Below, piece after piece: positions 1 to 64,000 of a stretch of DNA of 64,000 nt. A model generated the notes under the pieces. It was given only the letters and a program-made list of their open reading frames with translations. It was not told where the DNA came from and ran no database searches. Both the position numbers and the translations under genes were made by a program. The stretch is taken from positions 31,006-95,005 of the forward strand of contig NZ_WTLI01000013.1 in assembly GCF_011421635.1 (NCBI RefSeq), given 5' to 3'. Origin of the DNA: Paenibacillus turpanensis (GTDB lineage: Bacteria > Bacillota > Bacilli > Paenibacillales > YIM-B00363). Every line of letters begins with the position of its first letter. Position 1 is the stretch's first letter.

Positions 1-352
1 CTTCTGTTATATACTCTTTGCTCTCCGGCTGCGAGGGTGTATATTGCGGTGAAGCCGGAACCTGAATCCGGATGGGCGGAAAACTTCCCGATTCATAAGT
101 ATTCCTGCCATTCTCCGTTTTCTCCCCATTCGAGTCCAAGGTTCCCTCGCTTTCGCTCAAGCATCGATCGACATTGTTGAGGTGCATAAATTGGGCCGAC
201 TGAATCAAATGCATATACATTTGACCTATGGACCACTCCTCTTCGTTCTTTTTTTCAAGCAGCTGCTCCATATCGAGGTTTTCCAGTTCAACGAAGTATC
301 GTCCTACTGTCACTTCAAATGCCTTCAAAGCTTCCTTTGTACTGATCATGTT
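1..352 (-). CDS. DinB/YfiT-like (DinB_2 family) protein. Partial: the ORF runs off the window start with no stop codon
   Basis: Reverse-strand ORF from ATG at 350-352 with no stop before position 1. Translation MISTKEALKAFEVTVGRYFVELENLDMEQLLEKKNEEEWSIGQMYMHLIQSAQFMHL is typical of DinB_2 four-helix-bundle proteins. Not in the ORF track because it lacks a stop. Confidence 0.45.
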
Positions 353-416
353 TTAAAACTCCTATTCATAGTTGGGATTAGTCCCAATATAAAACAACGC
401 TACTGACAACAGTGTG

Positions 417-1364
417 TCAGTAGCGTTTTAACATTTTTTCTGCTTCTTCCCGAATGCGCAGGCGAAGAGATTCCGGTTCCAGCACCTCGACATCCCCGCC
501 CCAGCCGAGGATATAAGGCAGCAGCTCCTCAGGCTGTCGGACGCGAAAGTGGGCAACCAAACCGTCCGTCCGCTCCTCAGTCTCTTCCAAATAATATTGA
601 CTAACTTCCGTAATTTTGTCAGCAATATGGGGATTTACCCGAATTCGCACCCACTCCTTTCGAACGTCAGCCGGACGGTAATGGTTCAGATTAAAATCGT
701 GAGGCATACGAAAGCTAGCCTCAAGCACCTCAAGCTCCGTCATCCGCGATAATCGAAAATGACGAATGTCCTCCCGCAGATCACAGCGCGCAATCAAAGT
801 CCAATTTCCTTGAACAAGAACGAGTCCGTATGGAGCGATTACCCGCTTATTCTTGCGATTTCCGTCGGATTCCGCAATTTTTTTCAAATATGTAATGCAA
901 AGCTTTCGCCGATCCATAATCGCGCGCCGCACAAATGCCAAATATTCCTTTACCTTCTGGCCGGTTGCCGGTTCTCCAGCGTGAAGAAGGCGCATCGTTT
1001 CCCGAACGCGCGCCGCCTCGCTTCGCACCTTCTCCGGGAGGACCACTTCAATTTTTCGCCGAGCCGCCTTCGCTACGACGCTATAATGATTGTCCAGCCT
1101 CTGCTCGATAAAATCAGTCCCCATCAGCAGAGCTACGGCCTCTTCCGAAGAAAACCCAATCGGTGGAAGGAAATACCCCTCCATAAGGGAATAGCCCTGC
1201 CCGGGAGCACCAACAATCGGTACCCCCGCTTCACTCAACGCTTGAATGTCCCGATATATCGTCCGCACGCTCGTTTCGAATAGAGCCGATAAATCCTCCG
1301 CTCTGATTGTCTTGTTCCGCTGCAGCTCCAGTGTAATCGCGAGCTGCCGTTCGGTTTTGTTCAT
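417..1364 (-). CDS. YafY/PafBC-like transcriptional regulator (N-terminal HTH, WYL and WCX-like C-terminal region)
   Basis: 315 aa. N-terminal HTH (RAEDLSALFETSVRTIYRDIQAL) followed by a WYL-type domain (NWTLIARC...RHFRLSRM). Confidence 0.8.
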   Translation of the reverse strand: MNKTERQLAITLELQRNKTIRAEDLSALFETSVRTIYRDIQALSEAGVPIVGAPGQGYSLMEGYFLPPIGFSSEEAVALLMGTDFIEQRLDNHYSVVAKAARRKIEVVLPEKVRSEAARVRETMRLLHAGEPATGQKVKEYLAFVRRAIMDRRKLCITYLKKIAESDGNRKNKRVIAPYGLVLVQGNWTLIARCDLREDIRHFRLSRMTELEVLEASFRMPHDFNLNHYRPADVRKEWVRIRVNPHIADKITEVSQYYLEETEERTDGLVAHFRVRQPEELLPYILGWGGDVEVLEPESLRLRIREEAEKMLKRY

Positions 1365-1609
1365 TGTTCGGATCCTCCACTACCGTCCATAAACGTTCTT
1401 CTGTATCACACTAAACGATACATTAAGAATAGATCATAAACAATCACGACTGCCTGCTCACCGGGACTACGCATTATAATCCATGATATTCGTCCTATTT
1501 TATGGAAAAAACCTAGGAAAAACCTACCAATCTATCCGCAAAAAGCAGGTAAACCGTGATGTAAAACGAATTGTTTTTCTCTGCACAAGAGATGACTAGG
1601 AGGATCCAA

Positions 1610-2881
1610 ATGAAGAAAACACGATCATCGTTACGTTTAACCCTCGCCCTCACGGCAGCCGTTTTGGGCACGCAAGTATACCCTTTTTCCGAGCAAATTT
1701 CCGCTGCCAGCTACGACACTTCCTTCATTAAGCAAGTCTCGGATCGCTACGATCAGCTGGAAACGAAATACCATGACCTCTATGAGGCGGACCGCAAAAA
1801 AATCACAGGAGATTATGAAGCGTTCTACGATATGACACACGATAATCACCGTACGCTTACTACATTGCTCGAAAATGATTTGGATTACTTGACCGAGCTG
1901 TTGGATGACGATTATAAAAAGCTAGCGGAACAATATTCCGGAAGTACATACCGGGATGCTCTGAGCAGCTATAAACGTGAAATCAATCCGAATTATTCCT
2001 CTGGGGCTTTATGGAAATATGCAACGGCGTCAAATGAGAACTATTCCTCCAGCACCCATTGGGATTACGACACACAAATCAATGAAAATTACACCTCTAG
2101 CTTGATGTGGAATTACAATAATGAAGTGAACCCGAATTATTCCGGCAGTACGATGTGGGAGTTTACCAATGAAATGAATCCAAACTACTCCGGCGCTAAA
2201 ATGTGGGAGCTTCGCAACGAAGCCAACGCGAACTATTCCGGAAGTACAATGTCGGAATACAGACTCGGATCGCTGACAAGGAAAGAAGCGGAGACGAAAA
2301 TCAATCAAATTTTGACGGAGGGCGAACAAGATCTTCAGAGCATTCGCGACTCTGCTGTAGCCTCGTTGAACAAAACACACCAAGAAACCGTGCAGGAATT
2401 AACGGAGCTCCGTGACAGCACCATTCAGAAGTTGATCAAACAGCGTACGCGTTCGCTTGAAGATATTATGGCCATCCGGAAAAAGCATTTTGGAGGAGAG
2501 CTCGAGATAAAGCCGCTGCAAATCAGCTTCGATAAAATCAAGGTTACGATTGATGGCGAGCTGCAATTCTTTGAGCAGCCTCCAGTAAATCTGGCGGGTA
2601 ATGTTCTTGTTCCGATGAGAGCGATCTTTGAACGGCTTGGAGCAGTGCTTACTTGGAATGCGCAGGAGCAATCCGTTACCGCGACGAAGGGCAGCACATC
2701 GATTTATTTGAAGCTGGGCAGCATGAATGCAACGATTAACGGTGTGGAGAAGCCTCTGAACGTTGCGGCCCAGCTCGTGAATTCGCATACCATGGTGCCG
2801 GTTCGTTTTGTGAGTGAGGCGTTAGGCGCTGAGGTCAGCTGGGATGCCAATACCCAGACAGTCATCATTGAGACGAAGTAA
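1610..2881 (+). CDS. Secreted protein with six tandem ~12-aa aromatic repeats and a C-terminal copper amine oxidase N-terminal (stalk) domain
   Basis: RBS AGGAGG at 1597-1602, ATG at 1610, signal peptide MKKTRSSLRLTLALTAAVLG. Repeats NPNYSSGALWKY/NENYSSSTHWDY/NPNYSGSTMWEF and so on. C-terminal IKVTIDGE...VPMRAIFERLGA...VPVRFVSEALGAEVSWD matches the Cu_amine_oxidN1 domain. Confidence 0.75.
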   Translation: MKKTRSSLRLTLALTAAVLGTQVYPFSEQISAASYDTSFIKQVSDRYDQLETKYHDLYEADRKKITGDYEAFYDMTHDNHRTLTTLLENDLDYLTELLDDDYKKLAEQYSGSTYRDALSSYKREINPNYSSGALWKYATASNENYSSSTHWDYDTQINENYTSSLMWNYNNEVNPNYSGSTMWEFTNEMNPNYSGAKMWELRNEANANYSGSTMSEYRLGSLTRKEAETKINQILTEGEQDLQSIRDSAVASLNKTHQETVQELTELRDSTIQKLIKQRTRSLEDIMAIRKKHFGGELEIKPLQISFDKIKVTIDGELQFFEQPPVNLAGNVLVPMRAIFERLGAVLTWNAQEQSVTATKGSTSIYLKLGSMNATINGVEKPLNVAAQLVNSHTMVPVRFVSEALGAEVSWDANTQTVIIETK

Positions 2882-3056
2882 ATCCATTCGTTTTGGAGAA
2901 TAAACCAAAGATAATGAAAACACGGCAGCCAAGGATTGCATTGATATGCACCGGCTGCCGTTCAATTTTCTTGAGCATTTTTCACCAATAGCCGACAAAA
3001 GACTTGGGTCAAGTTCTTGTCGTTCGTCTATGAGAGGAACTTGTCCGTATCAAAGG

Positions 3057-3083
3057 AAAAACCCGCGTTCAAGGCGGGTTTCA
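3057..3083. terminator. Bidirectional rho-independent terminator between convergent genes
   Basis: Hairpin aaacccgc-gttcaag-gcgggttt with an A-tract on one side and a T-tract on the other. Confidence 0.6.
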
Positions 3084-3124
3084 ATTGGGTTATGTTGTTG
3101 TCGTCGGACACAAAAGAAGTCGCG

Positions 3125-4363
3125 TCATTCACCGTATCGCTTCATCACGATAACGGCGTTGTGCCCGCCGAAACCAAAGGAATTCGACATGCCAATCCGC
3201 AGGTCCGCCTTACGCGCCGTGTTCGGAACGTAATCCAAATCGCATTCCGGATCGGGGTGCGACAAGTTGATCGTTGGTGGAATGACACCTTCCTGCAAGC
3301 TTTTCACAAGCGCGATGGCTTCCACGCCGCCGGCGGCGCCAAACAGATGGCCGAGCATCGATTTATTCGCCGTCACCGGCACTTGATAGGCGGCTTCTCC
3401 GAATAGCCGCTTAATCGCCGCCGTTTCGGAACGATCCCCCAGTTCAGTGCTCGTTGCGTGAGCGCTGATCATATCCACTTCTTCCGGAGAAACTCCAGCC
3501 TCCCTTAAAGCCTCTCTCATCGCGCGATAAGCCCCTGTCCCTTCCGGATGAGTCGCCACCACATGATAGGCGTCCGAGCTTGCTCCATAACCGATCATCT
3601 CGGCGTATACTCTCGCCTTGCGGCGCTTCGCATGCGTCAACGACTCCAGGACAAGAATGCCGGCTCCCTCTCCAATGACGAAACCGTCGCGATCACGGTC
3701 GAACGGCCGGCTTGCCGCCGCCGGGTTATCGTTCCGCGTCGACAGCGCCGTTGCGTTAGCGAAGCTGGCCAGAGAGATGGGAGTCAAGGCCGCTTCCGCT
3801 CCGCCGGCGAGGATGACGTCCGTTCTTCCGGCTTGGATGCGATGGAACGCTTCCCCGATCGCCGTATTCCCTATCGAGCAAGCAGTGACGGGCGATAAGG
3901 TCGGACCATAGAGGCCAAGACGAATGCTGATCGTCGCAGCAGCCATATTCGAGATCATCATAGGAACTAGCGTCGGGCTCACTTTGCCGGGGCCACGGGC
4001 AAGCAAATTCGACTGCTGATCGACGAGCGTCTGAATACCTCCTATGCCGGAGCCGACATAGACGCCAATGCGCTCACGGTCCAGTGCGTCCAGCTCAAGT
4101 TCGGCGTCTTGGACGGCTTGATCCGCGGCGGCAGCGGCGTATTGGCAGAATCGGTCCATGCGTCTCACTTCTTTCGTGCCAAGCAGCTCAGCCCCATCAA
4201 AATCGCGAACCAAAGCCGCGATCTTCACCTTCTGGCCTTCCGTTTCGAAGGCATCGATTTTCGTTACGCCGGAATCCCCGTGTACGAGACGCTCCCACAT
4301 TCGATCTACGGTATTGCCAAGTGGCGTGACCGCTCCCATTCCCGTTACGACGACGCGTTCCAT
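3125..4363 (-). CDS. fabF: Beta-ketoacyl-[acyl-carrier-protein] synthase II
   Basis: 412 aa. MERVVVTGMGAVTPLGN..., active-site Cys context VTACSIGNTAIGEAF, HATSTELGD, GHLFGAAGG motifs of KAS II. Standalone, without other fab genes. Confidence 0.9.
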   Translation of the reverse strand: MERVVVTGMGAVTPLGNTVDRMWERLVHGDSGVTKIDAFETEGQKVKIAALVRDFDGAELLGTKEVRRMDRFCQYAAAAADQAVQDAELELDALDRERIGVYVGSGIGGIQTLVDQQSNLLARGPGKVSPTLVPMMISNMAAATISIRLGLYGPTLSPVTACSIGNTAIGEAFHRIQAGRTDVILAGGAEAALTPISLASFANATALSTRNDNPAAASRPFDRDRDGFVIGEGAGILVLESLTHAKRRKARVYAEMIGYGASSDAYHVVATHPEGTGAYRAMREALREAGVSPEEVDMISAHATSTELGDRSETAAIKRLFGEAAYQVPVTANKSMLGHLFGAAGGVEAIALVKSLQEGVIPPTINLSHPDPECDLDYVPNTARKADLRIGMSNSFGFGGHNAVIVMKRYGE

Positions 4364-4418
4364 TAAATCCCCTCCATACTTGCTTAATATGGATTATCCT
4401 GCCACACCCAACATCCTA

Positions 4419-4447
4419 TTACAAGTTGCTTTTTATCATAGTATAAT
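4419..4447 (+). promoter_or_regulatory. Sigma-A type promoter for the MmyB-like regulator gene
   Basis: -35 TTACAA, 17-bp spacer, -10 TATAAT at 4442-4447. RBS and ATG at 4479 lie downstream. Confidence 0.4.
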
Positions 4448-4478
4448 AAGTACCAGTTTAAGGTTACGAGGTGAGCGA

Positions 4479-5309
4479 ATGAATCGCCAAATAAGACTCC
4501 AAGCTCTATCCGATTTTTTAAAACAAGCCCGGTCACGGATTGCTCCCGACTCGGTCGGATTGCCCGAAGGAACGCGCCGGCGTACTCCGGGATTGCGAAG
4601 AGAGGAAGTCGCGCAACTCGCGGGCGTCAGTTCTACCTGGTACACTTGGCTTGAACAAGGCCGGGATATCAAGGTATCCGCCTTCGTTCTCGAATGTATC
4701 TCCACCGCGTTACGGCTGACGGAGGACGAACGGAAATACGTATTCTCTCTTGCGCTTGAGTCGGGACCTGTCGTCCGGTTGCCGAAGGAAGACGAGCTGC
4801 AGGTCAGCCCTTCGTTGCACAAAATCATTCAGGAGCTTCGCAGTTGTCCGGCGATCATCTCGAACCGTCGTTGCCAAATCGTCGGATGGAACGAAGCGGC
4901 TGCCCAAGTGTTCATCGATTTCGAGCAAATTCCGCCCGAACAACGGAACATGATCCGGCTTGTGTTCGCCCGCAGGGAATTTAAACGGCTCGCCGTGAAT
5001 TGGGAGCAATTCGCGAGCGGATTTCTAGCCATGTTTCGCGCTTATTACGGACAGTACGTTGACGATGATTGGTATGAAGTGTTTCTAAACGAAATGAAGA
5101 ACACGTATCCCGAGTTTCAAACGATTTGGGAACGAAGTGACGTCAGCTTCGCGCCGGAAATGCTGCTCGAATTTCGTCATGCAAAAGCCGGCAAGATGTT
5201 ATTCCATCTCACTTCGCTTCAGGTGCACGGCGAAACCGACCTCCGATGCAGCATTTATACCCCCGCGCCTGATACGAATACGGAAGCCAAGATGAAATCA
5301 TTGTATTAA
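4479..5309 (+). CDS. MmyB-like helix-turn-helix transcriptional regulator (XRE HTH plus MmyB C-terminal ligand-binding domain)
   Basis: MNRQIRLQALSDFLKQARSRIAPDSVGLPEGTRRRTPGLRREEVAQLAGVSSTWYTWLEQGRD is the canonical MmyB-family N-terminus. ATG at 4479 is preferred over the upstream in-frame ORF start at 4158. Confidence 0.75.
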   Translation: MNRQIRLQALSDFLKQARSRIAPDSVGLPEGTRRRTPGLRREEVAQLAGVSSTWYTWLEQGRDIKVSAFVLECISTALRLTEDERKYVFSLALESGPVVRLPKEDELQVSPSLHKIIQELRSCPAIISNRRCQIVGWNEAAAQVFIDFEQIPPEQRNMIRLVFARREFKRLAVNWEQFASGFLAMFRAYYGQYVDDDWYEVFLNEMKNTYPEFQTIWERSDVSFAPEMLLEFRHAKAGKMLFHLTSLQVHGETDLRCSIYTPAPDTNTEAKMKSLY

Positions 5310-5311
5310 TT

Positions 5312-5351
5312 CGCAAGAAAACCTTGCCTACTTTCGGCAAGGTTTTCTTGC
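5312..5351. terminator. Bidirectional terminator
   Basis: Perfect hairpin gcaagaaaaccttgcc-tactttc-ggcaaggttttcttgc. Confidence 0.65.
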
Positions 5352-5508
5352 GGTATTGTTTTATCTTACAACTCGTATTCCCCCGAAAAACCGATTTTAT
5401 AAAATACGATGAACCGTACTTTTGGGGAGACTTTAGAATCTACTGTCTACTTGACGGGGTGCAGTTCACATTCGTTCTAGTTCCGTAGTGATTGAATTCA
5501 ACATTCCG

Positions 5509-5910
5509 TTAGCTTACTTCTTCGATTGGAAAGTCCCAGAGAAAATAATATTTTGAAAACTGTCGGGTTTCTACAATCGTCGTCTGCTTATCTTTTTCAA
5601 AGAGAAGTCCCGAACCCATTTGCTCCTTAAAATTCCAACCCCGATCCTTCATAAATCCCTTGACTATATCGTACCGAGAGCCGCCATTATTTTCTGAAAC
5701 ATATCTAATTTCTTGATCAGATTCCGAGAACTGCTCATAATCACTGCCGGTAAATTCCAATTTGGAAATCGAGATAAGTATCGGCAGCGGGTTTCCCTCT
5801 TGCGATAAGGCACCACCAAATCGAAGCGCAATAAAACCAAGCGCTATCATGGATATAGAAAGCACAATTGTTAAAAGGCGTTTCAAAAGTACATCCCTTT
5901 CCAGTCCCAT
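5509..5910 (-). CDS. Hypothetical membrane-anchored protein
   Basis: RBS AAAGGAGG before ATG (MGLERDVLLKRLLTIVLSISMIALGFIAL...). One N-terminal TM helix. No recognisable family. Confidence 0.5.
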   Translation of the reverse strand: MGLERDVLLKRLLTIVLSISMIALGFIALRFGGALSQEGNPLPILISISKLEFTGSDYEQFSESDQEIRYVSENNGGSRYDIVKGFMKDRGWNFKEQMGSGLLFEKDKQTTIVETRQFSKYYFLWDFPIEEVS

Positions 5911-5977
5911 GATATTTCCTCCTTTGTTAGGTAAATTTCCCACACCTTCCATTGTTGTAATCGTTGCAATCAAAATG

Positions 5978-6138
5978 GTTCATTGTGAATAATAAAAAAA
6001 GCACAACGCTGCAAAGGTCATTGAACTTAGAATAGTTAATGTAGAACCGTTCTTTTCTTCCCTATACATAAATGCTCGAATAGCGCTCAATAAGAAAAGT
6101 ATAAATAAAAACCCGAGAAAGGCAAATACAATATCCAT
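5978..6138 (-). CDS. Putative small membrane protein (53 aa), below the ORF-track size cutoff
   Basis: MDIVFAFLGFLFILFLLSAIRAFMYREEKNGSTLTILSSMTFAALCFFYYSQ with RBS GGGGAGA. Lies in an AT-rich decayed region. Confidence 0.3.
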
Positions 6139-6146
6139 TTTCTCCC

Positions 6147-6299
6147 CTACTCTGGCGCACCCAAAAATCCTTCTTTTTCTAGATGTAAAAGAAGCTCATG
6201 AACACATGGACTCCAATGCCCCGTGGGACGGAGTACCGTGTTTCCACTACGAACTATGTAATTAACATTACCGCCTGTTAATACCTCTTCCTGGGTCAT
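6147..6299 (-). pseudogene. Remnant (N-terminal ~50 codons) of an aminoglycoside/phosphotransferase (APH)-family gene
   Basis: MTQEEVLTGGNVNYIVRSGNTVLRPTGHWSPCVHELLLHLEKEGFLGAPE then stop. This is the conserved N-terminus of Bacillales APH-family proteins (~300 aa). The remainder is absent. Confidence 0.45.
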
Positions 6300-6541
6300 A
6301 AATTTTCGTCCTCGCTTTTCAGTACTTGAGTATTTCCATTAGCTGTTACTTGCCCTCTGCCCCCTAATTATAAGAAACAGTAACGGGCCATTCCTTATAA
6401 AGTTCAATTATTTCTAAACTGCCCCACTTGGAATGCCGCCGATCATCGTCTCCTTAGAACATTACAATGCATAAAGAACCTCTTCATCCGTAAATGAAAC
6501 GGTTTTGGAGGTTCTATCACTGAAGTATTTGCTTTTATCCC

Positions 6542-7729
6542 CTACCCTCGCAGTTCCTTGCTCAGTGGGGCCGGCCGGTAACGAAAGCCCGCCGCTGCAA
6601 ACACAATATACACACTCCCCATAATGGTAAAAAAACTCGCAAGAGACACATGCTGCAGCAGCCATCCCCCCGCATTCGGTCCGATCAAGCTGGCAACGGA
6701 AAAATGAACCGAAGCAATCACATTCGCTGTAGGCAGTATCGTTTTCGGTAAAAGGTCTGCGGCGTAAGCGAGGCCCAGAGAGTAGAACGATCCAATTGCT
6801 CCTCCCGCTAGTAAAAACAGTGCACCAATCATCCATGTATTTATTCCAGCCAGCGGTACTGCCAGGAAAGCGGCCGCACCAACAACGCCGGACAGCATTA
6901 AAATCGGCTTTCTGCCCACTTTATCGCTCCAAATCCCTAACGGAAGCTGCAGAATGAGACTACCCGCCCCAATCAGCGGCAGAAGATAAGAAATTTCACC
7001 GGAAGTTAGCCCCAATCGCAGTCCATAAACAGGAAAATTCCCGTTCATGGAAGCTTCCATATACCCGTACAGAAAAGCCGGAATAAGAGGGAACCAGGCC
7101 AGCCGGTACACTTGGAGAAAACGATTTTCCCGCACCAGGCTGCTCTTTGCGTCATTTGCTCCGGGCGGGCTTTCATTGCGCAAACGAAGCACCATAAAGA
7201 GCACGATTAGAAAAAGCACATTCATACTGACTAGCGGAACAGCCGCACCATAGTGCTGCAAACCAATTGCTAAAGGTCCAATGGAAAACCCGACCCCGTA
7301 CGCCATGCCGTATAGGGAAATGTTTCGGCCTCTGCGCTCCGGCGGGGAATTCGACACGATCCAAAGCTGAGTAGCATAATGAAGAGCACTATCGCCGATC
7401 CCGACCAGGAGTCTCAGCAGAAACCAAATCCACAGGGTATGCGTGAATGAAAATGAGAGCGTTGCAGCGATAACAAGGACGATGCCAACAAGGATCACCG
7501 GCTGAAAACCGTACCGCCTAACCGGCCGTTCAATAAAAAACATCGTTCCAAATACGCCGAGATACAGTGCCGCAGAATTCAACGCATTCATTTGTGGCGA
7601 TACGCCCCGCTGCTCCAGCCAAATGGACAGCAGCGGCAGCAGAAGCCCTTGGCTCGCCCCAGCCACGATCACAACGAGAATAAGTGTAATAAATACAAAC
7701 GTTCCAAAATCTTGTTTTGCAGAATTCAT
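6542..7729 (-). CDS. MFS transporter
   Basis: 395 aa, 12 predicted TM segments, MFS motif-A-like GRRGRN loop. Confidence 0.85.
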   Translation of the reverse strand: MNSAKQDFGTFVFITLILVVIVAGASQGLLLPLLSIWLEQRGVSPQMNALNSAALYLGVFGTMFFIERPVRRYGFQPVILVGIVLVIAATLSFSFTHTLWIWFLLRLLVGIGDSALHYATQLWIVSNSPPERRGRNISLYGMAYGVGFSIGPLAIGLQHYGAAVPLVSMNVLFLIVLFMVLRLRNESPPGANDAKSSLVRENRFLQVYRLAWFPLIPAFLYGYMEASMNGNFPVYGLRLGLTSGEISYLLPLIGAGSLILQLPLGIWSDKVGRKPILMLSGVVGAAAFLAVPLAGINTWMIGALFLLAGGAIGSFYSLGLAYAADLLPKTILPTANVIASVHFSVASLIGPNAGGWLLQHVSLASFFTIMGSVYIVFAAAGFRYRPAPLSKELRG

Positions 7730-7845
7730 GGGGTGACGATCCTCTTTCCTTGAGGTACAATTCTACTTCTATTACCTTTTTTCATCCATCTCCTGCTCCA
7801 TCATAAAATTAACCAAGGGTTAATGCAATATATTGGTAAAATTAT

Positions 7846-8412
7846 TTACGTATGAATATACTTTTGCCTAACAAGCTTCCCAAGCTCCAGCCCGCCCCAA
7901 ACCATAAGAAGCGTAAGCGGCAGCCCTAACGCCATCCCGCTCAGCAGTCGATAACCCTCAAGGTGTCCTTCTGTAAAAAAGCGAGATAGCGCGAATGCTG
8001 CATAGGGAATTTCTACGAGGAGCGCCGTGATAACCCCGGGAGTATAGCTGCGTACAAGGACCGATAATCCGACATGCTTTACCCCGTCGAGCAGCATCAC
8101 TGCAACAATACCAGCGTACAAGGGCAGCAGTTCGCCGCTTACAGCAAAGTGTTCTGCTGCATTGTAGGTTAAAATCAGGATGGCCAATGCCATGAGTGTT
8201 ACGGCAACGGTGAGCTGAAACGTCACGTGCTCCTCAGATAGCAGCTTGCGCTGTGCAGCAGGGATTCGAAGGTCTGCTCCTTTGCTTCTCAACCACTTTT
8301 TCGTACATAGAATCTCTTCCCCATCATGAATAACAAAAGCGACCGGCAGCAGCCAAATCAAAGGATACAGGCTTATCGGAGGTAACCCTAACACATTATT
8401 TATGAAATCCAT
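7846..8412 (-). CDS. HXXEE domain-containing membrane protein
   Basis: RBS GAGAAAGG before ATG (MDFINN...). The ...FVIHDGEEIL... HXXEE motif is in the first TM helix. Confidence 0.7.
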   Translation of the reverse strand: MDFINNVLGLPPISLYPLIWLLPVAFVIHDGEEILCTKKWLRSKGADLRIPAAQRKLLSEEHVTFQLTVAVTLMALAILILTYNAAEHFAVSGELLPLYAGIVAVMLLDGVKHVGLSVLVRSYTPGVITALLVEIPYAAFALSRFFTEGHLEGYRLLSGMALGLPLTLLMVWGGLELGKLVRQKYIHT

Positions 8413-8532
8413 GGTGATCTGCCTTTCTCTGCCCGTGTTCCCACTCCCGAAGAAGCCCCGGTAACGATGGCCCATGGACCATAAGTTTGTTGAATAGAAT
8501 ACATAGAAAAAGCACCTCCAGCTAAAATGGAT

Positions 8533-8548
8533 TTGAGTATTTACTCAA
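8533..8548. promoter_or_regulatory. 16-bp palindromic operator TTGAGTATTTACTCAA (copy 1, upstream of the HXXEE gene)
   Basis: Perfect 7-2-7 inverted repeat. An identical copy lies at 9239-9254 in the promoter of the adjacent TetR gene. Confidence 0.45.
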
Positions 8549-8588
8549 AATTGCGGTAAAAAAAGAGACTGGGTCGGGTATTCCAGCC

Positions 8589-9209
8589 TTAAGACAAGCG
8601 GCGTTCCTGCGAATGCGTTAATCCGTTCACCAGCAAATCCACAAGCTTACGCACATAGGTTTCGTCATCGATCGTCTGCAATTGGGCTCCGAAACGCGAT
8701 GTAACCATATAATGGACCAACAGCGATGAAGTAAAGGTTGTTAACGCAATCACGTAGGTATCGGTATCTTTAGCTTGTTCCTCTGACGATCCGCGGTTCA
8801 GCAAGGCCTCACCGGCTGCCCCCATTTTCTGCAACAGCTGCAGCACCTCCTGAGATACCATCTCATCCTGGAACATTTCCGGCGACCAAATGAGCAGGAT
8901 GTAATCCGAATTCTCTTTTAAAAAGGTAAGATACTTCAACCCGTATTGGACGAGAGCGTCCTCAAGAGACAGGTGACTCAGCTGGGCCTGCGAATCCTCT
9001 ACATGCAGCAGGAAGGTGAATTTTCTTACGATTTCGAGCAGCAGCTTGCGTTTATCTCCGAAATAGTAAAAAATGAGCCCTTCCGCCACGCCGCATTCGG
9101 CCGCGATTTCCTTCGTTGTCGTCGACCCAAAGCCCTGCCGGGAAAACAGCTTCAGCGCTGTTTGAAGGATCCGGTCTTTCTTAAGATTTTTGTCTTCTTT
9201 TCTGGACAA
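8589..9209 (-). CDS. TetR/AcrR family transcriptional regulator
   Basis: HTH DRILQTALKLFSRQGFGSTTTKEIAAECGV. The start is probably TTG at 9209 (RBS AGGA), because the longer ORF start at 9254 would place the promoter -10 and operator inside the coding sequence. Confidence 0.75.
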   Translation of the reverse strand: MSRKEDKNLKKDRILQTALKLFSRQGFGSTTTKEIAAECGVAEGLIFYYFGDKRKLLLEIVRKFTFLLHVEDSQAQLSHLSLEDALVQYGLKYLTFLKENSDYILLIWSPEMFQDEMVSQEVLQLLQKMGAAGEALLNRGSSEEQAKDTDTYVIALTTFTSSLLVHYMVTSRFGAQLQTIDDETYVRKLVDLLVNGLTHSQERRLS

Positions 9210-9238
9210 AACGATAGAATCCTCGCTTTCAGCAAAAC

Positions 9239-9293
9239 TTGAGTATTTACTCAAATTATAGCTTGAGACTTTATAAAACGCAATCCTAGAAAA
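9239..9293 (-). promoter_or_regulatory. Sigma-A promoter (-35 TTGCGT, 17 bp, -10 TATAAT) immediately followed by operator palindrome TTGAGTAAATACTCAA (copy 2)
   Basis: Minus-strand reading is TTGCGTtttataaagtctcaagcTATAATtTGAGTAAATACTCAAg. Consistent with an autoregulated TetR. Confidence 0.5.
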
Positions 9294-9350
9294 AACAGCC
9301 GCCCTAGCAGCAAAAGTACAAACCTTTGCACTGCTTGGGCAGCTGTCCCA
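9282..9350 (-). terminator. Probable terminator of topB
   Basis: Imperfect 15-bp stem (CAGCCGCCCTAGCAG / CTGCTTGGGCAGCTG) followed on the minus strand by TTTTTT. Confidence 0.45.
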
Positions 9351-9363
9351 GCATCGAAGCTGC

Positions 9364-11547
9364 TTATTCTTTATCCTGTTGCTTCAGCGCAGCCTTGAGC
9401 GCATCACCGAGGCTATTTGACAGCGAGGTATCGTCACTGAACTGCTCCACCAGCTTACGCTGCTGCTTGCGTCCCATTCGGCCACCGGCTCCGCTGTCCT
9501 CCAGCTTTTCGACGAATTGGCACGGACGGCATTGGAAGTACTTCCCTGCCTTGCCGTCATGGATTTCCATTCGCTTATGACATTGCGGACAGCGCCGGTT
9601 GGACATCGGGGGCTCCGCCGAACGGCGATAACCGCATTCGCGGTCCGAGCAAACCAGCGATTTCCCGCGTTTGCCCTTCACATCCAGCATCGGCTTGCCG
9701 CATTCCGGACAACGCGAATGGGAGATATTGTGCGGCTTGTACTCCTTCGTCTCCCGCTTCACTTCAGCAACCCAGTGCACAGCCTTCTCACGGATTCCGG
9801 CCATGAAGCGCGTCGGATCACCTTTCCCCTTCGCTATGCTTTCCAGCTGCTGCTCCCACTCCGCCGTCAGCTCGGGACGCCGCAGCTCATCGACCACCAG
9901 CTCGATCAGCTGCTTGCCTTTGCCAGTCGGAAGAAGCCGATTCTGCGCCCGCTCGATCGTATCGGTTGAAAGCAGCTTCTCAATGATGTCGGCGCGGGTT
10001 GCCGGTGTGCCAAGCCCGTACTTCTCCATCTTCGCGAGCAGCGAAGCTTCCGTATACCGGGCCGGCGGCTTGGTTTTCCCCTCGCGAACGCGAGTGCCGC
10101 GCAGCTCCAGCGTCTGACCCTGCGTCAGCGCCGGAAGCAGCTGCTCCGGCTCGCGATCACCCGCGTCACGGCCGGTTTCATCCTCGTCATCCTCCAGATC
10201 GGAGGATGAACCGCCGCCCCCTCCGAATGCTCCTTCGTAGACGGCTTTCCAGCCTTCATCCTTGCGAATTTTTCCCTTCGCGTAGAAGGAGTCGCCGCCA
10301 ACAGTAATGACCACGCTCGTTTCATCGTACCGATACGGAGGATAAAACAACGCAATGAAGCGGCGTACGATCAAGTCGTACAGCTTCCTCTCATCCGCAG
10401 ATAACGCCGACAAATTGACGAATTGCTCGGTCGGAATGATCGCGTGATGATCGGTCACCTTACTGTCATCGACAATACGCTTTGTTACCGGCAGCTGGCT
10501 TTTCAACAGCTTACGTGCGATCGACGCATACGGGCCGACCGCGATGCTTTCGAGCCTGCTTTTCAGCGTCGGCACCATGTCCGACGATAAATACCGCGAA
10601 TCCGTGCGCGGGTACGTCACGAGCTTATGCTGCTCGTACAGCCGCTGCAGCACATTCGACGTCTGCTTCGCCGAGAAGCCGAGCCGCTTGTTCGCGTCGC
10701 GCTGCAGCTCCGTCAAGTCGTACGCCTGCGGATGCGGCTCCGACTTTTCCGTCGTGCGCAGCTTCTCTACCTTGGCGCCGCGACCCTTCACGCGCGCGGC
10801 CACCGCTTCCGCTGCCGCACGCTCCCAGACGCGCCCGTCGTGGCCATCCTTCTCGCGCCACTGCGCTTGAAAGCCGGCAAAATCCGCGCTGACGCTCCAG
10901 TACGGCTTCGGCTGAAACTGCGCGATTTCCTGCTCGCGCTCCATCAGCATCGCAAGCGTCGGCGTCTGCACCCGGCCGGCCGCCAGCTGCGCGTTATACT
11001 TCGTCGTCAGGGCGCGGGTGACGTTCAGCCCGATCAGCCAATCCGCCTCCGCCCGGCATACCGCCGAAGCATACAAATTGTCGTAGGCTTTGCCCGGCTT
11101 CAGCGACGCAAACCCTTCGCGAATCGCCTTGTCCGTCTGCGACGAAATCCACAGCCGCTTAAACGGCTTCCGCCATTTCACCAGCTCCATGATCCACCGC
11201 GCCACCAGCTCCCCTTCGCGCCCGGCATCGGTTGCGATAATAAGCTCGGAAAGATCGTCGCGTTTACATAACTGCGAGACCGCGCGGAATTGATGCGACG
11301 TTTCCTTCAGCACCTTCAGGTTCATGCGCGCCGGCAGAATCGGCAGCTCCTCTAAATTCCATGTCCGGTATTTGGTATCGTAATCCTCCGGCTCCGCCAA
11401 CGTCACCAAATGACCGAGCGCCCAAGTGACGACATAGTTCGGCCCTTCCATATAGCTTTTATGCTTTTGTCCGCAGCCGAGCACACGGGCAATTTCTTTG
11501 GCCACACTTGGTTTTTCGGCTAATACGAGCGATTTCAACGACAACAC
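9364..11547 (-). CDS. topB: DNA topoisomerase III
   Basis: 727 aa. TOPRIM N-terminus MLSLKSLVLAEKPSVAKEIARVLG, topoisomerase IA core, and C-terminal zinc-ribbon repeats (CPECGKPM..., CPQCHKRM...). Confidence 0.9.
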   Translation of the reverse strand: MLSLKSLVLAEKPSVAKEIARVLGCGQKHKSYMEGPNYVVTWALGHLVTLAEPEDYDTKYRTWNLEELPILPARMNLKVLKETSHQFRAVSQLCKRDDLSELIIATDAGREGELVARWIMELVKWRKPFKRLWISSQTDKAIREGFASLKPGKAYDNLYASAVCRAEADWLIGLNVTRALTTKYNAQLAAGRVQTPTLAMLMEREQEIAQFQPKPYWSVSADFAGFQAQWREKDGHDGRVWERAAAEAVAARVKGRGAKVEKLRTTEKSEPHPQAYDLTELQRDANKRLGFSAKQTSNVLQRLYEQHKLVTYPRTDSRYLSSDMVPTLKSRLESIAVGPYASIARKLLKSQLPVTKRIVDDSKVTDHHAIIPTEQFVNLSALSADERKLYDLIVRRFIALFYPPYRYDETSVVITVGGDSFYAKGKIRKDEGWKAVYEGAFGGGGGSSSDLEDDEDETGRDAGDREPEQLLPALTQGQTLELRGTRVREGKTKPPARYTEASLLAKMEKYGLGTPATRADIIEKLLSTDTIERAQNRLLPTGKGKQLIELVVDELRRPELTAEWEQQLESIAKGKGDPTRFMAGIREKAVHWVAEVKRETKEYKPHNISHSRCPECGKPMLDVKGKRGKSLVCSDRECGYRRSAEPPMSNRRCPQCHKRMEIHDGKAGKYFQCRPCQFVEKLEDSGAGGRMGRKQQRKLVEQFSDDTSLSNSLGDALKAALKQQDKE

Positions 11548-11696
11548 TCCTCATCCACAGCGGAAGCTTCACCTTTTCCGCTGCTGTTTTTTTCCATAAT
11601 CCGGTTTTCATCCTCATGCCAAGCTTATTGCAGCATTTCAATCCATCTGTTCATTATCCTAGCTCGCCGCATGCATGTCAAAACGACTGCAAAAAC

Positions 11697-11755
11697 AAGA
11701 AAACCTCTATCGAGGCCTTTTTGATGATAAGGACCGCGTGTAGAGGTTGGTTTTC
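11697..11755 (-). terminator. Rho-independent terminator downstream of the MmcQ/YjbR gene
   Basis: Minus-strand stem AACCTCTA...TAGAGGTT followed by TTCTTGTTTTT. Confidence 0.45.
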
Positions 11756-11801
11756 TTGAAATATTGAAACGTTATCCTTCTATTTCGTTACAAACAAGGC
11801 G

Positions 11802-12155
11802 TCAAACCGGACGCTTCGCCTTCGGCAAGCTTTTCACCACAAGGTCGTATGAATGATCGATCATCCAAACCAGATCCTCACGAGGCACAGTCCCGTCGAC
11901 CACGACGGTATTCCAGTGCGCTTTGTTCAAATGATACCCCGGCTTCACCGATGCAAACTGCTGCCTGAGCAGATCGGCGGTCTCCGGCTTGCATTTCAGC
12001 GATAAATGCGGTGTATCCACGGTGCCACCAAGCAGCGCAAACATTTTAGTCGACACCTTCAACACAAGCGGCTCCGGGCCAAACGGATAATCCTCCCACG
12101 CCCCCGCCTTTTTCATACAATACGATACGATTTCTTCATATTTCATCACGGCCAC
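11802..12155 (-). CDS. MmcQ/YjbR family DNA-binding protein
   Basis: 117 aa, MAVMKYEEIVSYCMKKAGAWEDYPFGPEPLVLKVSTKMFALL... is the typical YjbR fold sequence. Confidence 0.8.
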   Translation of the reverse strand: MAVMKYEEIVSYCMKKAGAWEDYPFGPEPLVLKVSTKMFALLGGTVDTPHLSLKCKPETADLLRQQFASVKPGYHLNKAHWNTVVVDGTVPREDLVWMIDHSYDLVVKSLPKAKRPV

Positions 12156-12172
12156 CGCCTATCAAATAAGCT

Positions 12173-12883
12173 CTATGAAAACCAGTTTACATATAAAAAT
12201 GCCGTGAACGCAAATGTATTTGTTAAAAAATGGGCGATGATCGTCGGAACAACCGTTTGATAACGAAAAGCATACCATCCCCACAGCATGCCCATTCCCA
12301 ATGCTCCACCAGCAAAAGCGGCAATTCCGCCGTCCATCCCGGAATCCTTGGCGAGTGCGGGAGCAAGATGCCACGCCCCGAAGCATACGGTCGGCAGCAC
12401 ATAACCGAGCAGCACCCTCCCTGGGAAAACCGCAGGAAACACCTTGCGCCACAGCAGCTCCTCCAGCGGTGCGTTGATAAGCGCAAAAAACACGGCCAGC
12501 GCAACGACCGTCCAGCCGCCCGCATACGCAGCAGGCGGAAATACGGTGAGTCCGGTTCCCATCGCCGGTAAAAATACCGCTAGCAGCGCAATCCATCGGG
12601 CTCTGCTAAAGCTCGCTCCGTCGCTGCGCTTCCAGCCACCCATTATTGTATCCGCGCGAAATACTCGCCGGTCATTTCCCTTATGTAGAACATTTCGGTA
12701 AACAGCAATAATCGGGACACACCAGCAGACCCAATAAACCACATACCCGAGCAGGTATCCCCACGAATCCCCCAAAAGACGAACAAACAATTGAAAGCAT
12801 ATGATTTGTACCGCTACAAGCATGGGAGCCAGCAGTACAAGCGCCTTTTGTTCACGTGTCAGCAAACGATTCATCGATGTCAT
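12173..12883 (-). CDS. CPBP family intramembrane metalloprotease (CAAX protease / Abi family)
   Basis: Motifs EELLWRKVFP and FGAWHLAP in a multi-TM protein. Confidence 0.8.
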   Translation of the reverse strand: MTSMNRLLTREQKALVLLAPMLVAVQIICFQLFVRLLGDSWGYLLGYVVYWVCWCVPIIAVYRNVLHKGNDRRVFRADTIMGGWKRSDGASFSRARWIALLAVFLPAMGTGLTVFPPAAYAGGWTVVALAVFFALINAPLEELLWRKVFPAVFPGRVLLGYVLPTVCFGAWHLAPALAKDSGMDGGIAAFAGGALGMGMLWGWYAFRYQTVVPTIIAHFLTNTFAFTAFLYVNWFS

Positions 12884-12892
12884 TCCTTCCTG

Positions 12893-13528
12893 TTAGGACG
12901 GTAAACTCCAGTAAAAATAGTGTCGGATGTATTCTAAGGTAAGAGAATGAATGGTTTCCGCTTCTCTGTATTCCCTCACAAGCTGAACAATCCCTTCCAT
13001 AAAGCTGGCGGAAGCCGCCGTTGCGATGCGCGGATCAAAGGGCTTTTCCGGATGCTTCGTATTGTACACCCCAAAAAAATAAGTAAATAAGTTTGCGACA
13101 ACCTTCATCCAGCTTGATTTCACCGGTGCATAAGGCGAGCCTTCACTTCGGTCATACAAAATGAGAAACGCTTCCCGATACGTCGATAGCAGCTTAGGAA
13201 GCTGTTCACCTAGAATTTGAAGCGCAGCAGGCAGCGTCAACCCTTCGGCCGGAGCGGCAAACAGCTGCTTCATCTCCTTGTCCATCGGAAGGACAAGCTC
13301 CTCAAACAAAGCTTCCTTGTTTACATAATACTTATATATGTTACCCGTCGACACCTTCGCCTGTGCCGCAATGCTTCTCATCGAAGCTGCCATAAAGCCT
13401 TTTTCCAAAAACTCCTGCAAAGCAGCTGCTTCAATCGCCTGCTTCACTGCTCGTTTCTGCGTCTGCACGCTGCCCTTCCTCCTCCAAACTCCTACGCCAA
13501 AAGAAAACACTCGTTCACTTTTGAGCAT
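12893..13528 (-). CDS. TetR family transcriptional regulator (probably co-operonic with the CPBP protease)
   Basis: HTH KQAIEAAALQEFLEKGFMAASMRSIAAQAKVSTGNIYKYY. Confidence 0.75.
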   Translation of the reverse strand: MLKSERVFSFGVGVWRRKGSVQTQKRAVKQAIEAAALQEFLEKGFMAASMRSIAAQAKVSTGNIYKYYVNKEALFEELVLPMDKEMKQLFAAPAEGLTLPAALQILGEQLPKLLSTYREAFLILYDRSEGSPYAPVKSSWMKVVANLFTYFFGVYNTKHPEKPFDPRIATAASASFMEGIVQLVREYREAETIHSLTLEYIRHYFYWSLPS

Positions 13529-13611
13529 AGGTTCATGCTACAAGATATTTCCAACATCGTCAAGCTCTTTTATCAAGTATCAAGCATGGCGAGTAAATGA
13601 TCGATCACACG

Positions 13612-13658
13612 CCAAAAAAGTCGGCCTTGGACGCCAACCTCGTCCTAGACCGACTTTC
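13612..13658 (-). terminator. Rho-independent terminator (minus strand)
   Basis: Long hairpin aaagtcggcc...ggccgacttt read on the minus strand, followed by TTTTTT. Confidence 0.5.
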
Positions 13659-13701
13659 TTCATGACCTTCATGTCGATGCGCAGCTATGTAATGTGTACC
13701 G

Positions 13702-13878
13702 TTATTGGAGAGCTCCTTTGCAGCTTGAGCCTGTGGCCAGTTCCCCAGTTCCATGAACAGCAGATCTTCGTTCAGCAAAAAATCGGCGTGCTCGCTTGTT
13801 GTTTTCCATGGCTATAAAAATACAAAGAGCGCTTACGCCAACCAAAACAAAAATAATAAGCGGAAATAACACATTCAT
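13702..13878 (-). CDS. Putative small membrane protein
   Basis: MNVLFPLIIFVLVGVSALCIFIAMENNKRARRFF... with GGGG-type RBS. Its own terminator lies downstream. Confidence 0.3.
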   Translation of the reverse strand: MNVLFPLIIFVLVGVSALCIFIAMENNKRARRFFAERRSAVHGTGELATGSSCKGALQ

Positions 13879-14009
13879 TGAGCATACCCCTAACACAGCC
13901 GAATTGGTAATGATAATTATTTTCATTATATCGTTCGCGTTAAAGGATGGTCAATAGTTTTCCAGCTATCGGATAATTTTCAACAGCGGAACCAAGCTTT
14001 TCACAGCAA

Positions 14010-14040
14010 AAAGCACCCCTCTTCAGCTCAAACAGGGGTC
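14010..14040 (-). terminator. Terminator of the P-type ATPase gene
   Basis: cacccct-cttcagctcaaac-aggggtc hairpin. Minus-strand reading is followed by TGCTTTTT. Confidence 0.45.
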
Positions 14041-14091
14041 ATTCCCTGTTGTAGCTTGAGGAGTGCATCGCCGCACCTTCCCTGTGTTCTA

Positions 14092-16032
14092 TTAGCCGCG
14101 CAGCAGCCGCAATCCATTCAAAATGACGAGTATCGTGCTGCCCTCATGACCGACCACGCCCAGCGGAAGCGCGATCCCTGTCGAGAAATTAGCCGTTATC
14201 AAGCAAGCGATCACCGCTGCAGCAAATAGCAGGTTTTGCTTCACAATCCTTTCCGTGCGGCGCCCAAGTGCGATGGCAGCTGGAATGTTTTCTATCCCGT
14301 CGTTCATGAGAACGAGATCTGCGGTTTCGAGAGCAGCATCGCTTCCCGCTCCACCCATCGCAATGCCAACCGTTGCCAATGCTAACGCAGGCGTGTCATT
14401 CACCCCATCGCCCACCATTGCGATGTGGCCGTGCTTTTGTTTTAACCTCTTCAAATGTTCAACCTTTTCTTCTGGAAGCAGCTCGGCAAACACCGAATCG
14501 ATTCCAGCCTCTTTGGCAATCGCTTGGGCTGTTTTCGTCTGATCCCCAGTCAGCATTACGACTTGAACGCCAAGATTTTTCAAATCCTCAACCGTTTTTC
14601 TCGCTTGTTCCCGAATAGTATCCTGAAGGGCAATCACGCCAATCACCTGGTCGGAATCATGCATCACGGTCACGGTTTTGCCCTGCTGCTCGAGACGGTC
14701 AATGACCCTTTTTAACTCATCCGTTCGTAATTCAGCTTCCAATAGAGTCGGTTTCCCGATTCTCCACGTTTTTCCTCCCCACTTCGCCTGTACCCCCCAG
14801 CCTGTTAACGCTTGAAATTGGGTTGGCCGCTCGAGCGTAAGCCCCTGTTCCTTCGCTTTTTGCACGATGGCTTGCGCTAGAGGGTGCTCCGACAAGCTTT
14901 CGATGGATGCGGCAGCGCGAAGCAGCTCATTTTCCGTATAACCTTGTAAAGGAATAAGATCGGTAACGACAGGCCGGCCGTTGGTAAGCGTTCCTGTTTT
15001 ATCGAAGGCAACGACCTTGATGCGTGCCAGGTTTTGAAGATGCGCCCCTCCCTTAAATAGAAGCCCTTTACTCGCACTGTTGGAAATGGCGGAAAGCATC
15101 GCCGGCATAATCGACGCAACGACAGCGCACGGGGAAGCGACAACCAGGAAAACCATCGCTTTGTACAGCGTATCGTTCCATGACCAGCCGAGGAGCAGCG
15201 GCGGAACAAGGATCAGCAACACGGTCGCCAAAATGATACTTCTTGCATAGATCCGTTCAAACCGCTCAATAAACATTTGGGCTGCAGGCTTTTCGCTCTG
15301 CGCCTCTTGAACAAGACGTATGATCTTTGCAAACAACGTCGATCCGCTTGTTTTTGCAGCTTCGATAAACAGCGCTCCTTGACCGTTAAGCGTGCCGGCG
15401 AACACTTCGTCTCCGACTTTTTTGTCAACGGGGATGGATTCCCCTGTAATCGCAGCCTGATTCACTGCTGAAGCTCCTTCTGTGACGATGCCATCGGCAG
15501 GGATCCGTTCGCCGGGCTTTACGAGAAGAAGATCTCCGACTTCAATCTCTTCAACAGCTACGATGGTTTCTGCTCCATTACGATAACGCGTCGCCGTTTC
15601 CGGCTTTAGCTCCATTAGGGAGGAAATATCTCGGCGGCTGCGCTCCATCGTATAGCTCTCTAAAGCGCCGCTTACGGAGAAAATGAAGATCAGCATCGCG
15701 CCCTCCGCCCAGTAACCAATGCTTGCCGCACCGATCGCGGCAACCAGCATAAGCAAATTCACATCTAGGTCCCGCTCCACCATTAAAGTGTGAAGCCCCT
15801 CTTTCGCTTTGACAAAACCACCGACAATGAATGCCAGCAGGTAAATGCCAATAGACCATTCATGGGACACATCCCCTAACTTCCACGCTACTGCAATGAG
15901 AATCCCGCTTACCAAAGCGGCTAGGCCCTCTCCATACCGCTCAAGCCATGCATAGTCACGCTTCTTAGCCCTCGATTTCGGCCGTTCTGGTATTGCTTTC
16001 TCGGCAGTTCCGAATGATGATGATGTTCTCAT
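14092..16032 (-). CDS. Heavy-metal translocating P1B-type ATPase, P1B-4-like (SPC motif, no N-terminal metal-binding domain)
   Basis: 646 aa. TM SPCAVV motif, DKTGTLT phosphorylation site, GDGVNDTPAL, HEGSTILVILNGLRLL C-terminus. No N-terminal HMA domain. Confidence 0.9.
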   Translation of the reverse strand: MRTSSSFGTAEKAIPERPKSRAKKRDYAWLERYGEGLAALVSGILIAVAWKLGDVSHEWSIGIYLLAFIVGGFVKAKEGLHTLMVERDLDVNLLMLVAAIGAASIGYWAEGAMLIFIFSVSGALESYTMERSRRDISSLMELKPETATRYRNGAETIVAVEEIEVGDLLLVKPGERIPADGIVTEGASAVNQAAITGESIPVDKKVGDEVFAGTLNGQGALFIEAAKTSGSTLFAKIIRLVQEAQSEKPAAQMFIERFERIYARSIILATVLLILVPPLLLGWSWNDTLYKAMVFLVVASPCAVVASIMPAMLSAISNSASKGLLFKGGAHLQNLARIKVVAFDKTGTLTNGRPVVTDLIPLQGYTENELLRAAASIESLSEHPLAQAIVQKAKEQGLTLERPTQFQALTGWGVQAKWGGKTWRIGKPTLLEAELRTDELKRVIDRLEQQGKTVTVMHDSDQVIGVIALQDTIREQARKTVEDLKNLGVQVVMLTGDQTKTAQAIAKEAGIDSVFAELLPEEKVEHLKRLKQKHGHIAMVGDGVNDTPALALATVGIAMGGAGSDAALETADLVLMNDGIENIPAAIALGRRTERIVKQNLLFAAAVIACLITANFSTGIALPLGVVGHEGSTILVILNGLRLLRG

Positions 16033-16095
16033 GTTCTCCCCACTCCTTTACCCTTACTTGAGAATGATTTGCATTTTTAATCCCCTTAAAATGAC

Positions 16096-16150
16096 ACATG
16101 CTGCTCCTAAGCAGGAGCAGCATGTGTAACGAGAATGATTCTCGTTTTTG
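16096..16150. promoter_or_regulatory. Two adjacent hairpins in the ATPase upstream region: a perfect 15-bp-arm palindrome and a second stem-loop followed by a T-run
   Basis: acacatgctgctcct-aag-caggagcagcatgtgt (16096-16129) then cgagaatgattctcg-ttttt. Could be the terminator of the hydrolase gene, an operator for the metal ATPase, or both. Confidence 0.4.
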
Positions 16151-16252
16151 ATGTATTCAATTATTTTGGTGGATAGCAACTTTATAATAATAATTTTAAT
16201 GTAGAGCATTGGAAATGTAAAGTAAAAACTTTCCTCCAAATGAGGCAATTTC

Positions 16253-17032
16253 TTAGACAAATTGTGTCAACACATGGTTAAACCTCTCGCGCTCCTCCCA
16301 AAAAGGGCCATGTCCACTGTAATGAAACGGAATCAACACAGCGTGTTTTATCTTATGGCTGAGCTCTTGGGATTGTGCAAACGGAATGACCTTATCGTGA
16401 ATCCCGTGTATGAGCAACGTCGGTACATGAATCTTTTGCAGGTCAGCATCCAGTGTTTCATCTCTTAACGTTTCGATGATCGCGGCCGTGGACCACCCTG
16501 CTGCCTCGAGCCCCAGCTGGAAAAACCAATCGGAGAACGAACTGCTTATATATTGAAAGAAAAAGGTGTCCGTCACATTCTTCATCATTAGAGGACGGTC
16601 ATGTAATGCTTCCGTCAACAGCCGGTCTGCCGTTTCTTTCGTAAAGCCACGGGGAGCCGCCGCGTCAACAAGGACGAGCTTGTTAACTCCAAACCCGTGA
16701 TGGCGCGCCATATACCGCACGGCAATCGCTCCGCCAGTGGAGTGGCCTACAAGTGTAGCATTGTGAAGCTGAAACGCCTCAATGATATTGCGAATATCAT
16801 CCGCTAATCGGTCAAAGCTGTATCCGTGGATTGGTTTATCGGACTTCCCGAACCCTCTCCAGTCAATCCCAATACACCGATAACCCATTTTCGCTAGGGC
16901 CGTATACTGGTATTCAAATTGCTTATGATTCAAGGGCCAGCCATGCAAAAATACAATCGTCTTCCTGCCGGCAGGGTTAAGCTCCTCCACATAAAGGTTA
17001 ACACCCTGCTCTACACTTACGTAGTATCCCAT
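16253..17032 (-). CDS. Alpha/beta hydrolase fold protein
   Basis: 259 aa. IVFLHGWPLNH, nucleophile elbow GHSTGG. Confidence 0.85.
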   Translation of the reverse strand: MGYYVSVEQGVNLYVEELNPAGRKTIVFLHGWPLNHKQFEYQYTALAKMGYRCIGIDWRGFGKSDKPIHGYSFDRLADDIRNIIEAFQLHNATLVGHSTGGAIAVRYMARHHGFGVNKLVLVDAAAPRGFTKETADRLLTEALHDRPLMMKNVTDTFFFQYISSSFSDWFFQLGLEAAGWSTAAIIETLRDETLDADLQKIHVPTLLIHGIHDKVIPFAQSQELSHKIKHAVLIPFHYSGHGPFWEERERFNHVLTQFV

Positions 17033-17140
17033 TCCAATTCCTCCGCTTCATGTCATGACCTCAACCATAAAATACTCACCTACCGAGAGATAGGTGAGTA
17101 TCACAGAGTGGCCGGTCTGCCGGCGGTATTCAATTGGTAG

Positions 17141-18100
17141 TCATTCCAATGTATATCTTCCGGTTACGTTTACGTTATACCCAAAGTATGTCTTTCCGTT
17201 ATCCCGAACATAAAGCTCCTTATTGGAAAGAAGAGAGATGGTGAGTTCAAATTCCCCATCGCGGTAGACCATATCCCCGTTGGAGGCAACCGCCTTCCCC
17301 GAATGGATCGTACCGATGTTGGGCCCGCCGCTCTCCATCGCTTCTTTGCTCGAAGCATAAATAGCATCAATGGAAAAAATAAGACTTTCTCCAGATGTTT
17401 TCTCGATCGTTAGGATAGATCCAGCTAGTTCATTGGAGCCTTCCAAATGGTAAAAACCAGGCTTTACGCGCTGCCATGCCTTCGAAATGCTCTCTTTCGG
17501 GTCCGTTTGTAAGCCGGTAAGCACATCGTCAATTGTCAAGATTCGATACGGAACGCCGGCCCTCACCCTCTTTTCAAGGTCCTTCTGCTCAACAAAACCG
17601 GAGTCGCTCTGGGTAAAAATGAGAAGCTGCGATACTGGAATTGCCCCCATTTGGCCAAAGCCTGTTGTATAATCCAGAATCACGATAATGTCTTTTACTC
17701 CGTTTATTTCCCTGAACGACACAGCTGAGACCGTATAAAACGACTCCGGCGATTCCGGCTCATACTTCAATTCGGTAACGGAATCACCCTTTTTCAGATA
17801 AAAATGCGGCCGGTCTTTGCCATTGATGGTTTCAATTGTGGTAATGAACTCCGTATCCCCGAGGTTTTCAAAATTGACCTGGAAGGATTGTTCCTTCAAC
17901 GGTTTGCCGATAATCGGATCCGAACGTGTAGAACCGGTCTGTGCTTCGGATGGCGGAACCGATCGGCTCGGGGAAGCGGAACCTTCTTGATGGTGTGGCG
18001 CGGTACCGTTTTCGGTTTCTCCCGACGTCGGATTACTAAAACTGCACCCGGCTAGCAGCAAAACAAGAATGAACATTATTGAACGTTGAATTATTGTCAT
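17141..18100 (-). CDS. Hypothetical lipoprotein
   Basis: Lipobox LLAGCSFS after a signal peptide. No family recognised. Confidence 0.6.
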   Translation of the reverse strand: MTIIQRSIMFILVLLLAGCSFSNPTSGETENGTAPHHQEGSASPSRSVPPSEAQTGSTRSDPIIGKPLKEQSFQVNFENLGDTEFITTIETINGKDRPHFYLKKGDSVTELKYEPESPESFYTVSAVSFREINGVKDIIVILDYTTGFGQMGAIPVSQLLIFTQSDSGFVEQKDLEKRVRAGVPYRILTIDDVLTGLQTDPKESISKAWQRVKPGFYHLEGSNELAGSILTIEKTSGESLIFSIDAIYASSKEAMESGGPNIGTIHSGKAVASNGDMVYRDGEFELTISLLSNKELYVRDNGKTYFGYNVNVTGRYTLE

Positions 18101-18225
18101 TGTTCGGCCTCCTCATGAAAGATGTTGGGTTAACGGAATACTAGGTAAAACAAGTCTCAGACACTAATTAGGTTGCCCACGATTTGGAAATCATAAAAAC
18201 CCGATAAAGAAGAACAGAAGAATGG

Positions 18226-18275
18226 AAACAGCGGCAGCCTTGGACGAAGTTGATACGTCCAAACTACCGCTGTCA
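18226..18275 (-). terminator. Terminator downstream of the GrpB gene
   Basis: Hairpin acagcggcagccttggacg...cgtccaaactaccgctgt, followed on the minus strand by a T-rich tract. Confidence 0.4.
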
Positions 18276-18351
18276 TTTATTCCGGCTAAACCCCCGATTT
18301 GCTAATGTCATGCAGGATGTTGTAAAGGACCACCGAGTGCATACCTTTTCA

Positions 18352-18903
18352 TTACTTTAACTCGTTCGTCCATACATCTTGTAAAGGCAGTCCTTTTTCT
18401 CTTCTTGCTGAGTCAATTACGTGTTGTATAAACTCCGTTTTGGATCGCGTGTATTCCTCCAGGTTACCTATGAATGTGTTAGCGAGATTTTTCTTAAGCT
18501 CTCCATATTTTTCAATTAAATCGGGGTGTTCCTTCAAAAAATCCCTGAACAACAATTCGTTTCTACAATAGAACTCATCGTCATAAGGTAGAATGTGCAG
18601 ATTATGGGTCCAGACTCCACGTGTGAATTTATTGAATAAGTATCGATCTTTCATGTCTGTTTGAACATAAACATAGGACTCTGAGTTAAATTTAGATTTA
18701 TAGTATACGGCCTCATGAAAAGGCGACACTCCGATAAAAATGTCGATGATTGGCTTTGCTTCTTGCCCTGGGATCGATGTACTTCCCACATGTTCGATAA
18801 CAATAACTTCATCACCAAGGATAGAAGATATAGCGTTCTTTTCTTGAAGAAAATCTATTGCCCATTGCGGATTATATTGAACAACCTTGATTTCCTCAGC
18901 CAT
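18352..18903 (-). CDS. GrpB family protein (UPF0157, nucleotidyltransferase-like)
   Basis: MAEEIKVVQYNPQWAIDFLQEK...IEHVGSTSIPG... characteristic of GrpB. Confidence 0.8.
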   Translation of the reverse strand: MAEEIKVVQYNPQWAIDFLQEKNAISSILGDEVIVIEHVGSTSIPGQEAKPIIDIFIGVSPFHEAVYYKSKFNSESYVYVQTDMKDRYLFNKFTRGVWTHNLHILPYDDEFYCRNELLFRDFLKEHPDLIEKYGELKKNLANTFIGNLEEYTRSKTEFIQHVIDSARREKGLPLQDVWTNELK

Positions 18904-19007
18904 GATTATCCCCTTTCGTTATAATCATTTGCAGTAAACAAAACTGTCCCATGTGATAAGGTTAACGACTCTTTTGGCGAGAAGCTTTCTGTGCTGCTGT
19001 ATCATAT

Positions 19008-19451
19008 TCATTTTTTAATAAGATGAAGCAGAGGGAACGGGCGTCCTGAGCCGTCTAGTTCCGATCGTCCCGCTATCACAAAACCTTGCTGTATATAGAA
19101 CGCGTATGCTCCATCGTTTTGCTCATTGACATCAACTTGGAGGTGGCTGCCTTTTAATTTCTCGGCATGTTGTATTAAACGACGGCCAATTCCGTTCTTA
19201 TGGAATGCCGGGTCAATGAAAAGCATCTCGATTTTGGTTCCGTAAAGACCGATAAACCCCGTCGGTTCATTATTTTCGTTATTTGCTACCCAGATCTCAA
19301 CTTCTTTTAGTGCTCCATTTTGTACAATTTGGTGGTAGAACTGAATGTCATCCTTCGATAAAAATGTATGGGTATGACAAACAGCCCGGTACCATATATC
19401 TACCAGTTTATCATGATTACTTTCATGAAAAGGGTCAATTACGATGTGCAT
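19008..19451 (-). CDS. GNAT family N-acetyltransferase
   Basis: RBS GGAGGG before ATG (MHIVIDPF...). Acetyl-CoA motif KNGIGRRLIQHAE. Confidence 0.75.
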   Translation of the reverse strand: MHIVIDPFHESNHDKLVDIWYRAVCHTHTFLSKDDIQFYHQIVQNGALKEVEIWVANNENNEPTGFIGLYGTKIEMLFIDPAFHKNGIGRRLIQHAEKLKGSHLQVDVNEQNDGAYAFYIQQGFVIAGRSELDGSGRPFPLLHLIKK

Positions 19452-19467
19452 GAATAACCCTCCAGAC

Positions 19468-19989
19468 TTAATTCTGCCGCCACTCCGATTCGAGCAGTCC
19501 CATAAAATAAGTATCAAAATATTGCCCGTCTACGTAAGCATGCTGTCTCAGCGTGCCTTCAACAACAAACCCCAGCTTTTTGTATAAAGAGATGGCCTGC
19601 TCATTAAAGCCCCTCGTCGTCAAATAAATCTTATGCAGCCGAAGCCGCTTAAAGCCGATCTCAAGCATCTTCTGCATGACGATCCCGCCGTACCCTTTTC
19701 CCCTTGCTTCCGGAGCCAATAAAATACCGATGCCGGCTCTGCCGTGCTCGTAATCGATATCTTTGAGAAACACCCAGCCGATAAGCTCGTTTTCATTATT
19801 CACCGCAGCTAGTAATAGATCACCGTTCTGCCTTTTCTTCTCTACTTGTTTCACCATCTGCTCGTAGGTTTGTGGAAGTCTTCCTACCGTTGCAAGGGAA
19901 ACAGGATCATTGGTCCAGCGATGCAGGTCCTTCACATCGTCCGATTCAAAGGCACGTAAATGAATCCGCTTTTCATCCATGAACAACAC
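19468..19989 (-). CDS. GNAT family N-acetyltransferase (RimJ/RimL-like)
   Basis: LRAFESDDVKDLHRWTNDP...GRAGIGILLAPEARGKGYG. Confidence 0.8.
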   Translation of the reverse strand: MLFMDEKRIHLRAFESDDVKDLHRWTNDPVSLATVGRLPQTYEQMVKQVEKKRQNGDLLLAAVNNENELIGWVFLKDIDYEHGRAGIGILLAPEARGKGYGGIVMQKMLEIGFKRLRLHKIYLTTRGFNEQAISLYKKLGFVVEGTLRQHAYVDGQYFDTYFMGLLESEWRQN

Positions 19990-20076
19990 TCCTCAATTGT
20001 GCCAAATCGGTTTAATCCATAATCCATAAATATCGTTGTCATCAACCGCACATGAACGATCTGCTGATTGACTGCA

Positions 20077-20535
20077 TCACTCCATTCGTTCTGGGAGAAT
20101 GATCGGCTCATACGCCAAAGCTCGTTCGACGATTTCCTCTGGCTCCAATTCATCCCAATACACAAGGTCTGACACACCCGGCATCGGTACATTTGCTTCC
20201 AGCAGCTGAAGATAAAACGCCGTTTCTCCATGAGGAAGGTCGCCTTGTAGACGGCGCACGATTTCCACAAGCTCCTCTTTCGTTATATCCGAAACGCGCT
20301 GCGGGTCTGGGTTACAGGCCTCTTCGATAAGCCCATCAAGTGAGATCGATCTCCAATAATGCGCAAATATATGGGAATCCCACTGTTTTCCAGTCAACTC
20401 TTGAAACGCAGCAATTTCTTTCTCCGCTGTTTTTCCTTCGTCAAGGAGAGCTTCAATTTCTTCAATATTTGTTTTTACTCTTGCTTTAAATTCTTCATCC
20501 CGCGTTATAGGCAGCAGGCATTCCCGCAATTGCAT
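20077..20535 (-). CDS. Hypothetical cytoplasmic protein
   Basis: 152-aa acidic protein, no family recognised. Confidence 0.5.
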   Translation of the reverse strand: MQLRECLLPITRDEEFKARVKTNIEEIEALLDEGKTAEKEIAAFQELTGKQWDSHIFAHYWRSISLDGLIEEACNPDPQRVSDITKEELVEIVRRLQGDLPHGETAFYLQLLEANVPMPGVSDLVYWDELEPEEIVERALAYEPIILPERME

Positions 20536-20569
20536 CCTTTCACTTCCTTTACTGGTTAAAATGAATGGA

Positions 20570-21466
20570 CTACTCTTCAGATGATGCTCGCTTCAAAGCA
20601 CCTCCGGACAGGGTCACCTCAAAGAAATACGGACGTTCCTCAGGAGTTTTGTTCGGAGCATGAATCGTAACCATCAAACGACCGTCGAAGGTGCGGAAGA
20701 TCATTCCGTGCCCGCCGTCGTCCTGATAAAACGGCTCCGCCTCGTGCACCCAAGGTCCTTTGACGCTGCCCGATTCACTTCGTGCGATCCCAAGAGCGTA
20801 GCGGCCCTCCCGAAAGCTTGCCCACAGCATAAAAAGTTCACCGCTTTCTGTACGCATGAGAAAAGGGCCGTCCGTAACATACACGTCCCCCTCAACCTGT
20901 TGCGGGTGAACCGGAGTCGTCCAAGGAGCTTCCGATGCGCGAAACAACGTAATAGGCTCTTCCATCGTTGAGCGTAGATCCGGCGCCAAACGAACTGCAC
21001 AAATTTCACCATCGATAATTTGCTGCCACTCATGGCAAAACACCATCCACGGCTGACCTTCCTCATCCATATACAGCGTGCCATCCAGCGCGTCCCAGTC
21101 CTGCGGTGTTACCGGACCATCGCTGTAAAGCGTATACGGCCCAAGGATATGATCCGATACAAGCACTGCTGTCCCCAGCCGATTGTTCGTCTTTCTGCGA
21201 AAGGTTGCGAACATATAGTACTTGTCCCCGAAGACATATACCTCCGGCGCCCAAAAATGATTTTCCGCAAAAAACGTTTCATCTGGACGAAATACTGGAA
21301 AAGGCCCCTCCCAAGACTCTAAATCCTTGCTCACATAGGCATCAAATCCGGTGCCTTTGCCCCACACATTTCGATCTGTGCTGCCGAATAAATAGTAGTT
21401 TCCTTCCGCTTCAATCGGCACGACAAACGGATCGCGAATTTGGATGTCCTTCGCTGACAGCTTCAT
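20570..21466 (-). CDS. Glycoside hydrolase family 43 (beta-xylosidase/arabinofuranosidase-like)
   Basis: IRDPFVVPIEAEGNYYLFGST...HFWAPEVYVFGDKYYMF is the typical GH43 five-bladed propeller N-terminus. Confidence 0.85.
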   Translation of the reverse strand: MKLSAKDIQIRDPFVVPIEAEGNYYLFGSTDRNVWGKGTGFDAYVSKDLESWEGPFPVFRPDETFFAENHFWAPEVYVFGDKYYMFATFRRKTNNRLGTAVLVSDHILGPYTLYSDGPVTPQDWDALDGTLYMDEEGQPWMVFCHEWQQIIDGEICAVRLAPDLRSTMEEPITLFRASEAPWTTPVHPQQVEGDVYVTDGPFLMRTESGELFMLWASFREGRYALGIARSESGSVKGPWVHEAEPFYQDDGGHGMIFRTFDGRLMVTIHAPNKTPEERPYFFEVTLSGGALKRASSEE

Positions 21467-22149
21467 AAACTCGTGTCCTCCTCTTTCGGCTGCACCTCTA
21501 CACCGAGTATTGGCAGCAGCTCGCCCATATGCCTGATGCTCGCCGCCGGCTTCACGTTGGCCCTGTTTAATCCGGCTTCGTCTGCACGGTAAGCGATAAA
21601 AGGCACTCCCGCTTCAGCCGCAGCTTTCCCGTCGATCCAAGAATCGCCGACTGCCAGCCACTCGTTCCGGTGTATGTCCGGATATTGGCCCAAGATGGAT
21701 AGAAAGCCGTCCGGATAAGGCTTCAGCCGTCCCATCGTTTCTCGGCCCGCTACACAATCGAAATAAGCAGCGATGCGGTTTTCCTCCAGCGCCTGCATCG
21801 CCGCTGTTACGGAATTATTCGTAACGATGGTAAGTAGAAATCGACCTCTCAATTGCTCCAATAAAGAGGTCACCCCAGGCTCAAGCCGCGCACCCTTCAT
21901 TCCACGCTTTTCATGAGCCACAGCGATATTCCATACCTGCTCTAGCTGCTCCTCACTCATTCGCTTGACTTCCACAGCCGATTCAATAAGGGTGGACGTC
22001 GTCTGACCCTCCAGCCCTACTCCCTCAGGCAGCAGCCTTCTGCTCCTAAGGAAATCGTACGTGTCCTGCTTCATCGCCGCAAAATCAATCGTCGACTTTA
22101 GCAGCGTGTTGTCCATATCAAACATGATGCCTCGAATGGAGTTGCTCAT
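21463..22149 (-). CDS. HAD family hydrolase (HAD-IA)
   Basis: Motif I MFDMDNTLL. 4-nt overlap with the GH43 gene. Confidence 0.8.
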   Translation of the reverse strand: MSNSIRGIMFDMDNTLLKSTIDFAAMKQDTYDFLRSRRLLPEGVGLEGQTTSTLIESAVEVKRMSEEQLEQVWNIAVAHEKRGMKGARLEPGVTSLLEQLRGRFLLTIVTNNSVTAAMQALEENRIAAYFDCVAGRETMGRLKPYPDGFLSILGQYPDIHRNEWLAVGDSWIDGKAAAEAGVPFIAYRADEAGLNRANVKPAASIRHMGELLPILGVEVQPKEEDTSL

Positions 22150-22231
22150 AAAGCCTCCCGTTCTTCCATGTTAATGGAAAATGTGCACAATCAATCAGAT
22201 GGCTGCAAGCAATTTTTTATAAATGTTGGAC

Positions 22232-22693
22232 CTAATTTATCAGCATTTCAAACTCGATCTCGTGCCGAATCGGAATCCCTTCCTCATTCACCAGCGGAAT
22301 GGAAGGCTTGATGATTCGAGCCTCATCCACCGCGAAGCGATGCAGAGCCTTCATATCAAAGCCTCGTTTCTGATAAAAACGGATCGCATGTATATTTTCG
22401 TTCGTTGTAATGAGCCAGACCCTTGCGCAGTTCTCCCCATGGGCTGCCTGCTTTACGAGCTGGATCATCGCACTGCCGATGCCTTGGTTTTCGCGATAGC
22501 TGTCCAAGGATACGATTTCACATTCTCGCTCTGCAATCCGATAAAAAATAAGCCCAACAATTTCTCCATCGATTTCCGCTAAATAGCCCGGCAAATCTTG
22601 AAGGGAATGTCCGATCCCGCGGGATACGACGAGGTTTCCCCGAAGCTTCAAAATCCGCTCCCTGTCTGCCTCCATAATCTCTCGGTAAATCAC
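22232..22693 (-). CDS. GNAT family N-acetyltransferase
   Basis: RENQGIGSAMIQLVKQAA GNAT motif A. Confidence 0.8.
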   Translation of the reverse strand: MIYREIMEADRERILKLRGNLVVSRGIGHSLQDLPGYLAEIDGEIVGLIFYRIAERECEIVSLDSYRENQGIGSAMIQLVKQAAHGENCARVWLITTNENIHAIRFYQKRGFDMKALHRFAVDEARIIKPSIPLVNEEGIPIRHEIEFEMLIN

Positions 22694-22713
22694 CGTTCCT
22701 GCGCTCCTTCCTT

Positions 22714-23145
22714 CTATTCATTCTTCTTTGTCAAAAAGTCCGGCATTCTCCGCATATAACGCTCAGGATCTCTTGAAAACCCATACTGCTCGTACAAGTC
22801 ATGCGCATCGAGCGTTCCTAACACGCCCATAAGATTATTCCACGGCTCCGATGTCGTAATCGTCTCCACCAGACGTTTGCCGATCCCAAATCCACGAAAA
22901 TCCTCGTCGATAAATACATCGCACAGCCAGTACATCGTCGCTCCATCACTCACCAAGCGGGCGAAGCCGATTTGCCTCCCTTGATAATAAACACCATAGC
23001 AATATGAATTTTCGATGGACTTGCGGATCTTGCTTTCCGATCGCTTATTGGCCCAATAGCTGCGTGCCAAAAACCCGCAGATCACATCCAGCTGCAGTAA
23101 GCTTTTATCGTCACTGATCACAATATCCTCAGTATGCATGGCCAT
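22714..23145 (-). CDS. GNAT family N-acetyltransferase
   Basis: RBS GGAGAGG before ATG (MAMHTEDIVI...). FRGFGIGKRLVE motif. Starting here avoids overlap with the next ORF. Confidence 0.7.
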   Translation of the reverse strand: MAMHTEDIVISDDKSLLQLDVICGFLARSYWANKRSESKIRKSIENSYCYGVYYQGRQIGFARLVSDGATMYWLCDVFIDEDFRGFGIGKRLVETITTSEPWNNLMGVLGTLDAHDLYEQYGFSRDPERYMRRMPDFLTKKNE

Positions 23146-23186
23146 TGCCCTCTCCGATTTTTTGTATCCGATCGATGATTTACTCC

Positions 23187-23489
23187 TCAACGCTCCATAC
23201 GGTTCTGTCTCCATCGGGTCCACAGCCAGTAAATGACCCAATACAGGACCATACCACCAGCCAGCCGAGATAAAAACATCCATGGCCCCTCCGGCTTATA
23301 AATCACCCCGAAGCTTACCTTATGCTGCATGTAGTCGACAGACTCGTACGCAGCAGCAATATCCGGCTGATATGTTATCGTTTGAAACATCCCCGCCCCC
23401 ACTTGAATAGCCGTATAAACGACCATCAGCAGGAGCGAAAACATGATGGCCTTCATCCAATGGCCCACCGATCTAAAGCTTTTTTTCAT
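23187..23489 (-). CDS. Small membrane protein (100 aa)
   Basis: RBS AAGGTGGA, MKKSFRSVGHWMKAIMFSLLLMVVYTAIQ..., 2-3 TM. Confidence 0.5.
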   Translation of the reverse strand: MKKSFRSVGHWMKAIMFSLLLMVVYTAIQVGAGMFQTITYQPDIAAAYESVDYMQHKVSFGVIYKPEGPWMFLSRLAGGMVLYWVIYWLWTRWRQNRMER

Positions 23490-24100
23490 TTCAATTCCAC
23501 CTTCATTTTAAAAAGAATAACAAGGTCGTCTTCTTTGATCATATTGGCCACATGCTCGGGATTTTGCATCGAATACGTTCGCAAACTCTCTTGATCTCCG
23601 CGAAAGCCTCCAATGATCTCCTCTTTCCCAGCCTCAAATTGAAGCGGCTGTTCCCCAATCGAGTTCTCCCAGTGGCCGATACCAGGGAAGTAAGGATTGG
23701 GATGAAACTCGGAAAGCGCTGACCGAACCCCCGGCGCATGCAGCGAGAAATACATTTTGTCGTTATTGCCTTGGAATAAAGCGATCCCCATGCTGCCTTC
23801 CACCTTCTCCTTCGTGCTCAATCCGTAAGAAAGCATAACGGGTGACTCCAAATCTATTTTGCTGCCTTTCTGGTATACCTCAGCCCAAATCGTCATCCAG
23901 CTGCGATTTGCTTGTGGTAGTGTTAGGTGATAATGCAAAAGCTCCCCGACAAACATCTGTGTAAAGGACGTAACCAACTCCGAATCTTCATCCTTGGACA
24001 GGATTGCAATTGCGCCCGTCTCATCGCTCTTACTGCAGCCGCTGCCAAAGATGATGAGCAATGCCGCAGCGATCGCAAGAATATAGCCTTTTTGTTTCAT
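23486..24100 (-). CDS. Hypothetical lipoprotein
   Basis: Signal peptide plus lipobox FGSGCSKS. Confidence 0.6.
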   Translation of the reverse strand: MKQKGYILAIAAALLIIFGSGCSKSDETGAIAILSKDEDSELVTSFTQMFVGELLHYHLTLPQANRSWMTIWAEVYQKGSKIDLESPVMLSYGLSTKEKVEGSMGIALFQGNNDKMYFSLHAPGVRSALSEFHPNPYFPGIGHWENSIGEQPLQFEAGKEEIIGGFRGDQESLRTYSMQNPEHVANMIKEDDLVILFKMKVELK

Positions 24101-24110
24101 AGCTTCTCCT

Positions 24111-24470
24111 TCATTCCACTAGATTCCATTCGTCCTTCAGCAGACCGTATACGACATGGTCGAAAAATTGATTCCCTCTCTTTTCCACTTTCCGAAGGAT
24201 GCCTTCCTCCCGGAATCCGAGCCGTAGCGGAATCGCCCTGCTTTTTTCGTTATCCGTGCGTGCGCGAATTTCCATTTTGTTTAAATCCAGAGTATCGAAC
24301 GCATGCCGCAAAAGCTCCTTACAGCATATAGTCACGATCCCTTTTCCCTGGTATTTATTGCTCAGCCAATAGCCGATCGAGCTAAGCCTAGCATCCCAAT
24401 CAATTTCGTGAATGCTGATATTGCCCGCGTGGTCTTTCCTCCTCAAGCGTAATCTGCCACCAATCTGCAT
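24111..24470 (-). pseudogene. N-terminally truncated RimJ/RimL-type GNAT acetyltransferase (about 50 N-terminal residues missing)
   Basis: Begins inside the conserved ...SIHEIDWDARLSSIGYWLSNKYQGKGIVT... region. The upstream gene stop is only 24 nt away. Confidence 0.45.
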
Positions 24471-24494
24471 AGAAGCCCGTTTATCTAGGAATGG

Positions 24495-25241
24495 CTAGAT
24501 TAACATAGCCCTGCCGGTTTCAATCGCATAGGCGTAATCCTCACGGCCATTTGCCCTTGCAGCGGCGCTTGCTCGCTTCCAATCATAAGGAAGCATGACA
24601 TGCTCGAATCCCCATAAGCGCTCTCCGATTTCTGTTGCAATGAGATAAACAGCGTAAGGTGAACCGGACTCCATCACATGAGGATACGGGCATTCATCAT
24701 AATATGCGGGGAGACCGACGCTCCCGGCGTTTACAATCATTTTCCCATTGGGCAAATAAACGCTTCGAAACACATGGCTGTGTCCGCAGACCACATACGA
24801 TTCGGATAAAAGCGCTGTCTCCTCGGTTAATTGATCTGCCTCTTTATACCGGGCACCCTTCTCGCCGACTTCCTCCAGCATGTACTGTTCATTGGAATGC
24901 GGAGTGCCGTGGCAGAACAAGATGTTGTCTATGGAGCATTTCTTACGAAATGAACGGAGCCAATCCTCCACTTCGCGATGGATCCGCGGCTTTACGAACT
25001 GATATGTAGGCGAAGCGTTTTCCCGCTCTAACAAAAGCTGGTCACAATTTCCCATGATATGGATCATGTTTTCATTTTCCATCAAAAGCTTTGCCGTTCC
25101 TAGAGGGTCAATAGGACCAAATAAACTGTCGCCTAAATTGACTATGGTTTGGATGCCCCGATCGGAAATATTCTTCAGCACCGCCTCTAAAGCAAAGCGG
25201 TTGCTATGGATATCAGAAATCACAGCGATTTTTTGCGGCAT
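24495..25241 (-). CDS. Metallophosphoesterase (calcineurin-like phosphoesterase)
   Basis: RBS AGGGAGGG, MPQKIAVISDIHSN...NLGDSLFGP...GHSH motifs. Confidence 0.8.
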   Translation of the reverse strand: MPQKIAVISDIHSNRFALEAVLKNISDRGIQTIVNLGDSLFGPIDPLGTAKLLMENENMIHIMGNCDQLLLERENASPTYQFVKPRIHREVEDWLRSFRKKCSIDNILFCHGTPHSNEQYMLEEVGEKGARYKEADQLTEETALLSESYVVCGHSHVFRSVYLPNGKMIVNAGSVGLPAYYDECPYPHVMESGSPYAVYLIATEIGERLWGFEHVMLPYDWKRASAAARANGREDYAYAIETGRAMLI

Positions 25242-25313
25242 CGGCTCTTTCCCTCCCTTATCTTTAAGATCGTATGGAGCGCCTGATCCGGCAATCTCTA
25301 CCATCACGCAAAA

Positions 25314-25904
25314 TCAAATTCGCAGCTGCTTGAGCTGAGTGAACACACGGTCCGCCTTCTTCTTTAGCGCGCCTCTGGAATCCGGCTGCAGCTCTACTCC
25401 TGCCATTTCCGCAATTTGGGCAACAACCTCGTCGATCGTTAGGTGACTCGTATCAAGATGAAACGCAAAGCAAGGATCGGAAAGCCCGTCCAGGCAGCGG
25501 TCGATTTGCTTGGCCGCCCAGGATTGGGGTCCCTCCCATCTGCTTCGAAGGCGTTTTAGGAGCACTTCCTTCGTTGCCAATAACGAAAAGTGGCAGATGT
25601 TTACACCATCATTTCGCAGTCTGCCGACGATTTCGTCGAAGTACTGCTTGTTGACGATCGTCATCGGAACGATACAGGTACCCTCAAACTGTGTGGCGAT
25701 CGCACTCAGCATCGAATAATTACACTCCCGCCACATGGGAAAATCCTGAAAATCCTTTTTTACGATGCTGCGCGGGAGGTTGCTGCGGATAAAATATCCC
25801 GCATTCTCCGGGTCATAGACGAAGGAACCGGACAGCCGCCGGTGCAGCTCGTAGGCGGTTTGCGTTTTGCCGGCCCCAAATGCGCCGTTAATCCAAATGA
25901 TCAT
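25314..25904 (-). CDS. TmrB-like AAA ATPase (tunicamycin resistance protein family)
   Basis: MIIWINGAFGAGKTQTAYELHRRL P-loop, ~196 aa. Confidence 0.75.
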   Translation of the reverse strand: MIIWINGAFGAGKTQTAYELHRRLSGSFVYDPENAGYFIRSNLPRSIVKKDFQDFPMWRECNYSMLSAIATQFEGTCIVPMTIVNKQYFDEIVGRLRNDGVNICHFSLLATKEVLLKRLRSRWEGPQSWAAKQIDRCLDGLSDPCFAFHLDTSHLTIDEVVAQIAEMAGVELQPDSRGALKKKADRVFTQLKQLRI

Positions 25905-25944
25905 GGTCTCACCTTCGCAATCGATTGTTTCTACCTTTTTACTT

Positions 25945-26700
25945 TTAGCTAGATTTCTTTTCTTGTACGCAGTCGATCAGACCAGCAATTATAAGACCTA
26001 AACTACATCCGCTTATGGAAGACACCACGAGCATACCCAATTGATTTCCGCTCGAAAAGAACGCAAATTTGATAGAAACCGTTACAAAAGTGACGGCAAA
26101 AACGACCGCCCAGTACAAAGATTTCCGCGTGCTGCTATGTGAATGGAGGTGTTCGTTCGGCTGCTTCGATTTAAATAAAAATACGAGTAGAATCAGTGCT
26201 TCTGCTGCAAGTCCCACAATGGATAGGGAGTATTGTAATAGTTTATATCCGGGGAGATCGGGAAGCACTCTTTGCTGCAGGATTGGGAATTGGGTTACAA
26301 AGCCGCCCGATTGATGGGTAAACGCGTCAATCCCAATATGGCTATAAAAGCCAAGCGTTACCGAGGTGAGAAATACCAGTGCTTCACGGAGTCCGCCGAT
26401 TTTCCAAGGTAAGATAAGGGCGTACGCCCTTCGATCAAGACCAAACACGGAGGGCAAGTTTCGGGCAAGCGGCCGTTTGATAAAGTAGTGAAATAAAAAA
26501 GCAAATAATATACTAAGTGGAATTGCCTGCAGGAAAAGCCCCTTCGTCGTATGCCCAATGCTTTGGTATGGCTCCAAGGCAATGAAATATTCAAAATCCG
26601 GCGACATACTGCCGAGAATAATTCCTGTTAAGCTGATCCAGCGGGGAAACAGCCTTTTCACCGGTGCGGCATAGAGCGGATGAGCAAATGTAAACGGCAT
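25945..26700 (-). CDS. DUF4184 family membrane protein
   Basis: MPFTFAHPLYAAPVKRLFPRW...GSMSPDFEYF is the typical DUF4184 N-terminus. Confidence 0.7.
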   Translation of the reverse strand: MPFTFAHPLYAAPVKRLFPRWISLTGIILGSMSPDFEYFIALEPYQSIGHTTKGLFLQAIPLSILFAFLFHYFIKRPLARNLPSVFGLDRRAYALILPWKIGGLREALVFLTSVTLGFYSHIGIDAFTHQSGGFVTQFPILQQRVLPDLPGYKLLQYSLSIVGLAAEALILLVFLFKSKQPNEHLHSHSSTRKSLYWAVVFAVTFVTVSIKFAFFSSGNQLGMLVVSSISGCSLGLIIAGLIDCVQEKKSS

Positions 26701-26857
26701 AAGCTCCTCTCCTTCCTTTTTACAGTCGGATCCAGCAATTATTCATACAGTAGCATGAATCTACTAAAATGGAAATATAAACCTTGCGACTCCGTTTTTT
26801 GGAGAAAAGACAAAAAGGCTGCGCGACAAGTGTGCACGCAGCTTTATGAATTATCAT

Positions 26858-27745
26858 CTATTCAGGTATGTTCACAATGAACGAGACAAGAAAGACTTTT
26901 CCTTCACGCTGGAACTCCGCCCATATCTTATACTTCCCGCTCTTCGGGAAGTTCGCATCGAATTCAAGCTCCGGTCCAGTGCTGGCTTCGTCGTTCGGGT
27001 GGGTATGAATATACGAGGTAGAATCCTCACTCATGATGACAACATGCCCTTTGGACCCGATATAAAATTCAAGATCATGAATCGGCTTCTTCGTTTGCGC
27101 ATCCTCAAAACGGTACGTCAGCTGTACGGTTTCGCCTGCTTTTCGCTTATTAAATGACAATGAGATCTTCTTTCCGTCAACTACCTTCGTCAGCTCTTTA
27201 TCCGGTTGAATCGGCGGAGCCGTAGGGGCCTCTCCCTCGACATGCACCCATTGTTTATTGACGATGGCCGGCTTCCCTTTGCCCATTCCGGTCGGGACAA
27301 AGGTAGAAATCAGCTGGTAATCACCGCCCTTGGGAAAACGTGTCGTAATCATAAATTCGCCGTTTTCCTTCAGATGCGGATGGATATGCTGAAATACGGA
27401 CAAGTCCCGGCTAATGACGATCAGGTGCATTTTATCGACGTGGACGTCCTCGAACTCGGTAATCCTCTTTCCTTCCCCATTGTATGCGACGAGTGTTAGA
27501 TGCTCATCCCGTTTACTTTGCGGAGTACCGTGATCAAACGAAATTTTGAGGCTGACGTCATTTTCATCGTATTGCGTTTGCGAGCTTTTATTCGAAGCTT
27601 CACTGGCCTTGGCCTTCGCCTGCTCTGAAGCACTTTGTTCTTCCCTAGGAACCGGTGCCGCCGCAGGTTTGGAATCCGGTGCAGCCTGACAAGCGGTTAG
27701 CGTAAGCGCGATGCACATAACAACAATAGCCCACGTATTTTTCAA
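26858..27745 (-). CDS. Lipoprotein with two tandem ~110-aa beta-rich domains, each carrying an H-x-H-P motif (putative metal-binding)
   Basis: Lipobox LTACQA. Domain 1 ...FQHIHPHLKENGEF..., domain 2 ...YIHTHPNDEASTGPELEF..., both followed by GxYxLW-like strands. Confidence 0.65.
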   Translation of the reverse strand: MKNTWAIVVMCIALTLTACQAAPDSKPAAAPVPREEQSASEQAKAKASEASNKSSQTQYDENDVSLKISFDHGTPQSKRDEHLTLVAYNGEGKRITEFEDVHVDKMHLIVISRDLSVFQHIHPHLKENGEFMITTRFPKGGDYQLISTFVPTGMGKGKPAIVNKQWVHVEGEAPTAPPIQPDKELTKVVDGKKISLSFNKRKAGETVQLTYRFEDAQTKKPIHDLEFYIGSKGHVVIMSEDSTSYIHTHPNDEASTGPELEFDANFPKSGKYKIWAEFQREGKVFLVSFIVNIPE

Positions 27746-27764
27746 CGATCATCATCCTTTCGTT

Positions 27765-27877
27765 CAGTTACTCTTATTTTTTGAAAATATGCTAAGCAAA
27801 TAGGTTCTTAAAAAGGAGGAAAGTGTAAGGCCGATCGTCAGGTAAATAAACTGTAAAATGATTTGTACCCATTCCAT
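27765..27877 (-). CDS. Putative 36-aa hydrophobic peptide, translationally coupled (TGATG overlap) to the upstream gene
   Basis: MEWVQIILQFIYLTIGLTLSSFLRTYLLSIFSKNKSN. RBS GGAGGA 6 nt upstream. Confidence 0.3.
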
Positions 27878-28164
27878 CAGCTGTCCTCCTTTACCTTGCC
27901 CGACAGCTGCTGCCGCAGAAAATCGGGTACGTTTCTTTCCAAGGCCGAATTCACCCGTGCAAACAAATAGAGGAACACGAGAACAAAGATTAAAAACAAT
28001 CCAATAATCAAAATAGCAAGCACAATTCCAAGCGGCCCACCGGAAAGCGACCCCATGTAAATTGGGGCGTCACGGAAAAAGAGCATCACCAGCAGCTCAA
28101 AAAAGGCGGAAAACGCAAGTCCGATAAAGGAAACTTTAACGGTCTTGAGCCATATTGTTTTCAA
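27877..28164 (-). CDS. Small two-TM membrane protein
   Basis: RBS GAGAGGAGGGG then TTG start (LKTIWLKTVKVSFIGLAFSAFFELLVMLFF...). Confidence 0.5.
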   Translation of the reverse strand: MKTIWLKTVKVSFIGLAFSAFFELLVMLFFRDAPIYMGSLSGGPLGIVLAILIIGLFLIFVLVFLYLFARVNSALERNVPDFLRQQLSGKVKEDS

Positions 28165-28183
28165 ACGATCCCCTCCTCTCATG

Positions 28184-29461
28184 TTAGGAGGGCCCGCTAT
28201 CATGCACTGTCATTTGGCTGGAAGGTGCTTGTGGCGGTTTCTTCCGCCCTCTTCCAGCACGGCTTCTCTCTATGGAGCCAGGCCATATCGAAAGGAAAGC
28301 CATACCGACTAAGCCAACACTCAGCGTAATCAGAAATAAAAGAATGAGAGCTCCAAAAGCGTGAAAGAAAAAGACACCCCAGCCTGAAGAGATTTCAGGA
28401 TTAAAGATGTCAAAAGAGAAAACCGCTGAGCTTGCTGAGGAGTCAGAGGATGCGTTTGAAGCTTGTGAGGAGCTCTGCCCGGAACTGGTAGAATTATCTC
28501 TGCCGGAGGAGCTCGATGAACCCGATGAGCCGCTGCCGCTCATGGAGCCACCTCCGCCACTACCGCTCATGTCCATTCCACTCATGGAGCCACCTCCGCC
28601 CATGGAGCCCATACCTCCCATACCCATCATCATCATCATGCCACCCATCCCGCGCATTCCACCCATGCTCATGCCGCTCATGGAACCGCCTCCGCCGCTA
28701 CTGCCGCTCATGTCCATTCCGCGCATCGCGCCGCCGCCGCCGCTACCGCTCCTGTCCATTCCGCTCCTCGCGCCGCCTCCGCCGCTCCCGCCGCTCATGT
28801 CCCTCCCGCTCATCGCGCCGCCGCCGCCGCTACCGCTCCTGTCCATTCCGCTCCTCGCGCCGCCTCCGCCGCTCCCGCCGCTCATGTCCCTCCCGCTCAT
28901 CGCGCCGCCGCCGCCGCTACCGCTCCTGTCCATTCCGCTCCTCGCGCCGCCTCCGCCGCTCCCGCCGCTCATGTCCATTCCGCTCATGGAGCCACCGCCG
29001 CCACTACCGCTCATGTCCATTCCGCTCATGGAGCCGCCTCCGCCGCCACTGCCGCTCATGTCCATTCCGCGCATCGCGCCGCCGCCTCCGCCGCCGCTGC
29101 CGCTCATGTCCATTCCGCTCATCGCGCCGCCGCCGCCGCCGCCACTGCCGCTCATGTCCGTTCCGCTCATCGCGCCGCCGCCTCCGCCGCCGCTGCCGCT
29201 CATGTCCATTCCGCTCATCGCGCCGCCGCCTCCGCCGCTGTTAGACCCGCTGCTGTTCGAGGAGGAAGAACTGCCGCCGCCGCTTGAACTCTGCGTCGCG
29301 CCGCCCCCCGTTCCCATCCCAGGCAGTCCTACTGCTCCATTGGCAGATGACGATGCTGCCCCACCTTGTGGAAACAATAAAAAGAGCAGTAGATACAAGA
29401 ACAAAACGATAACAATGGCGCCAGCTGTATAGCCCGTTATTCGAAGCCATATGTTTTTCAA
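28184..29461 (-). CDS. Gly/Ser/Met-rich repeat membrane protein (N- and C-terminal TM helices flanking a ~330-aa low-complexity region with M-x-x-M-x-M motifs). Putative Cu(I)-binding.
   Basis: Repeats SGMDMSGSGGGGGGAM..., MGGMRGMGGMMMMMGMGGMGSMGGGG. The reverse strand carries the codon-consistent frame. Confidence 0.7.
   Translation of the reverse strand: MKNIWLRITGYTAGAIVIVLFLYLLLFLLFPQGGAASSSANGAVGLPGMGTGGGATQSSSGGGSSSSSNSSGSNSGGGGGAMSGMDMSGSGGGGGGAMSGTDMSGSGGGGGGAMSGMDMSGSGGGGGGAMRGMDMSGSGGGGGSMSGMDMSGSGGGGSMSGMDMSGGSGGGGARSGMDRSGSGGGGAMSGRDMSGGSGGGGARSGMDRSGSGGGGAMSGRDMSGGSGGGGARSGMDRSGSGGGGAMRGMDMSGSSGGGGSMSGMSMGGMRGMGGMMMMMGMGGMGSMGGGGSMSGMDMSGSGGGGSMSGSGSSGSSSSSGRDNSTSSGQSSSQASNASSDSSASSAVFSFDIFNPEISSGWGVFFFHAFGALILLFLITLSVGLVGMAFLSIWPGSIERSRAGRGRKKPPQAPSSQMTVHDSGPS
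28741..29001. repeat. Three perfect in-frame 87-bp tandem repeats, embedded in a ~700-bp array of degenerate 48-51-bp repeats (about 28540-29230)
   Basis: Unit gctaccgctcctgtccattccgctcctcgcgccgcctccgccgctcccgccgctcatgtccctcccgctcatcgcgccgccgccgcc begins at 28741, 28828 and 28915. Encodes GGSGGGGARSGMDRSGSGGGGAMSGRDMS x3. Confidence 0.85.
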
Positions 29462-29595
29462 CCGTGTTTCCCCCCTCTCTACACCCCATCATAATCCCCA
29501 CTTATGAATTACTTGTTGAGACAATCGTTTTTCCAAAAAATCCACAGCTGCTCCACGCCTTTCTGTTACATTCCAAATTACGGAGGTGAAATAAC

Positions 29596-31512
29596 ATGGT
29601 GCGCAAATGTGTGAACCGATTTCTTGATAAAATGGAAGCCATAAAAAGAAAAGTGACGCGATGGTTCGGTATTTTCCTCCTCATCACAGTCACCTTCATC
29701 GTTATTATTTTACTGCTGATTTTAACTTGGGCACTTCGTCAGTTAGCGCCTCCTTCCGCCTACTCGGCTCAGCCCCCTGCAGCTGCAGCAACTCAGATCG
29801 ACCGGCAGGTACAGTCCGGACAAAACAACGAAGGCCAGTCCGCTCCGCAGACCCGAACTCATCCGCCAACAAGCATGTCTGGCAATGAGACAGAGTTAGA
29901 CGGCTCTACAGCTGAGGCCAATAGTCAAGTAGAGAAGCCTCTCCCCGAAGATTTGCTTGGCACCGCCCAAAAGTTAAGTCAGGATTCTACGGCGGATCTC
30001 CAGGATTCGCCGCTGCTTGGAGAGCGCACGCTTGCCGAAAGAACCATAACAGACGACGGGACCATCGAGTTTCGGCTTTCCGCCGCACCGGAGACCGTTA
30101 ACATCAGTCCTACGCTCCCCTTTGAAGCATGGACCTATAACGGCATGCTGCCCGGCCCTATTATCCGGGTAACAGAAGGAGAACGCGTCCGCATTGTTTT
30201 TGAAAATCACGTTCCCGGCATCGGCACAGCCGTCCATTGGCATGGCATTCCAACTCGCAATGAGGTTGACGGCGTTCCTGAGCTTACCCAACCCAGCGTA
30301 AATACCGGCGAATCGTACGTATATGAATTTACTGCCTCTCCCTCCGGAACGTATTCCTACCATGCTCACGGGGCCAACAAAGGTGCCGAACAGCTCGATC
30401 GAGGGTTATATGGACCGTTTATTATCGATCCCGCTGAACCGACATGGCTTCCGAAAGCAAGTGTGGAATGGATTCTGAGCGTCGATGAAATGCAGATTCC
30501 CGGAGCCGGATCCGCCCCGCCGGCGAGCGACGGCAACCTGATGGATCAAGAAATGATGCAGCGGATGATGCCCCGTGCAATTCTCGGCTCCGCCGACGTG
30601 TACAATGTGTTTATAATAAACGGTAAGCGAAGCCCGCAGCAGCCGCTGGTGGCCCGTGCGGGAGAATGGATCCGCATTCGACTGCTGAATTTCGGGTACC
30701 AAAAGCACAGGTTCACGATTGACGGGCTGAAGCTGTTCGCCACGCACATGGACGGAAGAGCGCTGCCCGCAGCACAGCCGGTTGAAATCCTGGAGATTGC
30801 CCCATATGAGCGGCTTGATGCCTACATTTACGGCATGACCCCAGGAACCTACACATTAAAGGATATCGACCCGGGCCACAGCGAGTCCGGTATGAAAGCA
30901 AAGATCCGGCTTCAACCGCCGAAAGGGCCGAACCAGACCGAGGACATGGATAATTTGAAAAATACACCGTCCGCTACCGGGAGTCCTCTCCCCATTCCCC
31001 GTATCAAAACAGCGGATATCCCTGAAGGAGCGCCGCGTTACCAGCAGGTTGCCGCCGGAGTACCCGGCCCCGATAATACCACGTACGACCGTATTTATAA
31101 TATGACGCTTGGCATGACCATGGATGACGGGCAAATGGCTTGGGCGATTAACGGCCGGAGCTGGGACTCCTTTGAGGATACAGAGCCTTATCTTCTGAAA
31201 AAAGGAGAAAAAGTACGTATTAACCTTACGAACATGTCTCCGGAAAGTCATCCGATGCATCTTCACGGACACTTGTTTCATATCGTCGAAATCAACGGAC
31301 AGCCGATTGCTGAGCCTTGGCTGCTCAAGGATACGATCAATCTTCGTCCGATGGACCGTATTTCCATTGCCTTTACAGCCGACAACCCCGGAGACTGGTT
31401 CTTCCACTGCCATCAAGAGCTGCATGCCGACCACGGCTTGAAAACCTATTTCACCTACGAAAAGATAGAAACCCGGAATAAAGACGCGGGCGGGACGCCA
31501 GCAGATCGCTGA
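29596..31512 (+). CDS. Multicopper oxidase (CueO/CopA-like), N-terminally membrane-anchored, with a Met-rich segment
   Basis: RBS GGAGGTGA. Copper-site motifs HWHG, HAHG, HPMHLHGH and HCHQELHADHGL, all four present. Met-rich insert LMDQEMMQRMMP. N-terminal TM FGIFLLITVTFIVIILLLILTWAL. Confidence 0.9.
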   Translation: MVRKCVNRFLDKMEAIKRKVTRWFGIFLLITVTFIVIILLLILTWALRQLAPPSAYSAQPPAAAATQIDRQVQSGQNNEGQSAPQTRTHPPTSMSGNETELDGSTAEANSQVEKPLPEDLLGTAQKLSQDSTADLQDSPLLGERTLAERTITDDGTIEFRLSAAPETVNISPTLPFEAWTYNGMLPGPIIRVTEGERVRIVFENHVPGIGTAVHWHGIPTRNEVDGVPELTQPSVNTGESYVYEFTASPSGTYSYHAHGANKGAEQLDRGLYGPFIIDPAEPTWLPKASVEWILSVDEMQIPGAGSAPPASDGNLMDQEMMQRMMPRAILGSADVYNVFIINGKRSPQQPLVARAGEWIRIRLLNFGYQKHRFTIDGLKLFATHMDGRALPAAQPVEILEIAPYERLDAYIYGMTPGTYTLKDIDPGHSESGMKAKIRLQPPKGPNQTEDMDNLKNTPSATGSPLPIPRIKTADIPEGAPRYQQVAAGVPGPDNTTYDRIYNMTLGMTMDDGQMAWAINGRSWDSFEDTEPYLLKKGEKVRINLTNMSPESHPMHLHGHLFHIVEINGQPIAEPWLLKDTINLRPMDRISIAFTADNPGDWFFHCHQELHADHGLKTYFTYEKIETRNKDAGGTPADR

Positions 31513-31545
31513 ATGGTGTCAATAGCTGCACCGGCGGAAATACTA

Positions 31546-31579
31546 AAAAAAGGAAAGGGGCGTTTACCCTTTCCTTTTA
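31546..31579. terminator. Bidirectional terminator between the convergent MCO and encapsulin genes
   Basis: aaaggaaaggg-gcgtttac-cctttcctttt hairpin with A and T tracts. Confidence 0.6.
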
Positions 31580-32425
31580 CGCTTTGACGAGAGTGCACAC
31601 TGCCGTGGGACGCTTAATGCGGGGAACTAAGCATTCATATACGCGGTAATAGTAGTTCATATTATCATCATTTAAAAAAGCAACGTCGACGTCCTGGGCA
31701 ATGGCGAGATCGACATTTTGCCCGCCTGTCGCAACCAGTACCCCTAGCCCGTTCTTGATCTGCGAGGATTGGTAAATGCCTTCCGTAAACAAATCCCGAA
31801 TATGCTCAATCTCCAGCAAATTTGAGCCCGGCTGCACTTGATGAAGCTGTGCGTACGCATCGGGCGACAAGGCCAGTGCGAACGGTCCGTTATGGCCGTT
31901 TTTCAAGAGACGGTTGCGCGCGTGAACAATATCTTGAAACCCTCGCCCTGCCTCAGACCAATTTCCGCATGGCTGCACCTCTCTGCCGTCCACATTCATC
32001 AAGCCTGGAATGTTGAGCGGAGGATGGCCGTTAAAAATCAACTCATCCTCAAGCAGTGCCACATCCGCCGTAGCGCTTACCGCCGCCGAATAGTCGAGCG
32101 GATTGCCCGTTTCTCTGGCCTGCTCGATATCTCTCCAATACAGCACAAAATCCTTATACAAGATCGGAATGGTCAACGTTTCCTTTTCATCCGGCTTAGC
32201 AACGCTAATCTTTTCCCCGTGGAGACTAATGTTTCCTGGCTCCGGCTCCAAATATACCGGGTTGGAGACAGATTGGGCCCCAGCGCCGATCGGCCCATAA
32301 ATGTCAAGAAACTTCGCGACAACAATATGCTCCCTCGCCGTATCGACTACCGTATCGATCAAGCGATCCCATTGCTTTGCCGTAAGCGGCCCGCGGGAGG
32401 AGACTCGTTTCCGTTTATTGCTCAT
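31577..32425 (-). CDS. Family 1 encapsulin nanocompartment shell protein (HK97 fold, linocin M18-like)
   Basis: 282 aa. RBS AAGGGGGAA. Aligns along its full length with the T. maritima encapsulin (PLTAKQWDRLID..., ...ALLEDELIFNGHP..., ...LVATGGQNVDLAIAQDVDV..., C-terminal ...YYRVYECLVPRIKRPTAVCTLV). Confidence 0.85.
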   Translation of the reverse strand: MSNKRKRVSSRGPLTAKQWDRLIDTVVDTAREHIVVAKFLDIYGPIGAGAQSVSNPVYLEPEPGNISLHGEKISVAKPDEKETLTIPILYKDFVLYWRDIEQARETGNPLDYSAAVSATADVALLEDELIFNGHPPLNIPGLMNVDGREVQPCGNWSEAGRGFQDIVHARNRLLKNGHNGPFALALSPDAYAQLHQVQPGSNLLEIEHIRDLFTEGIYQSSQIKNGLGVLVATGGQNVDLAIAQDVDVAFLNDDNMNYYYRVYECLVPRIKRPTAVCTLVKA

Positions 32426-32457
32426 CGGTGTTCCCCCTTATCTAACCAAAGATGATG

Positions 32458-32682
32458 TCACGGATCATTTTCCGCCGAATCCGCGGCTTCCGCCGGTTGT
32501 TCCCTAGGTTTATTCGATTTCTTTTTTTCGGAAAAGAAGTACATAAGAACGACGAAATAGAAGGCGGAAATATCAAACGATGTCTTGTAGTTAAAAATCT
32601 GATTAATGATGGGCAGCTTATACGTGAAAAACCCGAGTAGGATGCTTAAACTCAGGAGGATAAACTTCTTAACCGTTAGCAT
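32458..32682 (-). CDS. Small membrane protein (74 aa) with polar C-terminal tail
   Basis: Two hydrophobic segments. Weak RBS. Position and strand are consistent with the operon. Confidence 0.4.
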   Translation of the reverse strand: MLTVKKFILLSLSILLGFFTYKLPIINQIFNYKTSFDISAFYFVVLMYFFSEKKKSNKPREQPAEAADSAENDP

Positions 32683-32703
32683 CGGATCCGGCCCAGCTCG
32701 CCA

Positions 32704-33066
32704 TCATCGATGTGTGGTGCGGCGTCCTCTTCTTGGGCCGCGATCGTCATCCTCGTCGTCATAATCGTCGTCCTCGAATAAACGCACATCATGCCGTTCG
32801 AAGTATTTAATCGTAATGCCGATCAACCCGACAATCAGCCCGATCACTGCCAAGATAATTAACGTGATAAATATAAAATTAAATATGGCAATAACCGCGC
32901 CCGCCCCGGAGAACGCTGACCCGCTGCTCGAGCTGCTTGAACCGCCTCCCGATACGCCGCTATAACCAACAAACCCTACGAATAGAAATTCGATGAATCC
33001 GAAAATCAAAATGGCTACGACCGAATATACGGTAAGCTTCAAAAATGGTCTCTGCTGTCGATTCAT
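32704..33066 (-). CDS. Membrane protein with Gly/Ser linker and poly-acidic C-terminal tail (EDDDYDDEDDD)
   Basis: RBS GGAGGGAG, two TM segments, acidic tail suggests cation binding. Confidence 0.55.
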   Translation of the reverse strand: MNRQQRPFLKLTVYSVVAILIFGFIEFLFVGFVGYSGVSGGGSSSSSSGSAFSGAGAVIAIFNFIFITLIILAVIGLIVGLIGITIKYFERHDVRLFEDDDYDDEDDDRGPRRGRRTTHR

Positions 33067-33145
33067 AGCTCTCCCTCCTTTGCTACCATCATAGCCGACA
33101 CTTATGGAGGGACAATGGAGAAGCCATTTTTATAACAAAATCGGG

Positions 33146-33583
33146 CTAAAATCGGTCTGGGAAATATTTCTGAATCGCGCGTACGAATAGCATTGCGATT
33201 CCGGCTAGCAGCGTAAGAAGAAAGAGAACGGTCAGACTGTAGAATAAGAAGTCGATCACCTGGACAAATAAGACGTTAGCCAATCCCAGTCCTCCGCGAA
33301 AGCCCATCATGGTGTGAGTTGTGAATGCCTGGATAAAAACCAAGTCCATAATGCCAAAAAACACAATGCCGACCAGTAGATAAATGACCCACGTTAACCA
33401 GCTACCGAGCCCCCAACCGCCGCTGTCTTTTGTATTGCGTTCTTGTCTTGGTCCCGACACACCCGATACCTTACCCCATAACGCCTGAATACCGCCAATA
33501 AACAGTGCTGCCAGCACCAAAAAGATGAGAATGATAAAGAAGATACTTAAAGCTGCGCTGATCAGGTGCCCGTTTGCGTTCAT
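33146..33583 (-). CDS. Four-TM membrane protein
   Basis: Start ATG in ATGA overlap with the upstream gene stop. MNANGHLISAALSIFFIILIF... Confidence 0.55.
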   Translation of the reverse strand: MNANGHLISAALSIFFIILIFLVLAALFIGGIQALWGKVSGVSGPRQERNTKDSGGWGLGSWLTWVIYLLVGIVFFGIMDLVFIQAFTTHTMMGFRGGLGLANVLFVQVIDFLFYSLTVLFLLTLLAGIAMLFVRAIQKYFPDRF

Positions 33584-33993
33584 TTGCGAAGACCTCCTTT
33601 TCCTCTCCCCTTCCGATCCGTTCGTGGCAGCCAAAGTATGACCCATACAATACAGGTCCCCGTAAACACTGCCGTCACAACAACAAGAAGCAGTGACAGG
33701 ACGTAGTTAATCGGGTCAAGTACCGGGTTCGCCATCCCGGACATGTGCATATGCATATCCATCCCCGTTAGCTCCTCGCACATCCGCATGCAAACCTCGA
33801 TCATAGGGGTAAGGGTGTGAAATGAATTCATCATAGTGTGACCGAACCACATCATCATCGCCATCGACAACATATCCTTCATCGACGGCTGCGCACGGTA
33901 TTCCGGCTGCACGAAGACCAACACCGCCGCCCCTGTATACAGCAGCACTATCGCCAGCATCCAATGCCCGAAGCTTGACCGCTTCGGCTTCAT
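33580..33993 (-). CDS. Met/His-rich membrane protein
   Basis: ATGA-coupled start. MKDMLSMAMMMWFGHTMMNSFHTLTPMIEVCMRMCEELTGMDMHMHMSGMANP. Confidence 0.55.
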   Translation of the reverse strand: MKPKRSSFGHWMLAIVLLYTGAAVLVFVQPEYRAQPSMKDMLSMAMMMWFGHTMMNSFHTLTPMIEVCMRMCEELTGMDMHMHMSGMANPVLDPINYVLSLLLVVVTAVFTGTCIVWVILWLPRTDRKGRGKGGLRK

Positions 33994-34304
33994 TTTGCCG
34001 CACCCAACCGTTTGCGTAAGCAACAGCCAACGATAAGGCTAAGAGGCAGAAGCCCAAACGATACGAGTGTGACACTCCAAAACAAGGTGCTCCAACCACC
34101 CGCAGGGCCGGACATGCCCATCAGCTGCCGCATCATGGAAGACATCAGCGTGCCGGATTGACAGGCTTGCATCATGCTGGTCATGTACTGCATCGCCTGT
34201 TCAGGGGGGAGTACCGGATTCACAAGCGATAACAAGACGGAGGCGGCAAGAAAGGCAAATAAAAAAGAAAGCGACCGGACGAATAGAACGAACCAATGAT
34301 TCAT
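33990..34304 (-). CDS. Met-rich membrane protein
   Basis: MQYMTSMMQACQSGTLMSSMMRQLMGMSGPAGG between TM segments. Confidence 0.55.
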   Translation of the reverse strand: MNHWFVLFVRSLSFLFAFLAASVLLSLVNPVLPPEQAMQYMTSMMQACQSGTLMSSMMRQLMGMSGPAGGWSTLFWSVTLVSFGLLPLSLIVGCCLRKRLGAAK

Positions 34305-34346
34305 TCCAACGGAATCACCTCCTCTCCTTTAGATAAAAGTAGGGGC

Positions 34347-34829
34347 TTATTGTTTTCTACCTCTGCGTTTTGGCTTAACCAAAGGCAGACGATACAAGTG
34401 GCGCTTTTGCACCATATGCCAGACGATAACCGCCATCAGTACAAATGCGAGCAGCTCATGAAGCATAAAGCTTACAACCGCCACGCGGAAGGGAACCGCC
34501 GGCATAAACCAAAGAATCACTCCTGTTATCACTAACACGAAGGTGATCGCAAAATTAAACCCTGCAAAGCCGCTGCTGCCAATCGGCAGCCATTTTCGGA
34601 CCATCGGCTTCTCTGTGATCAATTGCTTTACCTCGTAGATCGCAACCCAAGCAACCCAAATCACCCACACAAAGCCCACCAACCGGTGCACGGTATCCAT
34701 TAGCGGGAAGTGATTCCCCATCATCCAGCTAAACCTTCCTCCAATAATCGAAAACCCGCTGAGCAGCAGGAAAAAGGTTAGCACACCCCATATCCAATGC
34801 GCGATGAAATCAAACGGGATTGGTCTCAA
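34347..34829 (-). CDS. Cytochrome b561 family protein (PF01292-like di-heme membrane cytochrome)
   Basis: TTG start inside a TTGA overlap, preceded by RBS AAAGGAGGA. Conserved His in TM helices (IAHWIWGV, TVHRLVGF, MLHELLAFVLMAVIVWHM) as in E. coli CybB. Confidence 0.7.
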   Translation of the reverse strand: MRPIPFDFIAHWIWGVLTFFLLLSGFSIIGGRFSWMMGNHFPLMDTVHRLVGFVWVIWVAWVAIYEVKQLITEKPMVRKWLPIGSSGFAGFNFAITFVLVITGVILWFMPAVPFRVAVVSFMLHELLAFVLMAVIVWHMVQKRHLYRLPLVKPKRRGRKQ

Positions 34830-35800
34830 GATTCTTCCTCCTTTCCGGCTTCCTCTTTTGTGATTTCCTGCTTCTTTTGTGATCGGCTCTTTTGCAGCTG
34901 CTTCTTCGCCTTCGAAGATTTGGTAATCCCCCGATCTTTGATCACGCTTACCACATACGCAATGATACATATGAATAGCACGAGCAGCAGGATCATGAGG
35001 ATTATTTTAAAGGCAATCACCATAGTCTCGTAGAAGCTTCCTTGAGCCTTGGGGCCACCGGTGTAATCAACACTGACGTTGGACCGCATGGAGCCCATAT
35101 TCATACCGTTCATGGCCCCGCTGCCGGAGACGGAGCTCTTGTTCGTATTCATGCCCGACATATCAGATGAACCGCTGCCCATGTTCATCTGAGAGCCGAC
35201 TATATTTTGTGCGTCGCCCATATCCATAGGAGAGCCGGAAGAACTCTCCATCCCTCCGCTCGTTGTCCCTGTGCCTTCCATGGCATTCATTCCGCGCCCC
35301 TGCTTGCCCGCTTGCCCGCTTCCGGTATCCTCATTCGTGTTCCGATTGCCGTCCACACCGTTATTCTGGTTGTTTGCGTTTCCCTGCGCTTCCATTCCGC
35401 CCGGTGCATTCTCCACGCTTTGCTGCAATAAATCAATCGCCTGCCGTACAAGCCGGAGCGCTTCCAGCTGCTGCTGCTTCCAAGTCTTCTGCTCTTGGCT
35501 TGCTTCCGAGCTGCCAGAATTCTGACCGGAGGCTGCCGCATCCCCTTCCGACGCTTCTGCCCGATTTGATTGTTCATGGGCCGAATCGGGCTGCTCCTCT
35601 TTTGTCATCCCTTCCATCGAGCCTTGCTGCTGCCCGGCCTCAGTTCCCTCCTGCTTCGGCTCTGTCTGCTGCCTTGAGGCCTGAGCGCTGTCCTGCATCT
35701 CTGACATTCCTTGTTGTTCGGCAGATACAGAACCCCCCAGGAAAAGCAGCAAGCAAACGGAGCACCACAATCCTTTTAGCAGCTGCTTCCGCTTCATCAT
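34826..35800 (-). CDS. Secreted Gln/Gly/Ser/Met-rich low-complexity protein with C-terminal TM anchor
   Basis: Signal peptide MMKRKQLLKGLWCSVCLLLFLGGSVSA. ...SPMDMGDAQNIVGSQMNMGSGSSDMSGMNTNK...GAMNGMNMGSMRS. C-terminal TM plus Lys-rich tail. Confidence 0.6.
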   Translation of the reverse strand: MMKRKQLLKGLWCSVCLLLFLGGSVSAEQQGMSEMQDSAQASRQQTEPKQEGTEAGQQQGSMEGMTKEEQPDSAHEQSNRAEASEGDAAASGQNSGSSEASQEQKTWKQQQLEALRLVRQAIDLLQQSVENAPGGMEAQGNANNQNNGVDGNRNTNEDTGSGQAGKQGRGMNAMEGTGTTSGGMESSSGSPMDMGDAQNIVGSQMNMGSGSSDMSGMNTNKSSVSGSGAMNGMNMGSMRSNVSVDYTGGPKAQGSFYETMVIAFKIILMILLLVLFICIIAYVVSVIKDRGITKSSKAKKQLQKSRSQKKQEITKEEAGKEEES

Positions 35801-36732
35801 TCCCCCTCCTTCCGCTTATCTAATGGATTTGACATTGGGAGTGTAAAAGTAAATCGGCAGCCTCCTGCCTGATCACATTCGACAAAGACATGACCGCCTT
35901 GTAGCATGATCAAATGCTTTACAATACTCAGCCCAAGGCCGCTTCGGCCAGATCGTGTCCCCTGATGCAGCTGAACGCTCCTTTCAAACACACGATCCAT
36001 TTGTTCCTCCGGAATGCCCGGACCTGTGTCGCGCACCGTTGTCACAGCGTGCTGTTTTATCCTATCGACGCGAACCTCGACGGTGACCGAACCGCCATCC
36101 GGCGTATGCCGAATTGCGTTCTGAAGTAAATTGTGCAGCACCTGACGGATACGCTCCCGATCACCAAGCACATAGATCCCGTACGAGGCAGGCACCAAAT
36201 ATCGGACCGAAACTCTTTTTTTGGCTCCAGATAGCCTTTCGTCCACGGCAACATCCCTTACGATCTCGGTAAGATCAAAGGAATGGCACGAAACACGAAA
36301 CCACGGGATTTGTTCATCGGAAGCCGTTTCGATATCTTCAACCAACCGAGAAACATGCATCGCTTTTTCATAAATGATCTGCAGCTCCTGTTCCGTCATA
36401 GGAATCAAATGGTCGTTTAACGCTTCGAGACGGGTACAAAGCACATGAACGACATTGCGCAGCTCGTGGGAAACTTCCTCATAAAAATGCACCTTTTCCC
36501 GATTGCTCACCTGATGCATCAGCTCTAAACGCCTATCGTAATACCCGCTTACGGCATAAGAGGACAATAATGCGAAAACAAGACTGGCCACAAGGCATTC
36601 CGGTACCCTAACATAAGAAAAAGAAGTCCACGATCCGGCCATTGTGTTATGCTCCATCACAAAGCATAGCACCGTGGAACAGATAGACACCCCAAATATC
36701 GCAACCGTCATTTTGTACTTGGGTTTAAGCAT
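35797..36732 (-). CDS. Sensor histidine kinase (HisKA plus HATPase_c), two N-terminal TM segments
   Basis: H-box SHELRNVVHV, N/G boxes NLLQNAIRHT, DTGPGI, GLGLSIV. Confidence 0.85.
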   Translation of the reverse strand: MLKPKYKMTVAIFGVSICSTVLCFVMEHNTMAGSWTSFSYVRVPECLVASLVFALLSSYAVSGYYDRRLELMHQVSNREKVHFYEEVSHELRNVVHVLCTRLEALNDHLIPMTEQELQIIYEKAMHVSRLVEDIETASDEQIPWFRVSCHSFDLTEIVRDVAVDERLSGAKKRVSVRYLVPASYGIYVLGDRERIRQVLHNLLQNAIRHTPDGGSVTVEVRVDRIKQHAVTTVRDTGPGIPEEQMDRVFERSVQLHQGTRSGRSGLGLSIVKHLIMLQGGHVFVECDQAGGCRFTFTLPMSNPLDKRKEGE

Positions 36733-37421
36733 TGCAGCCTCTGAAATTGATACCCTTCTCGAAACACGGTAACGATATATTGAGGGTTTTTAGGATCTTC
36801 TTCGATTTTGCTTCTTAAATTTTTGATATGGCTGTCCAGGGTTCTATCCATGCCTTCGTAAAAATGACCGTGTACCCGTTCGATCAACTGCTGTCTCGAA
36901 AGAATCTGCCCCGCATGTTCCATGAAAACCCGCAGCAGCTTAAATTCAATCGGCGTAACCTCTACCTCGTGGCCTCCCACCCATACGCGTTTTTGTTTCT
37001 TTTCAATGCGGATATCGCCGACCATGATATTTTCCAGCTTAGGTTCCGGCATCCAAACCCGCCGCAGCATCGCCTTTATACGGGCAACCAGCTCCCGTGG
37101 TCGAAACGGCTTTGTGATGTAATCATCCGCTCCGGCCCCAAGACCTCTTAGAATATCCTCCTCCTGATTGCGACCTGAAAGGATAATGATCGGGGTGTTG
37201 GAACGGGATCGAATATCTTTGCATATCTCGATACCGCATGCATCCGGAAGACGAATGTCAAGCAATACCAATATTGGCTGTACTCGGTCAAATGCCGCCG
37301 TTGCCTCTGCTCCGTTATAAGCAATCTCCACTTTGTATCCTTCACCCTTTATATATGTCTTAATAGTTTGGGCAAGCAGTCGCTCGTCTTCCACTAGCAA
37401 GATCGTATTGGGCGTGCTCAT
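36708..37421 (-). CDS. OmpR-family response regulator
   Basis: ILLVEDERLL...LLDIRLPD receiver, C-terminal winged helix (TVFREGYQF). Overlaps the HK gene. Confidence 0.9.
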   Translation of the reverse strand: MSTPNTILLVEDERLLAQTIKTYIKGEGYKVEIAYNGAEATAAFDRVQPILVLLDIRLPDACGIEICKDIRSRSNTPIIILSGRNQEEDILRGLGAGADDYITKPFRPRELVARIKAMLRRVWMPEPKLENIMVGDIRIEKKQKRVWVGGHEVEVTPIEFKLLRVFMEHAGQILSRQQLIERVHGHFYEGMDRTLDSHIKNLRSKIEEDPKNPQYIVTVFREGYQFQRLQCLNPSTK

Positions 37422-37453
37422 TATAACCCTCCTCTAGGTGTATTGAACTTGTC

Positions 37454-37478
37454 GTTCCGTGGTGCAAGAATAGGAACG
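37454..37478. promoter_or_regulatory. Inverted repeat CGTTCC-N13-GGAACG upstream of the response-regulator gene
   Basis: Lies in the 236-bp divergent intergenic region between the two-component operon and the cupredoxin-like gene. Confidence 0.3.
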
Positions 37479-37657
37479 CAAGATTAAAGTGAAATCCCCC
37501 TTTCATCCCGATTCTATGACTTCCTTCCAACTCTTGAATTTATTTGTGCTATACCTATGAGACAAATATTTTGATTATTCTCCATCACTTCTCCACAACT
37601 AGCTGGTATTGTTTTCCACAGGTTCGTCAGGAATTCTTGTAAACTATTTTCGGAGGA

Positions 37658-38032
37658 GTGTGCAAAATGTTCATGAAAAAAGCCAAAACGTTGATTCTGC
37701 CTGCTATGCTGATGCTATTGTTTTCGCTGCTTGCCGGTTGCTCCAGCGAGCCTGCCAAGCCGATTGATATCGTCATTACGGCCAAAGACATGATGTTTAC
37801 GCCGGACCGCATTACCGTCGATAAGGGAAGCTCTATCAAGCTGACCTTCCGCAACCAAGAAGGTGTGGTTAACGATTTAATGATGAAAGGAACCGATGTC
37901 ATGATACAAGATGTGGGGCCGAATCAGGAGAAATCAACCACATTTACCGCTGACCGCGCGGGGACCTTTACGATCATGACCTCCGCCCCAGGCATGGAGA
38001 ATATGACAGCGGATTTTATTGTCAAAGAGTAA
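37658..38032 (+). CDS. Cupredoxin-like lipoprotein lacking canonical Cys/His copper ligands, Met-rich
   Basis: RBS GGAGGAG. Lipobox LLAGCSS. Beta-sandwich pattern ...IVITAKDMMFTPDRITVDKGSSIKLTFRNQ...TFTADRAGTFTIMTSAPGMENM.... No His, and no Cys beyond the lipobox. Confidence 0.6.
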   Translation: MCKMFMKKAKTLILPAMLMLLFSLLAGCSSEPAKPIDIVITAKDMMFTPDRITVDKGSSIKLTFRNQEGVVNDLMMKGTDVMIQDVGPNQEKSTTFTADRAGTFTIMTSAPGMENMTADFIVKE

Positions 38033-38045
38033 GACCTTCAGACAC

Positions 38046-38078
38046 AAAAAACGGGGGCTCCCCTGAGCCCCCTCTTAA
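38046..38078. terminator. Bidirectional terminator
   Basis: aaaaaacgggggctc-ccctg-agcccccTCTT hairpin. Minus-strand reading is followed by TTTTTT. Confidence 0.5.
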
Positions 38079-38290
38079 TCGCGAACTTGTATTATTCGTC
38101 ATCCACATCCATCAAAACAACTTCAAAAATCGTCGTTTCATTACTTTCGAATGGCTTCTCGCTGCAGATGGTTTATCCAGCCAAGTGGTGTTAAAACAAA
38201 AGGTTTCAGCAACCCCACCTGTGTCAACAGCTGACTCCATGCAAAATTCTTGAATGACGTTTTAAACCTTGGGTCACCGCTGGTCGCCGA

Positions 38291-38836
38291 TTAACTGCTC
38301 TCCCATACTTCATGTAAATCTGCTTTTATGAAGTCGGGAATCGCTTGCTCCCTTATCAACCGTTGCAGCAACTCACGATTTGGCGCCGCACCGCCGGACT
38401 TCAAGTATTTCAATAGCAAATCCGCCTTCGCCTTTCTCTGCATTAAAGAATAAGCGACAAACCACAGTTCAGGGCTGGAGAGCCGAACTCCATTCCAGCT
38501 TCTGGAATCGACCAAAGGGACGCGAAAAATACCTGTTTCGGTATGTAATGCAAATCCACCGATCAAATCCACATTAATATCCGGAATACAGATTCGGTAT
38601 TGACTCGCAAACGGAGGGTCACCACTGTGTTCCTCTATCCAAGGAAACGCTTCAATGCTGCGAAGCAGGTGATCCTTGGGACAGTCAACCAGCACATCCC
38701 AATCATTCACCTGATCCGTTAGCTTCATCGAATAAAGCAGGGCGCTCCCGCCAAGGTTGTAGCTGATCTTGTTTTTCTCTAGCGATTCGATAAGTGGTAT
38801 TAGTCTTTTGATATTGGGTGTCATGAAATCATCCAA
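38291..38836 (-). CDS. Nucleotidyltransferase-fold protein
   Basis: GGSALLYS...DWDVLVD NTase signature. Confidence 0.6.
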   Translation of the reverse strand: MDDFMTPNIKRLIPLIESLEKNKISYNLGGSALLYSMKLTDQVNDWDVLVDCPKDHLLRSIEAFPWIEEHSGDPPFASQYRICIPDINVDLIGGFALHTETGIFRVPLVDSRSWNGVRLSSPELWFVAYSLMQRKAKADLLLKYLKSGGAAPNRELLQRLIREQAIPDFIKADLHEVWESS

Positions 38837-38931
38837 CTTTACGGTCGATTTTTTTACTTTCCGAATTCAATAAAATCCCGGTCATCTTCCAGCATCCGGA
38901 GCCCTATTCAAGGCATGAGCCACCTCAGCCT

Positions 38932-39282
38932 CTAATCGATTACTTCCTCGATCACGGAAAATCCTTTAGAACGGTCTTTACACGTCCATTCCCATTCCTC
39001 ATGCATTCTTAGGCGGCCATCAGGCAAAACCTCCGGCTTCGATTTGCAAATTCCCGTCATCCGCTCAAGAGATTCGTTAATATGATGGTATCTCATATCC
39101 AATCCGCCCTCATCGTCAACAACCGCTACCAGATGCCCGACGATAATGCCGCCTCCGGAATAGTCCGCCCATACGACTTGATCCTTCTGATAATAACGGA
39201 AAATCGTTTGTTGATTGACCTCGCCATTCGCTGTGTTATTGATCGTTTTGAATATTCTTCCGTCATAATGAATTGTGCTCAT
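38932..39282 (-). CDS. Hypothetical protein
   Basis: RBS AAGGGAGAG before ATG (MSTIHYDGRIFK...). The longer upstream extension would run through a hairpin. Confidence 0.45.
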   Translation of the reverse strand: MSTIHYDGRIFKTINNTANGEVNQQTIFRYYQKDQVVWADYSGGGIIVGHLVAVVDDEGGLDMRYHHINESLERMTGICKSKPEVLPDGRLRMHEEWEWTCKDRSKGFSVIEEVID

Positions 39283-39496
39283 GTTTACACTCTCCCTTAT
39301 TATTTCAACAGCACCGGTCGGTGTTGACTTGATCTCGTTATTCGCGGGTTTCATTTCAATTTGTCTTATGATATGATTTGAAGTAATGAAGCCGAGTGCT
39401 GCGAACACCCGGCTGTACAATTGGCTTGGATGGGGTTCCCTTCCAGGTCGTAAACCTAAAGAACCCACCTTCGGCCGTTAACCTTGGGGTGGGTTT

Positions 39497-39592
39497 TTAC
39501 TTTCTCTTGAAGTTATTCCCAATGAACGTTAAAAGAGCAACGACAAAGGTTGCAAATCCGATCATGATGAGAATTGCGTCTTTAACTTCCAT
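39497..39592 (-). CDS. 31-aa holin-like type-I toxin family peptide
   Basis: MEVKDAILIMIGFATFVVALLTFIGNNFKRK with RBS AGGAGGTGA. Resembles Firmicute putative holin-like toxin peptides. Followed by a hairpin. Confidence 0.5.
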   Translation of the reverse strand: MEVKDAILIMIGFATFVVALLTFIGNNFKRK

Positions 39593-39992
39593 GGCCTCAC
39601 CTCCTTTCGAAGGGAAACCATGCCCACCCAAGATTCAATTGTACTTGTCTATTATAACACTGCCTATCACACAAAAACAGAACATTTGTTCCTATTTATT
39701 CGGTTACTCATCGATCCCAATAAACGTTAAGATTTCTCGTTCCCCTGCTTTGGCGCCTGATCCTCCACGGGTTCACCGCATGCGCACTTTGTCGAATGGA
39801 TGCATCCGCTAAGAAGAAGCGCGGTAATCAAGAGCAGCGACAAGGTTTTTATACGAAAACCTTTTATCATAGAAAGCCCCTCCTCATCTCCTTTTCTTAT
39901 TCTATCACCAATGACAATTTCAGGAAAACAACAAAAGGATACAACGTCTCTTTCAACGCTGTATCCTCTAAAACGACATGGACCTGCTTAGC

Positions 39993-41978
39993 TTATTGTA
40001 ATGTGCTTACATCGTTATTTATCCCTACCGGCTGAGCAAGCACCCACATAAAATATAACGCCTTTGCCGCCTTTGCCCGGGTTACGATCAGCTTCGGTTC
40101 AAGCTCCGTACCATTCATCATTTTCCCTCTCACAATGCCCTTCTCTGAACGGAAAAGTCCGAGTTCATAAGCTGCCTTTACTTTATCCGCCAATTGCGGA
40201 TCAATCTCAGCGGTGTCCGTGAGGCGATCGTATGAAACCATAGTATCATAGCCTGTCGCGGCAGCGCCCGTATCCAAATTTGGGTCATAGCCCGCATCAC
40301 CGGGCTTCACCGTTTTCCCATTATAATCCGTCATATACTTAGGCTTATTCTCGAATCTAGCCATATAAGCGTCGTACAAGATTGCTCCCATTACCTCGCG
40401 CGAAAGCTCCTTCGCCCGTTCATAACCCGCACAAACCGCACTCAGCGAATGCCCAAGCACTTTGCCGAGAGCATCCATAAACTCGCCTGCCATCATCGGC
40501 CTGCTTGGTTCGAAGCTTCCATTCTCACCGCACTGCATAACGCCCAGCTGCCGCAGCTTTTCAATCTGGTTGCGGTAGTAGGAGCCTTGCCCGGTAAGCG
40601 TGTCTGTGGTCATTTCCGGGTAAATGCCCGACCAGTCACCGCTTTCCACAGCTTCCAGCACCTCGTCCTTCAAGAAGGCCGCAATTTCTCCTGCAACACG
40701 GTCTCCGGCACCGCCGAGACGGACAAGCTCGGCTACAACGAGCCGGGCAAACTGCTTGGAAAGCGCCTCTTTATAATGCGTACCGTCAATCTTATTGGAC
40801 GGATGCCCGTTGGCGTAGCTGCCGTCATTCGTTTTCCCCGGAGTCTCACCGGCTTCGATAGACATAAAGAGCGCTGTCGTTGCCTCAACGCCAATTTCAT
40901 TGTAATACTCCACGCTGCGCGCGTTTAAATCGACCACAGGGATGCCGAGCTCGGCGCCAACCTTCCGCATAATCTCGGGAAAACGCCGGTTCACAAAGGA
41001 ATCCGTGTATACATGGCCCGGCTGTGCAGCCCCGAGAACTCTCGACATCGGTGTCACTAAAACCGGGAGCATCCCCCTGGCACGGACGGCAGGAATATAG
41101 ACCTCTCTGATATAAGTTTCATAGGAGGACTCGATAGAGCCGCGGCCAAAACGCCAATGTTCATCCGCTCTCTCGTCATTGTGGCCGAACTGGATAAGCA
41201 CATAATCGCCGACATTGCCGCTTAATACAAGATCGTTAAACCGCCCTTCTGTGTAGGCATTCTTAAACGAACGGCCGCCCATGGAATAATTTACAATCCG
41301 CACTTTCTTCGGATCAAACAGCCGATCAATGACCTGTCCCCATCCGCTCATCGGCGCTTCTTCAAAAATATAAGACTTCACAGTCGAATCTCCCAGCAAA
41401 AACACCGTCGGTAACTCCGTGGACTCGCGCGGCTCCAAGGCGATCGGCTCCAGCACAATTTCTTGTATACCGACAGGGGTACCTACATGCTTCGGCTCAA
41501 TCTCGATTTCAATAAACGATCTTCCATTTGCGAAAGCAAACGTCCACTCATTCCCGTTTGCTTCGGCGTAATGCTTTACAGGAACTAGCTTCGCGGCATC
41601 CCAATGTCCACCCTGCACCAGCTTTGTGCCCTGCATCGCGGAAACCGACACTGTTGTGTCCGCTGCATTGGAGGTTGTTTTTACATAGATCCGGTAAGCT
41701 CCAGGCTCCGCTTGCAGCCGAAATGCCATACCAAAGTGATTATAATGATCCTGCTCTAGGCCCTGCTCCGCAAAAAAAGAAGACTCCTGTATCGTAAACC
41801 CCGAACCGTTCGCTTGAATCTGCTCGACATGAACCTCCCGAGCGGGAATCGCGCAGGTTTCCATTACAAATCCATAGCCTGTGGATGCTTGGTAAAGAGG
41901 AGCTCCTTGCTCCGGCTCGAAAGGAACCGAAACATACCCTTCCTTCGGCTCATCGGTAAAGTTATATTTGTATTTCAT
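39993..41978 (-). CDS. Rhamnogalacturonan acetylesterase-like SGNH hydrolase (CE12) with C-terminal SLH-like region
   Basis: FLLGDSTVKSY (GDS motif), GGRS, DxxH of the SGNH fold. C-terminal ...TRAKAAKALYFMWVL... is SLH-like. No obvious signal peptide. Confidence 0.8.
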   Translation of the reverse strand: MKYKYNFTDEPKEGYVSVPFEPEQGAPLYQASTGYGFVMETCAIPAREVHVEQIQANGSGFTIQESSFFAEQGLEQDHYNHFGMAFRLQAEPGAYRIYVKTTSNAADTTVSVSAMQGTKLVQGGHWDAAKLVPVKHYAEANGNEWTFAFANGRSFIEIEIEPKHVGTPVGIQEIVLEPIALEPRESTELPTVFLLGDSTVKSYIFEEAPMSGWGQVIDRLFDPKKVRIVNYSMGGRSFKNAYTEGRFNDLVLSGNVGDYVLIQFGHNDERADEHWRFGRGSIESSYETYIREVYIPAVRARGMLPVLVTPMSRVLGAAQPGHVYTDSFVNRRFPEIMRKVGAELGIPVVDLNARSVEYYNEIGVEATTALFMSIEAGETPGKTNDGSYANGHPSNKIDGTHYKEALSKQFARLVVAELVRLGGAGDRVAGEIAAFLKDEVLEAVESGDWSGIYPEMTTDTLTGQGSYYRNQIEKLRQLGVMQCGENGSFEPSRPMMAGEFMDALGKVLGHSLSAVCAGYERAKELSREVMGAILYDAYMARFENKPKYMTDYNGKTVKPGDAGYDPNLDTGAAATGYDTMVSYDRLTDTAEIDPQLADKVKAAYELGLFRSEKGIVRGKMMNGTELEPKLIVTRAKAAKALYFMWVLAQPVGINNDVSTLQ

Positions 41979-42039
41979 CTATCTTTTTCCTCTCCGAATT
42001 GTTTTTTCTTTCTAGTATAACGGCCGCTTATCGGCCTAA

Positions 42040-42077
42040 CAACTCAAAGACCCGGCCTAAGGCCAGGTCTTTAGGTC
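42040..42077 (-). terminator. Probable terminator after the substrate-binding-protein gene
   Basis: aaagacccggcc-taa-ggccaggtcttt imperfect hairpin. Confidence 0.4.
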
Positions 42078-42078
42078 G

Positions 42079-43617
42079 TTACTTAAACTTCGCATGCTGC
42101 TCGTTATACTCTTCAATTACCTTGTCGCCGCCCTCCGACTTCCACTTTTCAACTGCGGCTTGGAAGCCTGATTCGTCCATTTTGCCCAAAATATATTGGT
42201 ACGTCGCGTCTGTGATGATTTGCTGGAGCTGCAGCCCCTTATGGTCCTCGGTTGGCGAGCTGTACGCCGAAGCCGGGTTATTGATCAAAATATTGTTGTT
42301 ATCGGCCATTGCGGCGTTGGTCTTCTCCTGCAGCGGGTCGTCTACATACGCCTTCAAGCCGTCGATGGTCTCTTCGCCGCCGATCCGCAGGCTGAGCAGC
42401 GGTCTTACCTCGCGGTCTTTAATCGCAACATTTTCGGCATCCCGGTAGCCTTTGGCCTTGCCGTCAACAAGATCGTAATGCTTCCCTTCGATGCCATGCG
42501 TGAGCAGATTGTAAATTTCCGGGCTCATCACGTGGTTAAAATACGCCAAAATTCTTTTTAGCTCGGCTTCGTCCTTCACCGCAGATTTCGGGAACAGCAC
42601 CATGTTGCCATAGCCCGGCACCGACCATACGCCTTCCTTGCCATCCGGCCCTGTAATGCGGTTAACCACAGCCAGCTCTACATTCGGGTTCGTCTTGCGC
42701 ATATCCCTTTGGTATCCCGGAGCGGCACAAAGGCAGCCTACATATACACCAGCCTTACCGGATTTAAACAGCGCTTCGTGATCGGATTTGCTCGTTACCG
42801 GGAAATCGCGGTTAATGAGTCCTTCCGACGAAAGCTTTTTGAAGAAATTCATCGTATCGATATACTGCGGGAACATAAACTCCGGCTGAAGCTTACCATC
42901 CTTCTCTCCCCAGTAGTTCGGGGTTCCAAAGTAAGAGCTGATCGTCTTAAACGCTCCGTATACAAGATCGCTCCGGTCGCCCACGCCAATAGTATTGTCC
43001 TGTCCGTCGCCGTCCGGATCCTTTTCTTTAAACGCTTTCATCATTTGGTATAAATCCTCGGTTGTTTTCGGTTCCGGCAAGCCGAGCTTATCCGCCCAAT
43101 CCTTCCGATAAATGACACCCTGGCGCGATAATGGCGTCGATTGATACAGTCCGTAAATCTTACCGTCAATCGCACTATTCTTTAGGACGACCGGATCGAG
43201 ATTGCTCAAATAAGGATAATCCTTGAGGTAAGGTCCGATTTCCCAAAACTGACCGTCACGAAGCGAGCTTTTGAATTTATTGTAGATCGCCACATTCCCG
43301 ACAAATACTGCTTGCGGCAGGGTTTCAGTAGCCATTCCGGCGTTTACCTTTTCCTCATATACCCCTTGAGGGACCCAGTTGACTTTGAGATTGGTGTTCG
43401 TTTTCTTCTCGATCTCGCTAATAACAGGACCGCTTGGAATATCTGGAGTATGCAGCACCGCCATAATCGTTAAGTCCAGCGGCTTATTCGCGTCTGCTTC
43501 CTGTGTACCGGAGCCGGTTTGCGTACTCTCCGGAGTCGAGCAGGCCACACTGCTAGCCAGCAACCCGACCGTTCCCATCGCAGCCAGCAAACGTTTTGTT
43601 TTTGTCATCATCGCCAT
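42079..43617 (-). CDS. ABC transporter extracellular solute-binding lipoprotein (carbohydrate, family 1)
   Basis: Signal peptide plus lipobox LASSVACS, 512 aa, typical of Paenibacillus sugar-binding proteins. Confidence 0.85.
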   Translation of the reverse strand: MAMMTKTKRLLAAMGTVGLLASSVACSTPESTQTGSGTQEADANKPLDLTIMAVLHTPDIPSGPVISEIEKKTNTNLKVNWVPQGVYEEKVNAGMATETLPQAVFVGNVAIYNKFKSSLRDGQFWEIGPYLKDYPYLSNLDPVVLKNSAIDGKIYGLYQSTPLSRQGVIYRKDWADKLGLPEPKTTEDLYQMMKAFKEKDPDGDGQDNTIGVGDRSDLVYGAFKTISSYFGTPNYWGEKDGKLQPEFMFPQYIDTMNFFKKLSSEGLINRDFPVTSKSDHEALFKSGKAGVYVGCLCAAPGYQRDMRKTNPNVELAVVNRITGPDGKEGVWSVPGYGNMVLFPKSAVKDEAELKRILAYFNHVMSPEIYNLLTHGIEGKHYDLVDGKAKGYRDAENVAIKDREVRPLLSLRIGGEETIDGLKAYVDDPLQEKTNAAMADNNNILINNPASAYSSPTEDHKGLQLQQIITDATYQYILGKMDESGFQAAVEKWKSEGGDKVIEEYNEQHAKFK

Positions 43618-44002
43618 TCCTATTACCCCCTAAGCAAAGTACGGACATGTTTGATGGGTGAAAATGTGCGCAGAAAGACGCCCCAGAAGCTCTTACCTCT
43701 TCCCGAAACAGGCTAAGCCTAGCTTCAGATAAAAGATCGATGACTCGACTCCCAAGTTTCCTTCTTCTTATAAAACACTCCACACGAATGCGATGCTAAG
43801 CGTTCCTTCTGGGCACATCCTCCTCACCTTTACTTAGCTGGAAGGCATTTTTGATAGCGCTTCCAACCTCTGCGAATATCGTACCACAGGATTGTAACCG
43901 CTTTCGATGATTAGAATTGCGAAAAAAGCAATTGTTTGCTATTTCCGCACATACAAAATTGCCTTTTTCTTAAAAGTTATCTATTTCCGCACTTCCAACG
44001 CC

Positions 44003-44869
44003 CTATTTGTTCTTTTCCAAAAATTCACTTGAGTATCTCAGCGTAACGTCGTCCATTCCTTCCGTCATTTTTTTATACTGGAGCGGAGACATCTGCGTGA
44101 TTTGCTTAAACGTTTTGTTAAAATGCGTTTTGTTGATATATCCGACCCGCTGGGACACATCCTCGATTTTCAACTGCTCCTCACGAAGCAGCCGCTGCGC
44201 CTCGCGAATACGAAGCGAATTCAAATACTCCGGGAATGAAAACCCTGTATATTTTCGAAATAACCGTCCCACATACGATGGCGATAAAAAGAAATCCTTT
44301 GAGATTTGATTCAGCGTAAGCTGCTCTTTGTAATGCTCGTTGCAGTAGCGAATGATTTCGTGAATGGATTTTCCCGCTGCCGAGAGCGTCTCTTGATCCG
44401 GCTTATCCGGTATCTTTCGTATGACAAATAAAAGCAGCTGATTGAGCAAGGAGCGGAAAAACAAGCTTCTCCCCTTCTTCTGCGGATCCGAGTACTCACT
44501 TATCATTTGCAGGAATAAATTTTCTGCGAACGCCTGCTCCTGCAAATTCAGCTCAAAAACTTTCGGTGGAGCTGTAAAAGGCAGCAGCAGGTCCGGCTGC
44601 TCTTGAAGCGAAGGCTCTACAAACGAATCGGAGAAATAAATCAAAAAACGTTCATGCTCCGGACGGCTGGCCATCATCGTTTTATGCAGCGCATTCTTAT
44701 TAACAAACACCAAGGAACCTTTTTGGATAGGGAAGCACTGATCTTCGATATAATAATTCCGTTCTCCGGAAAGCAAATAGTACACTTCATAATAGTCATG
44801 GTAGTGAACCTTTGGGAAATTAAACGGCGTGCTAATTTTTGAAATCGAAACTTCAAACTCACCCTTCAC
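44003..44869 (-). CDS. AraC family transcriptional regulator (cupin plus HTH)
   Basis: C-terminal AraC HTH ...LNQISKDFFLSPSYVGRLFRKYTG... Confidence 0.85.
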   Translation of the reverse strand: MKGEFEVSISKISTPFNFPKVHYHDYYEVYYLLSGERNYYIEDQCFPIQKGSLVFVNKNALHKTMMASRPEHERFLIYFSDSFVEPSLQEQPDLLLPFTAPPKVFELNLQEQAFAENLFLQMISEYSDPQKKGRSLFFRSLLNQLLLFVIRKIPDKPDQETLSAAGKSIHEIIRYCNEHYKEQLTLNQISKDFFLSPSYVGRLFRKYTGFSFPEYLNSLRIREAQRLLREEQLKIEDVSQRVGYINKTHFNKTFKQITQMSPLQYKKMTEGMDDVTLRYSSEFLEKNK

Positions 44870-45027
44870 AAACGTCCCTCCTCACCGAATGTCGGGTGCA
44901 CTTGGCACCTAACCTTTTTTCTAGTCTCATAAGTTCTGCATGAATCTCCTCGTTCCTTCTTTAGAAAGGAAAAAGGCAGCCGAGTCGGCCACCCTCATTT
45001 CAATCCTATTGTAGTCCCTACCTGTCA

Positions 45028-45432
45028 TTAGAAGCTGCAAACTCCGATCAAGTGACCATTGAGATCGTAGAAGTCAAAGCCTTGCATTTTGCCAAAATCA
45101 TTGATGGCGCTTACCTCGACCTCATTTGCTGAAAGAAACGCATGTGTTTGACTAATATCTTTTGTATACAGATTAATTACCGGATGCTTCCGATCTTGAT
45201 AGCTGAAATGTAACGGCTGGAAATCACTCGTTTGAACGAGCGTCACCATGGCCTGTCCAAGCTTCGTATTGGCCTGCCCTTCTTCCGGATGTACGCTGTT
45301 TACATTTAGCGCCGCGTAATCCCCATGAATCCACATCAGCTTACAACCGATTTTCTTCGTGTACCATTCCACGGATGCTTCCAGCTCACGTACAGGGATG
45401 AAATTACAATCGATTCTTGCAAAAAGCTCCAT
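45028..45432 (-). CDS. VOC family (glyoxalase/bleomycin resistance fold) protein
   Basis: 134 aa, beta-alpha-beta-beta-beta pattern. Confidence 0.75.
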   Translation of the reverse strand: MELFARIDCNFIPVRELEASVEWYTKKIGCKLMWIHGDYAALNVNSVHPEEGQANTKLGQAMVTLVQTSDFQPLHFSYQDRKHPVINLYTKDISQTHAFLSANEVEVSAINDFGKMQGFDFYDLNGHLIGVCSF

Positions 45433-45438
45433 TCTTTC

Positions 45439-45981
45439 TTATCTCCCTTCTATCGTATATTCATGAACACTGCATAAATCAACCTGACCCGGACCATACC
45501 CCTTTAGAATCGCGATGACCATTCCATGACAAACGACGATTACATTTTCGTAGGTTAGGTATCTCTCCAGCACGGCTTTTGTCCGGTCCAGCACCGATTG
45601 CTTCGTCTCCCACAGTCTCGTCTCGCCTTGCGGGTATATGCCGTCGTTTTTATAAAAGTCGCGATGCAGGGCTTGAATGTCCTCGTAACTCTCCTTTTGA
45701 AAAGAGTCCGGCACCCACTCATGCAGATCAAACTCCACCTGTAAGGGCAGACCTAATCTGCGGTTAAGAATCGCTGCCGTTTGCAAAGATCTTGTAAACG
45801 GTGAAGATACAATGAGGTCACAAACCGAGAATAGCTGTTGATGGCTCGCCCCTGCTTCTTCGGCTTGAGCAATCCCGCGCTGGGTTAAAGGTACATAATC
45901 CCGCATTGGCCCCTGAAGCTTTCTCGCATTTTTTAAGTCCCAATCCGGTTCTCCATGTCGAATGAGATAAAAGGTGGTCAT
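45439..45981 (-). CDS. Histidine phosphatase family (phosphoglycerate mutase-like) protein
   Basis: LIRHGEPDW catalytic RHG motif. Confidence 0.8.
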   Translation of the reverse strand: MTTFYLIRHGEPDWDLKNARKLQGPMRDYVPLTQRGIAQAEEAGASHQQLFSVCDLIVSSPFTRSLQTAAILNRRLGLPLQVEFDLHEWVPDSFQKESYEDIQALHRDFYKNDGIYPQGETRLWETKQSVLDRTKAVLERYLTYENVIVVCHGMVIAILKGYGPGQVDLCSVHEYTIEGR

Positions 45982-46006
45982 GAAAAGTCCCCCTGTAAGG
46001 CTTCAC

Positions 46007-46819
46007 TTAATTTTCAAGCATCGATAGCCGCAGGGCAGTGTTGATTACGGCAAAATATTCCCGCAGCATATAGTTGATTCTAACCAGAGCCGGTGTTGGA
46101 CTGGAAAGGCCAAGGGTTGTGAAGCCATGAGCCTTGGATATCATCTTGGAACGAAACATGTGGAAGTCACTCGTGACAAGAAGTATGGAAGGTGCCTGAA
46201 TGCCCTTTTCCGATAAGATAACCTTGGAAAATGCCAAATTTTCCTCCGTACTTGTCGATCGGTCTTCCATCGTGATTCTCTCACTATCTAGTCCCTTGCG
46301 GAGCAAATACTCTTTCATGGCAGCGGCCTCCGTTCTCGTCTCTCCCGGCCCCTGACCTCCTGATAGAAGAACGGGGACATTCGGGTTGCTCTGAAGATAC
46401 GAAAGGCTCGTGTCCAGCCGATGCTTTAACGTATTCGATACTTGGTCTCCGCGCAGTCCGGCACCGAGAACAATGACATAATCAACCTTTTGCCGGTCGC
46501 CCTCAGCGCAGTCATATTCGGAAATGACGAGAAATTCAATCATGAGGAAGCTGACAAGAAAAAGCATACCGCCCGCAACCACAATCCGTTTCAAAACGGG
46601 CACCTTATCCCAAGGGATTCTCCTCATCAGCAGTAAAAATGCGCCCAGTGTACACCAAAAAATCACCGCAAAGCTCGGTCCAAAGCTAAAAAACAAAATT
46701 ATGCAAATAAGGACGAAGACCAGCTCCGCTCGCTTTCCTACCAACCCATTCACGGTTTCACCTTTTCGCTGATTTATACTTTTGAAGCCATTCCTTGCCG
46801 GTGGACCAGCCTTAGACAC
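46007..46819 (-). CDS. YdcF/DUF218 family membrane-anchored protein
   Basis: DUF218 core ...VLLSGGQGPGETRTEAAAMKEYL... Confidence 0.7.
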   Translation of the reverse strand: MSKAGPPARNGFKSINQRKGETVNGLVGKRAELVFVLICIILFFSFGPSFAVIFWCTLGAFLLLMRRIPWDKVPVLKRIVVAGGMLFLVSFLMIEFLVISEYDCAEGDRQKVDYVIVLGAGLRGDQVSNTLKHRLDTSLSYLQSNPNVPVLLSGGQGPGETRTEAAAMKEYLLRKGLDSERITMEDRSTSTEENLAFSKVILSEKGIQAPSILLVTSDFHMFRSKMISKAHGFTTLGLSSPTPALVRINYMLREYFAVINTALRLSMLEN

Positions 46820-46822
46820 CTG

Positions 46823-47188
46823 TTATTTCCAGCTCCTAAAAAACTTCAATATTTCGAAGGATTGAAACATCGCATGACGGTTCATCACATTTAGATAGAT
46901 CGGCTTTAGCCAGGGATCGAGGTTCATGAGCAATAAAGTAGCAGCGATAATCAGGGCAGCCATTGTCCAAGAAACTCGGGTTTTTCGAATCAACCAAATA
47001 TTTCCGAGCACCCATACGGTCAGCACAAGAACAGGTCCGCCTATGAGAAGCGCTGCGGGGATGTAACCTTCCAAACACCAGTACATCAACCTTGACCCGT
47101 AAAACCAGATGAGCATCATCAATATATTAAAAGGAACGAAGATGAGAGTTTTACGCAGATAAATCCCCCTTACTTGATCAATATACAT
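46823..47188 (-). CDS. Hypothetical membrane protein
   Basis: Three or four TM segments. No family recognised. Confidence 0.5.
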   Translation of the reverse strand: MYIDQVRGIYLRKTLIFVPFNILMMLIWFYGSRLMYWCLEGYIPAALLIGGPVLVLTVWVLGNIWLIRKTRVSWTMAALIIAATLLLMNLDPWLKPIYLNVMNRHAMFQSFEILKFFRSWK

Positions 47189-47288
47189 ATCATCTGGTCA
47201 GATCGTCGGCTCAGAAGGTAAACGCACATTCGTGCTTTTACTTTTCCCGGCTTCCTTCCATGTGAGTAGGTCAACCCCATCATATTCA

Positions 47289-47681
47289 TTAACCACCGAA
47301 CAAAATATCCAGCACCGTGCCAAGCTTGCCGCTCTTCTTTCCTGCTAGGATGTCCGGATTGTATACCTCGACATAGCCGCAATAATAACAGGACACGAAT
47401 AAAAAGTGATTATGCTGGAAATCAAACAGCTTGCTGATGCCCGTGCCTGTCATGGCAACCTCTTTCACTTCGCACTCGGAATGACCGCATTTTACGCATT
47501 TGAAACGTTCTTTCAAAATTTGATCGATGCTTTTATCTATGTAAGGGCTTTCGTCTTCGTTATCATGAAAGCTTTCGAATATTACATTGCCCCTAGCATC
47601 AAGCAGCACCTCATGGTTGCATTCCGGGCAAACATCATTATGAATTTCTACCTTCTTCGTGCACCATGGACATTCGATCAT
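47289..47681 (-). CDS. Zinc-ribbon domain protein
   Basis: RBS AAAGGAGTGG. Three CxxC pairs (CPWC, CPEC, CVKCGH, CYYCGY). Confidence 0.6.
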   Translation of the reverse strand: MIECPWCTKKVEIHNDVCPECNHEVLLDARGNVIFESFHDNEDESPYIDKSIDQILKERFKCVKCGHSECEVKEVAMTGTGISKLFDFQHNHFLFVSCYYCGYVEVYNPDILAGKKSGKLGTVLDILFGG

Positions 47682-47861
47682 ACAACCACTCCTTTTCAAC
47701 AGGTACGACTCCAATAGGCAAAGCAATAGATTTACCTTATTGTACTACATGGCAACCAATCTAGGAACGATTTGGAAGTAGATTCTCACGCCGCTATATA
47801 AACAAAAAAATCATTTCGCTGCTCTTAACCTTTCGTTAAGCAGTAAAATGATTTATGTATC

Positions 47862-48452
47862 CTATATTTTTTGCTTCGCTGCTTCAAGCTGAAATCCCCG
47901 CGTCTCCAAATACTGTGCGATATACTCTTCACGAAGCCGTTCACTTTCCTCAATCATCGGATCAAGCTTCGAGCTATGCTGTGCAATCAACCGATTGCCT
48001 ATGTACACGCTGTGATAGTGATAACAACCCAAATCATACAGAACCTTTTCCAGACAGCCTGGGATATTGGAGGCTACTCCAGTATTCTCTTGATGCAAGA
48101 TCCATTCGGCTTCCTTCCAATCCAAAATGCCCTCAACCGTTCTTCTCGGTGTGGGATAGCATACAACGTCCGAAAGCTCCGCTAAATATAAATAAAGGCC
48201 GCCAAAGCCCTCACCTTCCGGTGTTGACCACGTTATGATTCCTTTAAAAATGGCATCGGGAAGATCAAGTCCCGTTTCCTCACGTATTTCTCGCAGCATC
48301 GAAGCTTTTGGCGACTCCCCATCCTCGAGCTTTCCTCCCACTCCGTTCCAGCTGCCCATCCAGGGAGGATTTTCACGGTTCAGCAGTAAAACCTTCGTGT
48401 CTTGTCTAATTAACCCTAAGGTATATTTCATCATTTCGCTGCCTCTCCTCAT
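47862..48452 (-). CDS. NUDIX hydrolase
   Basis: Nudix box GGKLEDGESPKASMLREIREETG. Confidence 0.8.
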   Translation of the reverse strand: MRRGSEMMKYTLGLIRQDTKVLLLNRENPPWMGSWNGVGGKLEDGESPKASMLREIREETGLDLPDAIFKGIITWSTPEGEGFGGLYLYLAELSDVVCYPTPRRTVEGILDWKEAEWILHQENTGVASNIPGCLEKVLYDLGCYHYHSVYIGNRLIAQHSSKLDPMIEESERLREEYIAQYLETRGFQLEAAKQKI

Positions 48453-48524
48453 CCCCGATTTCTATCTATTTCAATAGTAAAGTTATGCCAACCGCCAACA
48501 CCATTATGCTTCTTCGAGGTCGAT

Positions 48525-49217
48525 TTACTCCCAGATTACAATCCTCTCTTCATCACCCTGCACAAAATGAACGCCTCCGGCAGCCGTAGATCCGCTAGAA
48601 TTCCTTTTTCCAAAAAGCAGCTGCAGCGGCTGTGCCGTGTAATTCAGTGTATAACGATGGCTAGAACGCGGCGGGAGCAGCACCTCCTGATGCTCGATCT
48701 TAAGCTTAGATAAGCCAATGTATTTATGAAACTCGTCCTGCAGCAAGGGCTTCACGCCTACCTGCATTGGACTTGAACCGTAATTCATAAGCTGAAGCTC
48801 ACACCGTATATTGACCTCTTCTTTCCCAGTATTAAAATTACATTGACTATCCTTCGCCGAATAATCAAGTGTGGGTAGGCCGGATCGATTCACATTCAGT
48901 GCGAGCGTTGACCAATAGCTAAGCGTCGGAAAAGCAAAAATAAGTATGACACAGCTTAACACAGCCCTTCGGCCTATTTTGGGGTACCGCCCCCTGCAGT
49001 AATCCATGAAGAGCTTTCCGCTTACCACCAGCAGCAGAACGCCGAACACAATCGGGTAATGGATTCCTTCGCCGGGACTCTTACTCCACGGAGGAATGCC
49101 AATCGACTTAAAAACAAAATCACCAAAGTACATGCCACGATGATCCACCACTAACATGAGCAAGGATAAGCAGAACAGCAGAAAATAGCCAATCCCTTTG
49201 TTCCATCTCCATTTCAA
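48525..49217 (-). CDS. Hypothetical membrane protein
   Basis: N-terminal TM helices, C-terminal soluble domain. No family recognised. Confidence 0.5.
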   Translation of the reverse strand: MKWRWNKGIGYFLLFCLSLLMLVVDHRGMYFGDFVFKSIGIPPWSKSPGEGIHYPIVFGVLLLVVSGKLFMDYCRGRYPKIGRRAVLSCVILIFAFPTLSYWSTLALNVNRSGLPTLDYSAKDSQCNFNTGKEEVNIRCELQLMNYGSSPMQVGVKPLLQDEFHKYIGLSKLKIEHQEVLLPPRSSHRYTLNYTAQPLQLLFGKRNSSGSTAAGGVHFVQGDEERIVIWE

Positions 49218-49283
49218 CTTTATTCCCCCTCGCCATTACATAACTCTTGTAAACAACGTACCTTCCTCTTTGCGAAATCCTGC

Positions 49284-49799
49284 TTATGTAAAAAAAGTCT
49301 CAGGATACTGCAGCTCTCCGTTTACCTTCTCCAGTTCACCAGCCGCAAGCTCACAAACCATAAACACTTCGTCCGGTACCTTGAATTGGAGCAGCTCAAA
49401 CTGGAATGCTCTAGCAGGCTTAAAGCCAAAGCGCGGATAATAGCTTGGATGGCCGATCAAGAAAACAAGCCCCGCTCCAAGCTCACGGCATCGGCTTAAA
49501 CCTTCTTCCACCAGCATACTGCCAATTTTTCGCTTCTGCTGATCTGGGATCACTGCAATAGGTGCAAGCACAATGACCTTATGCGCAAGGTCATTCTCTA
49601 CCACGACGGCCTCACTCAGCAGGATATGCCCTACAACCCGTCCGTCCTGCTCCGCAACGATTGAGAGCTCCGGCACGAAATGGGACGAAGCCCGAATTCG
49701 CTCTACTAATGTAGATTCGTCTTCCCGTCCCCCAAAAGCATGATAATGAATAGAGTAAACCGCCTCGTAGTCCTTTTTTTCTTCGGTTCGTATGATCAT
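49284..49799 (-). CDS. GNAT family N-acetyltransferase
   Basis: QQKRKIGSMLVEEGL motif A. Confidence 0.8.
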   Translation of the reverse strand: MIIRTEEKKDYEAVYSIHYHAFGGREDESTLVERIRASSHFVPELSIVAEQDGRVVGHILLSEAVVVENDLAHKVIVLAPIAVIPDQQKRKIGSMLVEEGLSRCRELGAGLVFLIGHPSYYPRFGFKPARAFQFELLQFKVPDEVFMVCELAAGELEKVNGELQYPETFFT

Positions 49800-50569
49800 C
49801 TGTACTCGTATTCCCCCTTTCCTTTAAATGCGGTGATCAAATAACGCTTCGAGTTCGTTCGGATCCCCTTCTCATCTCGATTCACATTTACATAATCACG
49901 CAAATACTGAAAGTCACAATCCTGTTCGCCAAAATGCGGGATAATCGGGGTATGCTTCAGCAGAAAGATCAGATCCTCCACCGACGGATAGTACTCCACC
50001 GCATTGTATTCTTGAACCTCAATGCGGGCGAAGCCAGCGGCATGCAGCGCTTCTACATAGGCCGCTCGCTGAGCTCCATCTTTTACCCCGAAAGACTGAC
50101 CGCGTTGAAACGCCATTTTCAAATCAAATTTATCGTGTTCACTTACCTGCTGCGTGACGAAAATTCCATTCTCCCCAAGGACGCGGTATACCTCATGCGG
50201 GTGAAAAGGAGCGTGCCTGCACGACACGATGTCAAAACTTCCGTCCAGAAACAGCAGCTCCGCGGAATCCATTTGGCAAAATCGAAACGGCACGCCCCCG
50301 TGTAGAGAAGCAAGCTCCTGCGCCTTCTTTATCATTTCAACTGATCGGTCGATTCCTACAACGTGCCGGAAATTCCGGCAGTTCTCGAGCAGCAGCTCCC
50401 CGCCCCCAGAACCGATATCCAATAAACGCGGCCGTTCAGTTGAATAACTCGCCACCAGCGGATAGAAATCCCACAACGCTCCTTCTACATGAACCTTCAG
50501 AGAACGAAAGTCCCAACCATTTTCCCTGCCGATCCGCTCATAAAAGTCCTTTTCATCAAAATCGGTCAT
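49796..50569 (-). CDS. Class I SAM-dependent methyltransferase
   Basis: RBS AAGGGGAAG, ATG (MTDFDEKDFY...), motif I LLDIGSGGGELL. Confidence 0.8.
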   Translation of the reverse strand: MTDFDEKDFYERIGRENGWDFRSLKVHVEGALWDFYPLVASYSTERPRLLDIGSGGGELLLENCRNFRHVVGIDRSVEMIKKAQELASLHGGVPFRFCQMDSAELLFLDGSFDIVSCRHAPFHPHEVYRVLGENGIFVTQQVSEHDKFDLKMAFQRGQSFGVKDGAQRAAYVEALHAAGFARIEVQEYNAVEYYPSVEDLIFLLKHTPIIPHFGEQDCDFQYLRDYVNVNRDEKGIRTNSKRYLITAFKGKGEYEYR

Positions 50570-50655
50570 GATATCCCTTCTTCCCCTTGCCCAGCGCGAG
50601 AATCCTTTTCGGACCAACTCGCAAATGGTTCTCCCATGATCGGGGCGCGGGACCC

Positions 50656-51297
50656 CTATATTCCAGACGCACGCTTCGGCCTTAAAGCAATCTCCCACAA
50701 TACCTTTTTATTTTCGTACCGATCGAGCTCGTACTCTTCCATATGCACAAACTCCCACATTTCATTCGTAAAAAAGCGTTGGATTTCGTCCCGATTAAAA
50801 AATCTTCTAAAAATCCCTTCATTTTCGAAAAGGTAGCTATCCGTGCTTTCTTTTACTTCCCCTACGTTACCCATTTCGTGAATGGAGTTTAAGCGGCAGA
50901 GCAGCAACCCGCTTTCTGTAAGCACCCGATGAATGTCTTGAATGACTTGAATCGTCGTTTGCGCGTCAAAATAGTGAAGACTTAAGTCCGCAATCAGCAC
51001 CTTAACCGATTGATCCTCAAACGGCAGACCCTTCGTCATATCAAAACAATACGTGACGCACTCCGGCAAAACGCTTTTTAACCGGTGTAACGCTTCTTCG
51101 GAAATATCGCATGCAAGCGGCTGCATTCCCTTTTCTACCAAATAAACGCTATTGTTACCCAGCCCGCAGCCGAGATCAACAATCGCACCGCTACCTGCAG
51201 CGAGCTGCTCCGCATATTTATCCAGCCACAAATCGTATCTCGGAAACAGCTCAGGTCTTTGAAACATAGCGTTCCAATATTCTTTCAGACTTTTCAC
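50656..51297 (-). CDS. Class I SAM-dependent methyltransferase
   Basis: Motif I IVDLGCGLGNNSVYL. Confidence 0.8.
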   Translation of the reverse strand: MKSLKEYWNAMFQRPELFPRYDLWLDKYAEQLAAGSGAIVDLGCGLGNNSVYLVEKGMQPLACDISEEALHRLKSVLPECVTYCFDMTKGLPFEDQSVKVLIADLSLHYFDAQTTIQVIQDIHRVLTESGLLLCRLNSIHEMGNVGEVKESTDSYLFENEGIFRRFFNRDEIQRFFTNEMWEFVHMEEYELDRYENKKVLWEIALRPKRASGI

Positions 51298-51337
51298 GTT
51301 CGCGCGCCATCCTTTATGTCGAAATAAAAAGCTACCT

Positions 51338-51694
51338 TCAAGGGGCCCTCCTCGTATCCTGCATAATCAGCTTATGCAGTACGCTTTTACCGCTGACCAG
51401 CTCAAAGCTTCGAATAAAAAACCATAGAAACCCCGCATAAAATCCGACCCAGGGGTACCGAAAAGACGCCGGCTTGTTGCCCTCGAAGCAGAAGTGTCCG
51501 ACCCACGAAAAGAGATAATGCAGCACAGCCAATACCAAGGTTGCCCAAATATTCACAAACAAAAAGATCCAACCAAGGAACGCAAATAAAAAGGCAAAAT
51601 AATGCAATATTTGATTCCAATGATTTTGATGGGCGTTCACGTAATACGTTACATCTCTTCGTACCGTCTGCGTAAGCTTCGGCCAAGGCGTCAT
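51338..51694 (-). CDS. DUF962 (Mpo1-like) membrane protein
   Basis: ...HYFAFLFAFLGW...GHFCFEGNKPASFRYP... resembles DUF962 family members. Confidence 0.6.
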   Translation of the reverse strand: MTPWPKLTQTVRRDVTYYVNAHQNHWNQILHYFAFLFAFLGWIFLFVNIWATLVLAVLHYLFSWVGHFCFEGNKPASFRYPWVGFYAGFLWFFIRSFELVSGKSVLHKLIMQDTRRAP

Positions 51695-52161
51695 GTCTGA
51701 ATATACCCAGTTTTTCGAAGTAAGAGCTCCGAAAAAGGGTTGAGATTTGCAATTGGCTTGTCTAAGGGAAAATAAGCGAGCTCCAAGCCCTCATCGTCCT
51801 GGATTGTCGGTTCTCCCGTGACCCCCGTCGCTTCATAAACCGCCAAAACGTTATAAACCTCGTCCCCGTGCGGGTACTTAAAGTACATCTCTTTTCCGGA
51901 CAAAACGGTGACGAACGTGAACTTCTCTGCCGTCAATCCCGCTTCCTCAAGTAATTCCCTAGCGGCGGCTTCCTCTAAAGATTCACCCAGCTCCAGCGCT
52001 CCGCCAATCGTGCCCCAGTCCTTGGTATCGGTTCGTTTTTGCAGCAAAATATGCCCTGCATCGTTTTTCACTATGACACAGGCACCTGCCATAATTAGGG
52101 GCCGGGAGCCCACCATTTTACGCAAATCCATAATGTATCCCATGTTTTCGCCTACTCTCAC
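51691..52161 (-). CDS. NUDIX hydrolase
   Basis: Nudix box GGALELGESLEEAAARELLEEAG. Confidence 0.8.
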   Translation of the reverse strand: MRVGENMGYIMDLRKMVGSRPLIMAGACVIVKNDAGHILLQKRTDTKDWGTIGGALELGESLEEAAARELLEEAGLTAEKFTFVTVLSGKEMYFKYPHGDEVYNVLAVYEATGVTGEPTIQDDEGLELAYFPLDKPIANLNPFSELLLRKTGYIQT

Positions 52162-52201
52162 ATTTCGTAATGAACTTCATAAGGACGATCGTACTCTTGC
52201 T

Positions 52202-52675
52202 TCACGTCAGCACCTTTTCCATACAGAAAAATGGAAGTGTCCTCCTAGGAAAATGAACCTGACCTCGCAGCTCGTATCCTAGCTTGCGGTAAAACGAAAC
52301 CGCTCTATCATTTCCGCTATATACATCTAAACGGATGGAATTGTAGTGCTCTCGAATGCAAGAGGCATGGGCAAATTCCATCAATTCCAACGCAATTCCT
52401 TTCCCCTGGTGCTCTGGCCTTACCGATAACCGATGAATGATGGCATACTTGTCGTTCGCATCGTTCCAATCGATGGATCGATAGGGTTCTGGCTCTAGCT
52501 GATCCATGGTTACAACACCTGCAATATCGCCATGAACTTTCAAGATATAAATCGTATGGTGCTGGAGATCCTCCTGAATCACTTCTCGATTCGGATAAAT
52601 TTCGTCCCATTGATGGATGCCTTGAGCCTCTAGCTCCAATCTGCATTGCTGAAACATGGAGTATATCGACTCCAC
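52202..52675 (-). CDS. GNAT family N-acetyltransferase
   Basis: HQGKGIALELMEFA motif A. Confidence 0.8.
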   Translation of the reverse strand: MESIYSMFQQCRLELEAQGIHQWDEIYPNREVIQEDLQHHTIYILKVHGDIAGVVTMDQLEPEPYRSIDWNDANDKYAIIHRLSVRPEHQGKGIALELMEFAHASCIREHYNSIRLDVYSGNDRAVSFYRKLGYELRGQVHFPRRTLPFFCMEKVLT

Positions 52676-52759
52676 ATCGTGTTCACCAGGCCTTGTGATG
52701 ACGATAAGAATCCCCCCTGCTATTAAATGAAGTCAGTTTTGGGGTTTCGCGGCTCGATC

Positions 52760-53197
52760 TTACTGTATCGAATAGTGATACAAAAACATTCCGGAATATC
52801 GGACGTGAAATCCGTTCTTTATCTTTTCATACTCACTTGGATCAATACCAAAAGAAAAATCGGAGCCCGGTCCAATCCCGATTTGTCCAATTCGGATATC
52901 ATTGCCCTCAAGATCCGTTAGCTGAAAATCCTTATACGAGCCTACCGTGGTAAAGGTCCCGTCATCATTAATGACCATATTGTACAGCAGTGTTCCCTCG
53001 CTGTAATTCATGTCACGGAATGTCGTATGAAAGCTAAAATAGATGTCGTTCTGTTCGACCACGTAGCGATCCCGGTCCAAAATATTTTGCACAATTCTAC
53101 GGTCACCGAAGCGATCTTGAACGTATTCGTAGCTCAGATAGCCTCCAATGATGAGCAATACTACCAAGAAGGTCCTCATTACGTGTCTTTTTTTCAT
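52760..53197 (-). CDS. Hypothetical membrane-anchored protein
   Basis: N-terminal TM. No family recognised. Confidence 0.45.
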   Translation of the reverse strand: MKKRHVMRTFLVVLLIIGGYLSYEYVQDRFGDRRIVQNILDRDRYVVEQNDIYFSFHTTFRDMNYSEGTLLYNMVINDDGTFTTVGSYKDFQLTDLEGNDIRIGQIGIGPGSDFSFGIDPSEYEKIKNGFHVRYSGMFLYHYSIQ

Positions 53198-53447
53198 TGT
53201 TTCGATCCTTTCCGAAGACCCGCAGCGCTTGCCTTCTTAGCGTTGTTTCAGTTTAATCGTCCACCCAAAACTTATAATTCAACCCGTTGACGTTTGCGAG
53301 ATAAATATAAGTAGAAATGCCGGAGACGGCACTAACAATCAAGGATTTGATAATCGACTGGTTTAACCCCAGCTGAAGAAGAAAGCACATCATAAGAAAG
53401 GTAACGACAAAAAAAATGCCTCAAGGATGGCCATAATATACAGAACC

Positions 53448-53951
53448 TTAGATTTCGATACGTTGACCTCCTTCGCATAAATGACGTTCAGACAAACTTT
53501 TGCTCATCGTATACCAGCGGTCCCTCTTACAGGGGTACTCGTGTTCCTGGATGAGAACATAGTTCAGCTTCGTATAGTAGTTGACGTTCTCCGGCAGTGA
53601 CTGTCGCACTTCCAGCCTCACTTGAGCAAGACCTTTCGTTCGAGCCGTATCCTCCAAATAAGCAACGATCCTTCGGCCGATCCCTCTTCCTCTCCAAGCT
53701 GGCAAAACGGAAATCCGACCGATATACAGATAATCCTCTTCCACATAATACTGGGCCGAACCAACAGGCTCCGACTCCGCCCAAACCAAAACAGCACCGC
53801 CACGACCCTGAATTTTTTGCCGAATCGCGTCCACCGTTTCCGTGATCGCCCCGCTAGGAGGGATCAGCTTATCCTTGTACTCTATGAATGACTCAAACAT
53901 AATCATTCTTACTAACTCCAGCTCATTGTCTTTGGCTTCACAAATCAGCAT
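53448..53951 (-). CDS. GNAT family N-acetyltransferase
   Basis: WRGRGIGRRIVAYLE motif A. Confidence 0.8.
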   Translation of the reverse strand: MLICEAKDNELELVRMIMFESFIEYKDKLIPPSGAITETVDAIRQKIQGRGGAVLVWAESEPVGSAQYYVEEDYLYIGRISVLPAWRGRGIGRRIVAYLEDTARTKGLAQVRLEVRQSLPENVNYYTKLNYVLIQEHEYPCKRDRWYTMSKSLSERHLCEGGQRIEI

Positions 53952-54016
53952 CCCGGCAACTCTGCACTCCTTATCATTTACAGGTGTAATGTCATCTTTT
54001 ATGCATGATTCCTTGA

Positions 54017-54823
54017 TTATTTAGCTAGACTTTCCTCATTGATTTTCGGAAAATTTGCATCCTGGATATGGAAATCCCGTAATGGTGCGAGGTCATGTTT
54101 TCCCAGATTGCCTTTGATTTGCTTCGTTTTTCCCTGCTCATCCGTTCTTTGCAGGATATAATCTCCTGTCAACAGGTTATAGTCCTCTTCATCCGCATTC
54201 TCTTGAATGGCATTCCCTGTATAATAGGAGCCCGTCGTCACCCCAATCAAATACCAATCGTTATCCTGGTATCGAAACCGATAATCGTTATACCATCTCC
54301 AATTACTGCCCCCATAATGGCTGACCACAATGGAGCCTCGATTTATCGTAATGCCCTCAAACGGATCTCCCCATATTCCGCCCTCATCTGCTTTTAAAAT
54401 GACATGGTCTGCAAGGATCGAAAGTGAATACGAATGGTCCTTCTCGCCAAATGCAATAAGGAGCGAGCGGGCCGGGGCTTCCTCATTTGGACTTTTCGTC
54501 TGCTCTAGGACGACCGCAGCATCCAGAATGCCGTCTTGGTTTATATCCCCTTCAGCTTTGACAGGTACATCCTTCTGTATCTCTAGGATTCGCCAGCCTT
54601 CCGGAATAAGAGAAACGAATGGATCTTCCGGTTGTTGAATCTTCCTGTCCTGCGGAGCGGGAGCATCCCCGGCTTTCGCCTCCTTCCGCACCTGTTCAGG
54701 CTCTTGTATGGAGGGCGTTGGCGTTGGTACCGGAGCAGGCTCAGGACTTGGTGAATCATTACACCCAGCGAGCATCCCGCTTACCGCAGAAACAAACATA
54801 CAAACGAATAACAGCTTTTTCAT
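54017..54823 (-). CDS. Hypothetical lipoprotein with Pro-rich linker
   Basis: Lipobox LAGCNDS followed by PSPEPAPVPTPTPS. Confidence 0.6.
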   Translation of the reverse strand: MKKLLFVCMFVSAVSGMLAGCNDSPSPEPAPVPTPTPSIQEPEQVRKEAKAGDAPAPQDRKIQQPEDPFVSLIPEGWRILEIQKDVPVKAEGDINQDGILDAAVVLEQTKSPNEEAPARSLLIAFGEKDHSYSLSILADHVILKADEGGIWGDPFEGITINRGSIVVSHYGGSNWRWYNDYRFRYQDNDWYLIGVTTGSYYTGNAIQENADEEDYNLLTGDYILQRTDEQGKTKQIKGNLGKHDLAPLRDFHIQDANFPKINEESLAK

Positions 54824-54858
54824 AAAATCTCCTTAGATGATGAAGTTTTGAAGTATTA

Positions 54859-55425
54859 TCACTTTTCCTGGAATTTTAATTTCGTCCTTAGGAGAATCCC
54901 CGCCAATAGAAAATATAAGAGTCCGACATTACCGAATAAAACCTCTGACTCCCCGGTGGAAAAGAAATAAAATCCCACGAAAAGGCTGGCTACCGGAAGG
55001 GCATAGAACAAGCTCGTTTCATAAATCGCTCTGAATACGTCCTTCAGCCGTATGAGGTGATAAACGAACAAGAAAAGCATAAGCAAAAAAATAAAGATCG
55101 GATTTAATAAAGCGATTCCTCTATTCACTGCAAAAAAATAAGCGAAATCAAGGTTAATGTAGCCCGATGCAATCAAATACGTAATCGGTGCTGCTCCGGT
55201 CACAAAACCAATCCCATACATTACACGCAAGCTATTGCAAAATCTTTGCAGTAACTTTTCCATTTCTAATATCAACGTATAAATCAAAACAAAAATAAAG
55301 GATAGAAATAATCCAGCCAATAAATAAAGGTAGTTAGGTTCTGTACGAATAAACAACATCGGTCCAAGCCATGCAGCGGCCGAACAAATGAAAATGATCA
55401 TTAGCTGAATTTTGAAATGATTCAA
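54859..55425 (-). CDS. Hypothetical polytopic membrane protein
   Basis: Six hydrophobic segments. Confidence 0.5.
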   Translation of the reverse strand: MNHFKIQLMIIFICSAAAWLGPMLFIRTEPNYLYLLAGLFLSFIFVLIYTLILEMEKLLQRFCNSLRVMYGIGFVTGAAPITYLIASGYINLDFAYFFAVNRGIALLNPIFIFLLMLFLFVYHLIRLKDVFRAIYETSLFYALPVASLFVGFYFFSTGESEVLFGNVGLLYFLLAGILLRTKLKFQEK

Positions 55426-55619
55426 CGCGATTGCTCCTTTATATCATTTTGCTTACACTCCTCCAACTATTGTACATGATTCCATCCATTCAAGGAACGA
55501 TTTGGAAGAGCGGAACGAGAAAAAGAGGACGCAGCGAATGCATCCTCCTTCAAATTCAATTCTACTAAAAACCGTAACCCAGCAGGGTTAACGCCCAGCC
55601 ATCAAAAAGTTTCTTCTGC

Positions 55620-58600
55620 TTATTCCTTGATCTGATCAATCAAGAACCCAAGGTCAGACAGCAAATGCTGCGCAAACGTTTGATCAATATGCTTCCCGCT
55701 TTGGGCGGTAACTTCGTGTTCCAACGCAATGAGGGCATTTCTGGCCTGCTCTTCGCGATTGGCGTTTTGCACCTGCTTCACCTTCGCCCGCAAGCTATTG
55801 TATACGCCGTGATTCGAGATCCATCCGTTGTCGGAGGCCATTTGCAGCGCCTTATCCAGGTGAGCGCGGTCCATCGTTACATGCAGCACCGACTCGTAAA
55901 CCGTAACGTTTCCGGCATGGTCTTGAGCGGTAATGACAATGCGATGATCACCTATCGATAACGTGTACGGATTCACGGTCAGCGGCAGCTCTGCGGCTCC
56001 CCCATTTAATGAGGCCTCCACCTTCGCAACACCACTTAACGAATCCGTGATTTGGAATGGCAGGGACAGAGAGTCCGAACGGTAAACCGTTGTGGTCACG
56101 GTTGGCACCACATTGGGTCCAGTAACATCCACCTGAATCTCAATCTGTTGGATGGACTCTTCATTTCCTGCCGCGTCCACACTGTAATAGCGGAGGGTAT
56201 GGAGTCCTTCTTCATGAATCGTCACTTCATTTCCAGAAACAAACGGTTCATCGTTTACACTATAGTAGGTGGCGCCAACCACTCCTTCGGCATCGACAGC
56301 TGTTAGTATAATAACCTGCGCTGCATTCTGCCAACCGGTTTTCGCGTTTGTGGTCGTTACAGGAGGAGTAACGTCCTTGGGTGTTTCCAGCGTTTTTACC
56401 TTCACGACATTGGACGCTTCCGATTCGCCGCTGGCGTTTTGCGCTTTAATATAGTAAGTGTATTCGATTCCCGGTTCTACGGAACGATCATAGAAGGTAT
56501 CCACCTTGGCGTATCCTACCATCACGACCGGGCTGCCTTCCGACTCCCGATAAATATTGTACTGAGCGGCACCGCCATGCGAAGTCCAAAGCAGTCCGAC
56601 AAAGTCTTCCCCTTTAGCTCCTACCGTCAGATTGGACGGCGTAGCAGGCAGCGGCATCGCCAAGGCAAGCTCATCAGACGGTACCGACTCGCCCATCTCG
56701 TTGGCGGCTGTAACGCGGTAGCTGTAGCCATTCCGACTCACGCTTACGCTATCGTCTACGTAGGAAGGTGCTGTAGCGCTGCCCACTCGCACAAAGTCAT
56801 TTGCGCTTTCATTGGCCGCTCTTCGATAAATATTGTAGGATTCCGCTGCTTCAACCGGATTCCAATGGAATGAAAAATTCGATGTGGTTACTTCATCCGC
56901 TGTTAAGCCTGCAGGCTTTTGCGGGATCGCCACCGGCGGCTTGGTTGTAGCACTGACCGTGTCAGACATTGCCGTTTCACCGCCAATTCCAGTCGCCGTA
57001 ATTCGGTAATAATAGGCTGTCGCTGGGGTAACGGTAAGATCGTTATAGTCTGCATATAAAGAGTGGGCAATTTTCGTAAAAGGACCATCCTGCGACGGTG
57101 CCCGGTAAATGCTATAGTACATCGCACCTTCGACAGGTCCCCACTCGAGTCCGACGGAAATACTGTTAACGGATGTAACGGATACTTTAGCCGGTACGCT
57201 AGGCTTCGACTGTGAAGGGTCAAACGTAGACACCGAGACTGATGTAGAATGCGGTGATTCCCCTCCGGCGTTGACAGCGGATACCTTATAATCATAGACC
57301 ATTCCCTGCTCTGCACCCGTGTCCGTATATCCTTCCGTCCCTGCACTTGCAATCACGCGGAACCGGTGATCCAGCATGGAGGCGCGATAAACCAAGTACC
57401 GTTCTGCACCATCAACGGCAGACCATTGCAAAGCTACGACATTATCCTCTGTTTGCGCAGCTGTCACCTCAGCCGGGCCCGCTGCAGGAGGAGCCGCTTC
57501 TGGACTTGCAGGCTTCACAATAACAAAGTAATTCATCCGAGAGGTGCTGCCATTCGGACCCATCTGAACGAAAGATCCCGCAGCGAAATTCTTCTTATAA
57601 AGCTTAAACTGAACCGGCTGGCTGTCCTCGATGACCAAACCGGTGTCCTCATACGCCCTAAGCCATGCAGGCAGCGTCGTGATCCGTGAATCATGCCCCA
57701 CATACACTTCAGTATCCGCCGTTATATAGAAGGAGACCAAGTCGTCGGTCGAGGAACTTCTCGAGCCCACGGCCGAACGAATCCATTCCATCCCCTTTAC
57801 TTCATCAGGTACGGTGACAAATCGATAGCCATTGCTTCCGGTCATGCGATCCCCGGCGACAAAGTCTCCCGGCTGAAGATTTTGCTGAATCGAATAATTC
57901 GCCGCGTTCGTACTGCCGCTTCCGCTGTTATCGTGAATCACTACATTACGCAGGAGCTCCCCATCCAAAATCGGCGCCGGCGTAGGGTCTGGTTCCGGTT
58001 CCGGTGTCGGCTGCACCGGTGGAATGAAAGGAGATCCCGCCCATGGCAGCGGCGACATCGGATAGATCGCTGGAAATCCGGGTGCGGCCAGCTCATTTAA
58101 GTAGTCCTCCAAATGCGTGTACCCGTCGCCATTGCTGTCGCCGTTCCGGTCCTCCGGATTGGAAGGGTCCAGCCCCTTCGCCGTTTCCCACGCATCCGGC
58201 ATTCCGTCCCGGTCGCTGTCTGCTGCAGCAGTTCCCTTCGGCAGCTGCGGAAATCCTCCCGCATCGTCCTCGTGACCGATGATGACACCCGTTTGATAAC
58301 GAACACTATCCGTTACGCGCTGATCGACGGCGTCCCGATATAAAGAAGCGCCCGCGTAATCCAGCACATACTCATAAGCGGCTTCCGGCTCCTGGGTATG
58401 TACCGGCGGATATTCAAAGCGCTCCGGTACAATCAGGCTGGGACGCTCGGCTTCCATCATCCCGATTCCCGTATCGCTGCCGTCCAGCACACCGTTTTTA
58501 TTGCTGTCGATCCGGTTGTTATCCAAGTAGAGGCTGTAATTTTCATTCCCGCGGACAACGGCATATTGAGGGTCGGCCGAGTTTAATCCCGCAACAAAAT

Positions 58601-59408
58601 AGTTGCCGACCACGTTTCCGTAGCCCTTCGTTCCAGATTCTCCCCCTGCCACATAAGGGTAACCGCCCCAGTTGTAAACGATATTGTTGACAAAATCGAT
58701 CTGGCCCTTGGTCTTCGGGTTACGGTCATTGTTATGGGCATACAAATTGTGATGCATTGTGATCGTGTTCATCTCAATTAAGCCGCCCATCGAGTGCGTG
58801 AGCAGTCCTTCCGAAATGATCGACCATTGTACGGTAATGTTTTTGGATTTCGGGTCTTCGTAGTTCTTACTTTTAATGGACAAGACTTCATCGGTGCCCC
58901 ATGAAAAAGAGGAATGGTCTATGATTACATTTTGGCAGTCTTCAAAATACATCGTATCGTCCTGGAACGACTGCCTTCCCAAACGGAAGGTCATGTACCG
59001 GATGATGATGTCGCTGCAATTAATAAAACGGATGTTATTCCCGCGGATCGTTACTCCGCCGCCAGGCGCCGTTTGCCCTGCAATCGTAATCTTTGACTTA
59101 TTGCGAAGCACAATCTGTGGAATGGTAATCTCACCGGAAATATCAAAGACGATCGTACGAGGTGTGGAGCCGGCTGTTGTAAGCGCGTCGTGGAAGGTTC
59201 CCGGACCCTTAAGCTCATAGCTTGTGACATGATATACCTCTCCCCCTCGTCCGCCTACGGCGGCATAACCGAACCCTTCGGCTCCCGGAAACGCAGGCAG
59301 CGCATCATAGCCCGCTTTTACGGTAGAAACCGGCAGCTGGAACAAGGACAAAACCATCACAACAGACAAAAGGAACGTCAACAGCTTCTTCAAACGCTGC
59401 ACCTCCAC
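55620..59408 (-). CDS. Large secreted multidomain pectate lyase (PL1-like right-handed beta-helix) with four fibronectin type III repeats and C-terminal Ig-like domains
   Basis: Signal peptide. ...LPAFPGAEGFGYAAVGGRGGEVYHVT... pectate-lyase signature. Repeated LQWSAVDGAERYLVYRA / LEWGPVEGAMYYSIYRA FN3 motifs. Confidence 0.85.
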   Translation of the reverse strand: MEVQRLKKLLTFLLSVVMVLSLFQLPVSTVKAGYDALPAFPGAEGFGYAAVGGRGGEVYHVTSYELKGPGTFHDALTTAGSTPRTIVFDISGEITIPQIVLRNKSKITIAGQTAPGGGVTIRGNNIRFINCSDIIIRYMTFRLGRQSFQDDTMYFEDCQNVIIDHSSFSWGTDEVLSIKSKNYEDPKSKNITVQWSIISEGLLTHSMGGLIEMNTITMHHNLYAHNNDRNPKTKGQIDFVNNIVYNWGGYPYVAGGESGTKGYGNVVGNYFVAGLNSADPQYAVVRGNENYSLYLDNNRIDSNKNGVLDGSDTGIGMMEAERPSLIVPERFEYPPVHTQEPEAAYEYVLDYAGASLYRDAVDQRVTDSVRYQTGVIIGHEDDAGGFPQLPKGTAAADSDRDGMPDAWETAKGLDPSNPEDRNGDSNGDGYTHLEDYLNELAAPGFPAIYPMSPLPWAGSPFIPPVQPTPEPEPDPTPAPILDGELLRNVVIHDNSGSGSTNAANYSIQQNLQPGDFVAGDRMTGSNGYRFVTVPDEVKGMEWIRSAVGSRSSSTDDLVSFYITADTEVYVGHDSRITTLPAWLRAYEDTGLVIEDSQPVQFKLYKKNFAAGSFVQMGPNGSTSRMNYFVIVKPASPEAAPPAAGPAEVTAAQTEDNVVALQWSAVDGAERYLVYRASMLDHRFRVIASAGTEGYTDTGAEQGMVYDYKVSAVNAGGESPHSTSVSVSTFDPSQSKPSVPAKVSVTSVNSISVGLEWGPVEGAMYYSIYRAPSQDGPFTKIAHSLYADYNDLTVTPATAYYYRITATGIGGETAMSDTVSATTKPPVAIPQKPAGLTADEVTTSNFSFHWNPVEAAESYNIYRRAANESANDFVRVGSATAPSYVDDSVSVSRNGYSYRVTAANEMGESVPSDELALAMPLPATPSNLTVGAKGEDFVGLLWTSHGGAAQYNIYRESEGSPVVMVGYAKVDTFYDRSVEPGIEYTYYIKAQNASGESEASNVVKVKTLETPKDVTPPVTTTNAKTGWQNAAQVIILTAVDAEGVVGATYYSVNDEPFVSGNEVTIHEEGLHTLRYYSVDAAGNEESIQQIEIQVDVTGPNVVPTVTTTVYRSDSLSLPFQITDSLSGVAKVEASLNGGAAELPLTVNPYTLSIGDHRIVITAQDHAGNVTVYESVLHVTMDRAHLDKALQMASDNGWISNHGVYNSLRAKVKQVQNANREEQARNALIALEHEVTAQSGKHIDQTFAQHLLSDLGFLIDQIKE

Positions 59409-59705
59409 AAATCTAAATTTTTCAACCCTTCAAACTGCACGGCAAGCAACGAAAACCGTAAACGCTTTCAAAACCTCGGGTACCAAACGCCCCTCTCCTT
59501 GATCTCCTCAATCACCTCCTTTGTTCGATGTTACCGCCATCTTACTCCCGCTGGAACTCACTGGCAATCAATCGATCCTACACACAATGTGCAAAAATTG
59601 GATGCGGATACTAACGCGCTGTGCACAAAAACTGTGCTTAAAAATCACATATTTGTTGATGTCCTGTAACAATTGTGCCCCGGCCTTGCCCTCCTAGCAA
59701 AAAAA

Positions 59706-59730
59706 GCCAACCGGCTTCGGTTGACTGCGA
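59706..59730 (-). terminator. Terminator-like hairpin with T7 tail (minus strand)
   Basis: caaccggcttcggttg followed on the minus strand by TTTTTTT. Probably the ancestral terminator of the AraC gene, before the insertion. Confidence 0.4.
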
Positions 59731-59748
59731 GCATAATTTAATGGGGTC

Positions 59749-59801
59749 AAAAATTCGGTACATGCTTATCGTAACATGGTAGTGGAGCTCCCTTGCCGAA
59801 A
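59749..59801. repeat. 53-bp direct repeat, copy 1 (duplicate of the 3' end of the AraC regulator gene)
   Basis: aaaattcggTacatgcttatcgtaacatggtagtggagctcccttgccgaaac. 52/53 identical to 60723-60775. Confidence 0.85.
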
Positions 59802-59904
59802 CTCTTGATTCCGGACTACCAACCGGTTTTTACCACTAACATAAATGGTCAGAAAGAACTTGTTTTCAAAAAAGGGATATGAAGACGCAGAGAAGATGGT
59901 GACT

Positions 59905-59945
59905 AGATAATAAAAAATAAATAGACGTCGTCCATATAGACGACG
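59905..59945 (-). terminator. Terminator of the PPC-domain gene
   Basis: agacgtcgtc-catata-gacgacgtct perfect 10-bp stem. Minus-strand reading is followed by an A/T-rich T tract. Confidence 0.5.
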
Positions 59946-59958
59946 TCTTGAGAAAGAT

Positions 59959-60435
59959 TTAGTTTACAGCTAATTGATAATAAAATTGATTGACATCGCT
60001 ATTTTCGCTATAGGGTGAAACATGCAACTTATATTTCGTATTAGGTGACAATTGGATTCTTACTTGTGTCAAAGTTTCATTATCAATGAGCCACTCTTTT
60101 GAAACATAGCCACCGTTTTCTGTAGTAATTGAAAGTGAGTATCTTACACCACCATATGGATTTACTAGTGTAATTAGAGCAGTATCACTAGGGAAGTTTT
60201 GTGGAATCTCAAGTAAATACCAATCATGGTCGGAAGTACTGCTAAGAGTACCCAATTTATTAAGACCAAAAGGATTTGTGCTTACAGAACCAGCTGTATA
60301 TAACTCTGGAGTGTAATAACTGTTATTCTGAATGTCGTTTTGTTCATAGATATTGCTATTAGCGAAGGCACTTTGTGATCCAAAAGTTAATGATGCTACT
60401 GCTGTTAAAATAACTGCGATTTTTTTGATTTTCAT
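59959..60435 (-). CDS. Small secreted protein with pre-peptidase C-terminal (PPC)-like domain, in an AT-rich insert
   Basis: Signal peptide MKIKKIAVILTAVASLTFGSQSAFA. ...SDHDWYLLEIP...TKYKLHVSPYS resembles PPC/collagenase-type beta-sandwich domains. Local GC is well below its surroundings. Confidence 0.55.
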   Translation of the reverse strand: MKIKKIAVILTAVASLTFGSQSAFANSNIYEQNDIQNNSYYTPELYTAGSVSTNPFGLNKLGTLSSTSDHDWYLLEIPQNFPSDTALITLVNPYGGVRYSLSITTENGGYVSKEWLIDNETLTQVRIQLSPNTKYKLHVSPYSENSDVNQFYYQLAVN

Positions 60436-60722
60436 AGCTTCTCCTCCTAGAATAAAATGGAACGGCTGGCCAACCTATCCATGTAATATATTACCATAGT
60501 AAATGTAAATATCAACCATTAATTGTAAACTACAATATTTAATATAATTTCCCCCAATGTATAAAATATAATAATTACCAATCTTACCCTAAAACACTAA
60601 TAACCGTTTATTCGTCATCATGAACATTCTTCCGTGTAATTGATAGATTTGGACAAATTCCATTCAGAGTTATCGCAAGCTATAAAACGTATAGCTCTGG
60701 CCCCCTCCTTAGCCCAAAACTC

Positions 60723-60775
60723 AAAATTCGGCACATGCTTATCGTAACATGGTAGTGGAGCTCCCTTGCCGAAAC
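60723..60775. repeat. 53-bp direct repeat, copy 2 (overlaps the last 13 codons of the AraC regulator gene)
   Basis: aaaattcggCacatgcttatcgtaacatggtagtggagctcccttgccgaaac. Confidence 0.85.
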
Positions 60776-63051
60776 GCATCCGATTTCATTGGAGTTGAAC
60801 GATATTCACCGGGAGTCATTCCCGTCAGCTGCTTGAATCGCCGAATAAAGCTGGAAACATTATAATAACCCACCTCCTCCGATACGGTCTTTAGTGGCAA
60901 TTGGGTGGTAATCAAAAGCTGCTTCGCTTTCTCCATCCGTAAAGTGGTTGTGTATTCCAGTAAGGTCTGCCCCGTTCGTTCCTTGAAAAATTGCCCAAGG
61001 TTGGGCAGAGCCATGCCGAAACGTTCGGACATGGCCTGCAATGAGAACTCGCAGCTGTCGTAATTGGTTTCAATATAGCCAAGCATAGCTTGGATTGAAC
61101 GTACATCCGATGCATCTTCGACTTTATCCAAAGCAGGTTGACGATTTGCAATGGCATTGTATAAGTCCGAGCTGACTTCCTTCATCAGATACTCAAATTC
61201 ATCAATGGTCTCCATTTGCTCAAGAGAGAAAATGTCAGGGTAACGATCCGACACTTTGTCATGCAAGCCGGCCTCTCTCCAAACCCCGTTCATGATACGA
61301 ATCATTTCAAAACAAAGACCTCGAGTGATGAGAAGAGGAGGCTGCTTTTCCTTAATGAACAAAATGAGTAAAGAAACGCTCTCTTGAATGCTCTCTTTGC
61401 TCCCCGCTTGAATCGCCCTTTTTAAGTCTTCGACCCCGGAAACCGGATAATCGTCCACTCCATTCGGCCGCAGAGGGATACGGTCAAAATAGATCACTCG
61501 ATTGATCCCTTGGATAAAACGATAGCCTATCGCCGTTTGCGCCTCGAGATAAGATTGAGGAGCATTCCCCAAGCGAGTGGGAGCCCCTACACCGATCGTT
61601 ACGGATGCTTTCACGGATTGGCTTATAGCCTGGTGAAATGCTTGAAGTCCTACATCTGCTTCCTCCATGAACTCCATTTCCGTAAATATCACAAACACAT
61701 ACCGGTTACTTTCCATATGCTCAATTCCGTAGGCCAGACATGACGATGTGAAACGTTGTTCCATCTCTTCGATTCTCGGATGCTGGTTCAGATGCAAGTG
61801 GGACGGAAACTCAACAATTGCTACACGTACATAAGGATAAATAGGGATTGCCAACCCGATTTCCCCGCCATACTGAATCATCCCATCTAAATCTCGAATC
61901 TCTCCCTTTAGCAACGAGAGCATCAATTGCCTTTTGGCTGCCGAGGCCTGATTTTTCACCCGCTCATCCAGCTCTTGGTTTCGGATCGCCAAGCGGGTTA
62001 ATACCTCCCTGACCGTATCCAGCTCGTTCAGAATCTTCCCCTTTGGGAATAAAACCTGGATGCTGTCATTCCGCAGCCGATGGATGGGCTTATAATTGAA
62101 AAGCATGCTAAAGTAAATGATCGCTCCACCAAATATCAATAATAAAACAACGCCTATGGTGAACCATTTTTGCGCAAGCTCGACCTTATGTAAGACGAGA
62201 TGGACGGGCTGTAAAGAAACATACTTCCAACCCGTTTGTTCCGATTCCACGAAAAACATGTAATAGGGTTTCCCCTCAATATCGAGCTTCTGATATTCCA
62301 AGGAAGGTTGATGTGCCACTAATTCCGCTATGGATTGCTTAGTAGGACCATCCCTTGTCTCGATGCCGGTTACGAGCTGGTTGTTTTGATCAAAAATCCA
62401 AGTCGACCTCTCTGCCTCCGTGGAATCATAAGAGGACATCAAACGATGAATTGCTTCTTCCTTGATCAGATAAACAAGTGTTCCGTAGGATTCCTTCTGA
62501 TTCGGAAATAGAGGAACAAACATTCGAAGGTATTTCTGTCCCGATACCGCATCCTTTTGCGGAGTAAGGATTTCTGTGCGGACCGTACTATGAAGGCCCC
62601 GTTCCAACTCTGTCTCCGAAAGATCCTCGAATTTATAAATTTGATTCGCCAGAACCGGAATGGTGTAGACACCGCTGCTGGTGAAAACCGAATTTTCATT
62701 TTTATAATACAGCCAAATTTCATGAACGTATGGGGCAAGTCTTTGAAAGCGCTTAAGTTCGCGTGTAATCCCCCATGCTTTGTACCCCCATTGATTGGAG
62801 ATACGGTATGGATAAAGACTGTTATCATACAGGAGCAGCTGACGGGTCATATCCTCAATCCATAGTAGTTGGTTATCCATGGAGTAGCGGACCTTATCCA
62901 GGTTCGTAAGGTTATTGGAAATTACCTCTTCCTGCAGCTTGTTTACAAAGAGAGTATTGACGACAAGTGTTAGGACGGTAATTGGGATGAGAAGAATCAG
63001 CAAATAAGAAGCCAGGTATTTCAAAAAAAATCGGTACGCATTTGTACGCAC
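60739..63051 (-). CDS. Membrane-bound AraC-family one-component regulator (N-terminal TM plus extracytoplasmic sensor domain, second TM, C-terminal AraC HTH)
   Basis: 770 aa. TM helices at ~15-35 and ~290-312. C-terminal ...VSEEVGYYNVSSFIRRFKQLTGMTPGEYR AraC HTH. Confidence 0.8.
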   Translation of the reverse strand: MRTNAYRFFLKYLASYLLILLIPITVLTLVVNTLFVNKLQEEVISNNLTNLDKVRYSMDNQLLWIEDMTRQLLLYDNSLYPYRISNQWGYKAWGITRELKRFQRLAPYVHEIWLYYKNENSVFTSSGVYTIPVLANQIYKFEDLSETELERGLHSTVRTEILTPQKDAVSGQKYLRMFVPLFPNQKESYGTLVYLIKEEAIHRLMSSYDSTEAERSTWIFDQNNQLVTGIETRDGPTKQSIAELVAHQPSLEYQKLDIEGKPYYMFFVESEQTGWKYVSLQPVHLVLHKVELAQKWFTIGVVLLLIFGGAIIYFSMLFNYKPIHRLRNDSIQVLFPKGKILNELDTVREVLTRLAIRNQELDERVKNQASAAKRQLMLSLLKGEIRDLDGMIQYGGEIGLAIPIYPYVRVAIVEFPSHLHLNQHPRIEEMEQRFTSSCLAYGIEHMESNRYVFVIFTEMEFMEEADVGLQAFHQAISQSVKASVTIGVGAPTRLGNAPQSYLEAQTAIGYRFIQGINRVIYFDRIPLRPNGVDDYPVSGVEDLKRAIQAGSKESIQESVSLLILFIKEKQPPLLITRGLCFEMIRIMNGVWREAGLHDKVSDRYPDIFSLEQMETIDEFEYLMKEVSSDLYNAIANRQPALDKVEDASDVRSIQAMLGYIETNYDSCEFSLQAMSERFGMALPNLGQFFKERTGQTLLEYTTTLRMEKAKQLLITTQLPLKTVSEEVGYYNVSSFIRRFKQLTGMTPGEYRSTPMKSDAFRQGSSTTMLR

Positions 63052-63123
63052 ATCCTGCCCCCTTGACTCGCAAATGGATGCAGGTTGGCTACATTCGATA
63101 CGTAACCAACCTGCTTCACACGA

Positions 63124-64000
63124 TTATCTTTTTTGGTAACGGTCGTAAGCCGCCTGATATATTTCGATCGCTCTTTCAATATTCATTTTCTTCAACGTTC
63201 CTCTGTAATTCTCGAAGTTCTCTAATGATTCATTGCCCATAATGAATTTGAGCAGCATTTCTTTCATATACGTATCCGCTTCGCTCATGATTTTACTGAT
63301 TTCCTGACTCTCGTCCCCCTTAAACAAAAGCGGCGGAAGAAGAAGCGTTCGATCTGCATTGAACCAGCGCTCATTGGCTTCTGCAGCTTCGGGATATTGC
63401 AGCTCAAACGAAGCCCATGCGTCGAAATCCATCACTTTTACCATACCGGAAGTCGGATAGGCATAGCGTGAAATGGCAACCCTTGCTTCATAATTCGGGT
63501 TCTTCGTAATCTCATCGGTAAACTTCTTTTTTCCGTTTTCTACAATATAGCTTTTTCCTTCAATTCCCCAGTTTTGCAGGTCGCTGCCTTCCGGGCTGAT
63601 CATAAAATCCAGAAGCTTGACGACAGCTTCCGGGTCCTTGGCTTGCGAACTGACTACAGCGCCTTCTAATGGAACATACTGCGCCAGCTGCGCACTCGCA
63701 CTGAAGGATTTTCCAGCCGGGCCGATCGGAGGAGTGACTCCAATTAGCTTGAATTCCGGAATGCTCCCCTTCATCAGGTTCTTATAGGAGTTGATTCCTG
63801 TAATGGTCCCGCTGTACGCCCCGACCGTGTTGTTGGAAAATTTCGCCTCGAAGCCCTTCTTATCCGTTGCGGCAAATTCACTGTCGATAAGCCCCTCCTG
63901 GTACCATTTATGCATCGTTGTCAGGAAATCCTTAAAGGCAGGATCGTATGGACCGTAAGTAACCTTGCCGGTATCCGGGTGAATTTGGAAGGTGGTCAAA
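63124..64000 (-). CDS. ABC transporter extracellular solute-binding protein. C-terminal part only: the gene continues beyond the window end.
   Basis: C-terminal ...YRGTLKKMNIERAIEIYQAAYDRYQKR typical of Paenibacillus family-1 solute-binding proteins. The listed ATG at 63999 is internal. Confidence 0.75.
   Translation of the reverse strand, partial: LTTFQIHPDTGKVTYGPYDPAFKDFLTTMHKWYQEGLIDSEFAATDKKGFEAKFSNNTVGAYSGTITGINSYKNLMKGSIPEFKLIGVTPPIGPAGKSFSASAQLAQYVPLEGAVVSSQAKDPEAVVKLLDFMISPEGSDLQNWGIEGKSYIVENGKKKFTDEITKNPNYEARVAISRYAYPTSGMVKVMDFDAWASFELQYPEAAEANERWFNADRTLLLPPLLFKGDESQEISKIMSEADTYMKEMLLKFIMGNESLENFENYRGTLKKMNIERAIEIYQAAYDRYQKR

Follow-up and report, generated by a model that had tools for sequence, protein, structure and literature searches.

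The anatomy and composition of a 64-kb stretch of Paenibacillus turpanensis DNA (the window) suggest that a lower-GC fragment of about 0.9 kb was probably captured at the 3' end of a gene encoding an AraC-type regulator, by a recombinase-independent insertion that left a long target duplication. Insertions of this kind have already been described; it is the cargo and the host that are unusual for it. We infer the direction of the event, a gain of DNA, from composition and anatomy. The locus consists of two direct repeats, one ending an intact regulator gene and the other stranded ahead of what is probably that gene's own terminator, and of an insert between them that holds one complete expression unit, as predicted from its sequence: an extended -10 promoter, a ribosome-binding site, an open reading frame (ORF) and a terminator (Table 1). 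The original prediction had offered two readings, insertion of a foreign cassette with target duplication or the scar of a larger element; our analysis supports this proposal, and we choose between its two readings by inference from the evidence given below.

Table 1. Positions in the window of the repeats, the insert with its predicted expression unit, and the neighbouring genes.
Feature	Position	Strand	Remarks
Sugar-binding protein gene	63124-63999	(-)	end of upstream transporter cluster
AraC-type regulator gene	60739..63051	(-)	770 aa, membrane-anchored, Cache / GGDEF_2 / HTH_18; intact
Direct-repeat copy 2 (gene-proximal)	60723..60775	(-)	end of intact AraC-type gene
AT-rich insert	59803..60722	(-)	920 nt, 34.1% GC; lowest-GC 920-nt stretch in window
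5' flank of insert	60533..60722	(-)	non-coding, 190 nt, 33.7% GC; stops in six frames
Predicted cassette promoter	60488..60515	(-)	TTGATA, 16-nt spacer, TG-extended TAATAT
Ribosome-binding site	60441..60448	(-)	AGGAGGAG, 5 nt ahead of ATG; read from sequence
Cassette ORF	59959..60435	(-)	158 aa, signal peptide and PPC-like domain
Cassette intrinsic terminator	59913..59948	(-)	11-bp stem and T run
3' flank of insert	59803..59912	(-)	non-coding, ~110 nt, ~34% GC; cassette terminator to copy 1
Direct-repeat copy 1 (distal, stranded)	59750..59802	(-)	52/53 identical to copy 2
Putative stranded native terminator of AraC-type gene	59698..59726	(-)	9-bp stem, U7 tail

A window-wide repeat search bore out the 53-bp direct repeat with 52/53 identity that had been proposed at first, with two corrections of a single base: copy 1 had been placed at 59749-59801, one position too low, and the start-to-start spacing of the two 53-mers is 973 and not 974 bp. 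The 53-mer might have turned out to be a common repeat, and only these two matches were found in the 64-kb window with up to 3 mismatches allowed; none was obtained in 100 shuffles, which excludes a chance match for the pair. When a one-base difference in an A run is allowed, the repeat gains 3 matching nucleotides at its low-coordinate end, giving an extended repeat of 56 nt in copy 1, which then reaches 59747, and of 55 nt in copy 2. The differences between the copies are one substitution and one homopolymer length, both located in the distal quarter of the repeat. The 53-mer has a host-like GC content of 47% (counted from the sequence), copy 2 is bounded by a 7-nt inverted repeat (TTCGGCA...TGCCGAA), folding of the 53-mer as DNA is no better than that of shuffles (z = -1.6 to -0.1) and the 42-nt core common to both copies was absent from the metagenome contigs searched.

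Copy 2 comprises 11 complete codons plus 1 nt, the TAA stop codon (60739-60741) and 16 nt of the 3' untranslated region; the proposal that it covers the last codons and the stop of the AraC-type gene held for the stop, while the number of codons is 11, not 13. The C-terminal tail of the regulator varies among orthologues, is of comparable length in them and can be aligned with its P. xylanilyticus counterpart as far as residue 767 of 770. On the distal side, the hairpin of the stranded terminator (59705-59726, -13.7 kcal/mol) begins 39 nt past the stop codon of copy 1, the usual distance, in line with the earlier view that copy 1 lies just ahead of the original terminator (noted at 59706-59730), and no terminator was found after the real stop codon of the AraC-type gene. 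Since the tail of the AraC-type protein is encoded by the repeat, the repeat is host-derived; taken with the terminator behind copy 1, this indicates that it is duplicated target sequence and that copy 1 together with that terminator once formed the native end of the gene. The region downstream of the native terminator contains the promoter region and the gene of a 1262-aa pectate lyase/fn3 protein on the (-) strand. Because the real stop codon has no terminator behind it, transcripts of the AraC-type gene should now run through the cassette and end at the cassette terminator.

The closest orthologue of the AraC-type protein in a protein search is 65% identical, and a scan of genome contigs with this protein returned only loci of about 50% identity. 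The loci retrieved from other species (L005-L007, L010, L011) are too distant for an empty-site comparison; in every species compared, gene order breaks exactly downstream of the regulator gene. P. turpanensis itself is seemingly represented by one assembly, and exact-sequence look-ups of the 158-aa protein, of its identical database entry (P0001) and of the AraC-type protein yielded no contig.

The DNA between the copies had been described as much lower in GC than its surroundings, and the 34.1% of the insert indeed compares with a window mean of 48.7% (sd 4.6, 920-nt windows), the next-lowest stretch elsewhere having 38.5%. The GC and codon usage check proposed at the outset, run for 59803-60722, identified the insert as a compositional outlier, with a GC3 of 24.5% in the 158-aa ORF as against 43-61% in 18 other ORFs. 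GC is about 34% in all three parts of the insert, namely the 120-nt 3' part, the 610-nt core formed by promoter, ORF and terminator, and the 190-nt 5' flank, and the shift in GC falls at about the repeat edges in 200-nt windows. The predicted promoter is part of a tandem repeat of 21 nt with promoter-like sequence, which is conserved at two homologue loci (L001/L002), among them that of the closest homologue. A strong terminator of the cassette's own, noted earlier at 59905-59945, was recovered as a hairpin at 59923-59948 (-18 kcal/mol, z = -6.9) followed by a T run. Non-coding flank around the expression unit totals about 310 nt; stops occur in all six frames of both flanks, no coding remnant was found there and the six-frame translations had no match in the homologue loci that we fetched. 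There is a weak resemblance between the first ~18 nt of the insert and the start of the repeat (anchored test, p ~0.02, post hoc), and local alignments of the insert ends for similarity to the native terminator region or for a third degenerate repeat scored within 2 sd of shuffles.

The 158-aa protein has a 100% identical database counterpart, a hypothetical protein of Paenibacillus turpanensis. Its N-terminus reads as a classical Sec signal (MKIKK, a hydrophobic stretch, then cleavage at SAFA|NS; residues 1-25). Searches of the protein against Pfam (E <= 0.1) gave no match, and nothing significant was obtained against NCBIfam, PHROGs and PDB sequences. Among the 16 family members, one matches Pfam PPC (PF04151) with E = 0.015, the query itself lying below the gathering threshold. 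A family profile retrieved 80 proteins from a representative set of 1.84 billion, which include stand-alone relatives of 146-185 aa and many multi-domain proteins; several of the latter carry Pfam PPC, and in one of them (P0058) the profile match falls on the PPC domain, against which hhalign gives 87% probability. The AlphaFold (AF2) model is poor for residues 1-55 and shows an eight-strand sandwich, with pLDDT 72-89 for residues 71-140. The top PDB matches of this model in Foldseek (probability 1.0, E only 4.5e-3) were 3jqw, 4hpk and 1nqj, which are collagen-binding domains of clostridial collagenases, and 5sv5, the PPC domain of a Bacillus anthracis collagenase. Profile, hhalign and Foldseek results together support the view that the mature protein is a single beta-sandwich remotely like PPC and collagen-binding domains and below the Pfam threshold; the original prediction of a signal-peptide protein with a PPC-like beta-sandwich was thus right as a remote relationship. 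The cargo protein has the beta-sandwich fold and a D-x-D-W-Y motif in common with PPC domains and the collagen-binding domains of collagenases. Rather than being the tail of a protease, the cargo protein stands alone behind its signal peptide.

The database search suggested for the 158-aa protein yielded only six other homologues among 5.8 billion proteins, 46-71% identical and derived from Paenibacillus, metagenome contigs and sequencing-run contigs. Their sequence contexts show a gene family that is rare and patchy and lies in unrelated surroundings in other Paenibacillus. The homologue adjoins DUF1003/DUF402 genes at two loci (L001/L002), lies between a Band_7 gene and a gene of the YjfB_motility family at another (L004), is found in orphan-gene regions either 1.3 kb from an IS66 transposase (L008) or ~1.8 kb from an HNH-domain gene (L009), and is placed among housekeeping-type genes at L012. 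In most of those genomes, too, the gene exceeds the DNA around it in AT content. DNA similarity between pairs of loci is confined to the ORF with ~70-145 nt ahead of it and ~35-100 nt behind it, which corresponds in the window to 59923-60532, i.e. promoter, ORF and terminator, the flanks being unrelated. Hence the shared unit would consist of these parts only, with no defined element ends. Furthermore, none of the six loci (L001, L002, L004, L008, L009, L012) is flanked by meaningful direct repeats.

The absence of an integrase or transposase had been stated from the outset, and our scan of the ORFs of at least 150 aa from 47862 to 63051 detected neither; the scanned neighbours at 47862-55425 comprise GNAT, NUDIX and methyltransferase genes, identified by Pfam, and three genes that Pfam did not match. 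Rfam (E <= 1), blastn against plasmids and phages, and profile-guided scans of viral and metagenome contigs likewise gave no match. Neither reading of the sequence nor the repeat search detected terminal inverted repeats at the insert ends. We rejected an insertion sequence or MITE, as the insert ends are not inverted repeats and the duplication is 53 bp instead of 2-14 bp. An integron gene cassette was rejected as well, given that the 53-mer has no significant fold and that no integrase was found among the scanned ORFs. The integron core-site consensus is GTTRRRY / RYYYAAC, and comparison by eye found no such core site in the 53-mer. A prophage or plasmid fragment was dismissed on the lack of matches in the phage, plasmid and viral collections. 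Target duplications of IS1630 are much shorter than 53 bp. Insertions of the IS1630 type (IS30 family) duplicate long and variable inverted-repeat targets (cited in PMC2853133), and the present locus resembles them in that its target duplication is unusually long and has an inverted repeat in it; unlike them, its insert has neither a transposase nor terminal inverted repeats.

A duplication of 53 bp far exceeds the target duplications made by transposases and is accompanied by neither a recombinase nor conserved ends, so the best match among known processes is insertion with long target duplication (Nobusato et al. 2000, Gene 259:99; Furuta, Abe & Kobayashi 2010, NAR, PMC2853133). This class was defined by genome comparison for restriction-modification cassettes, which have unique target duplications of 46-423 bp, no mobility genes and in some cases low-GC inserts; the duplications often span a stop or start codon and so keep the target gene intact, in two cases from Haemophilus influenzae, closely similar to the present one, the repeats are 46 bp long and overlap a gene at its 3' end, and a role for DNA breaks made by the restriction enzyme has been proposed by its authors (PMC2853133). 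The same mode of insertion has been cited for "other DNAs" (PMC3457768). Furuta et al. 2010 required repeats longer than 30 bp, an insert below 20 kb, no mobility gene in or beside it, a repeat sequence belonging to the target only and a related genome whose empty site bears one copy of the repeat. In the present locus the repeats are 53 nt long (52/53), the insert of 920 nt has one ORF and no mobility gene, and the repeat sequence has no further copy in the 64-kb window. Moreover, as in the published long target duplications, the repeat spans a stop codon, the target gene is intact and the GC of the insert is below that of the host. A further element of their screen, restriction-modification cargo, is where the locus departs: the cargo is a predicted secreted PPC-like protein of 158 aa and includes no restriction-modification genes, which leaves no nuclease of its own to account for a break. 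In addition, the host differs from the published ones in being a Gram-positive spore former, and the case is apparently known from one assembly.

Several other histories could lead to a similar arrangement. In one that we consider unlikely, the 53-mers are attL and attR of a site-specific integrative element that targeted the AraC-type gene at its 3' end, brought a replacement gene end with it and afterwards shed its integrase and the bulk of its cargo by deletion. Att-type direct repeats do flank the insert, one of them completing the target gene, and islands carried by integrases typically have direct repeats that overlap a gene at its 3' end and restore it (Figure 1b class, PMC2853133). Mild support comes from the 7-nt inverted repeat that bounds copy 2 and from the distal position of both copy differences, a pattern that att sites of partial homology could show as well; what lies downstream of the AraC-type gene, too, differs between Paenibacillus species. 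The remnant would then be cis-mobilisable and comparable to the CIMEs related to ICESt1/ICESt3 at the fda 3' end in Streptococcus thermophilus, which are recombinase-less island remnants. Like CIMEs, the locus has direct repeats at the 3' end of a protein gene, one of which completes that gene, and no internal recombinase; unlike them, its insert of 920 nt shows no remnant of recombination or transfer genes, sits at a non-conserved gene tail and has no related element that we could detect. Against att sites speak further the lack of an integrase among the ORFs scanned at 47862-63051, the small size and uniform composition of an insert that has no coding remnant and flanks with six-frame stops, and the 53-mer's lack of a significant fold. 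Furthermore, a lineage-specific tail followed by 3' UTR would be a poor landing site for a transmissible element, and the homologues of the cassette show neither flanking repeats nor linkage to an integrase.

The same end product, two direct repeats around foreign DNA, would also result from a short tandem duplication of the gene end that was later split by an unrelated insertion, or from a Campbell-type single crossover with a circle already bearing the 53-bp host segment, such as one excised from a sibling genome, histories that we regard as distinctly improbable. Tandem duplication followed by recombination is discussed as an alternative in PMC3457768, and the resemblance of the ~18-nt start of the insert to the start of the repeat (p ~0.02) points the same way, but this similarity is weak and was spotted post hoc. 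The two-step history requires two independent events at the same base pair, whereas in the Campbell-type history the foreign circle must already hold 53 bp of lineage-specific sequence, which merely relocates the original event. Explanations without any capture, either an assembly artefact or an old native arrangement whose repeat is coincidental or kept by gene conversion, appear extremely unlikely to us. The source is a draft assembly (a 153-kb contig) and the repeat is close in length to the k-mer sizes that assemblers commonly use; however, an overlap artefact of k-mers would be exact and adjacent, and the copies found here are neither: they show one substitution and one homopolymer-length difference, and between them lie 920 nt of unique sequence that runs into host DNA on either side, on which grounds we rejected it. 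Similarly, a native arrangement is opposed by the shuffles, which exclude coincidence, and by the retained 34% GC and 24.5% GC3, which argue against long residence. Finally, we give little credence to the idea that the unit of promoter, ORF and terminator is a recurrently mobile, recombinase-less cassette spreading in Paenibacillus through repair-mediated insertion, or that the 53-mer with its bounding inverted repeat is the site of an unrecognised recombinase acting in trans.

Under the favoured reading, insertion with long target duplication, the donor would be lower-GC DNA and the capture would have taken place in the P. turpanensis lineage. The chromosome may have been opened with a long stagger, or two sister copies may have been broken 53-56 bp apart, whereupon end-joining or template-switch repair could have captured a linear foreign fragment and fill-in made the single-stranded target double-stranded, which would place 53-56 bp of host DNA on both sides of the insert. 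The captured fragment would have carried the promoter, the ribosome-binding site, the signal peptide and PPC-like domain, the terminator and ~310 nt of non-coding donor flank. With the stop codon inside the duplication, the regulator ORF was left intact, which is probably the reason why the event survived, and the regulator's own terminator would have been displaced 973 bp downstream. The cassette would also be transcribed from its own predicted extended -10 promoter, and its product, a small single-domain protein of binding type, is predicted to be exported. The 53-bp repeats may in turn leave the insert open to precise loss or amplification mediated by RecA.

How insertion with long target duplication comes about is mechanistically unexplained, and this little-known way of gaining genes has been documented for hardly any cargo other than restriction-modification genes. 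As the present cargo is free of nucleases, host processes would have to suffice for breakage, and a cargo of this sort in Paenibacillus suggests that host repair alone can produce such events. Were the unit indeed a mobile cassette, the insertion mode would be a general, restriction-modification-independent route of gene acquisition in Gram-positive spore formers. The locus further suggests that a regulator gene can receive a foreign gene within its end and remain undamaged. For P. turpanensis, the gene of the 158-aa protein would thus be a recent horizontal acquisition, which may now be co-transcribed with the regulator of a pectin locus.

Gene order around the gene for the 770-aa AraC-type regulator was compared between the window (59409-60738) and five loci carrying regulator orthologues in other species (L005-L007, L010 and L011). 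The transporter-plus-regulator cluster is kept in both loci examined for it (L010 and L011), and the next gene downstream of the regulator is a different one in every locus examined (L007, L010 and L011). Among the compared loci this position is occupied by a gerPA-family gene followed by a gene for a cadherin-like/SLH-domain protein, by a small AraC gene or, in L007, by a 667-aa ORF that is unannotated and runs in the opposite direction; in the window, the pectate lyase gene lies downstream. The 3' end of the regulator is a recurrent synteny break in the loci examined. In a collection of 5.8 billion proteins, we found no relatives above 65% identity for the intact regulator, which is encoded at 60739-63051 on the minus strand; the same collection holds an entry from this species that is 100% identical to the neighbouring 158-aa protein of the AT-rich cassette. 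The public record may annotate the regulator differently: it could be listed there as a pseudogene, for instance, or be assigned a different start.

We identified a tandem promoter-like repeat of 21 nt, TTTACA..GGTTGATA / TTTACA..GGTAATA, upstream of the cassette ORF; it is kept in the loci of the closest homologue of the 158-aa protein (L001 and L002) and is suggestive of a pair of overlapping promoters or of an operator. Furthermore, the two arms of a 23-nt inverted repeat, 78% complementary, lie on either side of this ORF; the upstream arm ends at 60532, the limit of DNA homology with L001, and the repeat could be a chance product of AT-rich DNA.

Features identified in the window, with the corresponding positions in the loci of the closest cassette-protein homologue
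Feature	Position	Strand	L001	L002
Gene for 425-aa repeat protein	28184-29461	-		
Gene for 638-aa histidine-motif protein	29596-31512	+		
41-nt motif, one copy	47738-47778			
188-aa ORF	54859-55425	-		
41-nt motif, other copy	55468-55508			
Inverted repeat, downstream arm	59960-59982			
21-nt tandem repeat	60484-60524	-	2558-2599	1232-1273
Inverted repeat, upstream arm	60510-60532			

Elsewhere in the window, two adjacent, divergent genes encode a membrane-anchored 425-aa protein with about 15 MSGMDMSGSGGGG-type repeats in tandem (DNA period of 42/45 nt) and a 638-aa protein with the multicopper-oxidase-like histidine motifs HWHG and HCH..H; together they look like a methionine-rich copper-handling pair.

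Directly downstream of the pectate lyase gene lies a 188-aa ORF with a GC content of 37.6%, for which a search against Pfam returned no match. Two copies of a 41-nt motif, with 80% identity and 7.7 kb between them, were also observed. The copy at 55468-55508 precedes the start of this ORF, on the minus strand, by 43-83 nt, and the motif may represent a promoter or operator common to both sites. The 188-aa ORF is a second low-GC orphan gene near the cassette and may be another acquired gene.
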